A stretch of 64,000 nucleotides of DNA from positions 20,540 through 84,539 of the IMG/VR virus record IMGVR_UViG_3300032309_001318. The stretch is one strand, 5' to 3'. The translations under genes and the position numbers were made by a program. The DNA is from a virus. The notes under the pieces were generated by a model. The model was given only the letters and a program-made list of their open reading frames with translations. It was not told the origin of the DNA and did no database searches. How positions within the stretch are numbered: position 1 is the first letter of the stretch; the number at the start of each line of letters is the position of its first letter. Shown piece after piece: positions 1 through 64,000 of the stretch.

Positions 1-192
1 ACTCTTCCTTCATCTGGATATTCAACTGGTCAGTCAATTGATTTCTACCAAGCATCAGGAACTGGAGCGTCATTTGCTTCAACAAACAGTGTTGTTGGTA
101 CACCAGGATTAAAATTTAGAACAACAAATTCGGTTGTAACAGCAATGAAAACTCCAAGCGGTTGGTTAGTTTTCGGAGATCTTTTAGCTTAA
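1..192 (+). CDS. 3' end of a virion/tail-fibre-like protein (partial, runs off the window start)
   Basis: Frame 1 is open from base 1 to TAA at 190-192 and reads TLPSSGYSTGQSIDFYQ...PSGWLVFGDLLA*. A C-terminal W-x-x-x-GDL ending is typical of phage fibre/structural domains. Not in the ORF track. Confidence 0.6.
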   Translation, partial: TLPSSGYSTGQSIDFYQASGTGASFASTNSVVGTPGLKFRTTNSVVTAMKTPSGWLVFGDLLA

Positions 193-216
193 AGAAAATT
201 ATAGAGGAGATTATAT

Positions 217-1506
217 ATGTCAAAACAAGCAGGTAGAATGAGCCAATCGGCTAATGACTTTTTAGAGCCATTTAAGCCAATTATCGGAACAGCAACAGAT
301 ATAGGAACAGATAGAGCATTTAATAATGGAGCCGCATCTGTACCATTTACAATGAGCGTAGATTCACCACCAGCTACTTCATATACAGTTACCTCAAGTC
401 CAGGAAGTTATACTGCTTCTGGATCTTCTTCTCCTATTACGGTACAAGGTTTACAATCTGGAACTAGTTATACATTTACAGTTATAGCTACAAACTCAGT
501 TGGTAATTCTGTGCCGTCAGACGCAAGTAATTCAATAACAGCAACAACAGTTCCACAAACACCAAGCGCTCCAAGTCTTTCAAATAATGGAGCAGAAACG
601 AACTCTGTTTCTTGGTCAGCCCCAGGAAATAATGGTGGAAAAGAAATTACTGGATATGGATTAATTGATCATGAAAATGATGTTACGTCATATAACTCTA
701 GTACATTTAGCGCTAACCTATCAGAAAACGGAAATGAAACCCAGACTGTTAGAGTAAGGGCTCAAAATGCTAATGGATTCTCATCATACAGCTCTAGCTC
801 AAACTCAGTTACTACAACACCATTTAGCTTTAGCCCATTTGGATTTACCCCATTTGGATTTACACCGTTTGGATTCACACCATTTGGCTTTACACCATTT
901 GGCTTTACACCATTTGGCTTTACTCCAAAATCGGTTGGAGCAGAAACAGTTATTAAATCAAAGGTGCCAGAAGGATTAATTCTTGCACACAACCTAAGCG
1001 TTGGCGACGTTTTATACTCTGCTAATATCGAGGGAATAGATGTTTCAAATACAGCAATAGTAGATTACATACAAAATTGGTCTGTTAGTAGCGCAAACAT
1101 ATCCCCAGCCGAAACTACCATTGTTGCAATGGCAGCAAGAATTGCTGACGAAGGAGCTATTGTTATTAATGGAAATAAATATTCTTTACAGCACTTTATT
1201 TTAGTAAAAAGAGATGGACAGATTCAATTCCAACCATCATCAAGCGTATTGGAAACAGATTTAATTTTTTCACCAAGCGAAAATAACTGGAAAGAAATCA
1301 CAGACTATAAAGTAACTACACAAAAAGAGTTACTAATATCAATTGACGTAGAGCCATACGACGTATTCTTTACAGACAATGCGCTAGTACACGATTCATA
1401 TAGAGCAAAAACTGATCCAAACGCATTAACTTCTAGCGACGAGACATTTAGCGACAAGTTGGATGCAATGTATCAGCAATGGAGAGATTCTCAAGACCAA
1501 GCCTAG
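217..1506 (+). CDS. Fibronectin type III (x2) virion-associated protein with Pro-Phe-Gly-Phe-Thr repeats and a C-terminal Hint (intein-like) domain
   Basis: RBS GAGGAG upstream. FN3 signatures (VQGLQSGTSYTFTVIATNSVG; VSWSAPGNNGG...VRVRAQNANG). Then PFSFS+(PFGFT)x6, then SVGAETVI...LSVGDVL...SLQH...IDVEPYDVFFTDNALVHDS. Confidence 0.8.
   Translation: MSKQAGRMSQSANDFLEPFKPIIGTATDIGTDRAFNNGAASVPFTMSVDSPPATSYTVTSSPGSYTASGSSSPITVQGLQSGTSYTFTVIATNSVGNSVPSDASNSITATTVPQTPSAPSLSNNGAETNSVSWSAPGNNGGKEITGYGLIDHENDVTSYNSSTFSANLSENGNETQTVRVRAQNANGFSSYSSSSNSVTTTPFSFSPFGFTPFGFTPFGFTPFGFTPFGFTPFGFTPKSVGAETVIKSKVPEGLILAHNLSVGDVLYSANIEGIDVSNTAIVDYIQNWSVSSANISPAETTIVAMAARIADEGAIVINGNKYSLQHFILVKRDGQIQFQPSSSVLETDLIFSPSENNWKEITDYKVTTQKELLISIDVEPYDVFFTDNALVHDSYRAKTDPNALTSSDETFSDKLDAMYQQWRDSQDQA
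820..924 (+). repeat. Seven tandem 15-bp units encoding PFSFS + 6x PFGFT
   Basis: ccatttagctttagc, ccatttggatttacc, ccatttggatttaca, ccgtttggattcaca, ccatttggctttaca x2, ccatttggctttact. Differences among the PFGFT units are all synonymous. Confidence 0.97.
931..1395 (+). other. Hint/intein-like autoprocessing domain (Ser1 ... His-Asp, followed by Ser)
   Basis: Block A-like SVGAETVI..G...A.NL.VGD.L, block B-like YSLQHFILV (TxxH position), block F/G-like ISIDVEPYDVFFTDNALVHD|S. Confidence 0.75.
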
Positions 1507-1521
1507 CAGTCAGGAATTAAT

Positions 1522-2169
1522 TTGTTTAAAAAAGTAAAGAAATTACGCTTAATGGGAATTTCTGGAGTTAGGTATTTTAAAGGTAAACCTGTACCTAAAT
1601 TTAGAAGGTATCCACAATACATAAAAGGTACTTGGGCACAATATACAGTGCTTACCGATAAAGGGAATTCTCAAGCTATAGAATGTCTTTATAAAAATGA
1701 TGATAATGAGTCTGGCACAATTGTTATGTCTTATTTTATTAACAACGATTATCCAGCATCTTGGGCTACAATAATTATAGACGGATATGATAAAGATCAC
1801 TATACTGCAATAACAGATAGGTTTTATACTAGCCCAATACATCGAAAGAAAAAGTACATAGAATCATTAGCTTTAATTGGATATCCAATATGGTGTACAT
1901 TTTTTAACATTTTACCAAGATTAGGCCCAGGCTATACACAAGGGACACAGGCCGTAGCATTAAGCGGATCCTCCCTCATAGCATCAGCAACTAAAAAAAG
2001 GTTTAATTTAAACAAAGATAAAATTGAAAAAATAGTTAAGGTTGGGATGACACCTGGGGAACTTCCTGAAATAAATATGCCAGCAGAATTAGTCATATAC
2101 AAAGATCCGATATTTCCAGCATTATTTCACTCTATGAGCATTTGGGAGCCAAATGATAAAAAATATTAA
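1522..2169 (+). CDS. Hypothetical protein, possible GNAT-fold acyltransferase
   Basis: TTG start after AGGA. DRFYTSPIHRKKKY loosely resembles GNAT motif A (lyV.p.yR.kG). Directly follows the Hint gene. Confidence 0.4.
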   Translation: MFKKVKKLRLMGISGVRYFKGKPVPKFRRYPQYIKGTWAQYTVLTDKGNSQAIECLYKNDDNESGTIVMSYFINNDYPASWATIIIDGYDKDHYTAITDRFYTSPIHRKKKYIESLALIGYPIWCTFFNILPRLGPGYTQGTQAVALSGSSLIASATKKRFNLNKDKIEKIVKVGMTPGELPEINMPAELVIYKDPIFPALFHSMSIWEPNDKKY

Positions 2170-2716
2170 TTCAATTAATAACAAAACTATGCTTTCCGAG
2201 TATAATAAAATGATCTCTCAGATGCACGAATATGTTTATAAATTTAATCCAGGAATTAAGCTAGGGTTTAAACCTAAAAAAGTTTCTTTAATTGATTATA
2301 AAACATTTAACTTTTTTGCAATGTATAACAAAAACATTCATATTCTATATAAAGAAATATCTGATTTAACAAAAGAATATTGCATTAAAAATGGAGTTAA
2401 TTTTGAAAGAAATTATTTTTATTTACTTGGCAATATAGTTAAAAAAGAAACTATTACATTAGACACATATCTAAATTTTGCACCTAATTATAAAACTACA
2501 TTTGTTGGATTTTATGTTATAGATTGCAATAAAGATCAAATTTTTATAAATGATGAAAAAATTGATTTAATTCCTGGACAATTAATATTTTTAGATTCAT
2601 CATCAAAGATATTGTTTAAAAAAATAAGTGATGGTTTGACAATACTATCATTTAATATCTCTCCGCTGGAGTATCTATACAGACAGTACTATCAGAAATG
2701 GATACCTTTAGCATGA
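2153..2716 (+). CDS. Degenerate TIGR02466-like 2OG-Fe(II) oxygenase-fold protein (no obvious iron-binding His motif)
   Basis: Shares FNFF..Y...IH.LY, GFYV, LSFNISPL and C-terminal WIP with the 4885 and 5526 paralogs but lacks their HDH and PH motifs. Confidence 0.5.
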   Translation: MIKNINSINNKTMLSEYNKMISQMHEYVYKFNPGIKLGFKPKKVSLIDYKTFNFFAMYNKNIHILYKEISDLTKEYCIKNGVNFERNYFYLLGNIVKKETITLDTYLNFAPNYKTTFVGFYVIDCNKDQIFINDEKIDLIPGQLIFLDSSSKILFKKISDGLTILSFNISPLEYLYRQYYQKWIPLA

Positions 2717-3432
2717 TTAAAATAGAATTTATTCCAAAATATAGGTTGTATAAAAAGGCATTCCCAGAGCCAGTAAGTGTTGCATCTAGCATACCAGAAT
2801 GGTGGAAGCATCAAGAAAGTTATTTAAATAATAATCAAGATATCCATAAAGGAACAATGATGTTGACAATTAAAAAATGCCAATCCATTTTTGACTCAAT
2901 GACATTTGGCTATTATTTAAAATGCCCAATGGATATATTTATAGATGCAACTGGAGATAAGATAAAAGTAGAATTGACATCTGAAATAATGGGTCTGCAC
3001 CAACAGTATATTCTTTCTCATCATTTAAAAGAGCAAATGTCCAAATACCCAATACCAGATTATTTTCACGAAGAAATTATTAGAATTCACCCAATGTGGT
3101 TAGTTAAAACAGAAGAGGGGCACAGCGCATTATTTATTTCTCCAATGCATGCAGAAGATTCCCCAATTAAAGCAATCTCTGGGGTCATAGACACAGACGC
3201 ATATGCATCAGATGGATACTTATCATTTTTTGTTAAAAAAGGATTTAAAGGAATAGTTAAACAAGGAACTCCAATTATTCAGGTAATTCCATTTAAAAGA
3301 GAAGACTGGGAAAGCTCAATAAGTGACGACAGGCAATCAGACACCAAGCTAAAAGAAAAAACTTTACAAGTTAGATCAGTATTTCAAAATGGGTACAGAA
3401 TGAAATTTTGGAAAAAGAAAACATATAGATGA
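2713..3432 (+). CDS. DUF6065-like (dUTPase-fold-like) protein
   Basis: Start moved to ATG 2713 (ATGA overlap). Motifs P....IPEWWK, TIKKC..IFD.MT.GY, SGVIDTD, VKQGTPIIQVIPFKREDW. Confidence 0.65.
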   Translation: MIKIEFIPKYRLYKKAFPEPVSVASSIPEWWKHQESYLNNNQDIHKGTMMLTIKKCQSIFDSMTFGYYLKCPMDIFIDATGDKIKVELTSEIMGLHQQYILSHHLKEQMSKYPIPDYFHEEIIRIHPMWLVKTEEGHSALFISPMHAEDSPIKAISGVIDTDAYASDGYLSFFVKKGFKGIVKQGTPIIQVIPFKREDWESSISDDRQSDTKLKEKTLQVRSVFQNGYRMKFWKKKTYR

Positions 3433-4157
3433 CCAGTAAGGCTGTTAATAGAGTGCCTTATGAAGCAGAATCATGGTCTCTAATGTCAACAATGACTTTT
3501 GAGCAAATATGCAATACGTCTAATTTGTTCCCAAAGTGGAAAGAATGGCAATATGTTAAATCTGATCCTGCCTATAAACAATCAATTCTAAAACCAGTAA
3601 ACATGTATGCTCATCATTTTTCTAACCCACCAGAGATAATAAAGAATTCTAAAAATAGTTTAACAATTAGATATTATAGCTACGGGGATATATTAATTCA
3701 AATAGCTGATCCGTTGCTAGGGCATAGGGGGGTATTCAAATCAAATCCAATTAATAGCTTTTTTTATGCAACCGATAAATGCTGGCTGCGTCAATTTTAT
3801 CCATCAGAAAATCAATACAATATCGTAGATCAGAATGCGATTTCTAAAAGAATTTTTAAAATTTATATTCCTTGGTTTTTAGATATGGACGTAGATTATT
3901 CAATTAAATGTAATATAGAAAATCCTTCATTAAAAATAATAGAAAAAACGGATTTCTTTACAAAAACAAATGAGAATGTTATAATAAAAGAAGCAAATTT
4001 TGTTGATTTTTATTTTACAAATTCTAAAAATCATATGGAAGACAATATTTGCGGATTAATAAAAAGAGGTACGTATTTATTTGATATAGAAATAAACACA
4101 GATAAAAAAACTATTAAAAAAATTATAAGGGAATATGAAAAAAGAATTAGTAATTAA
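3429..4157 (+). CDS. Hypothetical protein, possibly a divergent DUF6065-like paralog
   Basis: Contains FKIYIPWF and IKRGTYLFDI, echoing the neighbours' I.KGTP motif. Overlaps both neighbouring genes. Confidence 0.45.
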   Translation: MTSKAVNRVPYEAESWSLMSTMTFEQICNTSNLFPKWKEWQYVKSDPAYKQSILKPVNMYAHHFSNPPEIIKNSKNSLTIRYYSYGDILIQIADPLLGHRGVFKSNPINSFFYATDKCWLRQFYPSENQYNIVDQNAISKRIFKIYIPWFLDMDVDYSIKCNIENPSLKIIEKTDFFTKTNENVIIKEANFVDFYFTNSKNHMEDNICGLIKRGTYLFDIEINTDKKTIKKIIREYEKRISN

Positions 4158-4884
4158 ATTTACGCCAGGATTTTCAATTAATCCTGATGACTTAAACAAC
4201 GGACTAATTGTTGAGCCAGAAGAGTCTAAAAACCATCTTCCAGAATGGTATAAAAAACTTTCTAGATTTTATAAGTCTAACCATATCAGCAAGCTTCATC
4301 CAGTTAATGATAGAGGAACCGATGGAAGCGCTGCTTCGACAAAGCTATGTATGCCATTTTTTGACGCATTAACTTCTGGATATATGTACACACTAGACTA
4401 CGATCTTCATGTTAACCAAGACAAAAACGGATTTCCAGTACTTTCCTGGGAAGGACAGAACATGATAGTAGACAAAAGATTAATGACAGACGTCCCAGTC
4501 CCAACACACCATCACCCATTACATTTTGGCTGGAAGGTAAACTGGTATTCGGAAACACCAAAAGGATATTCTTTATTAATAACCCATCCGTTAAATAGAC
4601 ATGATTTACCATTTACCACCCTTAGTGGAATAATAGACTCCGATTTATGGCACACACCAGTATTTACATCCTTCTTCCTAAAAAGGAACTTTATTGGTAT
4701 AATACCTAAAGGAACACCTCTATTTCAGATGATTCCAATTAAAAGAGAAGGTTGGGCTTTGGAGATAGACTATTCGGTCAAGGGGAAAGAAATGAATCAA
4801 ATTAAAGATGAAAAAAGAAGGTCTTCAATTTATGCCTATTATAAAAATATAGTATGGCAACGTAAACAGTATAAGGGAAAATAA
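4135..4884 (+). CDS. DUF6065-like (dUTPase-fold-like) protein
   Basis: LPEWYKK, TKLCMPFFDALTSGY, TPKGYSLLITHPLNR.DLPF..LSGIIDSD, IPKGTPLFQMIPIKRE.W. Paralog of 2713. Confidence 0.7.
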   Translation: MKKELVIKFTPGFSINPDDLNNGLIVEPEESKNHLPEWYKKLSRFYKSNHISKLHPVNDRGTDGSAASTKLCMPFFDALTSGYMYTLDYDLHVNQDKNGFPVLSWEGQNMIVDKRLMTDVPVPTHHHPLHFGWKVNWYSETPKGYSLLITHPLNRHDLPFTTLSGIIDSDLWHTPVFTSFFLKRNFIGIIPKGTPLFQMIPIKREGWALEIDYSVKGKEMNQIKDEKRRSSIYAYYKNIVWQRKQYKGK

Positions 4885-5532
4885 ATGATTAATAATATGC
4901 AAATGAATCAGCCAACAGGTAAAGAGCATAAATTTTTTGAAAGATATTTAGACAATGACCTAGGCCAATTAGCAGAGTTTTTACAGAACCAATATTCTAA
5001 TATGGAAAACTTAAATCTCACTGGCATAACAAAGGTGACAGAGAGAGATCACTGGCTATCATCAGACAGCGTCTCTACTATAAAATGGAGGGAATATAAT
5101 GTTTTTCAATTTTATCATCCATCAATACATAAGCTATATAAAAACCTTGTAGAAATGGTTAAAGAAGCTTGTGAGTATTATGAAATTGATTTTGAAAAAC
5201 AACAATACATGATTCAAGGCTGGTTTAATATTAATTATAACGACAAAGGAAAGCTAGACTGGCACGATCACGGTGGACCGTATGCTCCATATTTTCACGG
5301 ATACTATTGCGTAAAAGCAGAGCCATCTACAACGTATTATAAAGTTTTTGGTAAAGAAGTTGATAATCACAATAAAGACAACAGGCTTATCATATCAGAA
5401 ATGGGACATCCACATGCAATGGGATCTTGGGACTGGGAAGGCCCTAGAGTAACAATTGCATACGATATAGTTCCATTAAAAAGTTTAATAGCAAACAAGG
5501 CACATCCACAACATTGGATACCAATATGTTAA
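4885..5532 (+). CDS. Putative 2OG-Fe(II) oxygenase (TIGR02466-like)
   Basis: GWFNIN, WHDH, HGYYCV, HPH, RVTIAYD: the double-stranded beta-helix oxygenase pattern. Confidence 0.7.
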   Translation: MINNMQMNQPTGKEHKFFERYLDNDLGQLAEFLQNQYSNMENLNLTGITKVTERDHWLSSDSVSTIKWREYNVFQFYHPSIHKLYKNLVEMVKEACEYYEIDFEKQQYMIQGWFNINYNDKGKLDWHDHGGPYAPYFHGYYCVKAEPSTTYYKVFGKEVDNHNKDNRLIISEMGHPHAMGSWDWEGPRVTIAYDIVPLKSLIANKAHPQHWIPIC

Positions 5533-6176
5533 ATAAACCACAAAAATTTTTTGAATCATATTTAAATAATGATACGCAAGCACTATCAAAATATTTATAT
5601 AAAATAAACGATGAAATTATTAAAGAAAATTCTTTAAATTTATCTAATGAGGTTTTAGATAAATATAAAAATTTACCAGGCGCAGCAACAAAAATTGGAA
5701 TAAATCATTATAATATTTTTATGTTTCCAATCGATGAGATATATAACCTATATTGTGAATTAAAAAATCTTACAAAAAAAGCATGTGAATATTATGAAAT
5801 AGATTTTAATTTTGAAAACTATGTAATACATGGCTGGTTTAATTTTGACTATAAGTCTACCGAGAATAAGGTCGATCCAGTAAAAAATCCAGAGCAACTT
5901 CATGATCATTTTGGAGGAACTGGCATACCACATTTTCACGGGTACTATTGTGTAAATGCCGAGCCATCCATAACATACTATAAGCTAGATAAAAATAATA
6001 ATGATTTATTTGAAAATGTTAATAAAAATAATAGAGCAATTATTTCCGAAACTGGCTACCCCCATGCTAGAGGAGATTGGCAACAAGACCAAGCAAGAGT
6101 AACAATTGCATACGATATTGTTCCGTTTAGAGAGATTAGCAATAGTAAATCTATGAAATGGATACCATTCAAATAA
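5526..6176 (+). CDS. Putative 2OG-Fe(II) oxygenase (TIGR02466-like), paralog of 4885
   Basis: Start moved to ATG 5526. GWFN, LHDH, HGYYCV.AEPS, YPH, RVTIAYDIVP, WIP. Confidence 0.7.
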   Translation: MLNKPQKFFESYLNNDTQALSKYLYKINDEIIKENSLNLSNEVLDKYKNLPGAATKIGINHYNIFMFPIDEIYNLYCELKNLTKKACEYYEIDFNFENYVIHGWFNFDYKSTENKVDPVKNPEQLHDHFGGTGIPHFHGYYCVNAEPSITYYKLDKNNNDLFENVNKNNRAIISETGYPHARGDWQQDQARVTIAYDIVPFREISNSKSMKWIPFK

Positions 6177-6991
6177 TGGAAAATATTGGTATATGCATTT
6201 ACAGCTATCAAAATAAAAATTTATTTAAAACTGTATCTGAAATTATAGACAAATCTAGTCAAAAAAATATGTTATATTTTTACATTATTGATCAAAATAA
6301 TGTAGACAGAACTAGATCCCTAGACCAACCAGATTTTTATGCATCAATTGTTTATAAATATGTTACGTGGGACTCTATTAAAAGCCCAATTGAATATAAG
6401 CGGGATGCATTTAAGTCACTGAATAAAAAATATTATATGCAAATTGGAGACGATGTTTCATTAGCTAAAGATTGGGACATCCATGCAGTTGAATTTTTAA
6501 AGAATAATAAAAACTCAATTTTATCTGGAAATTCTACGGTTACCTTAAAAAATAAAAATTGGTTCATGCTAGAGCCAGAAAGAGTACCATCTTCAAATTT
6601 TAATAAAATAAATTATATAGACAGAAATTTTATATTTGCATTGTCTGAAGATTTTGCAATAATAAATCAACCAACTCACTTAAAATACTTTGGAGAAGAA
6701 GAAAGTATTTCAATAGATTTAATTAATAGTGGCGTAGATATTTATAATTTTCCAGACGAATACATATCAATTAATAAAAATTCAGTAGAGGATAAATATA
6801 CCCCATTTTCTTTAACCCATAACTATAATCAATTTATTGAAAAATATTCAAATGAAATTCAAAAAAACTTTAATATAAATTTAATGCAGCTACCGTTTGA
6901 AGATAACGATGTTGCTTACGACACTGGCCAGTCTCAAATAGATAGAATGGGCGGATTAAGATATCTTGACAGGATTAAGGAGATCAGGTAA
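6176..6991 (+). CDS. Glycosyltransferase, similar to the GlcNAc-transferase (Skp1 Gnt1-like) family
   Basis: Start moved to ATG 6176 (TAATG overlap). I..YSY, IIDQ, YYMQIGDD (family consensus YxLQIDSH), WD, NFIF, YFGEE.S.SI...SG.DIY. Confidence 0.55.
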   Translation: MENIGICIYSYQNKNLFKTVSEIIDKSSQKNMLYFYIIDQNNVDRTRSLDQPDFYASIVYKYVTWDSIKSPIEYKRDAFKSLNKKYYMQIGDDVSLAKDWDIHAVEFLKNNKNSILSGNSTVTLKNKNWFMLEPERVPSSNFNKINYIDRNFIFALSEDFAIINQPTHLKYFGEEESISIDLINSGVDIYNFPDEYISINKNSVEDKYTPFSLTHNYNQFIEKYSNEIQKNFNINLMQLPFEDNDVAYDTGQSQIDRMGGLRYLDRIKEIR

Positions 6992-7533
6992 TGTTAATAA
7001 AAATAGTAGAAGATTTTATATCAGAACAAGATGCATTTTCTCTTATGGAAGAGATGCAATCGCCGTCAAAAATAAACCCGTATCCAGAATACTATAAAGA
7101 TAGAAACGGCGGAACTGCTTTCCCATATAACAATAGGGTAATGGATATACTTAAAAAATATTCAGTAAGAGCAAACCACATTCAGAAAGAATTTTTTAAC
7201 TTAAAAGACAAAGTAATTGTTACTAAGGCTTTTGGCTCGTGGTGGCAGCCAGGACAAAGTGGAAGTCCTCACATAGACGCAATTGAAAAAGAACCATTCA
7301 TAGAATATAGCACCGTAATTTATTTAAATGACGAGTACGAGGGCGGAGAGATATATTTTCCTAAACAAGCATTTTCTTTAAAGGCCAAAAAGTATTCTGC
7401 TATATTTTTCCCAGGAAATGATTATCAATATATTCATGGGGTTAAAGAAATTACTTCTGGCAGTAGGTATACAGCCCTCTATATGCAATCAACCAAGCAA
7501 GAGTTCGTAGACCCAGATTTTAGGGAGTGCTAA
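6991..7533 (+). CDS. Prolyl 4-hydroxylase-like 2OG-Fe(II) oxygenase
   Basis: HID iron motif, YLNDEYEGGEIYFP, HGVKEITSGSRY. Confidence 0.85.
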   Translation: MLIKIVEDFISEQDAFSLMEEMQSPSKINPYPEYYKDRNGGTAFPYNNRVMDILKKYSVRANHIQKEFFNLKDKVIVTKAFGSWWQPGQSGSPHIDAIEKEPFIEYSTVIYLNDEYEGGEIYFPKQAFSLKAKKYSAIFFPGNDYQYIHGVKEITSGSRYTALYMQSTKQEFVDPDFREC

Positions 7534-7535
7534 TA

Positions 7536-8189
7536 ATGCAATATCAAGAGTTGGCTTTAGGCGTTGTGTATTATAAAAATATTATAAAAGATCCCAATGA
7601 ACTAATTAATAAAATAGAGTCTTTAGAAGAAAAAAGAAGCCTACAAAAAGACTATAGGTCACAATCAGTAAAGCCTTGGCAAGCATGGGACTATGATCAC
7701 GGCAATAAAGAAAAAACAATATTCTGTTGGCAAAAATTTTTACCAAAGCCAAATGATATAGATGTTAATGATTATTTTTATAAAGAACAACACGAAATAT
7801 CTTCTGAGTTATTTAATGGTTTAGAAGATGGATTAAAACATTATTTTTCATTATATCCATATGCTGAAAAAAATATTAAATCTAGAGAAAAAACAATGCA
7901 CCTATTAAAATATAAAGAAAGCGGATTCCTACCAGCCCACTCAGACCATGGTATAAGCAGTAGAGTTTTATCGGCACTTCTTTATTTAAATGACGATTAT
8001 GAAGGTGGCAACATAAGATTCCCGCATTGTAATATTGACATGAAGCCAGAAGCTGGAAGCCTATTGTTTTTCCCATCAAATTTTGTTTACGTTCACGAAG
8101 TTGATGCGGTAACAAGCGGAACAAGATATTCATTGCCAAACTGGTATCATAATAGAAAAAACGCATACTACTCAGACGGGACAGAATAA
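7536..8189 (+). CDS. Prolyl 4-hydroxylase-like 2OG-Fe(II) oxygenase
   Basis: Start moved to ATG 7536. HSD, YLNDDYEGG.I.F, FFPSNFVY.HEV..VTSGTRY. Confidence 0.85.
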   Translation: MQYQELALGVVYYKNIIKDPNELINKIESLEEKRSLQKDYRSQSVKPWQAWDYDHGNKEKTIFCWQKFLPKPNDIDVNDYFYKEQHEISSELFNGLEDGLKHYFSLYPYAEKNIKSREKTMHLLKYKESGFLPAHSDHGISSRVLSALLYLNDDYEGGNIRFPHCNIDMKPEAGSLLFFPSNFVYVHEVDAVTSGTRYSLPNWYHNRKNAYYSDGTE

Positions 8190-8878
8190 TGATTATAGTA
8201 ACTGGATCGAGCAGGGGAATTGGGAATGTAATAGCAAATAGGCTTTCTAAAAATGGATATGATGTCATTGGCATATCAAGAGGTATGCCTCAAAACGATG
8301 TATCCTTTAAAACTTATCAAGCAGACGTAAGCCAAAAAAATACCTTAACTCCAATATTTGAAGATTTAAAAGAAAAAAATATTACAGTACAAGCTTTAAT
8401 AAATTGTGCTGGAATACTAGAAACCCCATTTGTAGACTGGCTAACAATAGAACAGAGCGAAATGGAATCAATATTTTCTACAAACGTAATAGGAACAATG
8501 AATTCTTGTCAAGTGTTTTTACCATTAATGGACAAAAAACAACATACACCAATAATAAATATGGCAAGCCTATCAGCGCATTCAGTAACCGATTTTGCAA
8601 TATATGGGGCAAGCAAGCATGCAGTATATGGATTTACAAAATCTTTAGCAAAAAAATTACAAAATACATCTATCAGACCAAACTGCATATCACCAGGCCC
8701 AATAAAATCAACAATGACAGAGGGCATACCAGACATGGCTTTTAAGCTATTTGCTGGCCCACAAATTATTAACCGAACAGTGTTCACATCTGACGACATA
8801 TGCAATATTGTAGAGCTTTTGCTTGACCCAAAATCAAGTAGTTTAACTGGACAAGCATTCCACATTGGTGGATACTAA
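8189..8878 (+). CDS. Short-chain dehydrogenase/reductase (SDR)
   Basis: TGSSRGIG, INCAG, YGASK catalytic motif, N.ISPG. Confidence 0.92.
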   Translation: MIIVTGSSRGIGNVIANRLSKNGYDVIGISRGMPQNDVSFKTYQADVSQKNTLTPIFEDLKEKNITVQALINCAGILETPFVDWLTIEQSEMESIFSTNVIGTMNSCQVFLPLMDKKQHTPIINMASLSAHSVTDFAIYGASKHAVYGFTKSLAKKLQNTSIRPNCISPGPIKSTMTEGIPDMAFKLFAGPQIINRTVFTSDDICNIVELLLDPKSSSLTGQAFHIGGY

Positions 8879-8888
8879 ACTACATTGA

Positions 8889-8897
8889 TGGTATAAT
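8889..8897 (+). promoter_or_regulatory. Extended -10 promoter (TGgTATAAT), probably leaderless
   Basis: TATAAT at 8892-8897 lies 6 nt before ATG 8904; no SD sequence. Confidence 0.7.
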
Positions 8898-8903
8898 TTT
8901 TAA

Positions 8904-10643
8904 ATGTCATACTCTTATAAAATACTAAAAGACCATCCAATTGGATTCTGGCAACTAGATGACTCTACGGCTACAGCAATAGACATTTCTGGATGCGGTA
9001 ATAATGGAGTTTATACAGGAAGCCTTCCAAGCCAAACTAAAATAATGCCAATGGTTTCTGGAGGCCAGTACTCAGCAAAAATTACTTCCTTATCAAAAAT
9101 AGAGTTTGCAATTATTAATGATTATTACGCACAAGCAGCAGGGGGAGGATTTGGAACGCTAGACACAGCTGATAATGAATTTACGCTAGAGTGTTGGATT
9201 TTACCAAAAATATCTTCTACAAACCTTACTCCAATTTTTATAGATTCTTCTAATGATCTTGGAATTGCTTGGCAAAACAACAATATTATATTTGTTATTG
9301 GCACCGAAACTTTAGAGTACACAGTTCCAGAAACTAATAAGTCTATTTATGTTGTATGCAAATATTCAGTAAATTCAGCATCAATATATTTAGACGGGAA
9401 CTTGGCTATTAGCAAAACAATAACTGGCGTTCCCTTTGAAAATACACAGGTCTTATTAAAGTCTGGGCCTACACAAAATAGCGCAGACGAGTTTTTAATA
9501 GATAATCCAGCAGTGTATAGATACTCTTTATCAGAAAAACAAATTAAAGATCATTACCTAAGTAATCAAAATACTTTACCAATACAGATTGCGTATCCAG
9601 ATAATGGAGAAATTTTTAATATTTATGACAATGGAATGAGAACATCATTTACTTATAATTATCCAAAAGATAAATCTTGGCAATATTTTTTAACAGAGGA
9701 TCTTACGCTAGGTAGGTCAGAAGAATATATTCAATTATCTAAGACAGATTTATTAGAAACAAAAGAAGTTATTTTAAAAGATATTATATCTATGCCTTCT
9801 GGTATATCAATGGATTCTTCAAAAATTCAATGGGACGGTAGCTCTGGAATTTCTGTTTATACAAGTCTAGACGGAGTGTCTTATGAACAATGCGAAAACG
9901 GATATTCAATACCTCAGTACAAGTATTCAGATTTTAACCAACAAAGATTTTTTCATTTAAAAATAGTAGTTTCTTCAACAGACTCCTCTAGATATATTCC
10001 AAAACTTTATTCATTATCAGTAAATTTTTACTCTGAGCAAATAGCTTATTCTAAAAATGGAGCGTCTTATGTTTATAAAATAGATAACCTAGATTATAGC
10101 CTTGGCAAAGAGGCTTATCCAATATTATCAATGAATAAATTAAATGGAGTATTAGTCCCAAATAATTCAGGGTTTAAGGTAGATATTCCATATGATACAA
10201 ATAGCATTGAGTTTTTCTATACCCCAAGCAGTATATTAAAAAGTTTATTAATATCATCTACTGGTACGGAATTTAGCTGGGCGGATAGCGGGTCTATATC
10301 AAAAACTAATATATCTAAAATATACGTAAATGGTGAAGATAAAACAGCACAATCAAATATATCCAATGTATTAAATTCAGGATATTTAAATCATATTGTA
10401 ATTGTTTTTCAAGCACCCATCTCTGGAGATCTGGTCTTTAATTATAAAAGCACTGGGTCTAAGAAGGGCTCATATCAGCATATAACCCTATATAGGGATG
10501 CTTTAGATCAAAATAAGGCAATAACTCATTACAATTTATATACTGGAAGATCGGTATATACCTCTACCGCATCTGCCATGTCGGTGACAGAAAGATCTCC
10601 TGAAATATATAATAATGACTGGATTGTTATTCAAAATTCATAA
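8904..10643 (+). CDS. LamG/concanavalin-A-like domain virion protein
   Basis: D.PIGFWQLDD...A.DISGCGNNG.Y, FTLECW, IYLDG, AVYRYSLS..QI..HY. Confidence 0.75.
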   Translation: MSYSYKILKDHPIGFWQLDDSTATAIDISGCGNNGVYTGSLPSQTKIMPMVSGGQYSAKITSLSKIEFAIINDYYAQAAGGGFGTLDTADNEFTLECWILPKISSTNLTPIFIDSSNDLGIAWQNNNIIFVIGTETLEYTVPETNKSIYVVCKYSVNSASIYLDGNLAISKTITGVPFENTQVLLKSGPTQNSADEFLIDNPAVYRYSLSEKQIKDHYLSNQNTLPIQIAYPDNGEIFNIYDNGMRTSFTYNYPKDKSWQYFLTEDLTLGRSEEYIQLSKTDLLETKEVILKDIISMPSGISMDSSKIQWDGSSGISVYTSLDGVSYEQCENGYSIPQYKYSDFNQQRFFHLKIVVSSTDSSRYIPKLYSLSVNFYSEQIAYSKNGASYVYKIDNLDYSLGKEAYPILSMNKLNGVLVPNNSGFKVDIPYDTNSIEFFYTPSSILKSLLISSTGTEFSWADSGSISKTNISKIYVNGEDKTAQSNISNVLNSGYLNHIVIVFQAPISGDLVFNYKSTGSKKGSYQHITLYRDALDQNKAITHYNLYTGRSVYTSTASAMSVTERSPEIYNNDWIVIQNS

Positions 10644-10668
10644 AGTTGTCCACCATAGCGACAAAATG

Positions 10669-10697
10669 TGGACATTAATTAGAAAGAATGGTAAAAT
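10669..10697 (+). promoter_or_regulatory. Sigma70-type promoter TGGACA-N17-TAAAAT with extended TG
   Basis: 17-nt spacer. Overlaps the inverted repeat TGTCCAC(10647-10653)/GTGGACA(10668-10674). Confidence 0.55.
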
Positions 10698-10706
10698 TAA
10701 CATCTA

Positions 10707-11042
10707 ATGGACATTAAAAGAATTAATCAAAAAGTAGTAGAGGAAACTACACTAGGAATTTATGTGTGGGAAATGCCAGACGGAAGATGGATTGGCGATG
10801 ACGATGGAAACTTTTTATCAATAACAGCTAAAAAAGGTAACCGATCAAAGATGGATTTGTTGGCGAGAGAAGTAAGATCATATGGAATACACGAAGGACA
10901 GCCTAAATTTTTATCAGGTAGACGTAAAGTTGACGACGAAGAGTTTCAGCATCAAAAACAAAGACTAGAATGGGGACTAACACCAGATCCTCTTGACATA
11001 GGTGTTTACAAGGATTCATTAAAAAGCGGAGGCAAACAATAA
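10707..11042 (+). CDS. Conserved-looking phage hypothetical protein upstream of portal
   Basis: ORF abuts the portal start; function not recognisable. Confidence 0.7.
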   Translation: MDIKRINQKVVEETTLGIYVWEMPDGRWIGDDDGNFLSITAKKGNRSKMDLLAREVRSYGIHEGQPKFLSGRRKVDDEEFQHQKQRLEWGLTPDPLDIGVYKDSLKSGGKQ

Positions 11043-12626
11043 ATGGAGTTCATGAACGAAGACCCTAGCGTCTCAGAAACTATTGACATATCAAACTCTG
11101 CAGACTGGATAAAGTTTAATAATAAAGAAGTTGTATTAAGTGATGATCCATTTAGCATTGAAGGCGAAGAGTTAAAGAAAGTTAATGGACTAAGCCCAAC
11201 ATTTCGTAGAAAAATATCTAGAGAGTTTCAAAAGCGTTTTATAGGACAAGAAGGAACTGGAACACAACAGAATCTACTACAACAAGCAGTTACTGGATAC
11301 GCAATGTTTGACCTTGTCCAACCAGTCTATAATCTTGAATATCTTTCAAAAATTTATGAGATATCCCCATACAACTACTCAGCAATTAATGCAAAGGTTG
11401 CTAACATTGTTGGCCTTGGATACTCTTTTGTAGAAACAAAAAAAGCTAACGATGCTTTAGATAATATTACTGATAAAAAACAATTAGAACGTGCTCGACG
11501 TAAATTAAATAAACTTCGTCAAGATTTAGATTATTGGCTAGAGGAAACAAATGAAGAAGAAACATTTACAGAAACATTAGTAAAAGCTTATACAGATTTA
11601 GAGGCTACTGGCAATGGATACATTGAAATTGGAAGAACCGTGTCTGGGAATATTGGGTACATCGGACATATACCATCCAAGACAATGCGGGTACGTAGAC
11701 TTCGTGACGGATTTATACAACTTCTTTATGGCAAGGCAGTATACTTTAGAAACTTTGCAGATCAAGAAACTCCTAACCCAATTTCTGGAGCAGAAGATCG
11801 TCCAAATGAAGTTATTCATTTAAAGAAATATACGCCAATGAACAATTACTACGGAATCCCAGATATAATTGCTGCACAAACTGCAATGGCAGGAAATGAA
11901 TTTTCTGGAAAATATAACTTAGATTATTTTGAAAATAAAGCGGTTCCAAGGTATATAATTACAGTAAAGGGTGCAAAGCTTTCACCAGAATCCGAACGTA
12001 AACTACTAGAATTTTTCCAAGTTGGGCTAAAGGGTAAAAACCATAGATCACTCTATGTACCACTTCCAGCGGATACATCTGACTCTAAAGTTGAATTTAA
12101 AATGGAACCTATTGAGGCAAACCCACAGGAGTCTTCATTTAATGTATACAGAAAAGCAAATAGAGATGAAATCCTTTTAGCACACAGAGTCCCAGTAAAT
12201 AAAATTGGAGTTCCAGAAGGAGTCAGCCTAGCTTCAGCAAGAGATGCAGATAAAATGTTTAAAGAACAAGTTTGTAGGCCAGCTCAAGATATTTTAGAAA
12301 AGAAAATAAATAGAATTATTTCTGAAAAAACAGATGCATTAATGCTTAAATTTAATGAATTGACTTTAACAGACGAAGATACACAATCTAAAATTGATGA
12401 AAGATATTTAAGAATGCAGGTGATTACCCCCAATGAAGTTAGAATTAGAAAGGGTATGATACCGATGGACGGTGGAGATGAGGTTGTTGATTTGCAGGCA
12501 CAAGCAGCCGAAATCAAGGCTCAGGCATTAAATACCAGAAATAGAACTCAGGAAAGATCGGCCAATTCACCAGATAGTTCTGGGGAAGCCAGAAATCCAA
12601 AAGGTGAGGGTAGAGTCACAGCTTAA
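11043..12626 (+). CDS. Portal protein (HK97/PBSX family)
   Basis: D.EATGNGYIEI.R, EVIHLK......YYGIP, YFEN.AVP, ILLAHRVP..KIG, TPNEVR. Sits before the protease and capsid genes. Confidence 0.92.
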   Translation: MEFMNEDPSVSETIDISNSADWIKFNNKEVVLSDDPFSIEGEELKKVNGLSPTFRRKISREFQKRFIGQEGTGTQQNLLQQAVTGYAMFDLVQPVYNLEYLSKIYEISPYNYSAINAKVANIVGLGYSFVETKKANDALDNITDKKQLERARRKLNKLRQDLDYWLEETNEEETFTETLVKAYTDLEATGNGYIEIGRTVSGNIGYIGHIPSKTMRVRRLRDGFIQLLYGKAVYFRNFADQETPNPISGAEDRPNEVIHLKKYTPMNNYYGIPDIIAAQTAMAGNEFSGKYNLDYFENKAVPRYIITVKGAKLSPESERKLLEFFQVGLKGKNHRSLYVPLPADTSDSKVEFKMEPIEANPQESSFNVYRKANRDEILLAHRVPVNKIGVPEGVSLASARDADKMFKEQVCRPAQDILEKKINRIISEKTDALMLKFNELTLTDEDTQSKIDERYLRMQVITPNEVRIRKGMIPMDGGDEVVDLQAQAAEIKAQALNTRNRTQERSANSPDSSGEARNPKGEGRVTA

Positions 12627-12631
12627 TTATT

Positions 12632-12673
12632 AGGCAACCATTATTTGCCTTTTTAAATATACAAAGATAAAAT
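12632..12673 (+). promoter_or_regulatory. Hairpin AGGCAA/TTGCCT+T tract overlapping promoter TTGCCT-N17-TAAAAT
   Basis: -35 at 12645-12650, -10 at 12668-12673, ATG 7 nt later, no SD. Confidence 0.55.
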
Positions 12674-12680
12674 TGAGCAT

Positions 12681-13991
12681 ATGAATATTGAAAAATCTTA
12701 TTGGTCCAGCAATGGCGATAATATCAGCCTATCAGTTCCATTCACAAAAGTAAACCGTGAAAAGAGAACTGTATCTGGTTTTGCCACACTAGACAACCTA
12801 GATCAAACAAATGACGTTGTAACCGCAGAAGCAAGTCTAAAAGCATTTGAAGGTTTCCGTGGAAACATTAGAGAAATGCACGGGTCAAACGCAGTTGGTA
12901 AAATGGTTTCATTTAAGCCAGAAACATACTTTGACGCAAAAAGCGGAGAATTTTATAACGGAGTTTATGTAGATGCATACATTTCTAAAGGTGCACAAGA
13001 TACATGGGAAAAGGTTTTAGACGGTACTCTTTCAGGATTTTCAATTGGTGGAAAAATTATTGAGTCTGATAACGAGGTTAATAAATCTACAGGTCAATCA
13101 GTTCGTTTTATTAAAAACTATTCTTTACTAGAGCTATCAGTCGTAGATTCTCCAGCAAATGAACTATGTAACATTATCTCAATTTCCAAAATGAATGGTC
13201 AATTAATTTTTAAAGGAATTGCAACAGAAGTTTCAACAGAAAATATTTTTTATTGTGAAGAAAGCGATTCTGTTTTTATGTCAAAAGAAAAAGAATTTAA
13301 TTCTCCAATAACTGGTAAGCCAGCAAGTTTAATTGGCTGGGTAGAAAGTAACGATGTAAACAAAGCTAAAGAAATAGAAAAGATTCTTGCTTCATTTAAG
13401 AAGTCAAGATTAACGTTGCCTGAAACACAAACAATAGCAAAACAGGCAAACGCACAAGGAGGTAATGAAGTGTCAGAAAACACAGAAACAGTAGCAGTTG
13501 AAGAAACTGCTCTAGTAGAAGTTTCAGCACCTGCACAAGATGCAGTAGTTGAAAAAGCTGTTACAGAAGACGTAGTAGCAGATACTTCTGCCGAAACCGT
13601 TGAAAAAGCAGCAGACGTCTCAGAGGTCGTTGTTGATGAACCTGATTTTGCAAAAATGTTAGGTGATTTAAAAGGCTTTTTCTCAGATACTCTAAGCAAA
13701 GCTTCAGAAGCTAATGCTGCACAGGTAACAACTATTAAAGAAACAGTTGAAGCTTTCAGCAAGAGCGTTGAGACTCAAATCTCAGAGTTGGCAGATAAAC
13801 ACACAGAACTCAGCAAAACAGTTGAGAACATCAAGAGCACGATTGATAATGTAGAAAAGCGTGTCGACGCAGTAGAATCAGAGACTGCAATTAAGAAGTC
13901 CTCAGACCTTGGCGGGTCTCAGGAAGTAGTAATACAAAAATCAAAATGGAACGGTTCTTTCCTCGGTTCCGTAAACGAACTATTTAAATAA
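12681..13991 (+). CDS. Capsid maturation protease with C-terminal scaffold-like coiled coil
   Basis: R.VSGFAT...D...D, IREMH, GFSIGG, ELSVVDSPAN (HK97-type protease); acidic Ala/Glu/Val-rich tail. Confidence 0.88.
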   Translation: MNIEKSYWSSNGDNISLSVPFTKVNREKRTVSGFATLDNLDQTNDVVTAEASLKAFEGFRGNIREMHGSNAVGKMVSFKPETYFDAKSGEFYNGVYVDAYISKGAQDTWEKVLDGTLSGFSIGGKIIESDNEVNKSTGQSVRFIKNYSLLELSVVDSPANELCNIISISKMNGQLIFKGIATEVSTENIFYCEESDSVFMSKEKEFNSPITGKPASLIGWVESNDVNKAKEIEKILASFKKSRLTLPETQTIAKQANAQGGNEVSENTETVAVEETALVEVSAPAQDAVVEKAVTEDVVADTSAETVEKAADVSEVVVDEPDFAKMLGDLKGFFSDTLSKASEANAAQVTTIKETVEAFSKSVETQISELADKHTELSKTVENIKSTIDNVEKRVDAVESETAIKKSSDLGGSQEVVIQKSKWNGSFLGSVNELFK

Positions 13992-14009
13992 AGGGTAGGT
14001 GAAATAAAT

Positions 14010-15062
14010 ATGAGCAATGAATTATTAGAAAAGGCAATTGCAACTGGCACAACAGCTACAGGAACATTTGCTTCAACAACTGGAGGAGAGGGAATTCACA
14101 CAGGGTCAGAAAATGGCAATGGTGGACTACTTAATCCAGAACAATCAGCTCGATTTCTAGACTACATGTTCGATGCAACCGTAATTGGTAAAGTCGCACG
14201 TACCGTTAGAATGAAATCTGATACAACTGAAATTGATCGCATGGGAGTAGGCGAAAAGCTTATGAAACTTGCGACTGAAGGAGATGACGCAAACAGTGGT
14301 AACTCTGCTGTGACATTCTCAAAAATTTCTTTGACAACAAAGAAGTTACGTCTAGATTGGGAACTTTCAACTGAGTCTCTAGAAGACAATATTGAAGGTG
14401 CAGATCTAGAAGATCATATTGCACGTCTGATGGCAACACAGGCTGGTAACGATATTGAAGATTTGGTTCTTAACGGAAACACATCTCTATCATCTGATCA
14501 ACTTTACAAAGCATTTGACGGAACAGTTAAGCTTGCAAAAGCAAACGGTCACGTAGTAGATGCTGGTGGAGCCGCAATTACTCGTGCTGTATTTAACAGC
14601 GCATTAAAGGCACTTCCACGTAAGTACAAGCAACGTCGTACAGACCTTCGCTTCCTTTCAGGTTCAAACCTGATTCAGGATTACTTATACGCAACTTCAC
14701 AAAATATCCAAAACGTTAACCCACAAGATATTGCTTCTGGCATTATCCGTGGTGAGGTAGCACCTGTATCTGGCCCAGCTGGATACGTAGCTCCATACGC
14801 ATTTGGTATTCCAATTGTTGAAGTTCCATTACTAAGCGAGACACAAACTGGCTCATACTCAGGAGCAACAGGATCACACGGTGACGTCCACTTGACATTC
14901 CCAAATAACGTAGTTATTGGTATCAAGCGTGATGTAACTGTATACAGATTCTTCTGGCCAAAGAAGGACTCAATCGAGTACACAATGTATACTCGTGTTG
15001 GTGTTCAAATTGAGCAAGCAGATGCTTGGGTAGTAGTAAAGAACGTTAAGATTGCTTCCTAA
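14010..15062 (+). CDS. Major capsid protein (HK97 fold)
   Basis: GGLLNPEQ..RF, ELSTESLEDNIEG, GIPIVEVP. Strongly biased codon usage; followed by a terminator. Confidence 0.92.
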   Translation: MSNELLEKAIATGTTATGTFASTTGGEGIHTGSENGNGGLLNPEQSARFLDYMFDATVIGKVARTVRMKSDTTEIDRMGVGEKLMKLATEGDDANSGNSAVTFSKISLTTKKLRLDWELSTESLEDNIEGADLEDHIARLMATQAGNDIEDLVLNGNTSLSSDQLYKAFDGTVKLAKANGHVVDAGGAAITRAVFNSALKALPRKYKQRRTDLRFLSGSNLIQDYLYATSQNIQNVNPQDIASGIIRGEVAPVSGPAGYVAPYAFGIPIVEVPLLSETQTGSYSGATGSHGDVHLTFPNNVVIGIKRDVTVYRFFWPKKDSIEYTMYTRVGVQIEQADAWVVVKNVKIAS

Positions 15063-15080
15063 TTAGGAATTAATCCAAAT

Positions 15081-15116
15081 AGAGGCCCCCAATTAATTTT
15101 GGGGGCTTCTCATTTT
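15081..15116 (+). terminator. Intrinsic terminator after the capsid gene
   Basis: AGAGGCCCCCAA-loop-TTGGGGGCTTCT followed by CATTTT. Confidence 0.8.
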
Positions 15117-15126
15117 AATTTAGTAA

Positions 15127-15135
15127 TGCTATAAT
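15127..15135 (+). promoter_or_regulatory. Extended -10 promoter TGcTATAAT
   Basis: Upstream of the AAGGAG RBS and ATG 15162. Confidence 0.6.
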
Positions 15136-15161
15136 TAAATAACCTAGACTAAGGAGAATAT

Positions 15162-15557
15162 ATGTCATTTGAGACATTAAAATTAGCTGAACTTAAAAAG
15201 GTTGCCGAAGACTTCGGAGTAGACTTAGAAAACTTAAAAAGCAAAACAGACATAATTGCGGGACTATCAGAAGAAGGTGTAACTTGGGCGGTATACTCAA
15301 AAACACTTAAAGATATAGATGATGCAAAAGAAGAGATTGAAGTTTTACCAAGATTTGATGTAAAGAAAAAACAAAATAAAGACGAAGTTCTTGTAAGAAT
15401 GGATAGATCTAACCATAGGTACGATACAATGGGATACACGTTTACAAAAGATCATCCTTTTGCAGCAATGTCAGAAGAGGCAGCTCAAGAAATTTTTGAT
15501 AAGGAGGAGGGTTTTAGATTAGCCACACCAAAGGAAGCACAAGACTTCTACAACTAA
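15162..15557 (+). CDS. Hypothetical head-region protein with a Rho-N/HeH-like N-terminus
   Basis: LKLAELKKVAEDFGVD....K.DII; good RBS. Confidence 0.55.
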   Translation: MSFETLKLAELKKVAEDFGVDLENLKSKTDIIAGLSEEGVTWAVYSKTLKDIDDAKEEIEVLPRFDVKKKQNKDEVLVRMDRSNHRYDTMGYTFTKDHPFAAMSEEAAQEIFDKEEGFRLATPKEAQDFYN

Positions 15558-15571
15558 TTTAAACCTTTAAT

Positions 15572-16558
15572 ATGGCAGAAGTATACATAAATACTAATTC
15601 ACCAACATCAACTAAAATACTTTTTGGTGGTGAAATTATAAATTCAGACAATGATTACGTTATGGCTACAGTTTATGATATTACAGAAGATCCTGCCGTC
15701 ACACCATTGGTAAATCCAGAAATGCCAGTTCTTTCTATTCAAGCAACAAAAATAGAAACCGATAATGGTTCATACAAAATAAACATCCCATATCACTTAA
15801 CTAATAGAATAAAGAAATTTAAGGTTAATTGGGGATACCAAATAAATAGTCAATCTCAAAGCCATGCAACCTATGTCGATGTGGTACAGCCGTATTGCAA
15901 CCTAGCAGAAGCTATTGAAGATCTGGGTTTTGGAACTGATTCATCTGACCCAAACTATAAAACGTATCACGAACTAGTAATGGCAGAAAAGTATGCACGT
16001 AAAGTAATAGAAAACTATACTGGCCAAAAGTTTTGTCTATACGATGATGTCCAAGTTGCATATGGTTCGGGATCAGATATACTTCCGCTACCATTTAAAT
16101 TAAACACATTGCATGAATTATATTCAAATGATATTTTATTAGTAGACACTCTTAATGAAATAAATAATTGGAATTATTCAACTCAAATAACAGAATCTGG
16201 TTTTGGAATAAGAATTAATCGAGCAGACATGCTGGACAATACAGTGTACACAGCAAATGGAATGGTTCCACCATCAATCAATGATCATGGCTCTGGAATT
16301 TTTATTAAAGACTACAGGTATCGTGTGCAAGGAAGATATGGATGGGACACCGTACCAGACGATATTGAAATAGCATGTATAGAGTTAATGAAAGATTATT
16401 TTTCTAAAGACTCTATTTGGAGAGCAAAATACGTAAACAATGTTCAGTCATTTGATTGGAAGTTTGAGTACAATGCAGAGGCATATCGTGGAACAGGAAA
16501 TGTATACGTAGACCAAATGCTTCTTCCATATGTATTAACTCAATTAATGGTAATCTGA
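15572..16558 (+). CDS. Head-to-tail adaptor
   Basis: AR.VIENYTGQKF, G.YGW..VP.DI..A..EL, TGN.YVDQ.L.PY; synteny. Confidence 0.7.
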   Translation: MAEVYINTNSPTSTKILFGGEIINSDNDYVMATVYDITEDPAVTPLVNPEMPVLSIQATKIETDNGSYKINIPYHLTNRIKKFKVNWGYQINSQSQSHATYVDVVQPYCNLAEAIEDLGFGTDSSDPNYKTYHELVMAEKYARKVIENYTGQKFCLYDDVQVAYGSGSDILPLPFKLNTLHELYSNDILLVDTLNEINNWNYSTQITESGFGIRINRADMLDNTVYTANGMVPPSINDHGSGIFIKDYRYRVQGRYGWDTVPDDIEIACIELMKDYFSKDSIWRAKYVNNVQSFDWKFEYNAEAYRGTGNVYVDQMLLPYVLTQLMVI

Positions 16559-16986
16559 TGTTTAGAGTAGTAGATGCTTCGTTTTCTATGCTTATGGATG
16601 TCTACAAGCAGTCTGACTCTCAAGACGTATCTACTGGGGCAATCAAAAAAGAGTGGAACTATATAAAAACAGTTTCTTGTTATGCAAAAGGCGTTATCAG
16701 TAACACAGCCACAGCACGAAGTGGTGATAGGCAAGTTCTTGGAACTAAATACGAAAACGTTCAAGTTATAGAAGTTAGAACAAACTCAAAGCTATCCATT
16801 AGAGAAAAAATCACAAATATTAGAACAGGCAATGGGGAGAATATTTGGACAGAATTAGATTATCCAAATGATACCCCAACCGTATTTGAAGTAGTAGGAG
16901 TAACCCCAATGACAGATCCATTTGGAGATGTGCTTGCATGGAGTGCCGTACTAAAAAGATCGGAGAATCAGCAAATTGGAATCTAA
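16558..16986 (+). CDS. Head-closure/stopper protein
   Basis: Synteny after the adaptor; size and beta-rich character. Confidence 0.55.
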   Translation: MFRVVDASFSMLMDVYKQSDSQDVSTGAIKKEWNYIKTVSCYAKGVISNTATARSGDRQVLGTKYENVQVIEVRTNSKLSIREKITNIRTGNGENIWTELDYPNDTPTVFEVVGVTPMTDPFGDVLAWSAVLKRSENQQIGI

Positions 16987-17764
16987 CGTAATGTTATTAC
17001 AGGCTGCCTCTGGACTAGAGCGGTTAATGCAGGGTCAACCCAAAGACTCCTTAATTAAAGACAGTAATGTAGCGCAAATATCAGCAGCCCTATATTATGA
17101 AGCTAATGTTATAGCTAAATTTAGTAACAGCAAAAGATTTAAAAATGCATTTAAGAAAATAATCTTTACTCAGATAAATAAAGATTTTGGAGAACATATA
17201 GATGCTCAAGCTAGATCAAAGCCAAAATCATTACACCATGTTTATGAGTGGCAAAGGACTGGAAATAAAAGCGCTAGATTGTTTAAATTAAAAACAATTG
17301 ATGGCGATGGTATTTCATTTAAGGTAAATTATGAGTTACAGCCATCTAAATCATTTGTCCCATCTCCAGAAAATAATAGAAAGCATGTTTTTGTTAATAA
17401 AGCGTCCGTGATGGAAGCAGGCATGCCCCTAATAATTGCTCCACGCCATTCTGAGAGGCTAGTATTTGAATCTAATGGTAGAACAGTCTTTATGCCAATA
17501 GGGGCCTCAGTGACCGTTAAAAGGCCAGGAGGACCTAGTGTTAAAAATCAATTTACATTATATTATTCAAGATTCTTTAGTGGTAATTTAGTAAATAACG
17601 CTATTAGAAAATCTGGATTTCAACAGATATTTAATTCAGAAATTTCCAAGGCATTAAGAATACCTGCTCCAATTAAAAGAGTTCAATATTCATTCTCTCC
17701 AAACTCAATTAGATCTATGGCGGACTCAGCAGTAGAACAATCATTTGGGGGTGCAATAATATGA
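16976..17764 (+). CDS. Neck/tail-completion protein
   Basis: Synteny; LHHVYEW and F..KA.VME.G motifs. Confidence 0.5.
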   Translation: MESNVMLLQAASGLERLMQGQPKDSLIKDSNVAQISAALYYEANVIAKFSNSKRFKNAFKKIIFTQINKDFGEHIDAQARSKPKSLHHVYEWQRTGNKSARLFKLKTIDGDGISFKVNYELQPSKSFVPSPENNRKHVFVNKASVMEAGMPLIIAPRHSERLVFESNGRTVFMPIGASVTVKRPGGPSVKNQFTLYYSRFFSGNLVNNAIRKSGFQQIFNSEISKALRIPAPIKRVQYSFSPNSIRSMADSAVEQSFGGAII

Positions 17765-18273
17765 CGGCCAATTATAAATTAGACGCCATGTTTGAAATTA
17801 GAAAGTATTTATGGGAAAACCTATGCTCGTATAATGTCTTTGATCCAGAAGAGTATTATAGCGATTCTCTTGGAGACGTCATAATCCCTATTATTCCAGT
17901 TCAACAGTCCCCAGAAATGAATCAATTTTTAAGCGGGAAAAAGCATATTGTATATGACAAGGTTGGATTATCATATGAAGAAAATTGGCTAATATGTTGT
18001 GAGCAAATACTATTTACTGTTTATTCTACAGATGTCTCTGAAATATCAGAAATTCGAAATCTAATGACAGACCTATTTAGACGTATGGACGACTCTGCTG
18101 GAGACATAAATAAATCAGATAACATAAATGATAAATTTAAATTTCATAGTATATTTATAGCAGATATATCCCCAACGGCACCTTCTCAAGAGCTCCAAGG
18201 GTTCCTTTCAGCAGATATAACATTAGAGGTTAAATACTCTAGAATAACAGACCAGGCAGGAAGATTTCTATAG
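17761..18273 (+). CDS. Tail terminator protein
   Basis: Immediately precedes the tail tube gene; typical size. Confidence 0.55.
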   Translation: MTANYKLDAMFEIRKYLWENLCSYNVFDPEEYYSDSLGDVIIPIIPVQQSPEMNQFLSGKKHIVYDKVGLSYEENWLICCEQILFTVYSTDVSEISEIRNLMTDLFRRMDDSAGDINKSDNINDKFKFHSIFIADISPTAPSQELQGFLSADITLEVKYSRITDQAGRFL

Positions 18274-18274
18274 G

Positions 18275-18303
18275 TTGCTTTTAGTCAACTTGTTCCGTAT
18301 AAT
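18275..18303 (+). promoter_or_regulatory. Promoter TTGCTT-N17-TATAAT for the major tail gene
   Basis: Exact 17-nt spacer containing AGTCAACT. Confidence 0.65.
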
Positions 18304-18380
18304 TGGATACGAGGAAAGAAGCCTAGCCAGCTTGAGTTTAAGATTTAAATATATATATATTGAAATACAGGAGGTAGTAA

Positions 18381-19043
18381 ATGTCATTTAACAATGCCAA
18401 AAATATTCTTGTAGGTGCATCACCACTTTTCATTTCTGAGAAGGACTCAACACAGTCAGGTTATGTAGTACAAGAACCAGGATCAGTAGCAGCAGCTGCT
18501 TTTGCAGCTGGAGTTTCATACACAACAACATTAAACGCTTTAAATGGTTCAAAGTATCGTAACGTTGGTTTTACCAACAACGGTCTTCAAATCACTTATA
18601 ATCCAACATACGATTCAGTAACAGTAGATCAGCTACTTGATACAGCTAAGCTGTTCAAGTCTGCGATGGAGGTTATGATTGCAACAGAAATGGCCGAAGG
18701 AACACTAGAAAACGTTCTAGTAGTTTTCGGACAGGCTGGAGCACCAGCAACATCAGGCACAGGAAATACAAAGACAGACACAATCGGTCTTGAAGCAGGA
18801 GCTCTTGGTATTGCACCAACAGAGCGTCAGCTAATTGCCGTAGGTCAAGCACCTACAGCAGATGCCGCATCAGCTGAGCGTATTTACTATGGACGTCGTG
18901 TTTTGTCAGTACAACAGTCACAATTTTCTTTGGCTCGTACCCAAGCAACAACATTCCCAGTAACATTCCGTCTTCTTCCAGATTCAGCATACGCTGGTCA
19001 AGAATACGGTAAGATTATTGACCGTACATTAACAGTAGCTTAA
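18381..19043 (+). CDS. Major tail (tube) protein
   Basis: GGAGG RBS. NILVGA, VG.T.NGL...YNP......VDQ, FPVTFRLLP. Followed by a terminator and the chaperone genes. Confidence 0.85.
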   Translation: MSFNNAKNILVGASPLFISEKDSTQSGYVVQEPGSVAAAAFAAGVSYTTTLNALNGSKYRNVGFTNNGLQITYNPTYDSVTVDQLLDTAKLFKSAMEVMIATEMAEGTLENVLVVFGQAGAPATSGTGNTKTDTIGLEAGALGIAPTERQLIAVGQAPTADAASAERIYYGRRVLSVQQSQFSLARTQATTFPVTFRLLPDSAYAGQEYGKIIDRTLTVA

Positions 19044-19062
19044 TTTAATTTAATTAAATTAT

Positions 19063-19096
19063 AGAGACCCCCATTGATTTGGGGGTCTTTCTATTT
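19063..19096 (+). terminator. Intrinsic terminator after the tail tube gene
   Basis: AGAGACCCCCA-loop-TGGGGGTCTTT then CTATTT. Confidence 0.8.
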
Positions 19097-19123
19097 GTAG
19101 TGATAATGCCTATATGTTATAAT
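19095..19123 (+). promoter_or_regulatory. Promoter TTGTAG-N17-TATAAT with extended TG
   Basis: -10 at 19118-19123, upstream of the AGGAGG RBS. Confidence 0.6.
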
Positions 19124-19149
19124 AATTTAGACAATCCTAGGAGGATAAA

Positions 19150-19482
19150 TTGGCTACAACCGTATACAATGTAGAAGAAATTGAACTGCAAAATGGTTCA
19201 AAGATTAAATTAAAGCCACTGAGCATTAAGGCGCTACGCCTGTTTATGGCAGAGATTCAAAAAACACAATCGGCAGAAAATGAAGACGAAACATTAACAA
19301 TTCTAATTAACGCATGTGGAATTGCAATACAGTCACAGTTACCAGATTTGGTAGCAAATAAAGATTTACTAGAAGAAGCTTTGGACATGCCAACAATCAA
19401 TCGCATTCTTGACGTTTGCGGAGGGATCAAGCTTGACGACCCAAACCTTCTAGCGGCAGCGGTTCTGGCTGGTCAGAACTAG
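19150..19482 (+). CDS. Tail assembly chaperone (gpG-like)
   Basis: TTG start with AGGAGG RBS; lies between tail tube and tape measure genes. Confidence 0.85.
   Translation: MATTVYNVEEIELQNGSKIKLKPLSIKALRLFMAEIQKTQSAENEDETLTILINACGIAIQSQLPDLVANKDLLEEALDMPTINRILDVCGGIKLDDPNLLAAAVLAGQN
19440..19446 (+). other. Programmed -1 frameshift slippery site C CCA AAC
   Basis: X XXY YYZ heptamer in the gpG frame. The -1 frame has a stop at 19434-19436 and is then open to 19808. Confidence 0.8.
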
Positions 19483-19808
19483 ATTTAGCCGCTTTGCTAG
19501 GAGAAGTTTTTCTTTTAGGTAATTGGAAAAATTACGAAGAACTAGAAGAAAGTCTTTCAATGCCAGAGTTAATACAAACATTTAAGTCTATGCAAAAGAC
19601 TGAAGAAGAAAAAAGAAAATTCTTGGCTTCTTTACAAGGTGTAAACTTAAACGAAGAAGAAAAAACAGAAGGTCCAACCTTCGAAGATATACAAAGAAGG
19701 GCTTTGGGAATAGATGCATCAGGAGATGATGTAGTTTCCTTACAAGGCCCACTTGCAGCACAGCAAGGATTTGGTATTGGGGTAGGGTTAGGATACTCTA
19801 AGGGGTAG
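19440..19808 (+). CDS. C-terminal part of the frameshifted tail assembly chaperone (gpGT-like)
   Basis: -1 frame reads PKPSSGSGSGWSELDLAALLGEVFLLG... and includes track ORF 19494-19808, which has no RBS of its own. Confidence 0.78.
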   Translation, partial: PKPSSGSGSGWSELDLAALLGEVFLLGNWKNYEELEESLSMPELIQTFKSMQKTEEEKRKFLASLQGVNLNEEEKTEGPTFEDIQRRALGIDASGDDVVSLQGPLAAQQGFGIGVGLGYSKG

Positions 19809-19818
19809 AATATAGTTA

Positions 19819-22800
19819 ATGGCTGAAGAACAAATAGTAACGAACATAGTTGCTAAATCTGATTTTTCAAATCTTATTACAGATCTTAATAAGGTATCTT
19901 CAGCCTTAACAGGTTTACAAGACAAACTACAAGCAACCAATAAAACATTAGCAGCGCAAGTTGCTGTAATGAATAGATCCTTTGCAGAAACAATGCGAAG
20001 CACAGGTCAATTCTCAACACACTTTGTTAGCCTAAGTTCAGACGTAGAAAAATTTGGCTCTCAATTAGATAAAGGCCAGATGAAGCTTGGTAAGTTTTTT
20101 CAAACTTATTCACAACACATAAAATCAAACGGTGGATTAATAAGAGATTTAGCAAAACAGCAAGTACAACTACAAAATTCAGTTCTTCAACCACTGGGCA
20201 GAAATGCCGAAGGTATGATGCAATACAATGTTCATATACCAAGAGGCTTAGATGTAGTTAAAAACAAAACAGCAATAGCCAAGCAAGAATTAATGATTAT
20301 GAATAAAGTTATTCAAGAAGGTGCTGGGCAATTAATTAACTGGGGTAAAAATACACAGTGGGCTGGACGTCAATTAACAGTAGGATTAACAGTACCACTT
20401 CTAGCATTTGGAAAAGCCTCTGCAGATGCATTTAAAAACGCTGATCAACAACTTGTAAGATTAACAAAAGTTTATGGCGGAATTGCAGCAGTTTCATCAC
20501 AAGAACTTGGCAAAGTAAGGCAAGACGTAATTCAAACCGCAAATGAAATAGCTAAAGCTTACGGTAGTTCGTTTACAGATACCATTGCTCTTGCTGCAGA
20601 CATTGCAGCTACTGGAAAACAGGGAAATGAACTACTTGGTTCAATTAAAGAAACTACTCGCTTAGCAGTTCTTGGCGAAGTAGATAGACAAGATGCAATG
20701 AAAGCAACACTTGCAATTCAAACAGCATTTAAACAAAATACAGAAGAGTTGTCTGAATCAATTAACTTTCTTAACGCAGTAGAAAACCAAACTTCAACTA
20801 CTCTAAACGATTTAGTAGAAGCAATTCCTAAAGCGGGTCCAATTGTTAAAGGTCTTGGTGGAGACGTAAAAGATCTTGCTCTTTATTTAACTGCAATGAG
20901 AGAAGGCGGAATTAATGCTTCAGAAGGAGCAAACGCATTAAAATCTGGTTTAGCTTCTTTAATTAATCCAACTAAAGTAGCAAAAGGAATGTTTGAGGGT
21001 TTTGGAATATCTTTAACAGATATAGTTCAAAGAAATGCAGGAGACACAACAGCAACTATATTAGAGCTACAGTCAGCATTAGAGACATTGAATCCATTAC
21101 AAAAGCAACAAGCTTTAGAGCAACTGTTTGGAAAATTCCAATTTGCTCGCATGAATGCATTATTTGAAAATCTTGGAAAGCAAGGAAGTCAAACTTTACA
21201 GGTATTAGATTTAATGAAAGCAAGCTCTCAAGAGCTAGGAAGTTTAGCTGATCGAGAATTATTGGCTGTAACAGAATCTGCATCTGGTAAATATCGTAGA
21301 GCAATAGAAGGATTAAAAGCAGACCTAGCTGGGGTCGGAGAACAATTCCTAAAAATTAATACTTCTTTAATAAAATTTGTTAACGGAATATTGGATTTTG
21401 CACAATCTTTACCAAACCCAATTAAACAAGCATTAGGATTTATTGGAATGATTACTGCTGCATCTGGTCCATTAATTATGTTAACTGGTGTGCTTGCAAA
21501 CTTCTTTGGATATATTATTAAAGGAGCTTCACACTTTAGGTCTTTCTTCAAAGGTGGAGAAGGCTGGAAACTGTTAACTCCAGAAATACTTGCAGCACAA
21601 AAAGCTGGTAATTTAGTTGAACAAACATTTTATAGCGATGCAAAAGCCGCTGCTGTATTAAAACAAGCAATATCATCTTTGTCTGCAGAGTTCGCAACAT
21701 TAGAACAAAGAGCAATGTCTGCAGCAGTTTCCGTAAACCCAGCAGTTTCAACTGTTGGCGGAACAACAATAATGGCAGGAAGTGTAAACTCATCACATCC
21801 ACTTGTTGGAAAACCAGGAACTAGAGCAGCAGCACACCATAATCCAAGATCTGGAATGTCTCAGTCACAAAGAGACTCACAAACTATTCACTCAGTTACA
21901 CCAGCACCAATTCCTGTAAATCAAAAAATAGGAGCGGTGCCACAAATATTTATGGGAGACAATTTCCCACAATATGAAGGACTAACAACTTCTAAAGGAG
22001 TTTCAACTGGAATTGTTGCAGGAGAAGCAGCAAAGTGGCATGCAATGATGGGTTCTTTGTCTATGATGACAAAACAAGAAGTTGCTGCGCTTAAAAAAGA
22101 AATTGCTAGAACTGGAACATTCAGCGCAGAAATAAACAGTACATTTGGTCAACTCCTACCAGCGATGACAAAACTAACATCGAATGCAGCAACAGAGTCA
22201 GCAGCAATTGTTAGACAGCTTCAGTCTGGTAAAATAACAGTAGATGCGGCTCGTACAAAAATTATTGCAGTTAATGCTGAACTAGAAAGATTGATGGCTC
22301 AAACAACATCACAAGTAGCAGCAGGATTAGGAAGAACTGCAAACTTAACGCAGGTTCCTTTAATTAATCAGCCTATTGTAAGTAATACTGGAAAATCAAA
22401 TATTAAAGAAATATTTAGACCAAATAGAAAAGCATCTGGAATTCTTGATAAAATTGCTAAAACATTAGGAGTAAGAACCTGGGGTGGCGGATACTCAACA
22501 GAAACAACTATTCCAAAAAGATTTAATACAGGCAATATTGTTCCAGGAACAGGCAATACTGATACAGTTCCAGCAATGCTTACCCCAGGAGAGTTTGTTG
22601 TTAACAAAAAGTCAACACAAGAAAATCTTTCTTTGTTACATGCAATAAATGGTGGTGGAATTTCTAATAATGGACAATATAATAAAGGCGGCAAAGTAAC
22701 TGACAGGATTACTCAGGCACTTCTAAGCCTATTTGGCAAAGCATCGGAATCCCCAACTTCCCCACAAAGAGCACACATGGCTCCAGACGAAAAATCTTTA

Positions 22801-25800
22801 TTGATGTGGTCTACAAGAAGAGTAAATCAAAATACTAGAAGCAATACAAAAACAGATTCATTGTTTATGACTGGTAACCAAATTGCAGATGACTTTGACT
22901 TCTTAATGTCTCAGGGTTTGCACCCTATGGACTTAATTCAAGAATCTGGCATGAAGCTAGGTTATTCAATAAGTGGATCAGATAAAGATAGAATTTATAA
23001 AGATTTTATTTCTAAATTAAGAAACAATCATGGAGGTCAATTATTCGGGGGAAAAAATAACATTCCTTTAGAAGTAGTTGCAGATTCAATACTAAGGCCG
23101 CATCTAGAACAGTTTACAAGTTCAAAATCTACCATGCCAAATTATTACGAAGACGTTACGGACCTTCAAACAGTTAGAGGATCTACTGCATCTCATCCAA
23201 ATCGAAGCACAGGATTTATTTCTAGGTCGGGAAGAGCAATTCCTAGAGGAATAAAAAGTATTTTATCTACAGCAACTGGAGGAAGCAAAAGATCAAGAAT
23301 TAATTTTTCATTAAAAAATCTATCTCCAATGTCTAGAAGGCTTCCAATGTTTAGAAACTTAGGTGGTTCAGTTCCAGGATACAACTTAGGTGGAGTTGTT
23401 GGAAACGTATTAAAGGGAACAGCATTTAAAAATGTAGGTGCTAAATTTGGAAAGATTGGCGATACCTGGGGTGCTACATCTATGTCACTTGGAATGGGTA
23501 AAAAATTATTTGGTAGTTCTGGCTTAACTCCTAAAGCACAAAATTTAATGTATGGAAAACTTATAGAAAATCTTGAAAAAGAAAGACCATATGGATATGT
23601 AAAAGATGCTAGAGGAAGTCTTCAAAGGGCTCTGGAGCCAGATATTGTAGACACACTTCTCAAATCATCTGCATCAGATGTACTTAGCTCAGGTGGTAAA
23701 AGTTTAAGTAAAATTGATAGAGAAATATTAAAGACTAAATTTGCAAATTGGGATTCAAAATCATGGACACCATCAACATCTAAAGTAAGAAAACAAATGT
23801 TTGGTATGAATAAGGGTGGAATGGTTGGCGGAAGAATTCCAGGAGTCCAGTATTATAATCAGGGTGGAGGACCAGTATCAGCGTTCACTTCTGGATTAAA
23901 AAATCCATATGGCAAAAGTTTAGTTTCTGGCGGAATGAATATTCCACAAATGGGTATGGGCGCTCAAATGGGAATTGGTATGGGCGGAATGATGGTAGGA
24001 AGCATGGTTGGTGGACCTGCTGGTACGGGAATAATGCTAGCGTCTAACATGCTGCCATTAATCTCTGGGTTAAAAGGTCTTGGAGGAGTTTTGCCAACTG
24101 TTACAAAGCTTGCAGGAGTTCTTGGAAAACTAACAATTCCTGGTGCAGTAATTGGCGGAGCATTTATGCTAGGAAAAGCTTTACTGGCTCTTAAGAAAAA
24201 TTATGAAGATGTAGGTAAAGCAAACAGGTTAGCATTTGGTGGCACTCAGGAATCATTTGCATCTGTTGGAATTACTAAATTTAAAACGTTATCAGATAGA
24301 ATAAAAGAAGTTAATGAGCAAATAGAATTAAATAAAGTTAAAGCCCAATCATCATATGAACAGTATACAAAAAATGGACCAACTGGAATCACATTAAGTA
24401 TAGCCGAATTAAATAAGGCTGTAGAAGAAGCTAAAAAGAATCAAACTGAATACATAGAAGCATTTAATAAAATTGATAGTAGCCAGGTAAATAAATATGC
24501 TTCTGATCTTAAAGCACAATTTGTTGCTATGGGCCTATCAGCATCAGAAGCGTCTAATAAAATATATGCAATGATTAAAGCTTCTGAAAAAGCTGGCCAG
24601 TCATTCTCCGCAGTAACAAGCAATGATTTTAGAAGCATAATAGATCAAAGTTCTGCACTAGCTAAATTATTTGAAAACCTTAGCAAAGCATCGACAGTAA
24701 ATAACTTTAACCCAGAAGAGTTTGCTACTGGACTAGAAACTTTAATTAATTCGGTAATGGCATATCAAGAAGGTTTAATTGGAACAAAAGACGCAGTAAA
24801 TCCTGAAAAAATAATTAGCGCAGCAGATTCACTTAGAATAACAATGGAAAAAATTGGTAAAATAAATAAATCTAATGCCACATTAAATTCAGATCAAGTA
24901 AATAAATTAAAAGAGCAGAATGTAATATATGCATCTATTTTAGGAAAAGCAGAGTCTTTAGCAAGCGTAACAGCGAAAGTATTGCTGTATAACTCAGAAC
25001 TTGGATCTGTAATAAATCTTTCAAGAATGTCTGGCCAAGAAGCTATAGACCTTACAAGCAACCTTTCAGTATTACAAAATGGATTAAATCAAATAACAGA
25101 AGATACAAATAAGGGAAATAAAAATCCATTATCATTCTTGGCAGGCGCTATTGCTAGAGCAACTACAGCAACAAAAGATTATGCAACATCAATTAAAACT
25201 GCTCAAAAACAAGATGCAGATTATTATAGAAATAAAATAAAGGCAATAGATTTAGAAATAAAGAAAATCAATGAAGCGGCAAATGCTAGGAAAAAGGCTT
25301 TACAAGATCAGCAAGATGCTGAGTCATTTGCAACTGAAATTAAAAAGAAGCAAATAGAATATCAAGATGCTTTAGCTGCTGGAGACATGTCAAGAGCTGC
25401 ACAAGCACAGGCAGACATACAGCAATTAACTAAAGAAAAGCAAATTAGATCTGCCATTGCAGCAATTGATGAAAAAGCAGCAGCAGACATAAAAATAAAA
25501 GAAGCACAAAAACAAAAACTGCAAGATGCTGAAGATAAGTTTAATAAGGGAATACAAACATCAATGGCTAAATCTGCAGAAACAACTGCAAATTTAACTA
25601 AACTAAAAAGCATTAGAGATGAAATCGAAAGACTATCAATCCTAGGGAGAACGCCAGGTGCCGATAAAGAAGGAATTAAAAAACAAATTGCAGATATTTT
25701 AATTGGGTTAAAGACTGGCACAAAAGATGAAAGAAGCATGTACTCCGAATACGAGAAGCAATACGGAGGAGGGGACAGACCTTATAATCAACGAAATCCA

Positions 25801-26517
25801 TTAAGTATGGCTGGAAACCTGCTATCAGCAATGAATTCATCAATTAATTCAAAGGGAGCCTCAGACTCAACATTCCAATCTGCTGTTACTAAATTTGACG
25901 CTGCTGTAAATAAGTTTGCTAATAATGAGCCAATTCAAAAATTTAGAATGGCAAAAGAAGGAGAATATAATAAAAAGTTTGGGGCATATGATACTGCATA
26001 TATGACATTTGAAGGCCCTACAGGAGATAAGCAAACTAAATTAATTAGTTCAAAACAATACCAGCAAACGTTTGATAGTATGATTAAAAATAAATATGTA
26101 TTCTTAGGATACTCTCAAACAAATAGCACAGGCGCAGCTCAGGGTGCAACTGATCGTGGGGATAAAGGATTTCAAGTTAAAAAAGCATACGGAGGATTTG
26201 TTTCTGGTCCAGGTACATCAACGTCAGACTCTATTCCAGCAATGCTTTCAAACGGAGAGTATGTAATAAATGCTGATTCAGTTAAAAAGTATGGAGTCCA
26301 AACATTTGAAGCATTTAATAATAAAAAATATGCAATGGGCGGATACGTACAAAGAACTCCTTATGCCGAAGGCGGGTTAGCAAAGTCATCTAACTCTTTA
26401 TATAATATTAATGTTACACTTAACGGATCAGATCTTGATGCAAATGATGTAGCAAGAGCAATTCATAGAGAAATGAAAATGCGTGAGATAGCCTCTGGAA
26501 GGAGTAGAACATTATGA
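19819..26517 (+). CDS. Tape measure protein (2232 aa)
   Basis: Very long Ala/Gly/Leu-rich helical ORF after the chaperones; TP901-type core (LAADIAATG, GANALKS); two D.VPAML..GE.V motifs. Confidence 0.95.
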   Translation: MAEEQIVTNIVAKSDFSNLITDLNKVSSALTGLQDKLQATNKTLAAQVAVMNRSFAETMRSTGQFSTHFVSLSSDVEKFGSQLDKGQMKLGKFFQTYSQHIKSNGGLIRDLAKQQVQLQNSVLQPLGRNAEGMMQYNVHIPRGLDVVKNKTAIAKQELMIMNKVIQEGAGQLINWGKNTQWAGRQLTVGLTVPLLAFGKASADAFKNADQQLVRLTKVYGGIAAVSSQELGKVRQDVIQTANEIAKAYGSSFTDTIALAADIAATGKQGNELLGSIKETTRLAVLGEVDRQDAMKATLAIQTAFKQNTEELSESINFLNAVENQTSTTLNDLVEAIPKAGPIVKGLGGDVKDLALYLTAMREGGINASEGANALKSGLASLINPTKVAKGMFEGFGISLTDIVQRNAGDTTATILELQSALETLNPLQKQQALEQLFGKFQFARMNALFENLGKQGSQTLQVLDLMKASSQELGSLADRELLAVTESASGKYRRAIEGLKADLAGVGEQFLKINTSLIKFVNGILDFAQSLPNPIKQALGFIGMITAASGPLIMLTGVLANFFGYIIKGASHFRSFFKGGEGWKLLTPEILAAQKAGNLVEQTFYSDAKAAAVLKQAISSLSAEFATLEQRAMSAAVSVNPAVSTVGGTTIMAGSVNSSHPLVGKPGTRAAAHHNPRSGMSQSQRDSQTIHSVTPAPIPVNQKIGAVPQIFMGDNFPQYEGLTTSKGVSTGIVAGEAAKWHAMMGSLSMMTKQEVAALKKEIARTGTFSAEINSTFGQLLPAMTKLTSNAATESAAIVRQLQSGKITVDAARTKIIAVNAELERLMAQTTSQVAAGLGRTANLTQVPLINQPIVSNTGKSNIKEIFRPNRKASGILDKIAKTLGVRTWGGGYSTETTIPKRFNTGNIVPGTGNTDTVPAMLTPGEFVVNKKSTQENLSLLHAINGGGISNNGQYNKGGKVTDRITQALLSLFGKASESPTSPQRAHMAPDEKSLLMWSTRRVNQNTRSNTKTDSLFMTGNQIADDFDFLMSQGLHPMDLIQESGMKLGYSISGSDKDRIYKDFISKLRNNHGGQLFGGKNNIPLEVVADSILRPHLEQFTSSKSTMPNYYEDVTDLQTVRGSTASHPNRSTGFISRSGRAIPRGIKSILSTATGGSKRSRINFSLKNLSPMSRRLPMFRNLGGSVPGYNLGGVVGNVLKGTAFKNVGAKFGKIGDTWGATSMSLGMGKKLFGSSGLTPKAQNLMYGKLIENLEKERPYGYVKDARGSLQRALEPDIVDTLLKSSASDVLSSGGKSLSKIDREILKTKFANWDSKSWTPSTSKVRKQMFGMNKGGMVGGRIPGVQYYNQGGGPVSAFTSGLKNPYGKSLVSGGMNIPQMGMGAQMGIGMGGMMVGSMVGGPAGTGIMLASNMLPLISGLKGLGGVLPTVTKLAGVLGKLTIPGAVIGGAFMLGKALLALKKNYEDVGKANRLAFGGTQESFASVGITKFKTLSDRIKEVNEQIELNKVKAQSSYEQYTKNGPTGITLSIAELNKAVEEAKKNQTEYIEAFNKIDSSQVNKYASDLKAQFVAMGLSASEASNKIYAMIKASEKAGQSFSAVTSNDFRSIIDQSSALAKLFENLSKASTVNNFNPEEFATGLETLINSVMAYQEGLIGTKDAVNPEKIISAADSLRITMEKIGKINKSNATLNSDQVNKLKEQNVIYASILGKAESLASVTAKVLLYNSELGSVINLSRMSGQEAIDLTSNLSVLQNGLNQITEDTNKGNKNPLSFLAGAIARATTATKDYATSIKTAQKQDADYYRNKIKAIDLEIKKINEAANARKKALQDQQDAESFATEIKKKQIEYQDALAAGDMSRAAQAQADIQQLTKEKQIRSAIAAIDEKAAADIKIKEAQKQKLQDAEDKFNKGIQTSMAKSAETTANLTKLKSIRDEIERLSILGRTPGADKEGIKKQIADILIGLKTGTKDERSMYSEYEKQYGGGDRPYNQRNPLSMAGNLLSAMNSSINSKGASDSTFQSAVTKFDAAVNKFANNEPIQKFRMAKEGEYNKKFGAYDTAYMTFEGPTGDKQTKLISSKQYQQTFDSMIKNKYVFLGYSQTNSTGAAQGATDRGDKGFQVKKAYGGFVSGPGTSTSDSIPAMLSNGEYVINADSVKKYGVQTFEAFNNKKYAMGGYVQRTPYAEGGLAKSSNSLYNINVTLNGSDLDANDVARAIHREMKMREIASGRSRTL

Positions 26518-26987
26518 CAACAGTAACAATGCCTAGAGGATCTATACTTCAAATTCAAGGGTATGACGCATCTGCAAATGGCGGAGATGGTTCATTAAAA
26601 TACAATAAAGTTTCAGAACACAATAGATCTCAATTTGATATTTCAACTGATCGCATTGAAAAGCAACAAAGAATGTCTAATGGAACACTTAGAAAGTTTT
26701 TTATAGCAGACAAAAAAACATTTACCTTGTCATGGGACATGCTTCCATCATATAGAACATTAACAGTTGATGGTGCATGGGGAGCAGAAGATTTAAGAAC
26801 ATTTTACAGTAGTGCCCAAGGGCAGTCATCATTTAATATTAGAGTAAATTTAGCAAAAAATGGAACTAATCAGGAGGCAGCAAATTATGAAGAGTACACA
26901 GTTGTGTTTAGCGACTGTAACTTTACAGTATTAAAACGAGGCTTACAGCCATTTTGGAATGTATCAATAACACTGGTAGAGGTCTAA
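26514..26987 (+). CDS. Distal tail (Dit-like) protein
   Basis: Directly after the tape measure gene; RM.NGTLR, SW.MLP, W.VSITL.EV. Confidence 0.6.
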   Translation: MTTVTMPRGSILQIQGYDASANGGDGSLKYNKVSEHNRSQFDISTDRIEKQQRMSNGTLRKFFIADKKTFTLSWDMLPSYRTLTVDGAWGAEDLRTFYSSAQGQSSFNIRVNLAKNGTNQEAANYEEYTVVFSDCNFTVLKRGLQPFWNVSITLVEV

Positions 26988-26988
26988 A

Positions 26989-29022
26989 ATGATAACAGCT
27001 TCAACTAATTTAAAGAATACACTTTATAATAACACTAACATTCAAATAGACTCAGGATGCTATATTGAATATAACATGAATAATATGCTTGACAATATTT
27101 CTGCAACAAACAATATCTCTGATTCGTCATACACAGGTCAAATTACCAATGCAATAGGGCAAGCATCTTGGCCCTCAAGCCGACCAAATCCTTATAAAAA
27201 ATTATTCCCCGTAGACTCATTAATAAAACCCTTTAGGCCTTTAAGCTCAGGAATTAAATATTTTATTATGGCAGATGCTGATACATACACAAATTCATTT
27301 TCATCATACAGATCAGTAAAGTACCCAGAGACACAACCAAGAATATATTATCCTGGAGTTGAAACATTTTACAAGTATTGGGTAACACCTATAAACACGG
27401 GCGCAAATGTAACAGTTAATTATGCAACATCTGGTACACGGTATGCCCTTACAAATAAAATAGTATTAAGATTTGAAAAAAACCATACACTGCCATCAAC
27501 TTATACTGTAACAATAACAAAATCAGATAACACTCAAACAATAATTGCAAATGCTTTGTCGACTCCATCTAGCGGAAATGTGGAGTTATATTATAATGGA
27601 ACTTCTTGGTCTGCCACACAACCAACAGAGCCAATGTCTTTTGGATCTCCAATTTCAATTAAATCAATTACAGTTACAACACCAAGTGCTGGTGTTGGTA
27701 AAATTATAGGATTGATAGAGGTATCAGCAAGATGGATTAAAGACATATCATCGGATGTTGTATCTTTTCAAATTAATAAAGAGTCTTCTTCATCATCCGA
27801 AGACATCTTGCCAGTAGGAAAAGTAACGGCAAATAGTTTAAACTTAAGTTTGGCTAAGTACAATCAGTCAGCACCTCAATATATTTCATACAATAGGACC
27901 TCAACATTGGATAGTTCATTAACCTATATTTACAAAAATGCAATTTTAAATCCGTATTTTAAAATATATCATTCAAACGGAGCAATAACAGAAGGCTCCA
28001 AAAAATACGATAAAGTTTCTCAAGGATACTACTATACAGACAGTTGGGAGATAGATACTTACGGAGAATCATCAATAACAGCATTAGATAATACAAAGTA
28101 TTTAATGGAGACGGTAGCCCCAGACATACTGTGTGAATACTATCCCGCAACTGCAGTTATAAGAAGGCTGCTAGATTCCGTAGGATTTACAAATTACTCA
28201 TTTAACCTAACATCAGATACCGATTCGTCTATTCCATTTATTAATTATTTTTGGACAGATGGCTCTAAGACTGTATGGGAAAATATTCAAGAGCTATGTA
28301 GAGACATACAAATGAATGCCGTTATGGACGAAAACAATATTTTACAGTTTTATAGCAGAAATTATATGTATTCAAGAACAGAAAAAACTTGGAATTTCTA
28401 TTATGAAAAAGATGGGGACTCTCTTCCAAATATAATTGATTTTGATCAAAAAGAAATAGCCTCTGCCAACCAAGTTAAAGTTTTATGGTCTACTCCAATA
28501 TCATCTAGTTATTTAGGTGCGTCTGGCCCACTGTGGCAGTCACCGACTTCATATTTAATTGCTGGTGGATTGAAAGAAACTTTAACGTCAACTAGTACTA
28601 AAATAATATTAGATTTAGGAACTTTAGATAAATATAGCAAATTCCAATCTGGATTTAATTTTAACGGATACTTTATGATAGACTCAGAAATAATAGAGTT
28701 TGATGCAATAGGTTATCAATATATTCCAAAAGAACTAAGCCCTTCTACAATTTATGACGCATTAACAGAAACAAACGTTTCAAATAATGGATCGAACTTT
28801 ATAAATATTTGGATAGAAAACTCAGCAGATGTAAATAAATATAGAAACTTTTCAAAAGTAGGAACTGCAGACATAAACTCAGAAATTTACTTTAAACCAA
28901 ACGGAGCATATAGAGTTAAAGCAAGAGGTGCTCTGGGAACTACAGCAGCGGCACATAATGCTAGCGGTGTGCCCTCAACAGAATATTTTTGGACTGGAAC
29001 TTTGGTGACTCAAAATGCGTGA
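26989..29022 (+). CDS. Minor tail protein (hub/baseplate, N-part)
   Basis: Synteny; VWE.IQELC.D.Q.....DE...LQF, IDSEIIEFDAI.Y. Confidence 0.65.
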   Translation: MITASTNLKNTLYNNTNIQIDSGCYIEYNMNNMLDNISATNNISDSSYTGQITNAIGQASWPSSRPNPYKKLFPVDSLIKPFRPLSSGIKYFIMADADTYTNSFSSYRSVKYPETQPRIYYPGVETFYKYWVTPINTGANVTVNYATSGTRYALTNKIVLRFEKNHTLPSTYTVTITKSDNTQTIIANALSTPSSGNVELYYNGTSWSATQPTEPMSFGSPISIKSITVTTPSAGVGKIIGLIEVSARWIKDISSDVVSFQINKESSSSSEDILPVGKVTANSLNLSLAKYNQSAPQYISYNRTSTLDSSLTYIYKNAILNPYFKIYHSNGAITEGSKKYDKVSQGYYYTDSWEIDTYGESSITALDNTKYLMETVAPDILCEYYPATAVIRRLLDSVGFTNYSFNLTSDTDSSIPFINYFWTDGSKTVWENIQELCRDIQMNAVMDENNILQFYSRNYMYSRTEKTWNFYYEKDGDSLPNIIDFDQKEIASANQVKVLWSTPISSSYLGASGPLWQSPTSYLIAGGLKETLTSTSTKIILDLGTLDKYSKFQSGFNFNGYFMIDSEIIEFDAIGYQYIPKELSPSTIYDALTETNVSNNGSNFINIWIENSADVNKYRNFSKVGTADINSEIYFKPNGAYRVKARGALGTTAAAHNASGVPSTEYFWTGTLVTQNA

Positions 29023-30724
29023 TATATATCCAATTGGAGGATCCTACACTGGGCTAGCATTTGTTAAAAATTTAGTAATAAAACCACTCTCATACACCTC
29101 AGTAGAAATAAATATAGACACGTACGAATGGTCTGTTAACCCAACATCGTACAGTATTTATATACAAAAAAAGATATACTCTGGCGGGGTGTGGGTAAAC
29201 GACCCAGCATCTGCAGAAGTTTCATTAAGCAAAACTGCCGATCCTTTTGTTATTGATAATTTAATCATGGGAGCAACCTATGATTTTCAAGTAGTGCCAT
29301 ATCTAAATTCAAACATGGGCTACGGAATACAGCAAAAAGATTACACAATGCCAACTGATGGAATTTCCATACAAACGCTTTCATCTACTCCAAAAGATTT
29401 TAAAGTGGCAAAATCATACATGGCTTTATCTGTTACAGAGCAAGACTACTTGGCAAAAAGATACGCTATTGCTTCTAGAGAATTTCCAGCTATCGTTGTT
29501 CCAACAACAAAAACAGTTTCTCAGGTAAATGGAAATGAATACAATGTGGGATACTTTTCTTATGGCACTAGTTTAATTTTAGATAATACTGTTGAAAATC
29601 CAAATCAGATGGGGGGTCTGGGATTTTTTGTAAATAGCTTGGGGCAAACTGGATACTATATTTTAATAGAATCCACATCGTCAGCAGCAGCAGCAGATAA
29701 AAAATCAGTAAGAATTGTTAAGTTTGTAGGAAATAAAGTAAAGCCATTAAAAGAAATTGGAACAAGAACAGAGTCTACAGTAGAAGGAATCTATGGCGGA
29801 AGAATATATAATATTGATGTAAAAGTAAAAATAGAAAACAGAGTCGTAAATATTGATGCTTATATAAATGGCTATAAAGTTAGCTATCAAGACTCAACCG
29901 TTAAAACAGCAAATAAGGTTGCCCTACTAGAAACATCTATTCTTGCACCAACTAATAAAGTTGCAGTTATATGTGGCCGTGGCGAAGTTGCATTTGATTA
30001 TGTTTACGGAAATGAATTAAAAGATTATCAGTACGTAGATGCAAGCTTTGATGTAAATCTATATCAAGGTCAATTTGGAAATGATTTAATTAATACTTCA
30101 TTTGGAGACCTCTCATATGTCGGAAACTATTCTCAAGATGAGATAGCGATTGGAAACAAAAAGCTAACCGCTCTAGACGAGTTTGGAACAGTTGTAAGAG
30201 AAATTTTAAAAGTAGATGTTAAATATGATACAAGGCCATCGTATCCAATTAAATGGAGCACTGGTATAAATCAATATGCAAGTATTATTGGTCAAAAAAT
30301 ATCTAACTTTGGAGCACAAGCATATATATTAAACAATACATCTACTAGCATACCAGTATCAAATGGACTTGAAGCAAGCCTTTATATATATGGAAATACT
30401 TTAGGAAGTTCTGGGGAGCTAGAATATAAAACAGACGGGCTAAATGATTACGCAACTGCAGAGCCAGTTATATTTCAATCTTCATGGCTTCAAAACGAAG
30501 CGGACGTAAAAGCCCTTGCCTTATGGATTAAAAGTAATGTTATTAACAAAGGTAAACTAGTAGATATGTCAATATTTGGAAACCCACTTATTTCGGTAGG
30601 AGACATAGTTGGAATTAACTACTCTTATCATGGATTATCTGGAGAAGGAAATTTTATAGTAACTAATGTAAAGCATTCATATTCTCAAGGACTGGAGACT
30701 CAAATAACCTGTCGAACCTTATAG
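29015..30724 (+). CDS. Minor tail protein (hub/baseplate, C-part)
   Basis: FN3-like N-terminus (DNLIMGATYDFQV); C-terminal GNPLISVGDIV.I typical of tail hub proteins. Confidence 0.65.
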   Translation: MRDIYPIGGSYTGLAFVKNLVIKPLSYTSVEINIDTYEWSVNPTSYSIYIQKKIYSGGVWVNDPASAEVSLSKTADPFVIDNLIMGATYDFQVVPYLNSNMGYGIQQKDYTMPTDGISIQTLSSTPKDFKVAKSYMALSVTEQDYLAKRYAIASREFPAIVVPTTKTVSQVNGNEYNVGYFSYGTSLILDNTVENPNQMGGLGFFVNSLGQTGYYILIESTSSAAAADKKSVRIVKFVGNKVKPLKEIGTRTESTVEGIYGGRIYNIDVKVKIENRVVNIDAYINGYKVSYQDSTVKTANKVALLETSILAPTNKVAVICGRGEVAFDYVYGNELKDYQYVDASFDVNLYQGQFGNDLINTSFGDLSYVGNYSQDEIAIGNKKLTALDEFGTVVREILKVDVKYDTRPSYPIKWSTGINQYASIIGQKISNFGAQAYILNNTSTSIPVSNGLEASLYIYGNTLGSSGELEYKTDGLNDYATAEPVIFQSSWLQNEADVKALALWIKSNVINKGKLVDMSIFGNPLISVGDIVGINYSYHGLSGEGNFIVTNVKHSYSQGLETQITCRTL

Positions 30725-30730
30725 GCGAAA

Positions 30731-30739
30731 TGGTATAAT
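30731..30739 (+). promoter_or_regulatory. Extended -10 promoter TGgTATAAT, leaderless
   Basis: ATG 30745 lies 5 nt after TATAAT. Confidence 0.65.
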
Positions 30740-30744
30740 AAAAT

Positions 30745-31545
30745 ATGGCTAAAAATATTAGAACAGACATTAAGGATATCACTAGAGGATCAGTAATAGC
30801 CCTTCCAGTAGACCACCCAGACGCTATACATCTGCATCCAAATGACTATATTGCAGTTAAAGGTGGATCAATAGACTATTCTAAATATTTAAATTCTAAT
30901 CCTTACGCATACATATCTACACCAGACACATTAGAAAATCAAGATATTTTAGCGGGAGATCCAATAACAATAGATGAAATGTTAGACATTCCATCATTAA
31001 GCGATATAGAGAGCGTTGTTTATGAACCATATTATGACACTGTTTCTAAATTACAAAAAGTTAGAGCATTAATTAAAATTAGAAACTCCAGTAAAAATCC
31101 AACTAATATTGCAGGTGTAGACGCAAGAATATTTAACCCTAGCACAATAGTGCCAGTTGTTTCAAATACAAGCACTACAAAGTCTGTAGAATTTATTACT
31201 CCGTCTCCAGGTGTCCCAAATGTTGTATTCAAAAGAGACTCAACCGCAATTGCATGGGGTTGGGACAATGTTTCTGGACTTGGATCATATTCTTCTGTAT
31301 CATATCAATGGATAATTAGCTCATCAAGCGGAGCCTCAGCAGCAACATTAGATAGCGGAACATTAACATACTCAACATCTACAAGTAAGCAAATAGGAAT
31401 TGGTGGAAGCATGAAGCAGTATAGAGTAAGTTCTAGAGATGGAAATACTAGTGCTACATCTTCACCAAGATGGCTAAGAGTAAGGACAGTTGTAGTGGGA
31501 ACAAATGGTACTACATATAGTTCTAGTTACTCTACACCAATTTAA
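30745..31545 (+). CDS. Minor tail protein with a Ser/Thr-rich C-terminal beta domain
   Basis: Tail module position; C-terminal domain homologous to that of 34558. Confidence 0.6.
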   Translation: MAKNIRTDIKDITRGSVIALPVDHPDAIHLHPNDYIAVKGGSIDYSKYLNSNPYAYISTPDTLENQDILAGDPITIDEMLDIPSLSDIESVVYEPYYDTVSKLQKVRALIKIRNSSKNPTNIAGVDARIFNPSTIVPVVSNTSTTKSVEFITPSPGVPNVVFKRDSTAIAWGWDNVSGLGSYSSVSYQWIISSSSGASAATLDSGTLTYSTSTSKQIGIGGSMKQYRVSSRDGNTSATSSPRWLRVRTVVVGTNGTTYSSSYSTPI

Positions 31546-31555
31546 TAGGAGAATA

Positions 31556-32626
31556 ATGATAACAAAATTTGGAAAAAGATTTTTAACCGATCAAATGGCT
31601 GGCAACGTATCTGGTTTAAATAAGGACATTGCCATAGGAATTGACTACACCGCAGATACTGAAAATGATACTAGACTTGGGTTCGAGTTCTACAGAGTTC
31701 CAGTTTCATTTGGAACTACAGATATACAAACATTAGACGGAATCACATCTTACTCAGTAATTTTTAAAGCAACAATTCCACAAGATGTTGAAGGTCACAT
31801 TAACGAGATAGGTCTTTATCCATCAACAAGGTCTTCAATAAATAACTTTGACAGTAAATTTATAACAGATTTTGCAACCTACACAGACTGGACAGACACA
31901 GACGGATTTAAATCAGACTATTTAACTGGAAGCCAAAGAATTGGAAACACTATACTACTTATGCAGTCAGCTGCAACTTCTGCAAACGAATATATTCAAA
32001 ACACAGTTAATTTAGATTTATCTGGATATAGCGCTAATGATACTTTAAGATTGGCATATTACAAACAAGATGAAAATTTAGCATCTATAAAAATTAGATT
32101 CTATAGCTCAGACACAGAATATTTTGAAAAAGTAATTACACCAGCATCTGGGACTGGAAACAAATTAACTGCAGACATCCCAATGTCAGAAATTTTTAAT
32201 GGGGCAACAGCCGTAGCACCAGATAAGTCATCTATTATAAAAATAGGAATAATTATAACCCCATCTGCAGGACAGACAACTTACGTTGGATTTGATGGAT
32301 TAAGAATAAATGATGAAGACACATTTGATCCAAACTTTGGATTAATTGGAAGATCTGTTGTATCTACAACAACTACAGTGTCTGGAGTATCTGGGCAAAG
32401 TACTATAACGGTAGGTTCTGTTAATAATTTATTTATAGGACAACCCGTATCTGGAACTGGAATAGCGACAGGTGCTTTAATTAGCAGCATATCAGATACA
32501 ACAATTACCCTTTCATTAAGCAATACAGGAACAGTTTCTGGAAATGGAACTTTTTATGGAATTAAAAAACTTGCTGGAAGATCTTTAGATCTTGAGTATA
32601 AATTAGATTTGGACTGGAATATCTAG
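31556..32626 (+). CDS. Minor tail protein
   Basis: Start moved to ATG 31556 (AGGAG RBS). MITKFGKRFL, L.FEFYRVP, INEIGLY. Confidence 0.65.
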   Translation: MITKFGKRFLTDQMAGNVSGLNKDIAIGIDYTADTENDTRLGFEFYRVPVSFGTTDIQTLDGITSYSVIFKATIPQDVEGHINEIGLYPSTRSSINNFDSKFITDFATYTDWTDTDGFKSDYLTGSQRIGNTILLMQSAATSANEYIQNTVNLDLSGYSANDTLRLAYYKQDENLASIKIRFYSSDTEYFEKVITPASGTGNKLTADIPMSEIFNGATAVAPDKSSIIKIGIIITPSAGQTTYVGFDGLRINDEDTFDPNFGLIGRSVVSTTTTVSGVSGQSTITVGSVNNLFIGQPVSGTGIATGALISSISDTTITLSLSNTGTVSGNGTFYGIKKLAGRSLDLEYKLDLDWNI

Positions 32627-32627
32627 G

Positions 32628-34553
32628 ATGGCAGCGTATCAAGATTTGTTAAAAGATAACTCCGTTGCAGTTGAAAACGGAAATTATTTTATTGTAACAG
32701 TAACAGACCTTGATTTAAATGAAAACTATCCAATTCAATTTAGATGGAAATACCAAGATGGCACATTTGGATTATGGTCAGCATCTAAACTATTAACAAC
32801 CATAGGAGAAACTTTACCAGGAAGTCCAAATTTATCTTTAACAGATGTTGTTGGCGATGATGGATTTATTAAAATTACTTGGAACGGTAATGATAAATCT
32901 GGTAAGCCAATAACAAATATAGATAGAGTAGATATTTTTATTGATGGATCTCCATTTGATGCAACAAAAGCTGCAGCAAGCTTTAAGGTAGCTGGAACAC
33001 AAACAATAGCAGCACCAGCAGGAGATTATTTAGTAGCTCTATACGCTATTTCAAGCTATGGAAGTAAATCAGCGGTCAGCGATGCAAGACTTGTAACTGT
33101 TTATAAATCTGGACAATCTGCTATAAACCCAGAAGACCCTTCTGCACCAGAAGTAACAGCAGGACTAGCATCAGTAATTGTTGAGTGGGATGGAAAGAAA
33201 AATGACGGAGAAGGCGGAGTTGAAAATTTTACTCCAGGGTCTTTTGCGGGAGCAAAAGTATTTATTGGTACCACTGCAGATTTTGTCACAAGTGATAACA
33301 ATTGGGTACATACATTAAACTTTGCAAACGGATCTAATAAGGTTTCAATAGGAGTAGGCACAGTTATTAATAAATCTACTGGCGCTACATTACAATATGG
33401 AGTTCCTTATTATGTAAAAATAGACACAATTAATTCTAATAATTTAGCCAACGGACAACCAGTATCAGCAAGCGGAAACCCAATAACAGTAGATATGCTT
33501 CCTGCAAGCGAAATTAAAACAGGATTCCTAGACGCAGATGCTTATATTAAAGCTGGCGCAAGTGGTGGAGCAAGAGTTGAAATAGGTGGATCTACTACAC
33601 CATTAGTTATTTATGGAACAGATGGAACAACAGAATTATTAAAATTTACTGGAGGGTCTACAGGAACATTAGCTATTAATGGATCTGGAACATTTACTGG
33701 AAATCTTTCTATTGGCACAGGCGATACAGTTTTCAAAGCAGAGCCAGCAACTGGAATATGGCTAGGAGACGCAGACTATGCAGACGCAGATTTTAGAGTT
33801 GCAACAAATGGTGTTATAAGAGCAAAAGCAGGAACTGTTGGAGGATGGAACTTAGCAGAATCGTATTTACAAAACTCAACAGGTACACTTAAAATAAATA
33901 GCGGAGATAGTCCATCTATTTATCTGGGGCCAGCTTCTGGCGCACATATAAGACTGTCACCAGATTCAATAACACATTATAATGGCGGATCACCAAGTAA
34001 TAAGTTTACATTAACAACATCAAACGGAAATATATATTTATCTGGAAATATTACAGCAGGATCTAATATTACTGGATCTACAATTACTGGAAGTACCATA
34101 ACTGGATCAGATATTAGCTCTACTGGTATCGGGGCCTATAACGGTACACTAACAATAAGTGGAGGATACATAACTCATGGCAGCGGAGTTTGGATTAACT
34201 CTCCTGAATTTTCAGTAGGTACATTTGCTGGTAACGTTGGATATTTTAGTACAAAAACAGATGGAAGCTCTTATTTAGGAAATAGTAATTCATCTAGTTT
34301 AGCTTTTAGAATAGATATTTCCCAATCTGGAACTTTTGCAAGGGGATACCATTTAAATAATCTTGGAGCCGCAGAGTTCCATCAGCCAGATCCAAACGGG
34401 TACAGTCCATCAAGAACAGTTGTTGTTGGAGACGGTGATGGTTGGCTACACACAGGAAGAGCATTTTACTATGGATCACAAGGAACTTCTTCAACAATTA
34501 ATAGTGTAACTGGCTCCGCCCGAATAGGCGACATATTTTTTAGTACGAGTTGA
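32628..34553 (+). CDS. Tail fibre/spike-like protein with FN3-like domains
   Basis: ITWNG and VEWDG domains, GTVGGW, GS(N/T)ITG repeats, C-terminal GDIFF. Confidence 0.65.
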   Translation: MAAYQDLLKDNSVAVENGNYFIVTVTDLDLNENYPIQFRWKYQDGTFGLWSASKLLTTIGETLPGSPNLSLTDVVGDDGFIKITWNGNDKSGKPITNIDRVDIFIDGSPFDATKAAASFKVAGTQTIAAPAGDYLVALYAISSYGSKSAVSDARLVTVYKSGQSAINPEDPSAPEVTAGLASVIVEWDGKKNDGEGGVENFTPGSFAGAKVFIGTTADFVTSDNNWVHTLNFANGSNKVSIGVGTVINKSTGATLQYGVPYYVKIDTINSNNLANGQPVSASGNPITVDMLPASEIKTGFLDADAYIKAGASGGARVEIGGSTTPLVIYGTDGTTELLKFTGGSTGTLAINGSGTFTGNLSIGTGDTVFKAEPATGIWLGDADYADADFRVATNGVIRAKAGTVGGWNLAESYLQNSTGTLKINSGDSPSIYLGPASGAHIRLSPDSITHYNGGSPSNKFTLTTSNGNIYLSGNITAGSNITGSTITGSTITGSDISSTGIGAYNGTLTISGGYITHGSGVWINSPEFSVGTFAGNVGYFSTKTDGSSYLGNSNSSSLAFRIDISQSGTFARGYHLNNLGAAEFHQPDPNGYSPSRTVVVGDGDGWLHTGRAFYYGSQGTSSTINSVTGSARIGDIFFSTS

Positions 34554-34557
34554 TAAT

Positions 34558-36993
34558 ATGACAGTATGGACAAAAACTGGAAACTCTACTTGGACAAAAA
34601 TAAACTCTATATTTAATAAAACAGGTGCAACTACTTGGACAGAACTTTTAGGGGTATGGGTAAAAACGGCAGCAAGTACATGGACAAGAGTATTTACAAG
34701 ATTGTCAGTTCCAGCCAATACAGTGGCACCAGCAATTACTGGCAGTCAATATTTATACGGCACATTAAGTGGAACACTTGGAACATGGACAGCACCAAAT
34801 GGAACTAACTCTTATGCTAGACTATGGCAAAGTGCTGCAAACAGCAACGGAACTCCAGGATCATATTCAAGTACGGGTGGAACATCTAGTACATTTACAA
34901 CTACTTTAAATGAAAATGGCAGATGGGTTAGATTAAGAGTAACTGCAACAAATTTAAGTGGAGACTCTGTTGCATTTTCAAATGAAGTTTTAATTACAAA
35001 ATACGCCCCAGTAGCCTTAACAATTCCAGTAATTAGCGGATCTCCATCAGTTAATTCAACTTTAACAGCATTAACAACGGTTGGTACATATTGGAAAAAT
35101 ACTACAACAAATTCAGGGGACACAGCACCAGATAGTTTTTCTTATAGATGGCATCAAGGAGATACTGGAAATAACATAGGAACAGATTCCTCTACATATA
35201 TTGTTCAACCCTCCGATATTGATCACACAATAAGAGTAGAAGTAACAGCTACAAATACTGGTGGATCTGCATCTTCAACAAGCAGTGCAACATCAACAGT
35301 CGGTCAGGCGGTAGGAATATCAAATATTGCATTTAAAGATTCAAATGATAATAATGGATTTAACAATAGAGGTAACTTAGTTACTGCAACATCAACAAAA
35401 TTAAGTTGGAAAGTTTCTGGTATAAATTCTTTAACAACATTTAGAGTAAGATATAGAGTATTTAATAATCAAACCTCAGCGTACTGGAACCCATACACAG
35501 TGACAGCAGCAGCTGCATCTGCGGCATGGGATGAATACGTATCTGACTATTACAATACTGGGGGCATCAGCAATGTAACGATATCAGGTAGTGATGCTTA
35601 TTTGTATGATGTATTTCAAATTAATGAAACATTTAATGGGTCAACATATGGTGGTGGAATTTCAAGGTGGACATGGGAGTATGAAATAAGTGCAGTGATA
35701 GCTGGAGTTAGATATTATTGGGTACCAGGCGACACTGTTAGTACATCACAAACTAATGATTATTATAATATTGATCCTACGTCTTTGGGCACTATTACTG
35801 CTACACCAACTTCTGGTGGCCCAGGAACATCTGTAACGTTTTCAGGAACAATTCAGAGTTATCCCTCAGCATTAAATTCCTATCCATATGCGTATAGAGT
35901 TGTTTATGGAGATGGAAATAGTAGTGGTTGGATCAACCAATCATATGGAACTGCTAATCCAACTTACAGCTTATCAAATATCTACAATTCAACTGGATCT
36001 TATACCGCTTATGTAGAAACAATACCAAATTATTCATTCAATACAGCATCAGTATCAATTCAAAATGTCTTAACAGCACCATCTATTTATAATGTAACTG
36101 CTGGTGATTCTAGTGGACAACCAGTGTCAGTTTACTTTACTGGAGGGTCTGGTCCTTTTTATCAAATGTACTGGACTACTGGATCTGCGCCAACAAGCGC
36201 AGTAACACCAGATGGTTCAGGATCATCTAATCCAGTAATTGATCCTTCTGGACCTACTGTTGCAAGCTCTCCTAGCGTTATTTGGTATGCATATATTAGG
36301 TCTGTCTCATCAGTTGGAGAAACAAGTGTTGGTCCTTCAGCACTAGCAAGCGCTTGGAGCGTTGGATATCAGTTTACTGTTACTCAAGCCCCAATTATTC
36401 CTACCATATCTGGATTAAACGCAACTTCAATAGGTACTACTAGCGCAACAATTTCTTGGTCTTCTACAAATCAATCTTCATATAGTATAAGCGGAGGCCC
36501 AACATTTTTAACTGGTACTACCTCTAAGTCAGTAGTTTTAGGTGGTTTATCCCCAAGTACTTTTTATAATATTACAGTAACGGTAACATCTTCTAGCGGT
36601 AACACAGCTGAGGCTAGCGTTGGATTTAATACAGCATCTTCATTCGTTACTCCCTCTATATCATTAAGTACTAACCCACCAGCATTTGCTAGATCAGGAT
36701 CAACATTTAACTGGGGATGGAACAACGCTTTTTGGAGTGGAAGTACTTCTGGAAACCCTAGCTACCCATGGAGAATTCGTTCTGGAAGCTCTAGTGGAAC
36801 CATTATTGCCAGCGGAACTAGATCATACACAACAGGAACTAGAAGCGTTGGAGGCACCCAATATAATTACAGAATAGGAACAACAGATGGAGATACTCCA
36901 ACAACTACTGCTGGTAGGTGGGGAAGCTATCAAGCAACAATATTAGGAACTAATGGTCAGACATATTCTTCAGGATTCTCGGCTAGCGTATAA
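34558..36993 (+). CDS. Tail fibre / receptor-binding protein with Ig-like and FN3 domains
   Basis: N-terminal triple K....TWT repeat; P.I.G Ig-like repeats (VTATN..G); FN3 (ATISW...GLSPSTFYNITV); very Ser/Thr-rich. Confidence 0.7.
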   Translation: MTVWTKTGNSTWTKINSIFNKTGATTWTELLGVWVKTAASTWTRVFTRLSVPANTVAPAITGSQYLYGTLSGTLGTWTAPNGTNSYARLWQSAANSNGTPGSYSSTGGTSSTFTTTLNENGRWVRLRVTATNLSGDSVAFSNEVLITKYAPVALTIPVISGSPSVNSTLTALTTVGTYWKNTTTNSGDTAPDSFSYRWHQGDTGNNIGTDSSTYIVQPSDIDHTIRVEVTATNTGGSASSTSSATSTVGQAVGISNIAFKDSNDNNGFNNRGNLVTATSTKLSWKVSGINSLTTFRVRYRVFNNQTSAYWNPYTVTAAAASAAWDEYVSDYYNTGGISNVTISGSDAYLYDVFQINETFNGSTYGGGISRWTWEYEISAVIAGVRYYWVPGDTVSTSQTNDYYNIDPTSLGTITATPTSGGPGTSVTFSGTIQSYPSALNSYPYAYRVVYGDGNSSGWINQSYGTANPTYSLSNIYNSTGSYTAYVETIPNYSFNTASVSIQNVLTAPSIYNVTAGDSSGQPVSVYFTGGSGPFYQMYWTTGSAPTSAVTPDGSGSSNPVIDPSGPTVASSPSVIWYAYIRSVSSVGETSVGPSALASAWSVGYQFTVTQAPIIPTISGLNATSIGTTSATISWSSTNQSSYSISGGPTFLTGTTSKSVVLGGLSPSTFYNITVTVTSSSGNTAEASVGFNTASSFVTPSISLSTNPPAFARSGSTFNWGWNNAFWSGSTSGNPSYPWRIRSGSSSGTIIASGTRSYTTGTRSVGGTQYNYRIGTTDGDTPTTTAGRWGSYQATILGTNGQTYSSGFSASV

Positions 36994-37019
36994 AATGACC
37001 TTTACAGGTTATTTAAAAA

Positions 37020-37028
37020 TGATATAAT
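37020..37028 (+). promoter_or_regulatory. Extended -10 promoter TGaTATAAT preceded by a hairpin
   Basis: Inverted repeat AAATGACCT/AGGTTATTT at 36993-37014 just upstream. Confidence 0.55.
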
Positions 37029-37054
37029 AGAACAAATATAAGAAAGGTAAATTA

Positions 37055-37276
37055 ATGACAAGCCCTGATTTAAATAATGAACAAAAAATAGCAATAATTA
37101 ATGCCCATATTATGGAATTAAAAGCCGAACAATACAGTCACGAAATTAGAAAAGTAGAACTAGAAACAATATCAAGCACGGATAATGAAATTTATTCAAA
37201 TATTGTTAGAATAATTGGAGACTATAATTTACAAATTTCTACTCTAGAGTCTTTAAAATCTAACTTGCCAGCATGA
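37055..37276 (+). CDS. Small coiled-coil protein, paralog of 37308
   Basis: L..E.K..II..HI..L....Y..EI shared with the next ORF. Confidence 0.7.
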   Translation: MTSPDLNNEQKIAIINAHIMELKAEQYSHEIRKVELETISSTDNEIYSNIVRIIGDYNLQISTLESLKSNLPA

Positions 37277-37292
37277 ATTTAAATGCTATAAT
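37265..37292 (+). promoter_or_regulatory. Promoter TTGCCA-N16-TATAAT with extended TG
   Basis: Upstream of the AGGAGG RBS of 37308. Confidence 0.55.
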
Positions 37293-37307
37293 ACAAAAGG
37301 AGGAAAA

Positions 37308-37535
37308 ATGACTATTAACTTAACAAAAGAAGAAAAAGCTCAGATTATATCTTCGCATATCAAAAATTTAAATTATACAAAATATAATTTAGAAATTGAT
37401 ATTGTTCAGGAAAATGCTAAGGCCACCCCATCAGCAAGTGCATTAACTAATTTTAATACACAAATAGATGAGGTTGACGATCAAATAGCAGCACTTCAAA
37501 CACAACTAACAGCAGTTAATGCTTTAACGGAATAG
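37308..37535 (+). CDS. Small coiled-coil protein
   Basis: AGGAGG RBS; heptad pattern. Confidence 0.75.
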   Translation: MTINLTKEEKAQIISSHIKNLNYTKYNLEIDIVQENAKATPSASALTNFNTQIDEVDDQIAALQTQLTAVNALTE

Positions 37536-37542
37536 AGATAAA

Positions 37543-37722
37543 TTGGAAAAAGCAGAACTAGTAATAACAGCACTACAACAGCGTATAGGGGAAATTGTAT
37601 CTAATTATGAAACTCAGATTGCAGTACTACGTGCAGAAATTACTCAACTTATTGATGAAAAGCAGGAACGTGAAAAGTCTATTCAAGAATACTCAGACTC
37701 TCTTAATAACATCACCGACTAA
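37543..37722 (+). CDS. Small coiled-coil protein (59 aa, not in ORF track)
   Basis: TTG start; MEKAELVITALQQRIGEIVSNYETQIAVLRAEITQLIDEK...NNITD*. Confidence 0.7.
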   Translation: MEKAELVITALQQRIGEIVSNYETQIAVLRAEITQLIDEKQEREKSIQEYSDSLNNITD

Positions 37723-38068
37723 TTTCCCTTCAGGAATTGCGGTTAAAACCGATAAGGCAACTTATTGGATTAAAGACGGAAAGAGATATAAATTGATTTC
37801 GGACAGGGCTTCAAAGTCTTGGTCATTTGCTACAGCAAATGCAACAGAAGAGGCATTATCGTTAATCAAGATTGCAGGAAAACTTGGGTTTAGAGACGGC
37901 TCTTTGATAAAGAATATAGCAGATGGTAAAATATATTTAATATCACAAAATAAAAAGAGACATATTGTAGACCCAGATTCATTTACTAAATACGGCCTAG
38001 ATAGATCAAAGGTTATAGAGGTAAGCGAGTCGGAATCAAATGCTCATGATTTAGGAGAAAATTTATAA
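37670..38068 (+). CDS. Hypothetical protein (short beta-repeat, DGKIYLI/DGKRY type)
   Basis: Start moved to GTG 37670 with AGGA RBS; two similar repeats (YWIKDGKRY.LI / IYLISQNKKRHI). Confidence 0.6.
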   Translation: MKSLFKNTQTLLITSPTNFPSGIAVKTDKATYWIKDGKRYKLISDRASKSWSFATANATEEALSLIKIAGKLGFRDGSLIKNIADGKIYLISQNKKRHIVDPDSFTKYGLDRSKVIEVSESESNAHDLGENL

Positions 38069-38502
38069 TGGCAGAAACATGGAAGTCCGTAGTATTCAAT
38101 GAGGGTGCCCCACTAGATCCTAATGATTTAAATCAATTACAAACTAATTTAACAAACGTATTTAACACATCTAAGTCTTTATTAAATGCAACTAAAGATG
38201 CCTCTGGCACAAATAGAGTTGCAATTATTGACTCAAATGTAGAAACAATTCCATTAAGTGGAAAAGCAAACATAGCCTCTTCAGCATATCCAGTAACATT
38301 TAGTTCTTCATTTAATTCTGGAACCGAAATATCATTTACGGCCTCTGTAGGAGACGTACCCTTATCGGGAGCTGGAGTCATATCTGTTGCAGCCGTTGTA
38401 ACACCTGGAACTCTAAGCGGCAAGATATATGTTACAACTAGTTTAGCAAAGGCTGGTTCAGTTAAAGTGAACTGGATTGCAGCCCAATTAAAAGACATTT
38501 AA
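38068..38502 (+). CDS. Putative virion protein with a gp53/H-type-lectin-like C-terminus
   Basis: VTFSSSF...VNWIA ending; last gene before a terminator. Confidence 0.45.
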   Translation: MAETWKSVVFNEGAPLDPNDLNQLQTNLTNVFNTSKSLLNATKDASGTNRVAIIDSNVETIPLSGKANIASSAYPVTFSSSFNSGTEISFTASVGDVPLSGAGVISVAAVVTPGTLSGKIYVTTSLAKAGSVKVNWIAAQLKDI

Positions 38503-38505
38503 TAC

Positions 38506-38533
38506 TTGACGATATTTAACAATATGCTACAAT
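38506..38533 (+). promoter_or_regulatory. Promoter TTGACG-N16-TACAAT with extended TG
   Basis: At the boundary between the structural and replication modules. Confidence 0.6.
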
Positions 38534-38547
38534 TCCATGTGGTATGC

Positions 38548-38572
38548 AAAGTCACGAAACCGTGACTTTTTT
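38548..38572 (+). terminator. Intrinsic terminator hairpin
   Basis: AAAGTCACG-AAAC-CGTGACTTT followed by TTT. Confidence 0.75.
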
Positions 38573-38589
38573 AATTTAAGGAACAAAGA

Positions 38590-39405
38590 ATGTCAAATGA
38601 TTTAAAATGGATGCTTTCATCAGATCAGCAATTTCCGTACCAAGATGATAAAATGATTGATCTTTGGTTTAAAGTAATGAAATGGTTTAAGCCAGACGTT
38701 GTAGATTATCTTGGCGATACAGATGATCAGGCATGCTACAGTAAATATACTGATGGTAAACCAACAGAATTTTTAAAGGCATACAAGAACGATGATGTAA
38801 CTAATGACCTAGAGTTAATGTTAAAAGATATGAAAATTGAAGCAAGCGGTGCTAGAGAATTTTATGCTAAGACAAGGAAAATGCTTCCGAAGGCTCAACT
38901 GTTTTCTGCTCTAGGAAATCACGATATAAGAATATTTGATTACCTAGATAAAAAGATTCCAGAGTATGCAAAGCACGTAACCCCAGAAGCTTTATGGAGT
39001 TTAGATTCTTTAGGATACGATTATATATATTATGATAGTTTGCCTAAGAAACGATTTGGAGATATCCATGTTCACCACGGACTTTCAATATCAGCAACTG
39101 GAGCAGTAAGAAAAGATATGGAAGATATGCAGGTTTCATTAATTAGAGGACATTCTCATAGAATTGCTTCTCATATGGTAACCTATGAACTTAGAAATAA
39201 CGGAAAAGGCGAAACTCTTAGAGGATATGAGATTGGTCACATGTGTGACGAAAAAGGTCCAGGAATGAAGTATACTCAACATCATGATTGGCAAAAGGGA
39301 TTTGCTATAGCACATATTGAAAATGGAAAGTATCCACACGTACAAATGATACATGTATCCCCAAATTATACATGCGTAGTTGATGGAAAGACGTTTGCTT
39401 TATAA
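38590..39405 (+). CDS. Calcineurin-like metallophosphoesterase
   Basis: SDQQ, LGD..D, GNHD, HHG, GHSH motifs. Confidence 0.85.
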   Translation: MSNDLKWMLSSDQQFPYQDDKMIDLWFKVMKWFKPDVVDYLGDTDDQACYSKYTDGKPTEFLKAYKNDDVTNDLELMLKDMKIEASGAREFYAKTRKMLPKAQLFSALGNHDIRIFDYLDKKIPEYAKHVTPEALWSLDSLGYDYIYYDSLPKKRFGDIHVHHGLSISATGAVRKDMEDMQVSLIRGHSHRIASHMVTYELRNNGKGETLRGYEIGHMCDEKGPGMKYTQHHDWQKGFAIAHIENGKYPHVQMIHVSPNYTCVVDGKTFAL

Positions 39406-39590
39406 TGTGGTGTCAAAAATGTAAAGGAAGAGTTTTTGTAGATAGAGTGTTTTCTCAAAAACTTCACATAGAACTTTTTTGCATTCTTTGTGGAAAAAGA
39501 TGGATGATTAACAAAGAGACGAATAGGTTTGGTAAATGGTTAGAAAAAAAAGATCAGGCGTACGCAAAAAATTCCTCTATTTCTTCTTAA
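39405..39590 (+). CDS. Small zinc-ribbon protein
   Basis: CQKC...CILCG. Confidence 0.7.
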   Translation: MWCQKCKGRVFVDRVFSQKLHIELFCILCGKRWMINKETNRFGKWLEKKDQAYAKNSSISS

Positions 39591-40015
39591 ACGATAAATT
39601 ACATAAAGTAATTAGATTGTCTAGGGCGAAAGACGAACTAGTAGCATGGTCATACCTAGATAAAAAAAGAGTCCTGTATTCATTTTCAGATGTACAAAAG
39701 AATATGGAAACAGCATATACAATGAAACAAGCTGGACAAATATTGGGCAGGCACAAAGTTACAATTGAAGAGTATATACTTCAAGGTAAAATAAGCAGAC
39801 CTCAGAAGGTATACCCAATAAGTAATCCAAATAGCAGATGGTATAAATTTATGTTTAGTGAATCTAGTATACTTAAAATACACGAGTATATACTCGAAGC
39901 TGGATATTCTAAAAATTTACCCTCAAAGGCAGAATTGCAGGCCCTTCTCAAACACAACATGATATTGTATACTAAGACCGCTGACGGATTCGTACCAGTA
40001 TGGAAGGCGGAGTAA
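39536..40015 (+). CDS. Helix-turn-helix DNA-binding protein (MerR/Xis-like)
   Basis: YTMKQAGQILGRHKVTIEEYI..G.I. Confidence 0.65.
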   Translation: MVRKKRSGVRKKFLYFFLNDKLHKVIRLSRAKDELVAWSYLDKKRVLYSFSDVQKNMETAYTMKQAGQILGRHKVTIEEYILQGKISRPQKVYPISNPNSRWYKFMFSESSILKIHEYILEAGYSKNLPSKAELQALLKHNMILYTKTADGFVPVWKAE

Positions 40016-40125
40016 TGTCTAATAGAGTTGTTGTATGCGATATATGCAATAAAGAAATAGACTTACGCTGGGCAATATTTGCAAGTGATACTTTAAGACG
40101 ACATATTAAGGCGGAGCATAAGTAA
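40015..40125 (+). CDS. 36-aa C2H2 zinc-finger microprotein (not in ORF track)
   Basis: MSNRVVVCDICNKEIDLRWAIFASDTLRRHIKAEHK*; TAATG coupling at both ends. Confidence 0.7.
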   Translation: MSNRVVVCDICNKEIDLRWAIFASDTLRRHIKAEHK

Positions 40126-40331
40126 TGTCAGAAACAAAAGTAAAGGTGGATCTTTCATTTACTAGAAATCTTGGTAATTATGAAAGCATTAAAATTAGTA
40201 TTGGTGTAGAGGACGATGTTCGCTCTGGGGAAAATGTCGACTCAGCCACAGAAAGAGTGTATAAGTTTGTTGAAGAAAAATTAATTAAAAAAACTCAAGA
40301 AATAGAAGAAGAGCTAAACAGTGGAAAATAA
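40125..40331 (+). CDS. Phage hypothetical protein
   Basis: T.NLGNYES motif; coupled start. Confidence 0.7.
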   Translation: MSETKVKVDLSFTRNLGNYESIKISIGVEDDVRSGENVDSATERVYKFVEEKLIKKTQEIEEELNSGK

Positions 40332-40665
40332 TTTAGAAATTTTACAGGTTGATAAAAACAAGCAGCCATATGTTATGCTTTGGAAGTACGAAAAGTTGTA
40401 TGAAGAAAAATATGGCAAAAAGCCGATGTTAAATAAATATAGAGATAAGTCAGCTATGAAAGATGTAATTGAAAGTGTTGGGTTTGAAAGGGGCATGGAT
40501 CTTTTAGAATATTATTTTAAAACACCAAAGTATGGACACCCACTTATATTTTTTTTATATAATTTTGATAGAATGGACCGTGCAGAAAAAGAATTAATTA
40601 AGGATAAAAAGAATCGTAAACTTTTAAGAGAAGCAACTAAGAAGATGGTAGAGGGCGAAGAGTGA
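40321..40665 (+). CDS. Hypothetical protein upstream of the helicase
   Basis: Overlaps both neighbours; function unknown. Confidence 0.6.
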   Translation: MENNLEILQVDKNKQPYVMLWKYEKLYEEKYGKKPMLNKYRDKSAMKDVIESVGFERGMDLLEYYFKTPKYGHPLIFFLYNFDRMDRAEKELIKDKKNRKLLREATKKMVEGEE

Positions 40666-41900
40666 ATACAGAAGCAACAGTAATATCGGCGGTTTGCAAA
40701 AACAAAGACATAAGCACTTTGCTTGCAGATAACGTTGATGATTTATTTACTTCGCATAGAGATGTATGGGATGGCCTAAAGTCATACTATTATAAGTTTA
40801 AATCAGTTCCAGAAATTGGAGTATTACAAGAAAAATTTAAAGACTTCGACCCAGACATAAATGTTAAAGCCGAAACTGGATACTATTTAGATAAATTAAA
40901 AAATGAATATCTTTCTTCTAGGTTAAAGTCAATTATGTTGCAGGGCGGAGCAGCGCTTAAAGAAGATGCTGCATCTAGAGTCTTATCTGATATGCAAAGT
41001 AAACTTGCTGGGCTATCTAGATTTACAAACAACGTAAGAGATTTAGACGTAACAGACCTAGAGTCAGCAGAGCGACACTTTATGTCTGTGAAAGATAGAT
41101 CATTAGCAATGGGTGGAAGCCCAGGAATTAAAACTGGATTTCAAGCAATAGACACAGCATATCCAACTGGAATGGCACCAGGACATTTAATTGTTGCAAT
41201 TGGTTGGCCAGGAAAAGGTAAAACGTGGTTTACATCGTATCTTGCATGCAAAGCTTGGGAGCAAGGATTTAAGCCAATGATTATTTCTCTCGAGATGTCT
41301 CCAGAAAATATGCGTGATCGCATTTATACAATGTTAGGATCTGGCTTATTTAAAGCTAGCGATTTATCTAAGGGAGATATTAATATAGATGACTTCAAAT
41401 CATGGGGTCAGAAAAAGTTTGAAGGGAAAAATAGTTTTGTATTAGTTTCAAATGAGGGAGCTGGCGATGTTACACCTGCTACAATCCAGGGAAAGATTGA
41501 TCAGCACAAGCCAGATTTGGTTATCTTAGACTATCACCAACTATTTAATGATAACAAAAGAAGCAATTCTGAAGTGGAAAGAAATAGAAACGTGTCTCGT
41601 GAATTTAAGTTATTGGCTGTAACAAATAACATACCTGTCATTGATATCACAGCAGCAACCGCAGACGATATATCAGATCAAGATAATCCACCAATGATGT
41701 CTCAAGTTGCTTGGTCAAAGGCAATCGAATACGATGCAGATATGGCACTTGCCGTACACAGACACCCAGGCACAAATTTAATTGAAATTGTTTCTAGAAA
41801 AAATAGACATGGAACTGAGTTTGCCTTTCATTTAGATTGGGATATTAACAGAGGTATTATCAAAGAATTGTACGATTATGTACCAGCACAAACAAATTAA
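40662..41900 (+). CDS. dnaB: DnaB-like replicative helicase
   Basis: Walker A GWPGKGKT, SLEM, VILDY, IEYDAD, KNRHG. Confidence 0.93.
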   Translation: MNTEATVISAVCKNKDISTLLADNVDDLFTSHRDVWDGLKSYYYKFKSVPEIGVLQEKFKDFDPDINVKAETGYYLDKLKNEYLSSRLKSIMLQGGAALKEDAASRVLSDMQSKLAGLSRFTNNVRDLDVTDLESAERHFMSVKDRSLAMGGSPGIKTGFQAIDTAYPTGMAPGHLIVAIGWPGKGKTWFTSYLACKAWEQGFKPMIISLEMSPENMRDRIYTMLGSGLFKASDLSKGDINIDDFKSWGQKKFEGKNSFVLVSNEGAGDVTPATIQGKIDQHKPDLVILDYHQLFNDNKRSNSEVERNRNVSREFKLLAVTNNIPVIDITAATADDISDQDNPPMMSQVAWSKAIEYDADMALAVHRHPGTNLIEIVSRKNRHGTEFAFHLDWDINRGIIKELYDYVPAQTN

Positions 41901-42171
41901 AAGATTTAATATAGATGTAGAGTTTAAAGACGACTCAGATATAATTAGGCTCAAACATCAATATGAAAGTATGCTAACTCATAAAATGAGAGACAAGGGA
42001 TATTCAAGGGTACTTGACATAGACACCTCATTTTCGGTAGAATTTACTGGTACAACATGGAGATTCTTAATGACTCTTTATGGTATATATACAGGAAGGC
42101 GGAAAGCATGGCAATCAGAGGGAATAACACAGGGCAAGTTAGTTCCACGCAATATGCACCCAGCCATATAA
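41878..42171 (+). CDS. Phage hypothetical protein
   Basis: Between helicase and primase, overlapping both. Confidence 0.6.
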   Translation: MYQHKQIKRFNIDVEFKDDSDIIRLKHQYESMLTHKMRDKGYSRVLDIDTSFSVEFTGTTWRFLMTLYGIYTGRRKAWQSEGITQGKLVPRNMHPAI

Positions 42172-43106
42172 AATCTGTTATAAAGGAAATTGGTTTAAGG
42201 ATAATTAGCGAGTCAAATAATAATTTGGTTATATATTGCCCATTTCATAATAATACCCATAGCCCTAGTTTTTATATTAGCGAAGAAAATGGAGCATGGC
42301 TTTGTTTTAATCCGTCATGTGGAGAAACTGGAAACATAATTCAATTAGTTAAACGCATTGCAGGTAAAAATGATTTTGAAGCTATTAGATTAATTACATC
42401 AAAAGAGTCACAGGCACTAGATAATTTTGACGAAGCCCTAAGTCAGATGTTTGAAGATAAACCAGATTTTGTAGAGTTTGATCAAAAAAAACTTGACGAC
42501 TTATCTTTAGAATTAACTTTAAATAAACCCGCTAGAGATTATTTTGAGTCTCGTGGAATCAATGAACAATCTATGAATTATTTTAAATTAGGATATTCTG
42601 AGGCACAAGGCATGGTTATTGTCCCAGTTCATAGTCCAGACGGTACTCCAGTAGGACTAGTAGGCAGATCAATATCTGAAAAGAAATTTAAAAATAGCAC
42701 AAACCTTCCTAAGAATAAAACTCTATTTAATATACATAGGGCAAAAAGAATTGGTGATCAAGTTATTATTGTTGAATCTAGTTTTGATGCAATAAGAATA
42801 CATCAATCTGGATTCCCAAATGTTATTGCCACATTGGGCGGACATATATCTACAGATAATTTAAAGTTATTAAATAGATATTTTAATAAAGTAGTAATAA
42901 TGACAGACGCAGATCAGGCTGGCAGAGAATTAGGAATGTCAATTTCTAGTAAATTAAAAAATAAAGACATCTTGTGGGCTTCGCATTCTTATGGTAAGAT
43001 ATACCCTCATGATGCAAAAGATGCAGGAGACATGACTGAGGATGAAATTAAGCTTTGTATTAACAACGCTGTTTCTGATATAGAATACAAATCCTGGAGC
43101 TTGTGA
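42108..43106 (+). CDS. dnaG: DNA primase (zinc finger + TOPRIM)
   Basis: CPFH...SPSF...CF..SC zinc finger; IIVES.FDAI; MTDADQAG. Start probably ATG 42108. Confidence 0.9.
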   Translation: MAIRGNNTGQVSSTQYAPSHIKSVIKEIGLRIISESNNNLVIYCPFHNNTHSPSFYISEENGAWLCFNPSCGETGNIIQLVKRIAGKNDFEAIRLITSKESQALDNFDEALSQMFEDKPDFVEFDQKKLDDLSLELTLNKPARDYFESRGINEQSMNYFKLGYSEAQGMVIVPVHSPDGTPVGLVGRSISEKKFKNSTNLPKNKTLFNIHRAKRIGDQVIIVESSFDAIRIHQSGFPNVIATLGGHISTDNLKLLNRYFNKVVIMTDADQAGRELGMSISSKLKNKDILWASHSYGKIYPHDAKDAGDMTEDEIKLCINNAVSDIEYKSWSL

Positions 43107-43112
43107 TATAAT
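43104..43112 (+). promoter_or_regulatory. Extended -10 promoter TGaTATAAT for the SSB gene
   Basis: Followed by a small GATGG/CCATC hairpin and a GAGG RBS. Confidence 0.6.
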
Positions 43113-43161
43113 ACAGTTACAGATGGATTTATACCATCAACTATAGAAAAGAGGAAATAAA

Positions 43162-43827
43162 ATGGGTCTAGTAAAAGGACTAAAAGATTTAAATAAGGTA
43201 ATGGATAAACCGCAATCATCTGGCGGAGATAGCTCAAGAGCACGTTGGGTTAAATTGGATGACGCAGAAAGTGTTAAAATTAGATTTCTTCAGGAATTAG
43301 ATCCTGACTCTCCCCACTATAATGAAAAAAATAGTTTGGGATTTATTGCAGTAGAACACACGAACCCAAAAGACTATAAGCGTAAAGCTTTATGTACAAT
43401 TGACGATCAAGGAAAATGTTGGGGATGTGAACAACATCGTAAAGATTACAAAGCAGGATGGAAAGGCCGTTCTCGCCTATACATCAATGTTCTTGTAGAT
43501 GATGGTAAAGAAGATCCATATGTTGCCATCTTGTCTCAGGGTAGTAGCGGAAAGACTATTACTCCTACATTAATTGAATATGCTGGCGAAATGGGTAGCA
43601 TATCAAATTTAGTGTGGCGCATCAAGCGTACAGGCACAAAGACAGACACCAGTTATACATCAATCCCTCTTGCCAAAGATGAAAAACCATTTGATTCATC
43701 TGGACTGGAATTGTATGAATTGGAAAAGGTTGCAGTTCGTGACCTACCCTATACAGAGCAAGAAGCCTTCTTTAATGGTGAAGGTGGAGAAGAGCCATCA
43801 AACGCAACAGGTAGCGTAGAGTGGTAA
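43162..43827 (+). CDS. Single-stranded DNA-binding protein (gp32-like)
   Basis: W.KL...ES..IRFL, C...C.GC, R.YINVLV, I.R.G...DTSY, acidic tail ending in W. Confidence 0.75.
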   Translation: MGLVKGLKDLNKVMDKPQSSGGDSSRARWVKLDDAESVKIRFLQELDPDSPHYNEKNSLGFIAVEHTNPKDYKRKALCTIDDQGKCWGCEQHRKDYKAGWKGRSRLYINVLVDDGKEDPYVAILSQGSSGKTITPTLIEYAGEMGSISNLVWRIKRTGTKTDTSYTSIPLAKDEKPFDSSGLELYELEKVAVRDLPYTEQEAFFNGEGGEEPSNATGSVEW

Positions 43828-43839
43828 ATTAAATAGACT

Positions 43840-43872
43840 TAGGGGTGGCTATTGCCACCCCTAGTTTTATTT
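43840..43872 (+). terminator. Intrinsic terminator after SSB
   Basis: TAGGGGTGGC-TATT-GCCACCCCTA then GTTTTATTT. Confidence 0.85.
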
Positions 43873-43886
43873 AGTAAAATCCATAT

Positions 43887-44093
43887 ATGATAACTTATGA
43901 GATACCAGATCCATTTGCCACTTTTGTAAGAAATAGAAACATAAACTGTGTTGGTTCAACATATGATTATTTTTCTAAAGAGTGGAGTTTTAAATGCTCA
44001 ACATGTTCAGAAGTTATGTTTGCTCCAAGTAAAAAAACAATAATAAAAACCAGACTTTATCACACAAGAAATATTTGCTTAGGCGGTTACTAA
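43887..44093 (+). CDS. Small zinc-binding hypothetical protein
   Basis: CSTC...HTRNIC; TAAAAT 6 nt upstream (leaderless). Confidence 0.6.
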   Translation: MITYEIPDPFATFVRNRNINCVGSTYDYFSKEWSFKCSTCSEVMFAPSKKTIIKTRLYHTRNICLGGY

Positions 44094-47000
44094 TGAGTTT
44101 TACACACCTACACGTTCACAGTTATTACTCTTTAATGGATGGACTTAATTCTCCAAAAGAGCTATGCCAAGCGGCATTAGATGCTGGACAAACAGCTATT
44201 GCTATTACAGACCATGGCACACTATCATCACACCGTGAAATGCAAATTGCTGCAAAAGAATTAGGCATTAAGCCAATTCTTGGAGTAGAAGCCTACATAT
44301 CTCCAACAGATAGATTTGATAGGTCATCTAAAACAGATAAAAGTATTCAAGCCTATAATCATATTATTTTATTGGCAAAAAACCAAAATGGATTAAAGAA
44401 TATTAATAGTTTGCAAGAAATTGCATGGAACGAAGGCTTCTATCACAAGCCACGTATTGATATGGAGATTTTAAAAGAATATGCAAAAGATATTATTGTT
44501 CTTTCTGGATGTCTTAATGGACTTATTAGTAAGTGTATTGAAAAGGGAGAGTTTGAGGAAGCGAAAATTATTCTTAAAGATTTTAAGAAAACTTTTGGCG
44601 AAGATTTTTACATTGAAGTTCAATCTCATAACCCCAAAGAAATAAATGAAAACTTATTAAATCTAGCAGATGAACTAGGAATTAAACCAGTTGCAACTGG
44701 AGATGCTCATTTTGCCAAAGGCGAAGATAAAATTTTAGAAGAAGCCATGCTAATTCTATCTACCTCACCTAAGTCTGATAAAGAAGCAGATTTTGAAATG
44801 TCTAGAAACATGAATAACATGTTAGATAGATTTAATTATCTTTATCCTGACCGTAGAATTTCATTCCAAGACTATAATTTATTTATTCAATCTAGATCAG
44901 AGATTGAATCTGATTTTAATAAGGCTGGAATTAAACGAGTAGACATTTATGAGAATACCACTGAGATATCCGAAAAAATTGGAGAATACGATTTTAACAG
45001 GGGTTTAGACCTACTCCCTATCCCAAAGACCAACGCCGACCAAAAGCTGTCTGATATGGCCTTTGAAGGCCTAGAAAGGCTACGCCTGAGAGAGAACTGG
45101 CTGGGAAATGACGTATATGACCAAAGGCTTATAGAAGAGCTTGAGATTATTAAAGATAAAAATTTTGCCTCCTATTTCTTAGTTGTTGCAGATATGATTA
45201 ATTGGGCTAAAGAAAATGGTATTATGGTTGGGCCTGGACGTGGTTCTGCTGCAGGATCTTTAGTTTGTTATGCATTAGGAATTACTGATGTAGACCCAAT
45301 AGAATATGACTTATTGTTTTTCCGATTCATTAATCCAGATCGTAATGACTTCCCAGATATCGACACAGACTTTGAAGACCGTCGTCGTAAAGAGGTTAAA
45401 GATTATCTTAAGAAAAAATTTAAACACGTAGCATCAATTTCTACATATACATATTTTAAAGATAAAGGTGTTATTAGAGATGCAGCCCGTGTATTTATGG
45501 TTCCTCTACAAGACGTAAATCGTGCACTAAAATCAATTGATACTTTTGAAGACTATATGGAATCTCCAAACACTAAAGAATTTAGAATGAAGTATCCAGA
45601 AGTAACATGGCTAGCAGAAAGACTGCGTGGCAAAATTAGAAGCGTTGGTGTTCATGCTGCTGGTGTTGTTGTTGCTAAAGATGACCTTAGAAATTTTGCA
45701 CCGATAGAATCAAGGGCAGACGCACAAGATCAAGTTTCTGGACGCATACCAGTAGTTGCATACGACATGGATACGGTTGCAGATATCGGGCTAATTAAAC
45801 TAGACGCATTAGGGCTAAAAACACTTTCCGTTATTTCAGACACGATAAAAGCTATTAAAGAAAGACACAACAAGGATATAGTTTTATCAAATTTATCTAT
45901 GGACGATAAAGAAGTTTATAAGGTGCTAAGCGAAGGATATACAAAAGGAGTGTTTCAAGCTGAAGCAACTCCGTACACAAATCTATTAATTAAAATGGGT
46001 GTTGATAAATTTGAAGATCTTGCTGCTTCAAACGCCCTAGTACGGCCAGGAGCAATGAATACTGTAGGAGCCTCCTATATTAAACGAAAACATGGAGAAG
46101 AAGCGGTATCGTATGTTCATGAAATTATGAAACCTTTTACCGAGAATACATATGGTGTTATCATATATCAGGAGCAGGTCATGCAGGCCTGTGTACACTT
46201 AGGTGGTATGTCTTGGTCAGAAGCTGATAAGGTTCGCAAGATTATCGGAAAGAAAAAGGATGCAAAAGAATTCGACCAATTCAAGGATCAGTTTATTGCT
46301 GGGGCTTCAAAACACATTTCTGAGAAAAAGGCCCAGTCTTTATGGAGTGACTTTGAGGCTCATGCTGGCTACTCTTTTAATCGTAGTCATGCTGTTGCTT
46401 ATTCCATGCTTAGTTATTATACGGCTTGGCTTAAAAAGTATTACCCTCTTGAATTTATTTTTTCAATTCTTAAAAACGAAAATGATAAAGACAAAAGAAC
46501 AGAATATTTAATTGAGGCTAAAAGATTAAACCTTAAAGTATTACTGCCTCACATTAATGAATCTGAACTTTATTTTTCATTAAAAGAAAACGCAATTCAA
46601 TTTGGATTAGCTGAAGTTAAATTTATTTCAGATAGCATTGCAAATAAAATTATAGAAAGAAGGCCTTATGCCAATTATTCCGATTTCGTACAAAAAGCCT
46701 CTACGAAAGGTAGTGGGATTAACAGTAGGGCTGTATCTGCTCTTAATGCTATTGGCGGTTCTGCTTTCGAGGACAATCTCAGAGACGGTAAGGAAAAAGA
46801 AAACTACTACGAATACTTAGGAATTCCTACATTTAATTTAGAATCTATTCCACCTAGAATTAAGGCACAAGCAAAACCAATTGAAGAGTTTGATGACTTA
46901 GGATCTTTTCCCATGTTTGGTATGGTTAAAAGTATTAAAAGAGGAACTGGCTGGGCAAGAGTTGAGTTAGTAGATGAAACTGGATCTATAGGTTTATTTC

Positions 47001-47374
47001 ATAATGAGCAAACTCAAATAGAGACTGGACAAATGTATTTTATTCTTGTTGGAGATAATAGAATAGCAAGATACATTAAAATAAACGACATGGACCCGAA
47101 CGGCTCAGATTTATTTGTAGACTATTTATATAGAAAAGAATATGACATGGAAGATGACGAGCAGATAGTTATTAACTTTAGTCCATATAAAACTAAAGCT
47201 GGAAAAACAATGGCACACATCGTGATGTCCGATAAAAATAAACAATTAACTAGAGCAATTGCATTCCCAACAATGTATACAAAAGTTTTAGCAAGAATGC
47301 GTGAAGGAATGAAAAGCAAACCAGTTCTGTCAAAATTAGATGACGGTACATTAATGATAAAGGAGATAAAGTGA
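44093..47374 (+). CDS. dnaE: DNA polymerase III alpha subunit
   Basis: Start ATG 44093. PHP motif HLHVHS.YSL.DG, TDHG, GRGSAAGSLV, PDIDTDF, HAAGVV, YSFNRSHA. Confidence 0.97.
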   Translation: MSFTHLHVHSYYSLMDGLNSPKELCQAALDAGQTAIAITDHGTLSSHREMQIAAKELGIKPILGVEAYISPTDRFDRSSKTDKSIQAYNHIILLAKNQNGLKNINSLQEIAWNEGFYHKPRIDMEILKEYAKDIIVLSGCLNGLISKCIEKGEFEEAKIILKDFKKTFGEDFYIEVQSHNPKEINENLLNLADELGIKPVATGDAHFAKGEDKILEEAMLILSTSPKSDKEADFEMSRNMNNMLDRFNYLYPDRRISFQDYNLFIQSRSEIESDFNKAGIKRVDIYENTTEISEKIGEYDFNRGLDLLPIPKTNADQKLSDMAFEGLERLRLRENWLGNDVYDQRLIEELEIIKDKNFASYFLVVADMINWAKENGIMVGPGRGSAAGSLVCYALGITDVDPIEYDLLFFRFINPDRNDFPDIDTDFEDRRRKEVKDYLKKKFKHVASISTYTYFKDKGVIRDAARVFMVPLQDVNRALKSIDTFEDYMESPNTKEFRMKYPEVTWLAERLRGKIRSVGVHAAGVVVAKDDLRNFAPIESRADAQDQVSGRIPVVAYDMDTVADIGLIKLDALGLKTLSVISDTIKAIKERHNKDIVLSNLSMDDKEVYKVLSEGYTKGVFQAEATPYTNLLIKMGVDKFEDLAASNALVRPGAMNTVGASYIKRKHGEEAVSYVHEIMKPFTENTYGVIIYQEQVMQACVHLGGMSWSEADKVRKIIGKKKDAKEFDQFKDQFIAGASKHISEKKAQSLWSDFEAHAGYSFNRSHAVAYSMLSYYTAWLKKYYPLEFIFSILKNENDKDKRTEYLIEAKRLNLKVLLPHINESELYFSLKENAIQFGLAEVKFISDSIANKIIERRPYANYSDFVQKASTKGSGINSRAVSALNAIGGSAFEDNLRDGKEKENYYEYLGIPTFNLESIPPRIKAQAKPIEEFDDLGSFPMFGMVKSIKRGTGWARVELVDETGSIGLFHNEQTQIETGQMYFILVGDNRIARYIKINDMDPNGSDLFVDYLYRKEYDMEDDEQIVINFSPYKTKAGKTMAHIVMSDKNKQLTRAIAFPTMYTKVLARMREGMKSKPVLSKLDDGTLMIKEIK

Positions 47375-47610
47375 CCCAAACACCAGCAGAAGTATATAAA
47401 GCAATGAGCGCTACTAACATTCTAGTAGCTATTTTAGAATCACAAAAAAAGATATCTATTCCTATAGATGTATTTTTAAATGCGTCAAAAGGAGATAAAA
47501 ATTTAAATGTTGAGTATGACGAAGATACATCTTCATTTGTATTTGAGTTAAAGGAGAAAATTGAACAGCCAGATGATAATCAGAATGCTGATGCAGAACC
47601 AAATATCTAA
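47371..47610 (+). CDS. Hypothetical protein
   Basis: GTG start with AAGGAG RBS. Confidence 0.65.
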   Translation: MTQTPAEVYKAMSATNILVAILESQKKISIPIDVFLNASKGDKNLNVEYDEDTSSFVFELKEKIEQPDDNQNADAEPNI

Positions 47611-47679
47611 AACCCCTACTCCTATTTTAAATAAAAGGTCAAAAGACTTTAATTATAATGACACAGAGCCTGATTTTAA

Positions 47680-47688
47680 TGCTATAAT
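47680..47688 (+). promoter_or_regulatory. Extended -10 promoter TGcTATAAT upstream of recA
   Basis: Same motif as the other intergenic promoters. Confidence 0.55.
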
Positions 47689-47710
47689 GGGCATATAGAG
47701 AAAGAAAACA

Positions 47711-48715
47711 ATGACAATTTTAATAGATGATGTATTGGCAAAATTAGATCCAAAAACAAGAGCAAGAGTTCAGTCAGCACAAGATATAAAAGTTGAAAAA
47801 CAAGCTACGCCAAGCATAGGATTAAATTTATCCCTAAAGGGTGGCCTTGGATACGGTAGACAAGTTTTGGTTTGGGGAAATAAGTCTGCTGGCAAATCAT
47901 CATTTTGTTTACAAATGATTGCTATTGCACAAAAAGAAGGAAAGACGTGTGCTTGGATTGACGCAGAAGCATCATATGATCAATCATGGGCAGAGCAATT
48001 AGGAGTAGACTCATCAAAGTTAATTTATTCTTCGGCTAAAACAGTTAACGATATGGTTGATGTTGCAACTAAACTTATGGACGCAGGAGTAGATTTAATT
48101 GTAGTAGATTCAATATCTGCTTTGCTTCCAGCAATTTATTTTGAAAAAGATGGAAATGAAATGAAAGATTTGCAAGACACCAAACAAATAGGTGCAGAAG
48201 CAAAAGACATGACACACGCAGTTAAAATGTTAAACTATGCAAATAAAAACACATTGCTTGTTCTTATTTCACAACAAAGAAATCAATTTGGATCTATGCA
48301 TGCTAGCCATATTCCAACAGGAGGCATGGCAGTAAAATTCTTTTCTTCTACGGTAATTAAATTATGGTCTTCTGAAGCTGAGGCAAATGCAATTAAAGCT
48401 GGAGTTAAAGTTGGAGATAAAATTATTGAACAAAGAGTTGGAAGGCCAGTTAATTGGATTATTGATTACAATAAACTAGGGCCCCCAAATTTATCAGGAC
48501 AGTATGACTTTTATTACCAGGGAGAAACTCTTGGTGTGGATTCGGTAGGAGAAACTTTAGATGTTGCTGAAATGGTTGGAGTTGTTGAAAAGGGTGGAGC
48601 ATGGTACACCGTTAATGGAGAAAGATTTCAAGGACGTGCAAAAGCTGTTCAGTATTTAAAAGAGAATCCAAAAGTTGTTGAAGTACTTAAAAGGGGCATA
48701 GATGCCAAAAATTAA
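47711..48715 (+). CDS. recA: RecA/UvsX-like recombinase
   Basis: GNKSAGKS Walker A, WIDAE, IVVDS, TGG.A.KFFSS, GAWY. Confidence 0.93.
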   Translation: MTILIDDVLAKLDPKTRARVQSAQDIKVEKQATPSIGLNLSLKGGLGYGRQVLVWGNKSAGKSSFCLQMIAIAQKEGKTCAWIDAEASYDQSWAEQLGVDSSKLIYSSAKTVNDMVDVATKLMDAGVDLIVVDSISALLPAIYFEKDGNEMKDLQDTKQIGAEAKDMTHAVKMLNYANKNTLLVLISQQRNQFGSMHASHIPTGGMAVKFFSSTVIKLWSSEAEANAIKAGVKVGDKIIEQRVGRPVNWIIDYNKLGPPNLSGQYDFYYQGETLGVDSVGETLDVAEMVGVVEKGGAWYTVNGERFQGRAKAVQYLKENPKVVEVLKRGIDAKN

Positions 48716-48890
48716 TGAGTTTTTTAAAAAACCAGAAATTTTGCATAAAAAAGATTTAGAATTAATTCCTGGAACAAAACCTTGCGGCAAGTGCAATAAA
48801 GATGCACAAGAATCTTTTTGGGACCCAACAAATTTAATTATGTCCTGGAAATGTCCAGACGGACATAGCAATCAGTATAAGGTTAACTAA
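48702..48890 (+). CDS. Small zinc-ribbon protein
   Basis: CGKC...WKCPDGH. Confidence 0.65.
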   Translation: MPKINEFFKKPEILHKKDLELIPGTKPCGKCNKDAQESFWDPTNLIMSWKCPDGHSNQYKVN

Positions 48891-49204
48891 TGTCTGAAAG
48901 GTCGGAGGCTAAACGTGACGGAGCAAAACAACAAAAAAATAGTGGACGTGGTGATTATCAAAAAGGTGACGCTCAATGGAGAGATTTTGTGGTGGATTAT
49001 AAAGAGTACGAAAAGTCAATCTCTATTTCGCAAAACATATGGGCTAAAATTTGTACAGATACTTTTAAGGTCAGCAGGGATAAGTATCCAGTACTTAAAC
49101 TAATACTTGGCTCTACTAGCAGTAAAACAAGGCTTGCTGTTATTGAATGGGCACTTTTAGAACAACTAATAGAATGTTGGGAGGAAAATAATGGGATCAA
49201 ATAA
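48890..49204 (+). CDS. PD-(D/E)xK Holliday-junction-resolvase-like nuclease
   Basis: E..E..., NSGRG..KGD, VDYKE pattern. Confidence 0.6.
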   Translation: MSERSEAKRDGAKQQKNSGRGDYQKGDAQWRDFVVDYKEYEKSISISQNIWAKICTDTFKVSRDKYPVLKLILGSTSSKTRLAVIEWALLEQLIECWEENNGIK

Positions 49205-49322
49205 TAAAATACCTTTTAATCCTACTGTTATTAAAAATGGTAGAATAGTAAGAATTAGAAAAGATGGATCAATTAAAGCAGATTTAGGTCTATATAAACC
49301 TAAAAAGAAAACAGATAAATGA
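49191..49322 (+). CDS. 43-aa basic microprotein (not in ORF track)
   Basis: GGAGG RBS; MGSNNKIPFNPTVIKNGRIVRIRKDGSIKADLGLYKPKKKTDK*. Confidence 0.6.
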   Translation: MGSNNKIPFNPTVIKNGRIVRIRKDGSIKADLGLYKPKKKTDK

Positions 49323-49423
49323 TTAAATTTTTTATAGGAGTTTTAATTGGATTTTTAATCGCATATCCAATAGGGTTATGGGCTGGATATTATACTGATT
49401 GGATAAATAGAGATGGAAAATAA
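49319..49423 (+). CDS. 34-aa single-pass membrane microprotein (not in ORF track)
   Basis: ATGA coupling; MIKFFIGVLIGFLIAYPIGLWAGYYTDWINRDGK*. Confidence 0.55.
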   Translation: MIKFFIGVLIGFLIAYPIGLWAGYYTDWINRDGK

Positions 49424-49760
49424 ATCTGATTCAAAAAACACATTAGAATTAATTAGCGATATTACTGAATTTAATGATTTACATGAGTTTATGAAGGATG
49501 AACATTTAGATAAAGCTCTTGCAATTGTGGTAAAATTGTTAATGAACCCAGATGTGCCTTCAGCTAAAGCACCTCATTTAATTATGGAGCTACAGGCAAT
49601 GTCTACTAAATTTGCAGTTATGTCTTCTGTATACTCAACTATTATGAAAGATAAAGCTGGAACAGTTAATAATAATAAAAAGAATGTATATTATTCAGTA
49701 AAAGAGTCTATAGACAAACTTGTTGATGCCCTTAAATATGTTGTTAGGTACAACTCATAA
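49413..49760 (+). CDS. Phage hypothetical protein
   Basis: Helical ORF abutting the Cas4-like gene. Confidence 0.7.
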   Translation: MENKSDSKNTLELISDITEFNDLHEFMKDEHLDKALAIVVKLLMNPDVPSAKAPHLIMELQAMSTKFAVMSSVYSTIMKDKAGTVNNNKKNVYYSVKESIDKLVDALKYVVRYNS

Positions 49761-50546
49761 ATGAGTAGAGAAATAGTAAAGAACCTTAAGTTTAAAAAAC
49801 ATACTGGAAAATTCTTCGACCCAGAACTTTTTGCAAATCTTCTCGATGAGTCTTATAGAAATACAAAACGTCCAAGCGGAGAAATGACAAAGAAATCTTT
49901 TAGCCCAAGCTCACTTGGGTATGGTCATGGCACTTGTCCAAGATATTGGTACATGGCATTTTCTGGCGCTATGTTTATAGACGACAACGACGCTGTTGCT
50001 GTTGCTAATATGGCTCAAGGAACTCAAGCACACGAGAGACTTCAAAAACTTATTTCTACTATGCCAGAGTGGAAAGCAGAAGAAGAAGAAATTGTTAATG
50101 AGTATCCACCAATTAGAGGGTTTATAGATCTTATTATGGAATACGATGGCGAAACAGTAATTGGTGAAATAAAAACAGCAAAGCAAGAGGTTTGGGACAT
50201 AAGGCAGTCAGAAATGAAACCTACAGCAAACCATTTGTTGCAATTATTAACTTATATGAAATTAAAAAAAGCAAAAGAAGGATTTTTTCTTTATGAAAAC
50301 AAAAACACACAGGAGCTAATAGTCATTCCAGTTTCCATGAATGAAAAAAATACAGCAATTATTGAAGAAACTTTTACTTGGATGTGTGAAGTTTGGGATA
50401 ACTTTAAAGATGGAGATCTTCCAATGAAGCCATCTGGAGCTACAAAATCTAAAATGCCTTGCACCTATTGCCCAGTTAAAAAAGAATGCTACGCAGGACT
50501 TACTGGAACAGTTCAAATAGAATCTTATAAGGTACCATCTATATGA
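49761..50546 (+). CDS. Cas4-like/RecB-family exonuclease
   Basis: CPRYW, G...HE, G.IDL, GEIKT, QL..Y, C.YCP.K..C. Confidence 0.85.
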   Translation: MSREIVKNLKFKKHTGKFFDPELFANLLDESYRNTKRPSGEMTKKSFSPSSLGYGHGTCPRYWYMAFSGAMFIDDNDAVAVANMAQGTQAHERLQKLISTMPEWKAEEEEIVNEYPPIRGFIDLIMEYDGETVIGEIKTAKQEVWDIRQSEMKPTANHLLQLLTYMKLKKAKEGFFLYENKNTQELIVIPVSMNEKNTAIIEETFTWMCEVWDNFKDGDLPMKPSGATKSKMPCTYCPVKKECYAGLTGTVQIESYKVPSI

Positions 50547-50821
50547 TTTGTTTTAATAAAGAATGTGGTAAAGATTTTGAACCCAAAACGCATAATCAAA
50601 AATATTGTAATGAACAGTGTTGTCGTATTTCTACAAATAGAAAAATAATGGAAAAATATTATGAAAAAAAAGCAATTAAAAATGGGGCACCAAGAATTTG
50701 TAAATCTTGTAAAACTAAATTAAGCAGATATAATCAGCAAAAGGTGTGCTCTTCTTGTGAAAAAAATATTAATCAGGAAGCTAAAGCAGCAATATGGAGC
50801 ATACTAAATGAACTTAGCTAG
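50543..50821 (+). CDS. Cys-rich zinc-binding protein
   Basis: C....C...F......QKYC...C; CKSC; CSSC. Confidence 0.7.
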   Translation: MICFNKECGKDFEPKTHNQKYCNEQCCRISTNRKIMEKYYEKKAIKNGAPRICKSCKTKLSRYNQQKVCSSCEKNINQEAKAAIWSILNELS

Positions 50822-51374
50822 TTTAGTTAAAACTAAAGCAAACAGAGTTTTGGGGATAGATGCCTCCACTAACTCAGTAGCATTTTGTTTAATGGAAAAT
50901 GATGTTCCATTAAAATGGGGTAAAGTAGAACTATCTGGGGCTGACATATACGAAAAGATATATGATGCAAAAGTTAAAATGAAAGCAATGCTTAATGAAT
51001 TAAAGTCTGATTATATTGTTGTAGAAGGCGCCATACTTGTCAGATCACCAGATGCTGTGATAAAATTATCATATGTATATGGAGTTGTTATTGCTGAGCT
51101 TATGTCTACTGGCGCTAAGGTTATTACTATTGGCCCATCCTCGTGGCAGGCGTACATTGGCAACAAAAATCCAACAAAGGATGAAAAATCTGCAATAAGA
51201 TTAAAAAATCCAGGGTATGCAGATTCTTGGTACAAAAATCAATTAAGGAATATGCGTAAACAAAGAACGGTAGATTATTTTAATAGTAAGTATAATTTAT
51301 CTTTAACCGATTTTGATGTCGCAGATAGTTTTGGAATTGCTCATTATTCAAATCAAGTTTTAACCAAAAGATGA
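50808..51374 (+). CDS. RuvC-like Holliday junction resolvase
   Basis: VLGIDAS, IVVEG, D.ADSFGIA. Confidence 0.8.
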   Translation: MNLASLVKTKANRVLGIDASTNSVAFCLMENDVPLKWGKVELSGADIYEKIYDAKVKMKAMLNELKSDYIVVEGAILVRSPDAVIKLSYVYGVVIAELMSTGAKVITIGPSSWQAYIGNKNPTKDEKSAIRLKNPGYADSWYKNQLRNMRKQRTVDYFNSKYNLSLTDFDVADSFGIAHYSNQVLTKR

Positions 51375-51517
51375 AATTATACCAAAGCCATCCTTGGCTA
51401 TATAGAAGATATATTGTACAAAAAAAGACAGTTACAGAAATTGCTATTGAGTGTGCGGTTTCTCCAATGACAATACAAAGATATCTAGAACAGTTTGGAC
51501 TAATTAAAAAGCGATGA
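51371..51517 (+). CDS. 48-aa helix-turn-helix protein (not in ORF track)
   Basis: MKLYQSHPWLYRRYIVQKKTVTEIAIECAVSPMTIQRYLEQFGLIKKR*; ATGA overlaps at both ends. Confidence 0.75.
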   Translation: MKLYQSHPWLYRRYIVQKKTVTEIAIECAVSPMTIQRYLEQFGLIKKR

Positions 51518-52209
51518 ATATTGCATATAAAATATTTCATTTACCAAGAGACTATGATAGAAATAAATTAGTTGAAAATGTTCATTCTAATTTGCTTAAA
51601 AATATAAAGATCTTGGATACAGATACTATTAAAATTTCATCATATGATGAATATGTTAGCTTTAAAAATCAAAACTTAGATTTTAATATAGATTTTAATG
51701 GATATAATTTAGAAAATAGGCAGGGCTGGAGATATGGAGAAGTTGGCATATGGGCAAGCAACTGGCTAGCATGGAAAAATTTTATTGATTCTGATTATGA
51801 CTATTTAATATTAATGGAAGACGATATTGTTTTATATGAAAATTTTTTAATTGAGTTAGAAAAATATATGAAGCAATTGCCAAAAGGATTTGATGCATTC
51901 CATGCATTTTGTCCAGCAGATCAAAATCACAAGTATAACGCTTCGTTAGATGTCTCAGATGAATTATGTTCATCTTATCAAGATTGGTCTGCTGCTTGCT
52001 ATATAGTAAGTAGGACGGGTGCTCAAAAAATGATACATTTTGCAAGCAACGGTATAAATTTACCATTAGATTGGTTTATGTTTAGACAAAAAAATTTATT
52101 AGAGGTTTTCACGCTAAAGCCAGACGCTAAAAGAATTTGTGACATATTGCCAATACAATCAACATTTCAAACAAAAGAAGATAGGAAGCCACTAAATGGG
52201 ATACTCTGA
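51514..52209 (+). CDS. Glycosyltransferase family 25-like
   Basis: GEVGIWASN..AW, LILMEDD, CYIVSRTGA.KM, P.DWF. Confidence 0.8.
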   Translation: MNIAYKIFHLPRDYDRNKLVENVHSNLLKNIKILDTDTIKISSYDEYVSFKNQNLDFNIDFNGYNLENRQGWRYGEVGIWASNWLAWKNFIDSDYDYLILMEDDIVLYENFLIELEKYMKQLPKGFDAFHAFCPADQNHKYNASLDVSDELCSSYQDWSAACYIVSRTGAQKMIHFASNGINLPLDWFMFRQKNLLEVFTLKPDAKRICDILPIQSTFQTKEDRKPLNGIL

Positions 52210-52714
52210 TCCAACAAATAAGCCTTGGACTAAGGACAAAATAGTCGAACTAAATCCAAAAACAGTTCTTGATGTTGGGGCTGGTCAAGGCGTGTATCTT
52301 GATTTAATTAGAGATGGACTTGGCGCTGGGGTAATAGTAAATGCAGTAGAAGTCTGGCAACCGTATATAGATCAATTTAATTTAGAAAATAGATACGATA
52401 AATTATTTGCTATGGATGTAAAAAACATGACAAACTTTGCCTATGACCTTGTTATTTTAGGAGATGTTCTTGAGCACATGTCTAAAGAATCTGCTGTTGA
52501 TCTTTGGGAAAGAATATCTAGACAAGCTAAATATGCAATTATATCTATTCCAATTATTCATTATCATCAAGATGCAATTAACGGCAATCCGTATGAAATT
52601 CATGTTGAAGAAGACTGGAACACTGATAGGGTGCTAAAAACATTTAAAAACATCATTGAACATAAAGAGTTTCCAATTACAGGAGTATTTGTAGCGAAAT
52701 TTGATAACCAATGA
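52196..52714 (+). CDS. Class I SAM-dependent methyltransferase
   Basis: VLDVGAGQG, YDLVILGDVLEHM. Confidence 0.85.
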   Translation: MGYSDPTNKPWTKDKIVELNPKTVLDVGAGQGVYLDLIRDGLGAGVIVNAVEVWQPYIDQFNLENRYDKLFAMDVKNMTNFAYDLVILGDVLEHMSKESAVDLWERISRQAKYAIISIPIIHYHQDAINGNPYEIHVEEDWNTDRVLKTFKNIIEHKEFPITGVFVAKFDNQ

Positions 52715-53427
52715 TTCCAAAAATTATTTGGCAAACATATAAGGATCCGTACGACCAACTTCAGCCATATATGCTTGATGCAATTAATACATGGAAGACA
52801 TTAAATACAGAATATGAATATCGCTATATGGATGATGCTCAGGCTACTGAATTTATACTACAAGAATATGGTCAAGAGTGGCATGACATATTCGTAAGTC
52901 TTCCAGTCGGAGTAATGCGTGGAGACCTATGGCGATATATGATTATATATAAATATGGCGGAATCTATACTGATCTGGATACAGAATGCTTAAATCCAAT
53001 TAATGTATGGCTAAACGAAGACTATGAAATGATTGTTTGTCCTGAAACAGATATTCATTTTTGTCAGTGGACATTTGCTGCATCGGCTGGTCATCCTATA
53101 TTAAAATCAGTTCTAGATACAATTAAAGAAAAATTAAATAATCCAGAGTATGGATCACCACACTTTGTTCATACACATACAGGACCAACCATTTGGACAG
53201 AAGGAATATTAAATGCTTTAGATATTAAAGTTGATAATTTAATTACTGATGAACTATTGCTAAATTCTTCTGATAATGCTAAACTATATAAATTCCATTG
53301 CTATGGCGGAGATAATTGGCGGATATTCCATTTTATTGATGTTAAACATATTTATGGAAGCCAAAAATGGGATGACGGAAACTATATTCAATGGATTGAA
53401 GATCCACTAGTGAGAGGTACAAGATGA
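52711..53427 (+). CDS. Glycosyltransferase family 32-like (DXD, OCH1-like)
   Basis: MIPKIIWQT, DLWRY..IY.YGGIYTDLD, TGP..WT. Confidence 0.88.
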   Translation: MIPKIIWQTYKDPYDQLQPYMLDAINTWKTLNTEYEYRYMDDAQATEFILQEYGQEWHDIFVSLPVGVMRGDLWRYMIIYKYGGIYTDLDTECLNPINVWLNEDYEMIVCPETDIHFCQWTFAASAGHPILKSVLDTIKEKLNNPEYGSPHFVHTHTGPTIWTEGILNALDIKVDNLITDELLLNSSDNAKLYKFHCYGGDNWRIFHFIDVKHIYGSQKWDDGNYIQWIEDPLVRGTR

Positions 53428-53750
53428 ATTTAAAGCCAGTGTTTGCAGATGTAAAAGAATTCTCATACCAAGACTTATACCTTCATGCAATTAGTGCACC
53501 AGCAGGGCATAAGATATTAAATTCTTGCTTAGAAATTGCACAGATGTTAATTGAAAAGAATATATCATATGGCAACTCAGCTTTAGACCCCATTAGAATA
53601 TTTTCAACGGCTGATTCTACAGAGCAATTAAAGGTAAGAATTGACGATAAACTAAATAGAGTAAAAAATAACCAGGGTTTTGCAGGAGATAATGACATAG
53701 ATGACCTAATTGGATACCTATTATTATATAAAATAGCAAAATCTAATTGA
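53424..53750 (+). CDS. DUF1599/nucleotide-modification-associated domain-like protein
   Basis: KN.SYGNSA, RIDDKL.R, D...DLIGY. Confidence 0.6.
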   Translation: MNLKPVFADVKEFSYQDLYLHAISAPAGHKILNSCLEIAQMLIEKNISYGNSALDPIRIFSTADSTEQLKVRIDDKLNRVKNNQGFAGDNDIDDLIGYLLLYKIAKSN

Positions 53751-53775
53751 CTTTTCAGTCAACTAGAATTATAAT
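53747..53775 (+). promoter_or_regulatory. Near-consensus promoter TTGACT-N17-TATAAT with an overlapping palindrome
   Basis: TTGACT-TTTC-AGTCAA inverted repeat covers the -35 element. Confidence 0.75.
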
Positions 53776-53783
53776 AGATGTAT

Positions 53784-54320
53784 ATGGAAATTGAATTATC
53801 TGATCATTTTGATCGAATGAATAAGGTTGTTGCCGAACTATTAAAAGGTAACAATCCTACACAAATAGCTACCCTAACTGGATTCAAAAGGTCTGATGTA
53901 GTAGAGCTTATAGATGAATGGAAAGCTGTTGTCTATAACGATACAAGTTCAAAAGAACGTGCCAAGGAAGCAATCTCTGGGGCTGACCAACACTACTCTA
54001 TGCTTATTAAAGAAGCATGGAAAACAGTAGAGGACGCAGATCAGGCAGGACAATTAAATGTTAAGGCTAACGCACTCAAGTTAATTTCAGACATTGAGAC
54101 TAAAAGAATTACAATGTTAAAAGAGGTAGGCCTACTAGATAATGCTGAGATGGCATCTCAAATTGCAGAGACAGAACACAAGCAAGACATTTTAATTAAA
54201 ATATTAAAAGAGGTTACAGCCAGTTGTCCAAAATGCAAAATGGATGTTGCACGTAGACTATCTCAAATTACTGGGATTGTTGAACCAATAGAAATTATTG
54301 AGGAAGTAAGTGGATCTTAA
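53784..54320 (+). CDS. Terminase small subunit (putative)
   Basis: N-terminal HTH (TQIATLTGFKRSDV); directly upstream of and overlapping the large terminase. Start ATG 53784 or 53778. Confidence 0.65.
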   Translation: MEIELSDHFDRMNKVVAELLKGNNPTQIATLTGFKRSDVVELIDEWKAVVYNDTSSKERAKEAISGADQHYSMLIKEAWKTVEDADQAGQLNVKANALKLISDIETKRITMLKEVGLLDNAEMASQIAETEHKQDILIKILKEVTASCPKCKMDVARRLSQITGIVEPIEIIEEVSGS

Positions 54321-56109
54321 TTTTAATGACCTTATTGACATACTCGATGGAGAAGAGTTTGAAGAAAGACCAGTAGATCTAAGAGCATTTGTAACCAACC
54401 CAGAGTATCTTGGACTTCCACCACTTTCCGAATATCAATATACTCTAATTGAAAAAAGTTCGCAAATATATAAAGAAGCAACACTAATGAAACTTTTTGG
54501 AGAAGAAGAAGGTTCTAGAATATTTAAGCAAACGGCTAACGAAGTAATTGCTCAACTTGGTAAGGGTTCTGGTAAAGACTACTGCTCAACAATTGCAACA
54601 GCCTATATAGTTTATTTATTATTATGCTTAAAAGACCCAGCGGCATATTACGGAAAGCCACCAGGAGATGCAATTGATATTTTAAATATTGCTATTAACG
54701 CACAGCAAGCAAACAATGTTTTTTTTAAAGGGTTTAAAACACGAATTGAAAAGTCTCCGTGGTTTACTGGAAAGTACACAGATAAAGCTTCTGAAATGAA
54801 GTTTGATAAATCTATTACAGTTCATTCTGGTCACTCTGAGCGTGAGGCTTGGGAAGGTTATAACGTTATTGTTGTTATCCTTGATGAGATTTCAGGATTT
54901 GCTACAGAAAATACAACTGGACACGATCAAGCAAAAACTGCAGATGCAATATATGATATGTACAGGGCTTCAGTAGATTCACGTTTCCCAGACTTTGGTA
55001 AAGTAATATTGCTTTCTTTTCCAAGATTTAAAAATGATCCAATACAAAAATTCTATGAATCTGTCATTGCAGAAAAAGAAATTGTAATAAGAAGTCATAA
55101 TTTTAAAATGGATATCGACCTACCAGACGGAACTGAAGGAAATGAGTTTTCTGTTGAATGGGAAGAAGACCATATACTTTCTTATTCTATTCCAAAAGTA
55201 TACGCATTGAAACGTCCAACTTGGGAAATTAATCCAACTAGAAGCATTGATGATTTTAAAGTAGCATTTTATAAAAACTCTATGGACGCACTAGGAAGAT
55301 TTGCCTGCATGCCGTCAGACGCAGTAGATGCATTTTTTAAATCAAGAGAAAAAATAGAAACTGCATTTAACAATACAGCAATTGCCCTAGATCAATTTGG
55401 AAGATTTGAAAACTGGTTCGCACCAGATCCAGATAAAGAATATTTTATACACGTAGACCTTGCACAAAAGCATGACCACTGTGCAGTTTCTTTAGCGCAT
55501 GTTCAAAAATGGGTAAATGTAAAAGTTACAGACACGTACTCACAACCAGCGCCAATAGTAGAAGTAGATGCTGTCAGGTTTTGGACCCCCACGCCAGACA
55601 AATCTGTGGACTTTGCAGAAGTAAGAGACTACATACTATCTTTACAGACAAAAGGATTTAAAATAAGACTTTGTACTTTTGATAGATGGAACTCTCACGA
55701 CATGATGCAACAATTAAAACAGTACGGAGTTAATACGGAAATTTTGTCTGTTGCTAAAAAACATTATGATGACATGGCAATGATAGTTTTAGAAGAAAGA
55801 CTTAAAGGTCCACACATACCATTACTTATAGATGAACTATTGCAATTAAAAATTATGAGAGACAGAGTTGATCACCCTAGGAAAGGTTCAAAAGACTTAG
55901 CCGACGCAGTTTGTGGCTCTGTTTACAATGCAATATCTAGGACAAAGCACGACAAAAATGAAGAAATCAAAATACATACATATGAATCTATGAGTTTTGA
56001 TAACGACTTCTCAAAAGATAACCCAGATGTTACGGCTACCAACATGATACGGGCTCCCCGTATGCCAACTAGTTTGTCAGAGTCTTTAGAAAGGATGACA
56101 ACATTATGA
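54310..56109 (+). CDS. terL: Terminase large subunit
   Basis: GKGSGKD Walker A, VVILDE Walker B, LLSFP coupling motif, HVDLA and KD.ADA nuclease aspartates. Confidence 0.9.
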   Translation: MDLNFNDLIDILDGEEFEERPVDLRAFVTNPEYLGLPPLSEYQYTLIEKSSQIYKEATLMKLFGEEEGSRIFKQTANEVIAQLGKGSGKDYCSTIATAYIVYLLLCLKDPAAYYGKPPGDAIDILNIAINAQQANNVFFKGFKTRIEKSPWFTGKYTDKASEMKFDKSITVHSGHSEREAWEGYNVIVVILDEISGFATENTTGHDQAKTADAIYDMYRASVDSRFPDFGKVILLSFPRFKNDPIQKFYESVIAEKEIVIRSHNFKMDIDLPDGTEGNEFSVEWEEDHILSYSIPKVYALKRPTWEINPTRSIDDFKVAFYKNSMDALGRFACMPSDAVDAFFKSREKIETAFNNTAIALDQFGRFENWFAPDPDKEYFIHVDLAQKHDHCAVSLAHVQKWVNVKVTDTYSQPAPIVEVDAVRFWTPTPDKSVDFAEVRDYILSLQTKGFKIRLCTFDRWNSHDMMQQLKQYGVNTEILSVAKKHYDDMAMIVLEERLKGPHIPLLIDELLQLKIMRDRVDHPRKGSKDLADAVCGSVYNAISRTKHDKNEEIKIHTYESMSFDNDFSKDNPDVTATNMIRAPRMPTSLSESLERMTTL

Positions 56110-56354
56110 GTGAATATCAAGAAAAAGCAAAAGAATGCAAATGTTGTGGCAAGCATGTTCCACTTCCAACAGTATTAAAAGAATACAATGGAATGGTTGT
56201 ATGCCCAACTACATTTTCAAACATTGTTGAATATCAAAGAATATGGAATGCTATTGGATCTAGGCCACCTGGAAACATAAGAAAGCATTTTTCAGAGTAT
56301 GTACAACAAATAGTAGAATTGCATTTTATAGAAAACAAAAAAGATGAAAAATAA
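56106..56354 (+). CDS. Small Cys-containing hypothetical protein
   Basis: CKCCGKH...CPTT. Confidence 0.6.
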   Translation: MSEYQEKAKECKCCGKHVPLPTVLKEYNGMVVCPTTFSNIVEYQRIWNAIGSRPPGNIRKHFSEYVQQIVELHFIENKKDEK

Positions 56355-57336
56355 AAGAGCATCTTCCTGGCACGAAAATAATAATGATGTTTTTAGTAAA
56401 TTACAAAATAAAGAAACTGTAAATCTAATGTGGTCTTGTATTAATAACATAGAGCCAGAACAGCCAATGCTACTGCAAAATACATTGCGTTTAAACGAAG
56501 ACAGAATGTATTTTGATTTAGGCGATAATATAGAAAAAAGAATAAATACAGATGGACACAGGGGCCCAGATTTTATTAAAAATGTAGATATTTTATTTGC
56601 TGGATGTTCGCAAACCTATGGTTTAGGAGTTAAAGATGGGGCAATATGGGGGGAGATGGTAGCTAAAAATCTAGGCCTTAAATATAATAATGTGTCTTAT
56701 CGTGGAGGATCCGTTATGCAAATAGTTTATAACATTTTTAACTATTTTGAAAAATATGGTAATCCAAAATATATCCTATGTGCATTACCATCGTTTGCCA
56801 GAACTCATGTATTTATAGATTCTGAAATATTAACCTCAGCACCTCATAACAAAATATTAGAAAAAACATATGGATCCGACAAAGGACCTTATAGAGCAAT
56901 ACATCTTTCTAAAAATAGCAGGTACATAAAGCTTCCAGCCAAAGTAGAAGAAGTTTTTCCAAATGAACATAGAGTTTGGATTAACTTAATGTTTATTTCA
57001 ATGTTAGAAACATATTGTCATTCAAATAATATAAAATTACTATGGACAACATGGCTAGACGTATATGAAGATAACAATCAACAAATGTATGATAAATTTA
57101 AAAATTTTTTTGAATTATCAGAAGACTGGGACCAGACAATACCGCCAGACGGCATTTATCCAGAAAAAGAAAGCGTGTGCCATCAAAACTTTAAAGATAA
57201 ATATGAAAATTTTTTTCATAGGGGAACAGATTGGGATATTAGGGATCTTAAAGTTTGGGAAGGGCATTGGGGTGCCCACACACATATACACATATATGAA
57301 AATTTTATAAGAGAAATGAAAAAACTTGGACTATAG
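56344..57336 (+). CDS. SGNH-hydrolase-like protein
   Basis: N..G.R..DF, LFAGCSQTYG.G, N....G.S, C-terminal GHWG...H. Confidence 0.6.
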   Translation: MKNKRASSWHENNNDVFSKLQNKETVNLMWSCINNIEPEQPMLLQNTLRLNEDRMYFDLGDNIEKRINTDGHRGPDFIKNVDILFAGCSQTYGLGVKDGAIWGEMVAKNLGLKYNNVSYRGGSVMQIVYNIFNYFEKYGNPKYILCALPSFARTHVFIDSEILTSAPHNKILEKTYGSDKGPYRAIHLSKNSRYIKLPAKVEEVFPNEHRVWINLMFISMLETYCHSNNIKLLWTTWLDVYEDNNQQMYDKFKNFFELSEDWDQTIPPDGIYPEKESVCHQNFKDKYENFFHRGTDWDIRDLKVWEGHWGAHTHIHIYENFIREMKKLGL

Positions 57337-57423
57337 ATTTATTATTTATTTATACTATAAGGTTATTTATAAAATAAAAAAAATATTTATAAAACAGCCT
57401 AAGCAAAAAGATAGGTACATATA

Positions 57424-58863
57424 TTGATAATTTTAGGAATTAATGAAACTTCCCATGATGCTTCTGTATCTTTAATTAAAGATGGAGACATATTATTTTC
57501 TGGGCATGCCGAAAGATATAGTAAGCAAAAAAATGATTGGTTTACAAATGATAGTTTAATTAAAGATGCATTAGAGTACGGGTATCCAGATAAAATAGCC
57601 TATTATGAAAACAGATGGCTAAAGAAGGCCCGTATAGCCATTCATGGCGGGTTTGGTGGTGACAAGCCATACTTTCTTCAAACACCCCTTAAAAAAATTC
57701 CTAGGGCTTCCTTTGGGCATCACAAATCCCACGCAGCAGCAGGATACTACACAAGTAGTTATACAGATGCGGTTATTGTAGTTTTAGATGCAATTGGAGA
57801 ATTTAATACTTCTACGGTATGGGTGGGAGAAGGATCTAACATTAAACAAGTTTACAAACAAAACTACCCTGTAAGCTTTGGACTTTTTTATTCCGCATTT
57901 ACTCAGCTTATAGGGTTAATGCCAAATCAAGAAGAATACATTATGATGGGAATGGCTGGTTACGGAGATCCAAATAAGTATTTAAAAAAAGTTAATGAAT
58001 ATTTTCCAAGCATAACAAAACAAAAATACAATTTTCATAAAGGAATTACTGACTGGGGCTGGGTGTCAGACCAAGATAAATTTGATATTGCAGCCTCTGC
58101 TCAATTAATTTATGAACAAAGACTAATTGAATTTATGAATATGGCTAAATCAATAACTGAAAAAACAAATTTAGTTTTTATGGGAGGGTGTGCCCTTAAC
58201 TGCTCTGCCAACACATTGCTTTGGAAAATATTTGATAGCGTTTGGATTATGCCCAACCCAGGAGATGCTGGAAGTTCATTGGGAGCAGCAGCGTTATTGT
58301 ATGGCAAACATTTAAATTGGAATGGTCCATATCTTGGATATAATTTATCAGGGGAATATCCTGTTAATGAAATTGTTGATGAAATATTAAAAAATAAAAT
58401 AGTAGCAGTAGCAAACGGAAGGGCCGAATACGGACCAAGAGCATTAGGCAATAGAAGTATACTAGCGGACCCCAGAGACCCAGACATTAAAAATAAAGTT
58501 AATTTAATTAAACAAAGAGAAAACTTTAGGCCGTTTGCCCCAGTAATTATGGAAGAATGTGCTAGCGAATGGTTTGAAATGAATTTTAATTCACCATATA
58601 TGCAATATGCTGTAAAATGTAAAAAACCAGATTTAATACCCTCTGTTGTTCACATAGACGGCACGTCTAGAGTACAGACAGTAAACAAAGAACAGCATCG
58701 AGGATTGTGGCGTGTTTTAAATAAATTTTATCAAGAAACAGGTGTGCCAGTTTTATTAAATACTAGCCTAAATATAAAGGGTCAGCCACTTATTAATGAT
58801 AAAAATGATATCATTGACTGGCAGCAGCATTATAAGTATAATATACTAACTGGGCAACAGTAG
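57424..58863 (+). CDS. Carbamoyltransferase (NodU/CmcH family)
   Basis: ILGI...HDAS, ER....K, HH.SHAA, EY..MGMAGYG, GGCALNC.AN, GPRALGNRSILA, RE.FRPFAP, H.DGTSR.QTV, LNTSLN. Confidence 0.93.
   Translation: MIILGINETSHDASVSLIKDGDILFSGHAERYSKQKNDWFTNDSLIKDALEYGYPDKIAYYENRWLKKARIAIHGGFGGDKPYFLQTPLKKIPRASFGHHKSHAAAGYYTSSYTDAVIVVLDAIGEFNTSTVWVGEGSNIKQVYKQNYPVSFGLFYSAFTQLIGLMPNQEEYIMMGMAGYGDPNKYLKKVNEYFPSITKQKYNFHKGITDWGWVSDQDKFDIAASAQLIYEQRLIEFMNMAKSITEKTNLVFMGGCALNCSANTLLWKIFDSVWIMPNPGDAGSSLGAAALLYGKHLNWNGPYLGYNLSGEYPVNEIVDEILKNKIVAVANGRAEYGPRALGNRSILADPRDPDIKNKVNLIKQRENFRPFAPVIMEECASEWFEMNFNSPYMQYAVKCKKPDLIPSVVHIDGTSRVQTVNKEQHRGLWRVLNKFYQETGVPVLLNTSLNIKGQPLINDKNDIIDWQQHYKYNILTGQQ
58814..58842 (+). 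promoter_or_regulatory. Near-consensus promoter TTGACT-N17-TATAAT inside the carbamoyltransferase 3' end, driving the tRNA
   Basis: -35 at 58814-58819, -10 at 58837-58842, 11 nt before the tRNA 5' end. Confidence 0.7.
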
Positions 58864-58927
58864 CTTAGTTGGTTAAAGCCCCGAACTCATAATTCGGTAA
58901 CCGTAGGTTCGAGTCCTACCTGTTGTA
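58854..58927 (+). tRNA. tRNA with CAT anticodon (elongator Met or Ile2); CCA not encoded
   Basis: Cloverleaf: acceptor GCAACAG/CTGTTGT, D stem GCTT/AAGC, anticodon arm CCGAA-CTCATAA-TTCGG, T arm GTAGG-TTCGAGT-CCTAC. Confidence 0.92.
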
Positions 58928-58939
58928 CAAGGAGATATT

Positions 58940-59254
58940 TTGGAAGACTCAGAAGAACAGTTTGACAGAGACCTTGAGTATTATATTGAAATAGGAGCTA
59001 TTGAAATATCTGGCGTTGATGAATACGGCGAAATAATTTTTAAAATTACAGACGAAGCAGAGGAGTTGGCCCCAGAACTATGGCAATCTCACAAAGACTA
59101 TATAGACAAAACGCTTCTTGATCTTTATGAAAAAGATTTAATATCTGTGGAATATAATGAAAATCTTGAAGCAACAATTACTTTAACAGAAGAAGCAAAA
59201 AAAATAGCAAAACAACATGGCCTGATTGAGACTGAGGAAAAAAATAATGAATAA
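58940..59254 (+). CDS. Acidic phage hypothetical protein
   Basis: TTG start with AAGGAG RBS. Confidence 0.7.
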   Translation: MEDSEEQFDRDLEYYIEIGAIEISGVDEYGEIIFKITDEAEELAPELWQSHKDYIDKTLLDLYEKDLISVEYNENLEATITLTEEAKKIAKQHGLIETEEKNNE

Positions 59255-60218
59255 AAATATTAACATATACAAAAAAGAAAACTTTTCTGGACTTCCATTT
59301 AATAAAGGATTAATTCGTTTTCAAATGCCAAACTCAAGTTTTAAATTAATGATACATGAAGAAAAGCTGGGCATCCCAGAAGATGACGAAATTACTTATA
59401 GTTATAATTCCGAAGGATTGCGGTCAGACGAATTCACAAACAATCATTCTGGAACACATGTTCTTTTTGCTGGCTGCTCTGAAACAGAGGGTCTTGGGAA
59501 TAAATTAGAAAATATTTGGGCAAATCAATTATATAAAAAAATTATAAATGAAGAGCCATGTTCTGGATTTTTTAACGTAGGAGTTCGGGCTGTTGGTATC
59601 TCTGCAATAAATAGGCAAATAGTTAGCTACATGCAAAAATACGGAAAACCAGATAATTTATTTGTTAACTATCCAGATTTTTATAGACTTTATAAATGGA
59701 ACGATATAAAAAAATTTTGGGAACAAAAAATTGGCTTAGAAACAATGGCTTCATATAACCTTAAAGATAAATTCTTTTTAAAAGAATTTAAAGATGCAAT
59801 AATTAATGACTCTGAGTCTTTTTTTATAGATGACAACTTGCCTGAAGAGGCAATGAAACAATCGGCAATAGCAAACGGGAAACTCATGATTCATGAATAT
59901 ATGAGTGATGAAAGAAAATCTGACTTTGTTATAAACTCAATTCATAATATAATGTTAATGGAACAGATTTGTAAGGTAATGAAAATAAATTTTTTGTGGG
60001 GAACTTGGGATCAATATGCTTCTGCAACTATCAGAGAAAGTGGTTTATTTAATAGCTATGTAGATATTGGTAATGTCAAAAATTTTTATAAATGGGCAGA
60101 AGAGTCTGGATACAATACAAAAGATCTGTCGGCCAGAGACCATGGGCATTCTGGAATTCCATATCATACATACTGGGCAGAACAATTTTTTAATTCATAT
60201 AAAGAAAATAAAAAATGA
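59247..60218 (+). CDS. SGNH-hydrolase-like protein, paralog of 56344
   Basis: Start moved to ATG 59247. YNS.G.RSDEF, LFAGCSETEG.G, KYGKPD..FV, ARD.GH.G...H..WA. Confidence 0.6.
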   Translation: MNKNINIYKKENFSGLPFNKGLIRFQMPNSSFKLMIHEEKLGIPEDDEITYSYNSEGLRSDEFTNNHSGTHVLFAGCSETEGLGNKLENIWANQLYKKIINEEPCSGFFNVGVRAVGISAINRQIVSYMQKYGKPDNLFVNYPDFYRLYKWNDIKKFWEQKIGLETMASYNLKDKFFLKEFKDAIINDSESFFIDDNLPEEAMKQSAIANGKLMIHEYMSDERKSDFVINSIHNIMLMEQICKVMKINFLWGTWDQYASATIRESGLFNSYVDIGNVKNFYKWAEESGYNTKDLSARDHGHSGIPYHTYWAEQFFNSYKENKK

Positions 60219-61051
60219 AATTTCATTGGATGCATAGGTTTGATTTTGGTAACACGCAAGATAAATTAATGGACATGGCATGGACTTTAGAAAAATCAAG
60301 AGCCTATTCTGTTCTTATGACCTACTCTATATCCTCACCAGACTATGTTCCCTTTTTGCAAAGCATGATGAGAGTATCAAAAAATCTTAAATTCATGATG
60401 GCGTTTAGGGCTTATACTATAAGCCCAGAGTATGCAATTAGATTTTTTAATACAATGAATATTAACGGCAAAAATAGAGTAACATTTAATTTAGTTGCTG
60501 GAAAAATGCTTGAAGATGAACAAAAAGAAGCAATAGATATGTATAATTTTGACGATTCTTTAATAAGTACTGTTGAAAAAAGAATAGAGCTTGCGGATAA
60601 GTGGGCAGATAAATTTTTTAACAAGATGGGTGATCAAGCGCCAATTTCTTATACAATTGCAAATTCTCCAATGACAATTGACTTGGCTAATAAATGGACA
60701 GACTATGCTATTATTAATGATAGTGGATTAAAAGAATCAAAATTAAAAGAATCAATTAATAAATTAAAAAATACTAAGATAGTATTAATTATTGACCCAC
60801 TTATTAGAGAAAACAAAGATGACCTAGACTCAGACATAGAATATCATTATCAATCATGGGCAACAAATGAAGGACTAAAACCCTCTATTTGGGAAAAAAG
60901 AGAGCATTTAATACGTGGTAGCATGGAAGAAGTTAAGCAGCAAATTAGAGACATATCTAAAAAATATGGGATAGATGACTTTATGATAGTAACCAGCCAA
61001 AAAGACATATCCAGCCTTTTGAAGCTTATGCAAGAAATGTCTGACTGGTAG
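60215..61051 (+). CDS. Luciferase-like (SsuD-like) flavin monooxygenase-fold protein, divergent
   Basis: MKFHW, LKFMMAFRAY..SP, RV.FNLVAG, GS.EEV...I......G.DDFM. Confidence 0.55.
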   Translation: MKFHWMHRFDFGNTQDKLMDMAWTLEKSRAYSVLMTYSISSPDYVPFLQSMMRVSKNLKFMMAFRAYTISPEYAIRFFNTMNINGKNRVTFNLVAGKMLEDEQKEAIDMYNFDDSLISTVEKRIELADKWADKFFNKMGDQAPISYTIANSPMTIDLANKWTDYAIINDSGLKESKLKESINKLKNTKIVLIIDPLIRENKDDLDSDIEYHYQSWATNEGLKPSIWEKREHLIRGSMEEVKQQIRDISKKYGIDDFMIVTSQKDISSLLKLMQEMSDW

Positions 61052-61065
61052 AATTTTTTAATAAA

Positions 61066-61131
61066 TGATATAATAATATATAGGTCGCCGAATGGGGCCT
61101 AATTTAAATTATTCGCTTGAAAGGGGAATAA
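61066..61131 (+). promoter_or_regulatory. Promoter TGaTATAAT and structured 5' UTR of hsp20
   Basis: -10 at 61069-61074. Hairpins at 61081-61101 and 61109-61131; the second encloses the SD. Confidence 0.55.
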
Positions 61132-61132
61132 A

Positions 61133-61549
61133 ATGGTAACACAATTCGCTATGGATCTTTTCAATGATCCTTTTTTTATTGGCTTTAACAGAGAGTTAAG
61201 CCGTCTAAACAATGCACATAAGGTCAACTCACAGTCATATCCTCCATATGATCTTATTAAGCTAGATGAAGATACATATCGTATTTCTATTGCTGTAGCA
61301 GGTTTTGGCAAAGAAGACATAGATGTGTCAGTAGATAATGGAACTCTTATCATTAAGGGTGAGATTACAGAAGTCGCTGACGCAGAAGTGGTACACAAGG
61401 GTATTGCAAGCCGTAAGTTCACACGCTCATTTGCTCTTGGTGAGTACATGGAAGTGACTGGGGCAGATCTAAAGGACGGTATGTTAAATATTAATGTAGA
61501 TCGTATTGTGCCTGAAGAGAAAAAGCCAAAAACAATTAAAATAAAGTAA
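61133..61549 (+). CDS. hsp20: Small heat-shock protein Hsp20
   Basis: YPPYD, AVAGF.KEDI, HKGIA.R.F.RSF.L, A.LKDGML.I, PEEKKP. Confidence 0.95.
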   Translation: MVTQFAMDLFNDPFFIGFNRELSRLNNAHKVNSQSYPPYDLIKLDEDTYRISIAVAGFGKEDIDVSVDNGTLIIKGEITEVADAEVVHKGIASRKFTRSFALGEYMEVTGADLKDGMLNINVDRIVPEEKKPKTIKIK

Positions 61550-61563
61550 TAGTATAATAGATA

Positions 61564-61644
61564 TCTGCACCCCGTCACTGGGGAGTCGCAGACTATTCGG
61601 GTCGCTACCCGAAGGATGGACCTGAGCACGTCCGCAAACTGCTC
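61564..61644 (+). ncRNA. Candidate structured RNA (two hairpins + H-type pseudoknot)
   Basis: GC-rich island beginning just after TATAAT (61553-61558). Stems TCTGC/GCAGA+CCCC/GGGG, TTCGGGT/ACCCGAA, GGAC/GTCC with loop GAGCA pairing to downstream TGCTC. Confidence 0.55.
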
Positions 61645-61664
61645 TTTAATATTTTAGGAGAATA

Positions 61665-62069
61665 ATGTTTGAGTACAGAATTAAGCAAGTAACAAAAATT
61701 GTAGATGGAGACACAGTAGATGTCGACATAGATCTAGGATTTAGCATTTCATATGCTCAAAGACTTAGACTGGCAGGTATCGATACGCCAGAGTCTAGAA
61801 CTACCGATAAGCTTGAAAAAACATTAGGCCTCGAATCAAAAGAATATCTTAAGTCTAAGTTTAAAGACGCAAAGATTATAGTTGTAAAAACAGAAAAACC
61901 AGACAGCACAGAAAAGTATGGTCGCATACTTGGATGGATTTACATTGACGGCAACACAAAGTCTATTAACGAACAGATGATTGAAGATGGATACGCTTGG
62001 GGATACATGGGGGAGACTAAAGTAAAAGATTTTGATGCTTTAGCAAAACAAAGAGCAAGGAAGAAGTAG
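61665..62069 (+). CDS. Staphylococcal-nuclease-like (thermonuclease) protein
   Basis: KIVDGDTVD, RL.GIDTPE, KYGRILG, N..MI..GYA..Y.G. Confidence 0.9.
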   Translation: MFEYRIKQVTKIVDGDTVDVDIDLGFSISYAQRLRLAGIDTPESRTTDKLEKTLGLESKEYLKSKFKDAKIIVVKTEKPDSTEKYGRILGWIYIDGNTKSINEQMIEDGYAWGYMGETKVKDFDALAKQRARKK

Positions 62070-62252
62070 ATGCCAATATATGAATACTCATGTATAACAT
62101 GTGACAAATCATTAGAAGTTACTCGTAAGTTTGATGAAACAGAAGTTGTGCCACCTTGTCCTTCTTGCGGATACGGAATGGCAAGATCATATGGAACAGT
62201 TGGAATACAATTCAAAGGAAATGGTTTTTACAAAACAGATAATCCTAAGTAA
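62070..62252 (+). CDS. FmdB-family zinc-ribbon protein
   Basis: MPIYEYSC..C...CPSCG...FKG.GFY.TD. Confidence 0.88.
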   Translation: MPIYEYSCITCDKSLEVTRKFDETEVVPPCPSCGYGMARSYGTVGIQFKGNGFYKTDNPK

Positions 62253-62277
62253 CTAAGATTATTTAAATAAACAAACA

Positions 62278-62311
62278 TGATATAATCTCTATGTAACAAA
62301 AATTTTGTTAC
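62278..62311 (+). promoter_or_regulatory. Promoter TGaTATAAT with a downstream perfect inverted repeat
   Basis: GTAACAAAA-A-TTTTGTTAC at 62293-62311. Confidence 0.55.
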
Positions 62312-62323
62312 TTGGAGATCCAA

Positions 62324-64000
62324 TTGCATAGAAAGTTAAAACTATTTTTAGCTAGCCTTTTTGTAACAGGTTGGCTATTTTTTATTGGTCCAAGTTATGC
62401 ATGGGCAACAGACAATAGCGGACAAGAACAAGTTGTTGTAAGCCCTGCCCAACAAGCAGTTAATTCAGCCCTTGCAACAGCCACCACAGAAGTTCAACAG
62501 GCTATCGCAGCCACAGATACCGCCACTGCCACAATAGTAACAGCAGTTTCTGAAAGATTAGAAGCTCAAGAAGCGGTAAACATAGTAACATCCGCAGTAA
62601 CAGTAGCGCAATCAAATGTAGCTTTAGTAGACACCGCCACCGCTACAATTAATAACATAAATTTAGCCGTCACACCAATAGATCAAAGTTCGCAGGTAAT
62701 TGCAGATGCAAAAAATACAATTACAACAGCACAAAATTCTATAAATAATATTGACACATCAACTGCACAGGTACAAATATCTGAAGCCGTTGCAACAAAA
62801 ACAACGGCAACAACAGCACAAGCCACCGCACAAACCGAATTAACTCAAGCCAACATTGCAATTGATAATGCACAAACAGCAGTTAATAATTTACAAGCCA
62901 TTATTGGAACTACTGTTAACGTTTTGGCTGGTGTAGATGATGCTGGTGTTCAAATGAATCTTCCGTTTGGAATGCAAATGGGTGGCACTGTTTATAACAA
63001 TGTTTACGTTGGATCTAATGCAACCGTAACGTTTGGCGTCAACGAAGGTCCTAATTATTATTCTACTCCAAGTGCACCATCCGTATCTATTGCTGGCTGG
63101 GACTGGACAACCTGGAGTAGTGGAACTGGAATTACGTATTCAACTACTGGAACAAGTTTAGATATTGCTTGGGACTTAAGACCTTATCCACAACAAGATG
63201 CTTCTACACAAATGGTTCAAATTAGATTCAATGCAGATGTAAATCCAAATGATGGCGCATGGATGGCAAACGTAACCGCAGTTGGACCAATACCAGGCGG
63301 AGCAAGGTTTAATTATAGAGAAACAACTAATGGAGGCGTAACAGAAATTATTGATACTAATTCTGGTACTGGATTTGCTGGACAAATAAGTCAAGGCTCA
63401 GCATTTACTCCGTATGTAGATCCGAACACTTCAACAATTCAAGCAGCAGTAGATTCAGCAAATGCAACCATTACGCAATTAAATCAAAGCCTTTCTCCAG
63501 TTGTTGCACAGAACACCACAAATACATCAGCAATAAATGCTATCAATACAACATCTTTAACTAATATAGTAAACTCAGCGGTGTCAACAAAAACATCTTT
63601 GCAGTCATCATTAAATACTAAAGCTATTCAACTAGTTACTGCAATTAATAACAATATTCCAACCCCTGCCCCAATAATTTTAACTCCAATTGTTGCAGGA
63701 ACTACTGCAACTATTACACCGTCTTTACCTGAAGGATATACAGCAAACACTTGGTTTTATCAAGTAGTAACAGATGATCCAGATGCAGAAAATCCATACG
63801 AAGGTGGAACATATAATACAGATGGTGCACCAGAGTCTATTCAATTAACTGGTTTGACAGAAGGCGCTACTTATACAGTTAGAGTTGCTAACTGGTCTGG
63901 ACCTGTAAGTCAATATACTGAGACTGTTATTTCTGTACCCGCACCACAAGGCTCCAATTTAACTACTGGTGGCAATAGTTCCCCAATAGATACAACTCCA
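62324..64000 (+). CDS. Large secreted/surface protein (signal peptide, Ala/Thr/Gln coiled coils, nidogen-like domain, FN3), partial
   Basis: GGAG RBS and TTG start. MHRKLKLFLASLFVTGWLFFIGPSYAWA signal peptide; GVDDAGVQMNLPF....G.VYNNVYVGSNATVTFG; LTGLTEGATYTVRVA. Runs off the window end, so it is missing from the ORF track. Confidence 0.75.
   Translation, partial: MHRKLKLFLASLFVTGWLFFIGPSYAWATDNSGQEQVVVSPAQQAVNSALATATTEVQQAIAATDTATATIVTAVSERLEAQEAVNIVTSAVTVAQSNVALVDTATATINNINLAVTPIDQSSQVIADAKNTITTAQNSINNIDTSTAQVQISEAVATKTTATTAQATAQTELTQANIAIDNAQTAVNNLQAIIGTTVNVLAGVDDAGVQMNLPFGMQMGGTVYNNVYVGSNATVTFGVNEGPNYYSTPSAPSVSIAGWDWTTWSSGTGITYSTTGTSLDIAWDLRPYPQQDASTQMVQIRFNADVNPNDGAWMANVTAVGPIPGGARFNYRETTNGGVTEIIDTNSGTGFAGQISQGSAFTPYVDPNTSTIQAAVDSANATITQLNQSLSPVVAQNTTNTSAINAINTTSLTNIVNSAVSTKTSLQSSLNTKAIQLVTAINNNIPTPAPIILTPIVAGTTATITPSLPEGYTANTWFYQVVTDDPDAENPYEGGTYNTDGAPESIQLTGLTEGATYTVRVANWSGPVSQYTETVISVPAPQGSNLTTGGNSSPIDTTP

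What the first reader, a model, noticed from the sequence alone, without database searches (positions are those of the whole stretch)
217..8878. Candidate undescribed phage system: autoprocessing FN3-(PFGFT)n-Hint precursor plus a dedicated modification-enzyme operon (RiPP-like virion decoration)
Seen: one gene encodes two FN3 domains, a Pro/Phe-rich pentapeptide array and a Hint domain starting two residues after the last repeat. It is followed by 11 genes, with the first 15 nt downstream and the rest overlapping or abutting: GNAT-like, 3 TIGR02466-like oxygenase-fold, 3 DUF6065-like, a GlcNAc-transferase-like protein, 2 prolyl-4-hydroxylase-like oxygenases and an SDR. The next recognisable promoter is at 8889. 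Established: Hint domains cleave or ligate at their N-terminal junction; P4H-type enzymes hydroxylate peptidyl Pro; multi-core repeats beside tailoring enzymes are the hallmark of RiPP clusters. Inference: the repeat tract is the substrate. It would be hydroxylated, glycosylated or acylated, then exposed as the new C-terminus of an FN3 virion appendage (or released as peptides) after Hint cleavage, giving a chemically tailored adhesin or shield.
Basis: partly seen in the sequence, partly recalled or inferred. Interest (0 to 1): 0.92.

Follow-up and report, generated by a model that had tools for sequence, protein, structure and literature searches.

The report
Self-cutting phage fibre protein beside tailoring enzymes
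An uncultured freshwater phage encodes a tail-fibre-region protein ending in a phenylalanine-rich repeat and a genuine self-cutting intein-like domain, followed by hydroxylase- and sugar-transferase-like genes that may decorate it, though that link is unproven.

Summary
Gene 217-1506 encodes two FN3 domains, PFSFS plus six PFGFT units, and a C-terminal domain that I confirmed as a Hint fold of the bacterial intein-like (BIL) type. It has Ser239 at position 1 and ends His-Asp|Ser with a 36-residue tail. Eleven tightly packed genes follow.

- "GNAT-like" has no support.
- The DUF6065-like proteins have a dUTPase fold.
- The "TIGR02466-like" call rests on weak leads.
- The promoter at 8889 is no better than chance.

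The RiPP-like reading is only partly supported. For it: the P4H-like and GT60-like enzymes belong to protein-modifying kinds. All 60 related loci with enough flank carry cassette genes behind the repeat gene. The FG tracts are the only periodic Pro repeats in this genome.

Against it:
- The gene is one of two fibre-plus-FG-Hint cassettes, and the paralogue has no enzymes beside it.
- In three related genomes the cassette lies 52-58 kb from the FG-Hint gene.
- Two of those three FG-Hint proteins have (FGA)n tracts without Pro or Thr next to the Hint.
- The enzyme families also occur in viruses with no detectable relative of this gene.

This scan has flagged both the FG-Hint family and the cassette before on other DNA. 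No chemistry is shown.

The parts
1..192 (+). 3' end of a 721-aa tail-fibre gene (Mtd_N N-terminus; C-terminal motif PGLKxR...WxVFGDL) that precedes g01
   Evidence: PF18454 E 2.4e-17 on the full ORF, L004:6567-8729
217..1506 (+). g01: FN3-FN3-(PFSFS + 6 x PFGFT)-Hint-helical tail, 429 aa
820..924 (+). Phe/Pro pentapeptide array, residues 202-236
   Evidence: copy number varies from about 4 to 11 in the homologues read
931..1395 (+). BIL-type Hint domain, S239-D393 (Ser1, SLQH block B, terminal His-Asp)
1396..1503 (+). 36-residue tail starting at Ser394; residues 179-196 of the 197-residue model (protein residues about 411-428) are predicted helical
   Evidence: conserved in the Ser/His-Asp class only
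1522..2169 (+). g02: conserved protein of unknown family (GNAT call unsupported)
2153..2716 (+). g03: degenerate paralogue of g07/g08 that lacks their His-rich motifs
2698..3432 (+). g04: dUTPase-fold protein (DUF6065-like, phrog_7084) with invariant Cys61 and ID-x-D motif
3429..4157 (+). g05: possible degenerate relative of g04/g06
   Evidence: hhalign probability 30%, E 5.5e-4, 86 columns
4135..4884 (+). g06: paralogue of g04 (phrog_7084 E 2.8e-37)
4885..5532 (+). g07: WHDH...GHPH protein, possibly 2OG-oxygenase-like (unconfirmed)
5514..6176 (+). g08: paralogue of g07 (43% identity)
6158..6991 (+). g09: GT60-like (PF11397) glycosyltransferase candidate
6991..7533 (+). g10: P4H-like 2OG-Fe(II) oxygenase
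7527..8189 (+). g11: P4H-like 2OG-Fe(II) oxygenase. H138 and D140 are invariant; a distal His and an Arg are conserved in most of the 8 aligned homologues
8189..8878 (+). g12: classical short-chain dehydrogenase/reductase
   Evidence: present in 27 of 60 related loci with 7 kb or more of downstream DNA
8904..10643 (+). g13: Laminin_G_3 protein that bounds the island, followed by g14 and the portal gene (context, not part of the cassette)

Best explanation
Two neighbouring but separable modules.

(1) g01 belongs to the tail-fibre module. It is one of two fibre-plus-accessory cassettes in this phage. Its N-terminal binding domains (FN3 here, PASTA or larger domains in paralogues) are joined through a Phe-rich repeat to a BIL-type Hint domain. 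Ser239 most likely attacks the K238-S239 peptide bond (N-to-O acyl shift). The resulting ester is then resolved, so the Hint and its helical tail come off and FN3-FN3-(PFGFT)n is left with the repeat at its new C-terminus. The fold and the conserved residues are shown; the cleavage itself is inferred.

(2) g02-g12 is a shuffled version of a cassette widely shared among this phage family. It holds P4H-like oxygenases, a GT60-like transferase, dUTPase-fold proteins, g07-type proteins and, in this clade, an SDR. It most likely tailors proteins by hydroxylation and then glycosylation. In this genome the FG tracts are the best candidate target. They are not shown to be the target, and the cassette is not dedicated to them.
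For: Hint domain:
- Profile hits to inteins and BIL domains.
- Confident model (pLDDT 90.8). Every row listed among the 45 Foldseek matches at E <= 0.001 is a BIL, intein or Hedgehog Hint domain.
- Conservation across 27 homologues: nucleophile S/C 27 of 27, block-B S/T 26 of 27, block-B His 20 of 27, penultimate His 23 of 27, terminal D/N 25 of 27.
- Hint-less relatives end in the repeat.

Fibre module:
- Both FG-Hint genes directly follow Mtd_N fibres that share a C-terminal motif.
- The same pairing is seen in L050 and L060.

Cassette as protein-tailoring:
- The best PDB sequence relatives of g10/g11 are B. anthracis P4H, P3H1 and, for g11, PHD2.
- g11 has invariant H138 and D140 and a largely conserved distal His and Arg.
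- 6 of 13 g09-family members match PF11397.
- A carbamoyltransferase sits beside the P4H-like gene in L124, and one is encoded at 57424-58863 of the window.

Linkage:
- All 60 g01-anchored loci with 7 kb or more downstream carry a g04/g06- or g03/g07/g08-family gene; 33 of the 60 carry GT60-like plus P4H-like genes.
- 65 of 82 distinct F-rich ORFs are immediately followed by a cassette member, of five different kinds.
- Only 5 + strand ORFs of this record reach 6 Pro in 30 residues. Two of them are the FG-Hint proteins, and these are the only periodic tracts.

Separability: (see the Against line and the full report).

Precedent in print: cyanophage dioxygenase arrays that include a dUTPase-fold protein with a conserved Cys, and co-encoded fibre-like proteins proposed as dioxygenase substrates (PMC2938197, passages read).
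Against: - No chemistry is shown: neither cleavage nor any modification.
- The terminal His-Asp and Ser1 are unusual, so the domain could be slow or inactive.
- g04/g06 have a nucleotide-enzyme fold. Their relatives in 49 halovirus records and one cyanophage stand without this cassette. The two neighbourhoods I read hold thymidylate synthase, DNA polymerase or ribonucleotide reductase.
- In relatives the island also holds a B12-type RNR and a cobalamin adenosyltransferase, so it may simply be a slot for auxiliary genes.
- The linkage counts are not phylogenetically independent and are biased by how the loci were fetched.
- The oxygenase nature of g07/g08 is unconfirmed.
Confidence: 0.5

Rival explanations
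1. g01 and g02-g12 form one dedicated RiPP-like system. The enzymes hydroxylate, glycosylate or acylate the PFGFT units. The Hint then exposes the tailored tract as the C-terminus of a virion appendage.
For: - 15-nt spacing and a tightly packed operon.
- 60 of 60 informative g01-anchored loci have cassette genes downstream.
- Adjacency survives with five different immediate neighbours.
- P4H-like and GT60-like families.
- Loci with GT60-like genes have purer PFGFT tracts: mean Pro 0.19 and Thr+Ser 0.25, against 0.15 and 0.19 without.
- The FG tracts are the only periodic Pro repeats in the record.
Against: - 13 of 35 informative g07-anchored loci lack an FG gene upstream.
- The cassette and the FG-Hint gene lie 52-58 kb apart in G001, G002 and G004.
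- In G001 and G002 the tract next to the Hint is (FGA)n with no Pro, Thr or Ser, yet P4H-like and GT60-like genes are present in G001 and G004.
- The paralogue in this genome has no enzymes beside it.
- Only 33 of 60 loci have GT60-like plus P4H-like genes, while all keep the repeat.
- The covariation follows clade boundaries.
- No RiPP recognition element or peptide-releasing protease was seen by Pfam.
Confidence: 0.25
2. The cassette is unrelated to g01. It is an auxiliary island acting on nucleotides, DNA or small molecules. dUTPase-fold proteins would bind pyrimidine nucleotides and oxygenases, transferase and SDR would modify a base, sugar or metabolite. It merely sits at the boundary between the fibre genes and the portal gene.
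For: - g04 model: the 22 best VIA matches (Z 9.6 to 6.0) are all dUTPase-fold proteins, mostly dUTPases and dCTP deaminases plus two herpesvirus dUTPase-related proteins. The scores then drop to 4.8.
- Invariant ID-x-D, Q and GTP motifs resemble dUTPase motifs as I recall them.
- Relatives sit next to thymidylate synthase and DNA polymerase in HSTV-2 and next to RNR subunits in S-RIM4.
- A B12-type RNR and a cobalamin adenosyltransferase lie in the same island in L050 and L060.
- Iyer et al. read the cyanophage arrays as secondary-metabolite clusters.
Against: - The nearest solved relatives of g10/g11 are peptidyl-prolyl hydroxylases, not nucleic-acid oxygenases.
- g09 resembles a family of polypeptide GlcNAc-transferases (what the family does is recalled).
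- No thymidylate-synthase-like, kinase or other base-modification gene was seen among the 20 replication-region ORFs scanned.
- A shared fold does not show function.
Confidence: 0.15
3. The Hint does not merely cut. It transfers the FN3-FN3-(PFGFT)n module from the Ser239 ester onto a nucleophile, such as a lysine of the fibre or a cell-wall or other acceptor. This would be a covalent, ATP-independent attachment.
For: - The best structural match is Tetrahymena BIL2. BIL2 forms isopeptide bonds to lysines without ATP (PMC8616854, passage read).
- Each FG-Hint gene is paired with a fibre that shares a conserved C-terminal domain.
- The Ser/His-Asp class keeps a conserved +1 Ser and helical tail that could position an acceptor.
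Against: - Hint-less relatives end in the repeat and could not be attached this way.
- The Cys class ends HN-K-stop with no tail.
- No acceptor has been identified.
- Plain hydrolysis is the simpler outcome.
Confidence: 0.12
4. The Hint domain is catalytically dead in this class and serves as a structural or docking domain. The full-length 429-aa protein is the functional form.
For: - Asp replaces the canonical Asn.
- A related class has Phe, Tyr or Leu in place of the penultimate His (4 of 27).
- 7 of 27 have Gln in place of the block-B His.
- Such substitutions suggest relaxed catalytic constraint in parts of the family.
Against: - The nucleophile is kept in 27 of 27, and block-B S/T in 26 of 27.
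- The window protein has Ser1, SLQH and His-Asp all intact.
- Hint-less natural variants show that the N-terminal part works without the Hint.
Confidence: 0.1

Closest known systems
Bacterial intein-like (BIL) domains, e.g. Clostridium thermocellum BIL (PDB 2lwy); types A and B of Amitai 2003 and Dassa 2004, as summarised in PMC7765530 (passages read)
   Same: Hint fold (Foldseek E 8.6e-7, TM to target 0.81). No homing endonuclease. Sits in variable, non-conserved proteins rather than in a conserved enzyme. Expected to auto-cleave at its N-terminus.
   Different: Viral and placed in a tail-fibre module. Always preceded by a Phe-rich repeat. Ser1 and terminal His-Asp in this class. No Pfam Hint family detects it at E 0.1.
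Tetrahymena BUBL BIL2 domain (PDB 6y75)
   Same: Best structural match (E 5.6e-7). A Hint domain that hands on the polypeptide upstream of it.
   Different: BIL2 uses Cys1 and conjugates ubiquitin-like domains to lysines. No conjugation is shown or testable here.
Hedgehog and 'Hoglet'-type Hog proteins (Hint releases an N-terminal secreted domain; Hoglet has a Thr-rich tract before the Hint).
   Same: N-terminal functional part plus a low-complexity tract plus a C-terminal Hint that removes itself. Hedgehog Hint 1at0 and 6tyy are among the matches.
   Different: No sterol-recognition region, only a 36-residue tail. No evidence of lipid transfer. Prokaryotic virus.
Skp1 prolyl-hydroxylation and glycosylation pathway of Dictyostelium and Toxoplasma (PhyA P4H plus Gnt1, GT60). 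Only search listings and abstracts seen; details recalled.
   Same: A P4H-like oxygenase next to a PF11397/GT60-like transferase.
   Different: No Skp1 and different further enzymes. The GT60 assignment is below the Pfam cut-off for the window protein. The target is unknown.
Tandem dioxygenase arrays of cyanophage Syn9 (gp41-gp54) with a dUTPase-fold protein bearing a conserved Cys (Iyer, Abhiman, de Souza, Aravind 2010, PMC2938197; passages read)
   Same: Several unrelated 2OG oxygenases together with a dUTPase-fold protein in one phage operon. g04/g06 have an invariant Cys and a dUTPase fold. That paper also proposes co-encoded fibre-like proteins as dioxygenase substrates in other operons.
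   Different: No halogenases or JmjC member here. A GT60-like transferase and an SDR are added. Adjacency to an FG-repeat-Hint gene is not described there.
Chlorovirus PBCV-1 prolyl 4-hydroxylase (PDB 5c5t) acting on virus-encoded Pro-rich repeats. The function is recalled.
   Same: Virus-encoded P4H-type enzyme and virus-encoded periodic Pro repeats. 5c5t appears among g10's weak matches (E 0.32).
   Different: Very weak similarity. Eukaryotic virus. No Hint domain.
Mycobacteriophage virion glycosylation by phage glycosyltransferases. Only search listings seen; content recalled.
   Same: Phage-encoded transferases decorating the phage's own structural proteins.
   Different: Different transferase families. 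No hydroxylases, dUTPase-fold proteins or Hint processing.

Membership tests
Hint superfamily (BIL type) | Hint (horseshoe beta) fold | tested here: met
   pLDDT 90.8. Foldseek matches to BIL, intein and Hedgehog Hint domains, best E 5.6e-7. Profile hits at E 3e-7.
Hint superfamily (BIL type) | Cys/Ser/Thr nucleophile at position 1 | tested here: met
   Ser239; S or C in 27 of 27 aligned homologues.
Hint superfamily (BIL type) | Block B T/S-x-x-H | tested here: met
   SLQH at residues 323-326. S/T in 26 of 27; His in 20 of 27, Gln in 7.
Hint superfamily (BIL type) | C-terminal His-Asn | tested here: not met
   The window protein ends His392-Asp393. Across 27 homologues the last residue is D 15, N 10, E 1, K 1. 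This feature is canonical for inteins and A-type BILs but not for all Hint domains.
Hint superfamily (BIL type) | Located in variable, non-conserved proteins, without a homing endonuclease | tested here: met
   The N-terminal domains differ (FN3, PASTA, proteins of 900 aa or more) while the repeat and Hint are shared. The domain is 155 aa.
Hint superfamily (BIL type) | Auto-cleavage activity | not testable with these tools
   Needs expression and mass spectrometry.
True intein | Interrupts a conserved host protein; intein-less alleles join the two flanks | tested here: not met
   Hint-less relatives (L060, 237 aa) stop at the repeat and lack the tail. The Cys class ends HN-K-stop.
RiPP biosynthetic cluster | Precursor recognition element (RRE or leader) and peptide-releasing protease | tested here: not met
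   No such family among the Pfam hits of the 12 proteins at E 0.1. This is only as far as Pfam sees.
RiPP biosynthetic cluster | Tailoring enzymes strictly co-located with the precursor | tested here: not met
   13 of 35 informative g07-anchored loci lack an FG gene upstream. Separation of 52-58 kb in 3 records.
Prolyl 4-hydroxylase-type 2OG-Fe(II) oxygenases (g10, g11) | PF13640-type double-stranded beta-helix with HxD...H and a 2OG-binding basic residue | tested here: met
   g11: PF13640 at 60.8 bits against a cut-off of 27; H138 and D140 invariant, distal His and Arg conserved in most of 8 sequences. g10: phrog_61 at E 1.1e-19; P4H 3itq at E 7.7e-4.
Prolyl 4-hydroxylase-type 2OG-Fe(II) oxygenases (g10, g11) | Hydroxylation of peptidyl proline | not testable with these tools
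   The complex-prediction job gave no verdict.
GT60 / PF11397 polypeptide GlcNAc-transferases (g09) | Match to the family model over its cut-off | tested here: inconclusive
   19 bits against a cut-off of 21, over residues 12-57 only. 6 of 13 family members match, best E 8.6e-7. No PDB sequence relative.
dUTPase / dCTP deaminase superfamily (g04, g06) | Jelly-roll beta-barrel fold of dUTPases | tested here: met
   VIA-align: the 22 best matches are all dUTPase-fold proteins, Z 9.6-6.0, with 95-127 residues aligned; the next match scores 4.8. Foldseek E 3e-3 at best. Model pLDDT 84.7.
dUTPase / dCTP deaminase superfamily (g04, g06) | Five dUTPase motifs and nucleotide hydrolysis | tested here: inconclusive
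   Invariant GY, ID-x-D and Q motifs resemble motifs I, III and IV as I recall them. No motif-V-like Gly-rich tail. No PDB sequence hit.
PF13759 / TIGR02466 2OG oxygenases (g03, g07, g08) | Match to the family model | tested here: inconclusive
   0 of 30 members at E 0.1. No NCBIfam hit. The PF13759 model hits g11, not g07/g08, in the phage record. Atlas neighbours carry PF13759. hhalign to 5 cyanophage PF13759 proteins: probability 21%, E 0.001, 38 columns over the distal His and Arg.
GNAT acetyltransferases (g02) | Match to any GNAT model | tested here: not met
   No Pfam, NCBIfam or PHROG family.
Short-chain dehydrogenases/reductases (g12) | adh_short model over its cut-off | tested here: met
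   PF00106 at 129.9 bits and PF13561 at 131.3 bits.

The most novel reading that the evidence does not exclude
The FG-repeat-Hint genes are a phage 'click-on adhesin' system. Interchangeable binding modules (FN3, PASTA and others) carry a Phe-rich tail that the neighbouring hydroxylase, transferase and dUTPase-fold enzymes tailor. The BIL-type Hint then transfers the whole module from its Ser/Cys (thio)ester onto the partner tail fibre or the host envelope. This would be an ATP-independent covalent attachment of the kind known for Tetrahymena BIL2. It would combine enzymatic tailoring with Hint-driven ligation in virion assembly.
Probability: 0.08. Interest if true: 0.9.

Novelty: new variant of a known kind. 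Interest (0 to 1): 0.6.

Why it matters
P4H-like 2OG oxygenases are very common in aquatic phages: a g11-like gene was found in 422 cultured-phage records. As far as I recall, their natural substrates are not known. This phage family offers a concrete, testable candidate substrate, a periodic Pro/Phe/Thr tract that a Hint domain places at the C-terminus of a fibre-associated protein. It also offers a clean biochemical handle, self-cleavage at one defined bond.

The FG-Hint proteins are a sizeable family: 141 proteins at E <= 0.001 in one word-limited search. They carry unusual Ser/His-Asp chemistry, and I found no published description in three full-text searches.

If the enzymes do act on the tract, this would be hydroxyproline-type protein glycosylation in a bacteriophage. 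If they do not, the dUTPase-fold plus oxygenase cassette still needs a substrate.

Tried and rejected
- Complex prediction of g11 (alignment A7) with g01 residues 196-246: score 0.00, no verdict. It counts neither for nor against binding.
- Megablast of window 1-12000 against cultured phages: no match.
- tblastn against cultured phages: g01 found only FN3 similarity in 3 records; g07 and g09 found nothing.
- PDB sequence-profile searches for the g04 family, g07 family and g09 family: nothing meaningful.
- Foldseek of the g04 model gave no hit at E <= 0.001. The fold only became clear with the VIA-align wide search.
- g02 compared by hhalign with the g04 and g07 families: no relation.
- The promoter and terminator scan gave no more sites than shuffles, and no + strand terminator in 1-11200. 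It says nothing about operon limits.
- Metatranscriptome contigs:
  - Run X19 has a contig on 754-1563, spanning the g01 stop and the g02 start, with two repeat units fewer. It also has contigs on 6397-6791 and on g13-portal.
  - Run X20 has contigs on 878-1048 and 1084-1503.
  - These are contigs from RNA libraries that may contain DNA. I take them as a weak hint of expression at most, and uncovered parts mean nothing.
- My first regular expression for FG repeats missed FGAFG- and FGVFG-type tracts. I replaced it with a Phe-density rule. The 'NONE' rows should not be used.
- I considered a DNA-hypermodification reading (dUTPase fold plus transferase plus oxygenases). Pfam scans of 20 replication-region ORFs showed no thymidylate-synthase-like, kinase or base-modifying gene, and g10/g11 are P4H-like rather than nucleic-acid oxygenases. 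I therefore kept it only as a minor rival.
- Supplementary files of papers were not consulted. The Supplementary Data of PMC2938197 may list the dUTPase-fold family members and bear on novelty.

Full report
**What the window is.** The window is bases 20540-84539 of an 84.5-kb IMG/VR virus record estimated 78% complete. GC is 29-38% and nearly all long ORFs lie on the + strand. The portal gene (11043-12626) is about 56% identical to portals of large Streptomyces siphophages. The replication genes are bacterial in type: DnaB, primase, Pol III alpha and RecA. Near-identical DNA occurs in many runs labelled freshwater or lake metagenome, from 14 studies, one of which may be the source. The host is unknown. 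An actinobacterial host is a guess from the portal similarity and a PASTA domain.

**The observation.** ORF 217-1506 encodes 429 residues.
- Pfam finds FN3 twice (E 7.7e-10).
- Residues 202-236 are PFSFS followed by six PFGFT. At DNA level this is a 15-nt repeat of 7.4 copies. About 0.0007 PFGFT are expected from the composition.
- P237 and K238 follow the last unit, then S239.

No Pfam Hint family reaches E 0.1 on the C-terminal part, so I tested it separately. I aligned residues 233-429 with 26 diverse homologues taken from related viral loci (alignment A1).
- The profile finds inteins and the C. thermocellum BIL domain among PDB sequences at E about 3e-7.
- The AlphaFold2 model is confident (pLDDT 90.8, pTM 0.87).
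- Its best Foldseek matches are Tetrahymena BIL2 (6y75, E 5.6e-7) and the C. thermocellum BIL domain (2lwy), then many inteins and Hedgehog.
- Position 1 is Ser or Cys in 27 of 27 sequences. Block B has S/T in 26 and His in 20. The penultimate residue is His in 23, and the last is Asp in 15 and Asn in 10.

The Hint call is therefore right. The domain is S239-D393 and a 36-residue tail starts at S394.

**Family anatomy.** The family has at least three chemical classes:
- Ser1 ... His-Asp|Ser plus a helical tail, as in the window.
- Cys1 ... His-Asn-Lys-stop.
- Ser ... Phe/Tyr-Asp.

The number of repeat units varies from about 4 to 11. The N-terminal parts differ: FN3, PASTA, or proteins of more than 900 residues. 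Some relatives have no Hint at all and end in the repeat, for example L060, 237 residues ending ...FGFSPPFR. That is what the cleaved product of g01 would look like. Because those variants also lack the tail, the domain is not a true intein.

**The eleven genes.** The family calls need correction.

| Gene | Result |
|---|---|
| g12 | Classical SDR |
| g11 | PF13640; invariant H138 and D140, largely conserved distal His and Arg |
| g10, g11 | Nearest solved sequences are prolyl hydroxylases |
| g09 | Just under the PF11397 cut-off; 6 of 13 family members match, best E 8.6e-7 |
| g04, g06 | Paralogues (phrog_7084), under the DUF6065 cut-off |
| g05 | Linked to g04/g06 only by hhalign probability 30% |
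| g03, g07, g08 | One family; g03 lacks the WHDH and GHPH motifs |
| g02 | No family |

The g04 model (pLDDT 84.7) matches dUTPase-fold proteins in the 22 best VIA-align rows, mostly dUTPases and dCTP deaminases. Z runs from 9.6 to 6.0, and the next row scores 4.8. The g04/g06 family has an invariant Cys and an ID-x-D motif.

The oxygenase nature of g03/g07/g08 is not confirmed. No PF13759 or TIGR02466 hit was found. The only support is language-model neighbours that carry PF13759 and a weak profile match over the distal His and Arg.

The promoter-like site near 8889 exists (8869-8897). However, such sites are no more frequent than in shuffles, and a better one lies inside the cluster.

**Is g01 tied to the enzymes?**

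Evidence for a tie:
- In 77 loci fetched through g01, 70 have at least one g02-g12 homologue downstream. The other seven have 5.3 kb or less of downstream DNA.
- Of 60 loci with at least 7 kb downstream, all 60 have a g04/g06- or g03/g07/g08-family gene. 33 have GT60-like plus P4H-like genes and 27 have the SDR.
- Among 82 distinct Phe-rich ORFs in all loci held, 65 are directly followed by a cassette member, and five different kinds of member take that place.
- Within this record, only five + strand ORFs reach 6 Pro in 30 residues. The two FG-Hint proteins are the only ones with periodic tracts.

Evidence against a tie:
- These counts are biased by how the loci were fetched and come from one phage family.
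- g01 is the second of two cassettes made of an Mtd_N fibre ending PGLKxR...WxVxGDL followed by an FG-Hint gene. The first, a PASTA-FG-Hint gene with a Hint 62% identical, is followed by more fibre genes and not by enzymes.
- Loci fetched through the g07 family give a different picture. Of the 47 not already known, 22 have an FG gene upstream, 13 with at least 4.5 kb of upstream DNA have none, and 12 are uninformative.
- In L124, the five-gene run of g05-, g06-, g07-, g09- and g10-like genes is followed by a carbamoyltransferase and a CHAP lysin. It is preceded by unrelated genes, one of which is a PA14 protein with a Pro/Thr-rich tract.
- Whole-record searches found an FG-Hint gene in 5 of 5 such records. 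In three of them it lies 52-58 kb from the g07 locus.
- In two of those three records, G002 and G004, a g04-like gene still follows the FG-Hint gene directly.
- In G001 and G002 the tract next to the Hint is (FGA)n with no Pro, Thr or Ser. In G004 it is mostly FGA with a few Pro. Yet G001 and G004 have P4H-like and GT60-like genes at their g07 locus.
- Tracts are purer PFGFT where GT60-like genes are nearby: Pro 0.19 against 0.15. This difference follows clade boundaries.
- In L050 and L060 the island holds three g07-like genes plus a B12-type ribonucleotide reductase, and in L060 a cobalamin adenosyltransferase.
- Outside this family, g04/g06 relatives occur in 49 halovirus records and one cyanophage record. 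In the two neighbourhoods I read they sit next to thymidylate synthase and DNA polymerase, or next to ribonucleotide reductase.
- g11-like genes occur in 422 cultured-phage records. g01 finds only FN3 similarity in three records, none of them a halovirus or a cyanophage.

**Reading.** I take g01 to be a fibre-module accessory protein. Its Hint most likely cuts at K238|S239 and leaves the FG tract as the C-terminus. I take g02-g12 to be a mobile tailoring cassette, of which P4H-like plus GT60-like is the interpretable core. The FG tract is the best candidate substrate in this genome, but it is neither a shown nor an exclusive one.

The dUTPase-fold proteins remain unexplained. Iyer et al. 2010 already noted a dUTPase-fold protein with a conserved Cys inside cyanophage dioxygenase arrays. 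They also proposed co-encoded fibre-like proteins as dioxygenase substrates in other operons (PMC2938197, passages read).

The best structural match to the Hint, Tetrahymena BIL2, forms isopeptide bonds without ATP (PMC8616854, passage read). This keeps a ligation reading open.

**Earlier notes of this scan.** Other agents had flagged the FG-Hint family and the P4H, GT60 and dUTPase-fold cassette on other genomes, including T4-like phages. I reached the Hint fold, the dUTPase fold and the fibre pairing from my own calls. The pointer to Iyer et al. came from one of those notes, and I then read the paper. The claim about T4-like phages I did not test.

**Novelty.** Three full-text searches found no description of Phe-rich-repeat-Hint phage proteins, and 'PFGFT' occurred in none of the ten papers listed for the last search. 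The parts are known kinds: BIL Hint domains, P4H-type oxygenases, GT60-like transferases and dioxygenase arrays with a dUTPase-fold protein. Their combination and the Ser/His-Asp chemistry are a new variant. The functional link is still a hypothesis.

Noticed in passing
window 51514-53427 and 57424-58863: A second glycan-type gene set: a GT25-like transferase, a small methyltransferase, a DXD sugar-binding transferase and, 4 kb on, a carbamoyltransferase. In the related locus L124 a carbamoyltransferase lies directly behind the P4H-like gene. The two sets may therefore work together.
   Followed up: partly
G000:C1:13765-16079 (5.4-4.5 kb upstream of the window start; L004:1766-4080): A paralogous cassette: a 453-aa Mtd_N fibre followed by a PASTA-(FSFTPFGFTPFSFT)-Pro-rich-Hint-tail protein whose Hint is 62% identical to g01's. 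Fibre-like genes follow it, not enzymes.
   Followed up: yes
L124:353-2188: In phages where the cassette stands apart from the FG-Hint gene, a 611-aa PA14 protein with a long (EPTPEPSPEPT)-type Pro/Thr tract lies 2.4 kb upstream of it. It is another conceivable hydroxylase substrate.
   Followed up: no
L050:13450-15480; L060:12884-14929 and 15554-16048: In relatives, the island between the FG gene and the LamG/portal genes carries a B12-dependent ribonucleotide reductase and, in L060, a cobalamin adenosyltransferase.
   Followed up: partly
L164:205-1998 (record G001): An FG-Hint protein with three Cys-rich inserts (C-x-x-C ... CPD patterns) between two Phe-rich tracts, the second of which is about 17 FGA units.
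   Followed up: no
window 817-927 compared with RNA-library contig X19 record 3: A contig from a metatranscriptome library covers 754-1563 with 30 nt (two repeat units) fewer. This fits the copy-number variation of the repeat among strains.
   Followed up: no
window 8904-10643 compared with L050:16110-19700: The Laminin_G_3 protein that bounds the island is 579 aa here. The ORF at the same place in some relatives is 1196 aa, had no Pfam hit at E 0.01, and was not matched by g13 at E 1e-5.
   Followed up: no

Follow-up and report, generated by a model that had tools for sequence, protein, structure and literature searches.

A predicted self-removing Hint domain at the C-terminus of an FN3-repeat protein encoded in a phage tail-fibre region

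Hint domains occur as selfish inteins, in Hedgehog proteins as the processing domain, and in surface proteins and toxins of bacteria as bacterial intein-like (BIL) or pre-toxin domains. Hedgehog proteins additionally carry a sterol-recognition region, which is required for transfer. In phages, tailspikes and fibres may end in a C-terminal intramolecular chaperone (Peptidase_S74) that removes itself at a conserved serine after assembly. For BIL domains, passages of PMC4031507 and PMC7664689 report that cleavage prevails over splicing, and define type A by the absence of a +1 nucleophile; type B, according to a passage of PMC4031507, has no similarity to intein block G. The same source reports inteins that end in Asp and whose C-terminal site is cleaved by cyclization. 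A literature search for a Hint domain at the C-terminus of fibre or virion proteins of phages found no paper; the phage papers found to mention Hint deal with terminase or reductase inteins.

We describe such a domain in a window (the whole stretch of DNA analysed, 64,000 nucleotides) from an uncultured phage whose host group is probably the actinobacteria. The features considered are the following.

1-192, + strand: 3' end of the upstream tail-fibre gene (721 aa), which starts 1974 nt before the first base of the window; the protein ends ...W-L-V-F-G-D-L-L-A
217-1506, + strand: whole gene of 429 aa, comprising an N-terminal segment, two FN3 domains, an aromatic-proline repeat, a Hint domain and a helical tail
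817-927, + strand: 15-nt tandem repeat (7.4 copies, 87% matches, score 152), encoding PFSFS-(PFGFT)6
928-933, + strand: predicted scissile junction Lys238-Ser239 (residue -1 and Hint residue 1), from alignment to 2lwy and gp41-1
931-1395, + strand: Hint domain Ser239-Asp393 (155 aa), from the family profile, AlphaFold2 model, Foldseek and VIA-align
1183-1194, + strand: block B, S-L-Q-H (Ser323...His326), at the place of TxxH and aligned to T-F-D-H of 2lwy
1390-1398, + strand: block G, His392-Asp393, in line with the His-Asn end of 2lwy and gp41-1 and followed by Ser394 (+1)
1396-1503, + strand: 36-aa tail, Ser394-Ala429
1522-2169, + strand: d01 (215 aa), conserved downstream partner, adjoining 56/77 Hint ORFs away from a contig edge

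The gene is preceded by a purine-rich GAGGAG 8 nt 5' of its ATG and ends with a stop codon at 1504-1506; the last 191 residues (239-429) correspond to nucleotides 931-1503. Pfam assigns fn3 to two stretches of the protein (E 7.7e-10), and the host of the Hint domain is FN3 plus repeat and not an enzyme, in agreement with an earlier sequence-only reading of this DNA, which held that no conserved enzyme is interrupted. That reading had also noted a Ser1 start, S-L-Q-H at the block-B position, an L-V-H-D-S end and a 36-aa tail. All of these are read in the sequence itself, L-V-H-D-S at 1384-1398; in the family profile Ser239 (931-933) aligns with position 1 of 2lwy and gp41-1.

Single-sequence searches give no Hint match. 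The 429-aa protein matches no Hint family in Pfam even at E<=10 and nothing in NCBIfam, and phmmer against PDB returns chance matches only (spermidine synthase, E 1.6); the link to Hint therefore needs the family profile or the fold. The profile of 84 family representatives matches 2lwy, the bacterial intein-like domain of C. thermocellum (E 3.9e-10), the gp41-1 intein (E 2.2e-8) and BIL2 of Tetrahymena (6y75/6tmm, E 1.5e-7). Pfam matches among these 84 members comprise Intein_splicing (19), PT-HINT (8), Hint_2 (7), Hom_end_hint (6) and Hint (2). The AlphaFold2 model of the Hint region (pLDDT 96.0, pTM 0.90) has 37 Foldseek matches in PDB at E<=1e-3, every one listed being a Hint domain, with BIL2 of Tetrahymena at the top (E 7.5e-6). 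VIA-align gives Z 16.1-12.6 and rmsd 1.6-2.9 A over 117-138 residues for the 50 entries listed, the rmsd of the 19 best being 1.6-2.1 A; the matches include inteins, BIL domains and Hedgehog, at Z up to 16 and rmsd 1.6-2.0 A. Model residues 1 to 155 cover the full length of each intein, with residue 1 on chain residue 1, as befits a Hint beta-fold whose two termini meet at the active site. The profile search and structure prediction that the sequence-only reading had proposed as a check thus come out in favour of a Hint fold and, judged by profile and predicted fold, the C-terminal region is a genuine Hint domain of the intein/Hedgehog type, with a resemblance far above chance. With only 155 aa the domain leaves no room for an endonuclease insert, as had been stated before.

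Conservation was assessed on the 84 representatives (<=50% identity), using 83 of them for C-terminal counts and the 61 that cover position 1 for that position. Ser or Cys stands at position 1 in 60 of 61, block B retains its Ser/Thr in 82 of 84 and its His in 81 of 84, and block G, [HYF]-[DN], is kept in 80 of 83, of which 50 end in Asp and 30 in Asn. The domain is preceded by Lys (residue -1) in 23 of 60 representatives. The +1 position is variable: Ser or Thr is found in 35/83, whereas 48/83 have none of Ser, Thr and Cys; Ser+1 goes together with His-Asp in 30/83. At the margin of the family, relatives have Cys...His-Asn. The idea that Asp serves as base for Ser1 (Ser1-Asp versus Cys1-Asn covariation) was dropped because a 56-row tree offers only a single independent pair (Ser/Cys, 1 change; Asp/Asn, 3 changes). 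The heads N-terminal to Hint vary (PASTA in 18, fn3 in 14, also PKD, CBM96 and collagen-like), and the (PFGFT)-type repeat is kept in both FN3- and PASTA-headed relatives. The family is very large, and its Hint domain is always terminal on fibre-region proteins.

This pattern makes N-terminal processing the best-supported activity of the Hint domain as far as residues can tell, as the sequence-only reading had suggested. We consider it somewhat probable, from conservation and the predicted fold, that the 191 C-terminal residues are an active, non-splicing Hint unit that acts as a facultative self-removing cap and cuts at Lys238-Ser239. After folding, Ser239 would attack the carbonyl of Lys238 in an N-to-O acyl shift, aided by Ser323 and His326 of block B, and the resulting ester would be hydrolysed, with water as acceptor. 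The mature product released would carry both FN3 domains followed by the (PFGFT) repeat, with ...FTPK-COOH as its end, and the Hint domain would be lost along with the 36-residue helical tail. A probable partner of the mature product is the tail fibre, whose gene lies immediately 5'. Cleavage, the role of water and the partnership with the fibre are all inferred. The cap is read as facultative because the +1 nucleophile and the tail vary and Hint-less alleles exist. One feature argues against this reading: a pure N-terminal cleaver would not obviously need the nearly constant Asp/Asn end, and neither Hedgehog Hints nor type B BILs retain block G. A Hint fold without catalysis, kept on the protein as an anchoring or binding domain, is very improbable. 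It would fit a conserved C-terminal module behind variable heads, a layout also typical of anchors, and the match of the Hint module to PHROG 38766, a 'virion structural protein', but conservation is highest at the catalytic positions, and the Hint-less alleles speak against it as well.

The region behind the Hint domain bears on whether the protein splices. Class-1-type splicing would pass the Ser239 ester to Ser394, Asp393 would cyclize, and FN3-(PFGFT)n-Lys238 would be joined to the 36-residue tail with excision of the Hint domain. All the residues needed are present, and in the close clade (19 sequences) Ser1, the block-B His, the penultimate His, the terminal Asp and Ser+1 are invariant, which is a further point against the cap reading. 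A C-terminal Asp is an accepted variant according to a passage of PMC4031507, and the pairing of Ser+1 with His-Asp mentioned above would likewise suit splicing. The tail itself contains Tyr419 and Trp422, both invariant in the close clade. In the wider family, 65 of 83 relatives have <=9 residues past the terminal Asp/Asn, 10 of these 65 having a single residue, and a tail of at least 35 residues occurs in just 6 of 83; by these counts most relatives have no usable C-extein, and the tail is dispensable across the wider family. Relatives with the same synteny, i.e. with the fibre upstream and d01 downstream, have tails of 4-13 residues or one Lys. We also find no protein of ~274 aa, the size expected of a spliced or Hint-less-plus-tail form, among the best 120 homologues that cover most of the N-terminal part. 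The tail is modelled at high pLDDT with the Hint domain (predicted helix at residues 411-428, nucleotides 1447-1500), suggesting that it is part of the Hint unit, a weak argument given that only 6 of 84 rows are long-tailed; no Hint structure in the VIA-align comparison covers it. We regard splicing as unlikely. The proposal that the tail acts as an adduct-recognition region or an obligatory C-extein is not supported by these counts. Its retention within its clade, together with the high pLDDT, indicates that the tail does something, which again does not sit easily with a mere cap.

Hint-less alleles provide a second line of evidence. They were sought in a second locus set of 63 complete + strand ORFs (>=60 aa, >=3 repeat motifs), which was not de-duplicated and contains many near-copies; 17 of the 63 lack the Hint domain. 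These ORFs lie in the same gene slot, with the fibre on one side and the d06/d07 homologues on the other, and stop 3-11 residues past the last repeat, 42-111 nt before the next gene. No tail-like sequence is found in the 17 Hint-less ORFs, a further point against splicing. The layout predicted for the mature product of the cap reading is that of these natural alleles, which could also have a different biology and not be equivalent to a cleaved product. The same FN3-repeat passenger is also seen with a Hint domain of the form Cys1...THNK-COOH (P0276).

On a tree of the passenger, from which identical proteins, L143 and rows with an N-terminal part <120 aa were left out, the 45 closely related rows require no fewer than 12 changes of the Hint state; six of the rows are coded 'Hint_other', with no call of their first Hint residue. 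For the Hint-less state at least 6 changes are forced by well-supported branches, and Hint-less rows group as sisters of Hint-bearing ones with SH-aLRT 98-99. Such a sporadic pattern is expected of a dispensable element. It would suit a quasi-selfish remnant of a terminal intein that confers no benefit, persists by clean self-removal and is spread or lost by recombination via flanking repeat DNA, for which the 15-nt tandem repeat directly 5' could serve. Against this stand the missing endonuclease, the size of the family and its constant terminal position behind varied heads, two paralogous Hint copies kept in one genome, and the acquisition of a conserved clade-specific tail; its chemistry is that of the cap reading, from which it differs in purpose only. 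We hold it to be improbable. An inserted intein would leave its flanks contiguous in element-free alleles, while the Hint-less ORFs here simply end. The earlier statement that the domain is not a selfish intein is only partly secure: the lack of an endonuclease and of an enzyme host agrees with it, the frequent changes of Hint state do not.

The genomic context of the gene is a phage tail/head module, and homologues in cultured jumbo phages (Erwinia, Yersinia) sit among tail-fibre genes. In a first locus set, whose counts are not de-duplicated and include many near-copies, a fibre homologue lies directly 5' of 60 of the 75 Hint ORFs away from a contig edge, and the motif W...GD[LI]xx at the fibre end is seen in 53 of the 75. 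The downstream partner d01 has no match in Pfam, PHROG, NCBIfam or a phage database, and its family profile finds nothing in PDB. Its AlphaFold2 model is mediocre (pLDDT 66) and has no Foldseek match at E<=1e-3; GNAT acetyltransferases make up nearly all of its top rows, and a GNAT fold is probable enough to serve as a lead only. Several Hint-bearing loci of the second set have no d01, which is therefore not obligatory for Hint.

The conserved neighbourhood would be compatible with a transfer reaction similar to that of Hedgehog or BUBL proteins, in which the Ser239 ester would be resolved by a lysine or the amino terminus of the fibre, by a cell-wall amine or by a small molecule, coupling the FN3-repeat module to it covalently. 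The fibre and the Hint protein form a tightly conserved gene pair, the fibre C-terminus is conserved, and a probable GNAT-fold protein follows directly 3' in the 56 of 77 cases given above. There is also precedent: Hedgehog uses the first acyl shift alone, for cholesterol addition (PMC7664689), and BIL2 of Tetrahymena, our top Foldseek match, conjugates a ubiquitin-like domain to lysines (PMC8616854). Direct signs of an acceptor are absent, the Hint-less alleles in the same slot would be incapable of such transfer, the number of Hint-state changes among the 45 passengers is odd for an essential coupling device, and the tail proposed as recognition region is missing from most relatives. We rate transfer as a poor candidate. 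The sequence-only reading had suggested transfer of the FN3 part onto an adduct; the occurrence of this passenger with a Hint of the form Cys1...His-Asn-Lys-COOH (P0276), or with none, goes against it. A specific form would be ligase-free coupling, in which the ester is aminolysed by the upstream fibre (C-terminus W..V.GDL.A) or by a host cell-wall amine and fixes an exchangeable FN3/PASTA adhesin, possibly after hydroxylation or glycosylation of (PFGFT) by neighbouring oxygenase and transferase genes. This form, too, is doubtful. If true, phages would have an equivalent of the cholesteroylation of Hedgehog or of the ubiquitin-like conjugation by BUBL.

If the self-removing cap is the correct reading, a large family of phage tail-fibre-region proteins capped by Hint would give (thio)ester autoprocessing a new setting, namely the maturation of host-recognition appendages. 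Ser/Asp and Cys/Asn forms that are interchangeable on the same passenger, together with cap-less alleles, offer a ready comparative system for asking what purpose a self-removing domain at a protein's end may have: help in folding or assembly, timing, shielding of a greasy repeat, or none at all. For protein engineering, the Ser1/His-Asp/Ser+1 variant, whose natural C-flank is short, could be attractive as a compact tag that cleaves itself off.

Among described systems, type A BIL domains (2lwy, the best PDB match of the family profile; Z 15.0, rmsd 1.6 A, 127 aa) share with the phage domain the mini Hint fold without endonuclease, an N-terminal nucleophile, a TxxH-type block B, a block G in the same aligned position, and hosts that are variable, surface-type and not enzymes. 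The phage domain differs in having Ser1 instead of Cys1 and His-Asp instead of His-Asn, and in lying at the extreme C-terminus of phage fibre-region proteins, where it follows an aromatic-proline repeat and has a short C-flank or none; its clade has added the 36-residue helical tail. The absence of a +1 nucleophile that defines type A holds for the 48 of 83 relatives but not for this protein, which has Ser394. Type B is set apart by the block G present in the phage family (80/83). BIL2 of the Tetrahymena thermophila BUBL1 locus (6y75/6tmm, Z 15.9) processes a module N-terminal to Hint, as is predicted for the phage domain, but it is flanked by two ubiquitin-like domains and makes an isopeptide bond with a lysine (PMC8616854), whereas the phage family has Hint-less alleles. 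Hedgehog/Hog domains (1at0, 6tyy; Z 15.9, rmsd 2.0 A, 132 aa) share the C-terminal Hint followed by an extra C-terminal region and, as predicted for the phage domain, the release of the N-terminal module by the first acyl shift; Hedgehog has Cys1 and no His-Asn/Asp block G, whereas the phage Hint keeps block G, and the phage tail is missing from most relatives. Peptidase_S74 chaperones provide a functional analogy only, with an unrelated fold and different chemistry, and a Pfam search with the 429-aa protein gives no Peptidase_S74 match. Class 1 mini-inteins with Ser1 or a C-terminal Asp/Gln (PMC4031507) share Ser1, the block-B His, the penultimate His, a cyclizable end and Ser+1; the phage Hint differs from them in that it is not located in a conserved host site and in that most of its relatives are without a C-extein.

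The Hint-bearing protein is encoded by a single ORF of 429 aa (window 217..1506, plus strand), with a purine-rich GAGGAG 8 nt 5' of the ATG. We refer to its terminal Hint domain as the cap and to the FN3-repeat part ahead of it as the passenger; the last four parts below were read directly in the sequence.

Features of the 429-aa protein
First part of the protein: conserved N-terminal segment, about 45 residues
After this segment: two FN3 domains (Pfam fn3, E 7.7e-10, two stretches)
817-927, plus strand: PFSFS-(PFGFT)6 repeat, a 15-nt tandem repeat of 7.4 copies
Between the aromatic repeat and the Hint part: Pro-Lys238
931..1503, plus strand: Hint domain and tail, 191 residues, C-terminal end of the protein
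931-933, plus strand: Ser239
1183-1194, plus strand: S-L-Q-H
1384-1398, plus strand: L-V-H-D-S
Ser394 to the stop: tail, 36 residues

The sequence-only reading had proposed a Hint domain starting with Ser, with SLQH in place of the intein block B (TxxH), and ending LVHD followed by Ser. Taken singly, the 429-aa sequence matches no Hint family in Pfam even at E<=10, and a phmmer search against the PDB gives chance matches only. An exhaustive phmmer search over 1.84 billion representatives yields 128 Hint relatives at E<=1e-3, 84 of which were used to build a family profile (alignment A2). [quoted passage not shown] Scanned singly, the 84 members match the Pfam families Intein_splicing (19), PT-HINT (8), Hint_2 (7), Hom_end_hint (6) and Hint (2). 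The AlphaFold2 model built on the A2 alignment (pLDDT 96.0, pTM 0.90) has 37 Foldseek matches in the PDB at E<=1e-3, and those listed are all BIL domains, inteins or Hedgehog. VIA-align superposes 50 listed entries with Z 16.1 to 12.6 and rmsd 1.6-2.9 A over 117-138 residues (1.6-2.1 A for the 19 best). Model residues 1..155 cover each intein from first to last residue, so that Ser239 corresponds to residue 1 and Asp393 to the terminal residue; the tail (model 159-191) falls outside every known Hint structure among the entries listed. On profile and model evidence the C-terminal domain is thus a Hint domain, although the single sequence alone does not reveal it, and the proposed motifs as well as the absence of an endonuclease from the domain are borne out.

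No variation is seen at Ser1, the block-B His, His-Asp-Ser or the tail residues Tyr419 and Trp422 among 19 close relatives (47-91% identical). The wider family is more varied.

Residue use among the Hint representatives
Position 1: Ser 45, Cys 15, among 61 representatives covering the position
Block B Ser/Thr: 82 of 84
Block B His: 81 of 84
Penultimate residue: His 56, Tyr 14, Phe 10 (n=83)
Terminal residue: Asp 50, Asn 30 (n=83)
Residue after the terminal Asp/Asn (+1): Ser 30, Thr 5, Cys never, non-nucleophile 48 (n=83)
Residues beyond the terminal Asp/Asn: at most 9 in 65 of 83 (a single residue in 10), at least 35 in 6 of 83

Ser-type domains end mostly in Asp, Cys-type domains in Asn. On a 56-row tree Ser and Cys changed only once, too few changes to read this pairing as co-evolution.

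The passenger also occurs with other caps and without any. The best 120 homologues covering most of the N-terminal 238 residues are 363-615 aa long; a length of about 274 aa, as expected for a spliced or a Hint-less-plus-tail protein, does not occur among them. One homologue, P0276, has the same FN3 and FGFTP-repeat passenger but a Cys1 ... T-H-N-K-COOH Hint. Two homologues end in the aromatic repeat, and for this reason 80 loci, near-copies included, were taken around relatives of one of them. These hold 64 repeat-bearing ORFs: 45 with Hint, 18 complete without, and one that runs off its contig. In one of the 18 (L143:2329-3640) the repeat protein and a Hint lie in two overlapping ORFs; a frameshift, a decaying cap or an error in sequencing may explain this. 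In the remaining 17, with 12 distinct endings, the stop comes 3-11 residues past the last repeat and 42-111 nt ahead of the next gene, leaving no space for a Hint. These ORFs fill the same slot, with the fibre gene on one side and homologues of d06 and d07, two downstream genes, on the other. On a tree of 45 distinct passengers (first 130 residues; states none, Ser-type, Cys-type, unresolved) the Hint state changes at least 12 times, a rough figure given the shortness of the tree and recombination among fibre genes; rows with and without a Hint stand as sisters (SH-aLRT 98-99). Judged from these alleles, the cap is facultative and exchangeable, independent of the number of changes.

We consider it fairly probable that the activity common to the family is to cut the N-terminal junction, in this protein Lys238|Ser239; the cut would shed the Hint and anything behind it. 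This agrees with the N-terminal processing proposed earlier and is argued from the strongly kept N-terminal catalytic set, the frequent lack of a C-extein or +1 nucleophile, the way Ser/Asp-tail and Cys/Asn-Lys caps replace each other on a single passenger, and cap-less alleles that end where cleavage would end the protein. Against cleavage, the window's clade holds every residue that class-1 splicing needs, Asp-ended inteins are reported functional in PMC4031507, and 80 of 83 relatives retain the terminal Asp/Asn, a residue not obviously needed for N-terminal cleavage. The tail, too, is conserved within the clade and modelled at pLDDT >90, though just 6 of 84 alignment rows have a long one. 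Splicing of the passenger to the 36-residue tail is unlikely. Still more doubtful, in our view, is resolution of the ester by one particular nucleophile that takes up the passenger, for which Hedgehog and BIL2 (conjugation to lysine, PMC8616854) are precedents; transfer of the FN3-repeat part to an adduct, with the tail as recognition region, had been suggested but finds no support, and short-tailed and cap-less relatives weigh against it. A strict intein is excluded by element-free alleles without contiguous flanks. The earlier verdict that the domain is not selfish is less secure given the sporadic distribution of caps, and a quasi-selfish remnant that cleaves in the same way but serves no purpose has a similarly low probability. 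Least credible is a non-catalytic anchor.

The virus record is 84.5 kb long, and the window makes up its final 64 kb. Some 10-15 kb downstream come genes for a portal, a prohead protease, a major-capsid-like protein and an adaptor. The portal (11043-12626) is 56% identical to portals of large Streptomyces phages (55-59% for the 120-134-kb Muntaha, Coruscant and Tomas). This resemblance, together with PASTA heads in the Hint family, suggests that the phage, which is AT-rich and uncultured, infects actinobacteria. A second Hint-capped protein, 5.4 kb upstream and outside the window, has a 62% identical Hint and is followed by a gene (G000, the genome of the record, 16146-16703) other than d01, the gene behind the window's Hint. 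Both copies directly follow a fibre gene with a RIQ.RR-type N-terminus and a W..V.GDL.A end, which may be a docking site.

Fibre genes and second Hint gene (record coordinates)
13765-15126 and 18566-20731 (3' end of the latter at window 1-192): two fibre genes with shared ends and differing middles
15096-16079: second Hint-capped protein with PASTA head, shorter aromatic repeat and 35-aa tail

Across 76 IMG/VR loci with 83 Hint ORFs (near-copies counted), 75 Hint ORFs are away from a contig edge, and 60 of them have a fibre homologue as their immediate upstream neighbour; the W...GD[LI]xx fibre end is present in 53 of 75. A d01 homologue comes next after 56 of the 77 Hint ORFs that are away from an edge in this count, and another 16 are followed by a homologue of the gene behind the PASTA copy. 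Cultured relatives occur only at the family edge, in Erwinia and Yersinia jumbo phages, where a collagen-like protein encoded among the tail-fibre genes closes with a Cys1 ... F-T-H-E-H ... V-H-N Hint and ten further residues. These collagen-like (Gly-X-Y) proteins with canonical Cys1/His-Asn Hint (Yersinia L003:2969-4411, Erwinia L004:2828-4261) carry no annotation beyond virion structural protein or tail fibre protein.

Gene d01 (1522-2169, 215 aa) has no match in Pfam, PHROG or NCBIfam. Its conserved R-x-Y-T-x-P-x-x-R-R-x-G motif resembles GNAT motif A; the top Foldseek rows of its AlphaFold2 model (pLDDT 66) are nearly all GNAT acetyltransferases, at a weak best E of 1.5e-3. The unannotated, paralogue-like pair d06 (4885-5532) and d07 (5514-6176) has no family match; their homologues follow the repeat protein with or without Hint, and hence track the aromatic repeat and not the Hint. 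The genes at 6158-8878 form a putative modification cluster, perhaps acting on the Pro/Thr-rich repeat by hydroxylation or glycosylation.

Genes of the putative modification cluster
6158-6991: GlcNAc-transferase match, weak (E 1e-3, below cut-off)
6991-7533: 2OG-Fe(II) oxygenase-like gene, weak match
7527-8189: 2OG-Fe(II) oxygenase-like gene (PF13640, E 2.5e-16)
8189-8878: short-chain dehydrogenase (E 1e-37)

Between this cluster and the portal gene lies a 579-aa Laminin_G_3 (concanavalin-like lectin) protein (8904-10643).

In the main texts of the literature searched, Hint caps are not described for fibre-region proteins of phages. Identity with a Hedgehog domain is rejected, and retention of block G excludes type B BIL domains. 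Type A BIL domains come closest; membership is not assigned, as the window's protein has Ser at +1, failing one defining feature, and ends in His-Asp, varying another. According to PMC4031507 and PMC7664689, these domains mostly cleave, and the cleavage predicted here would be a variant of that activity.
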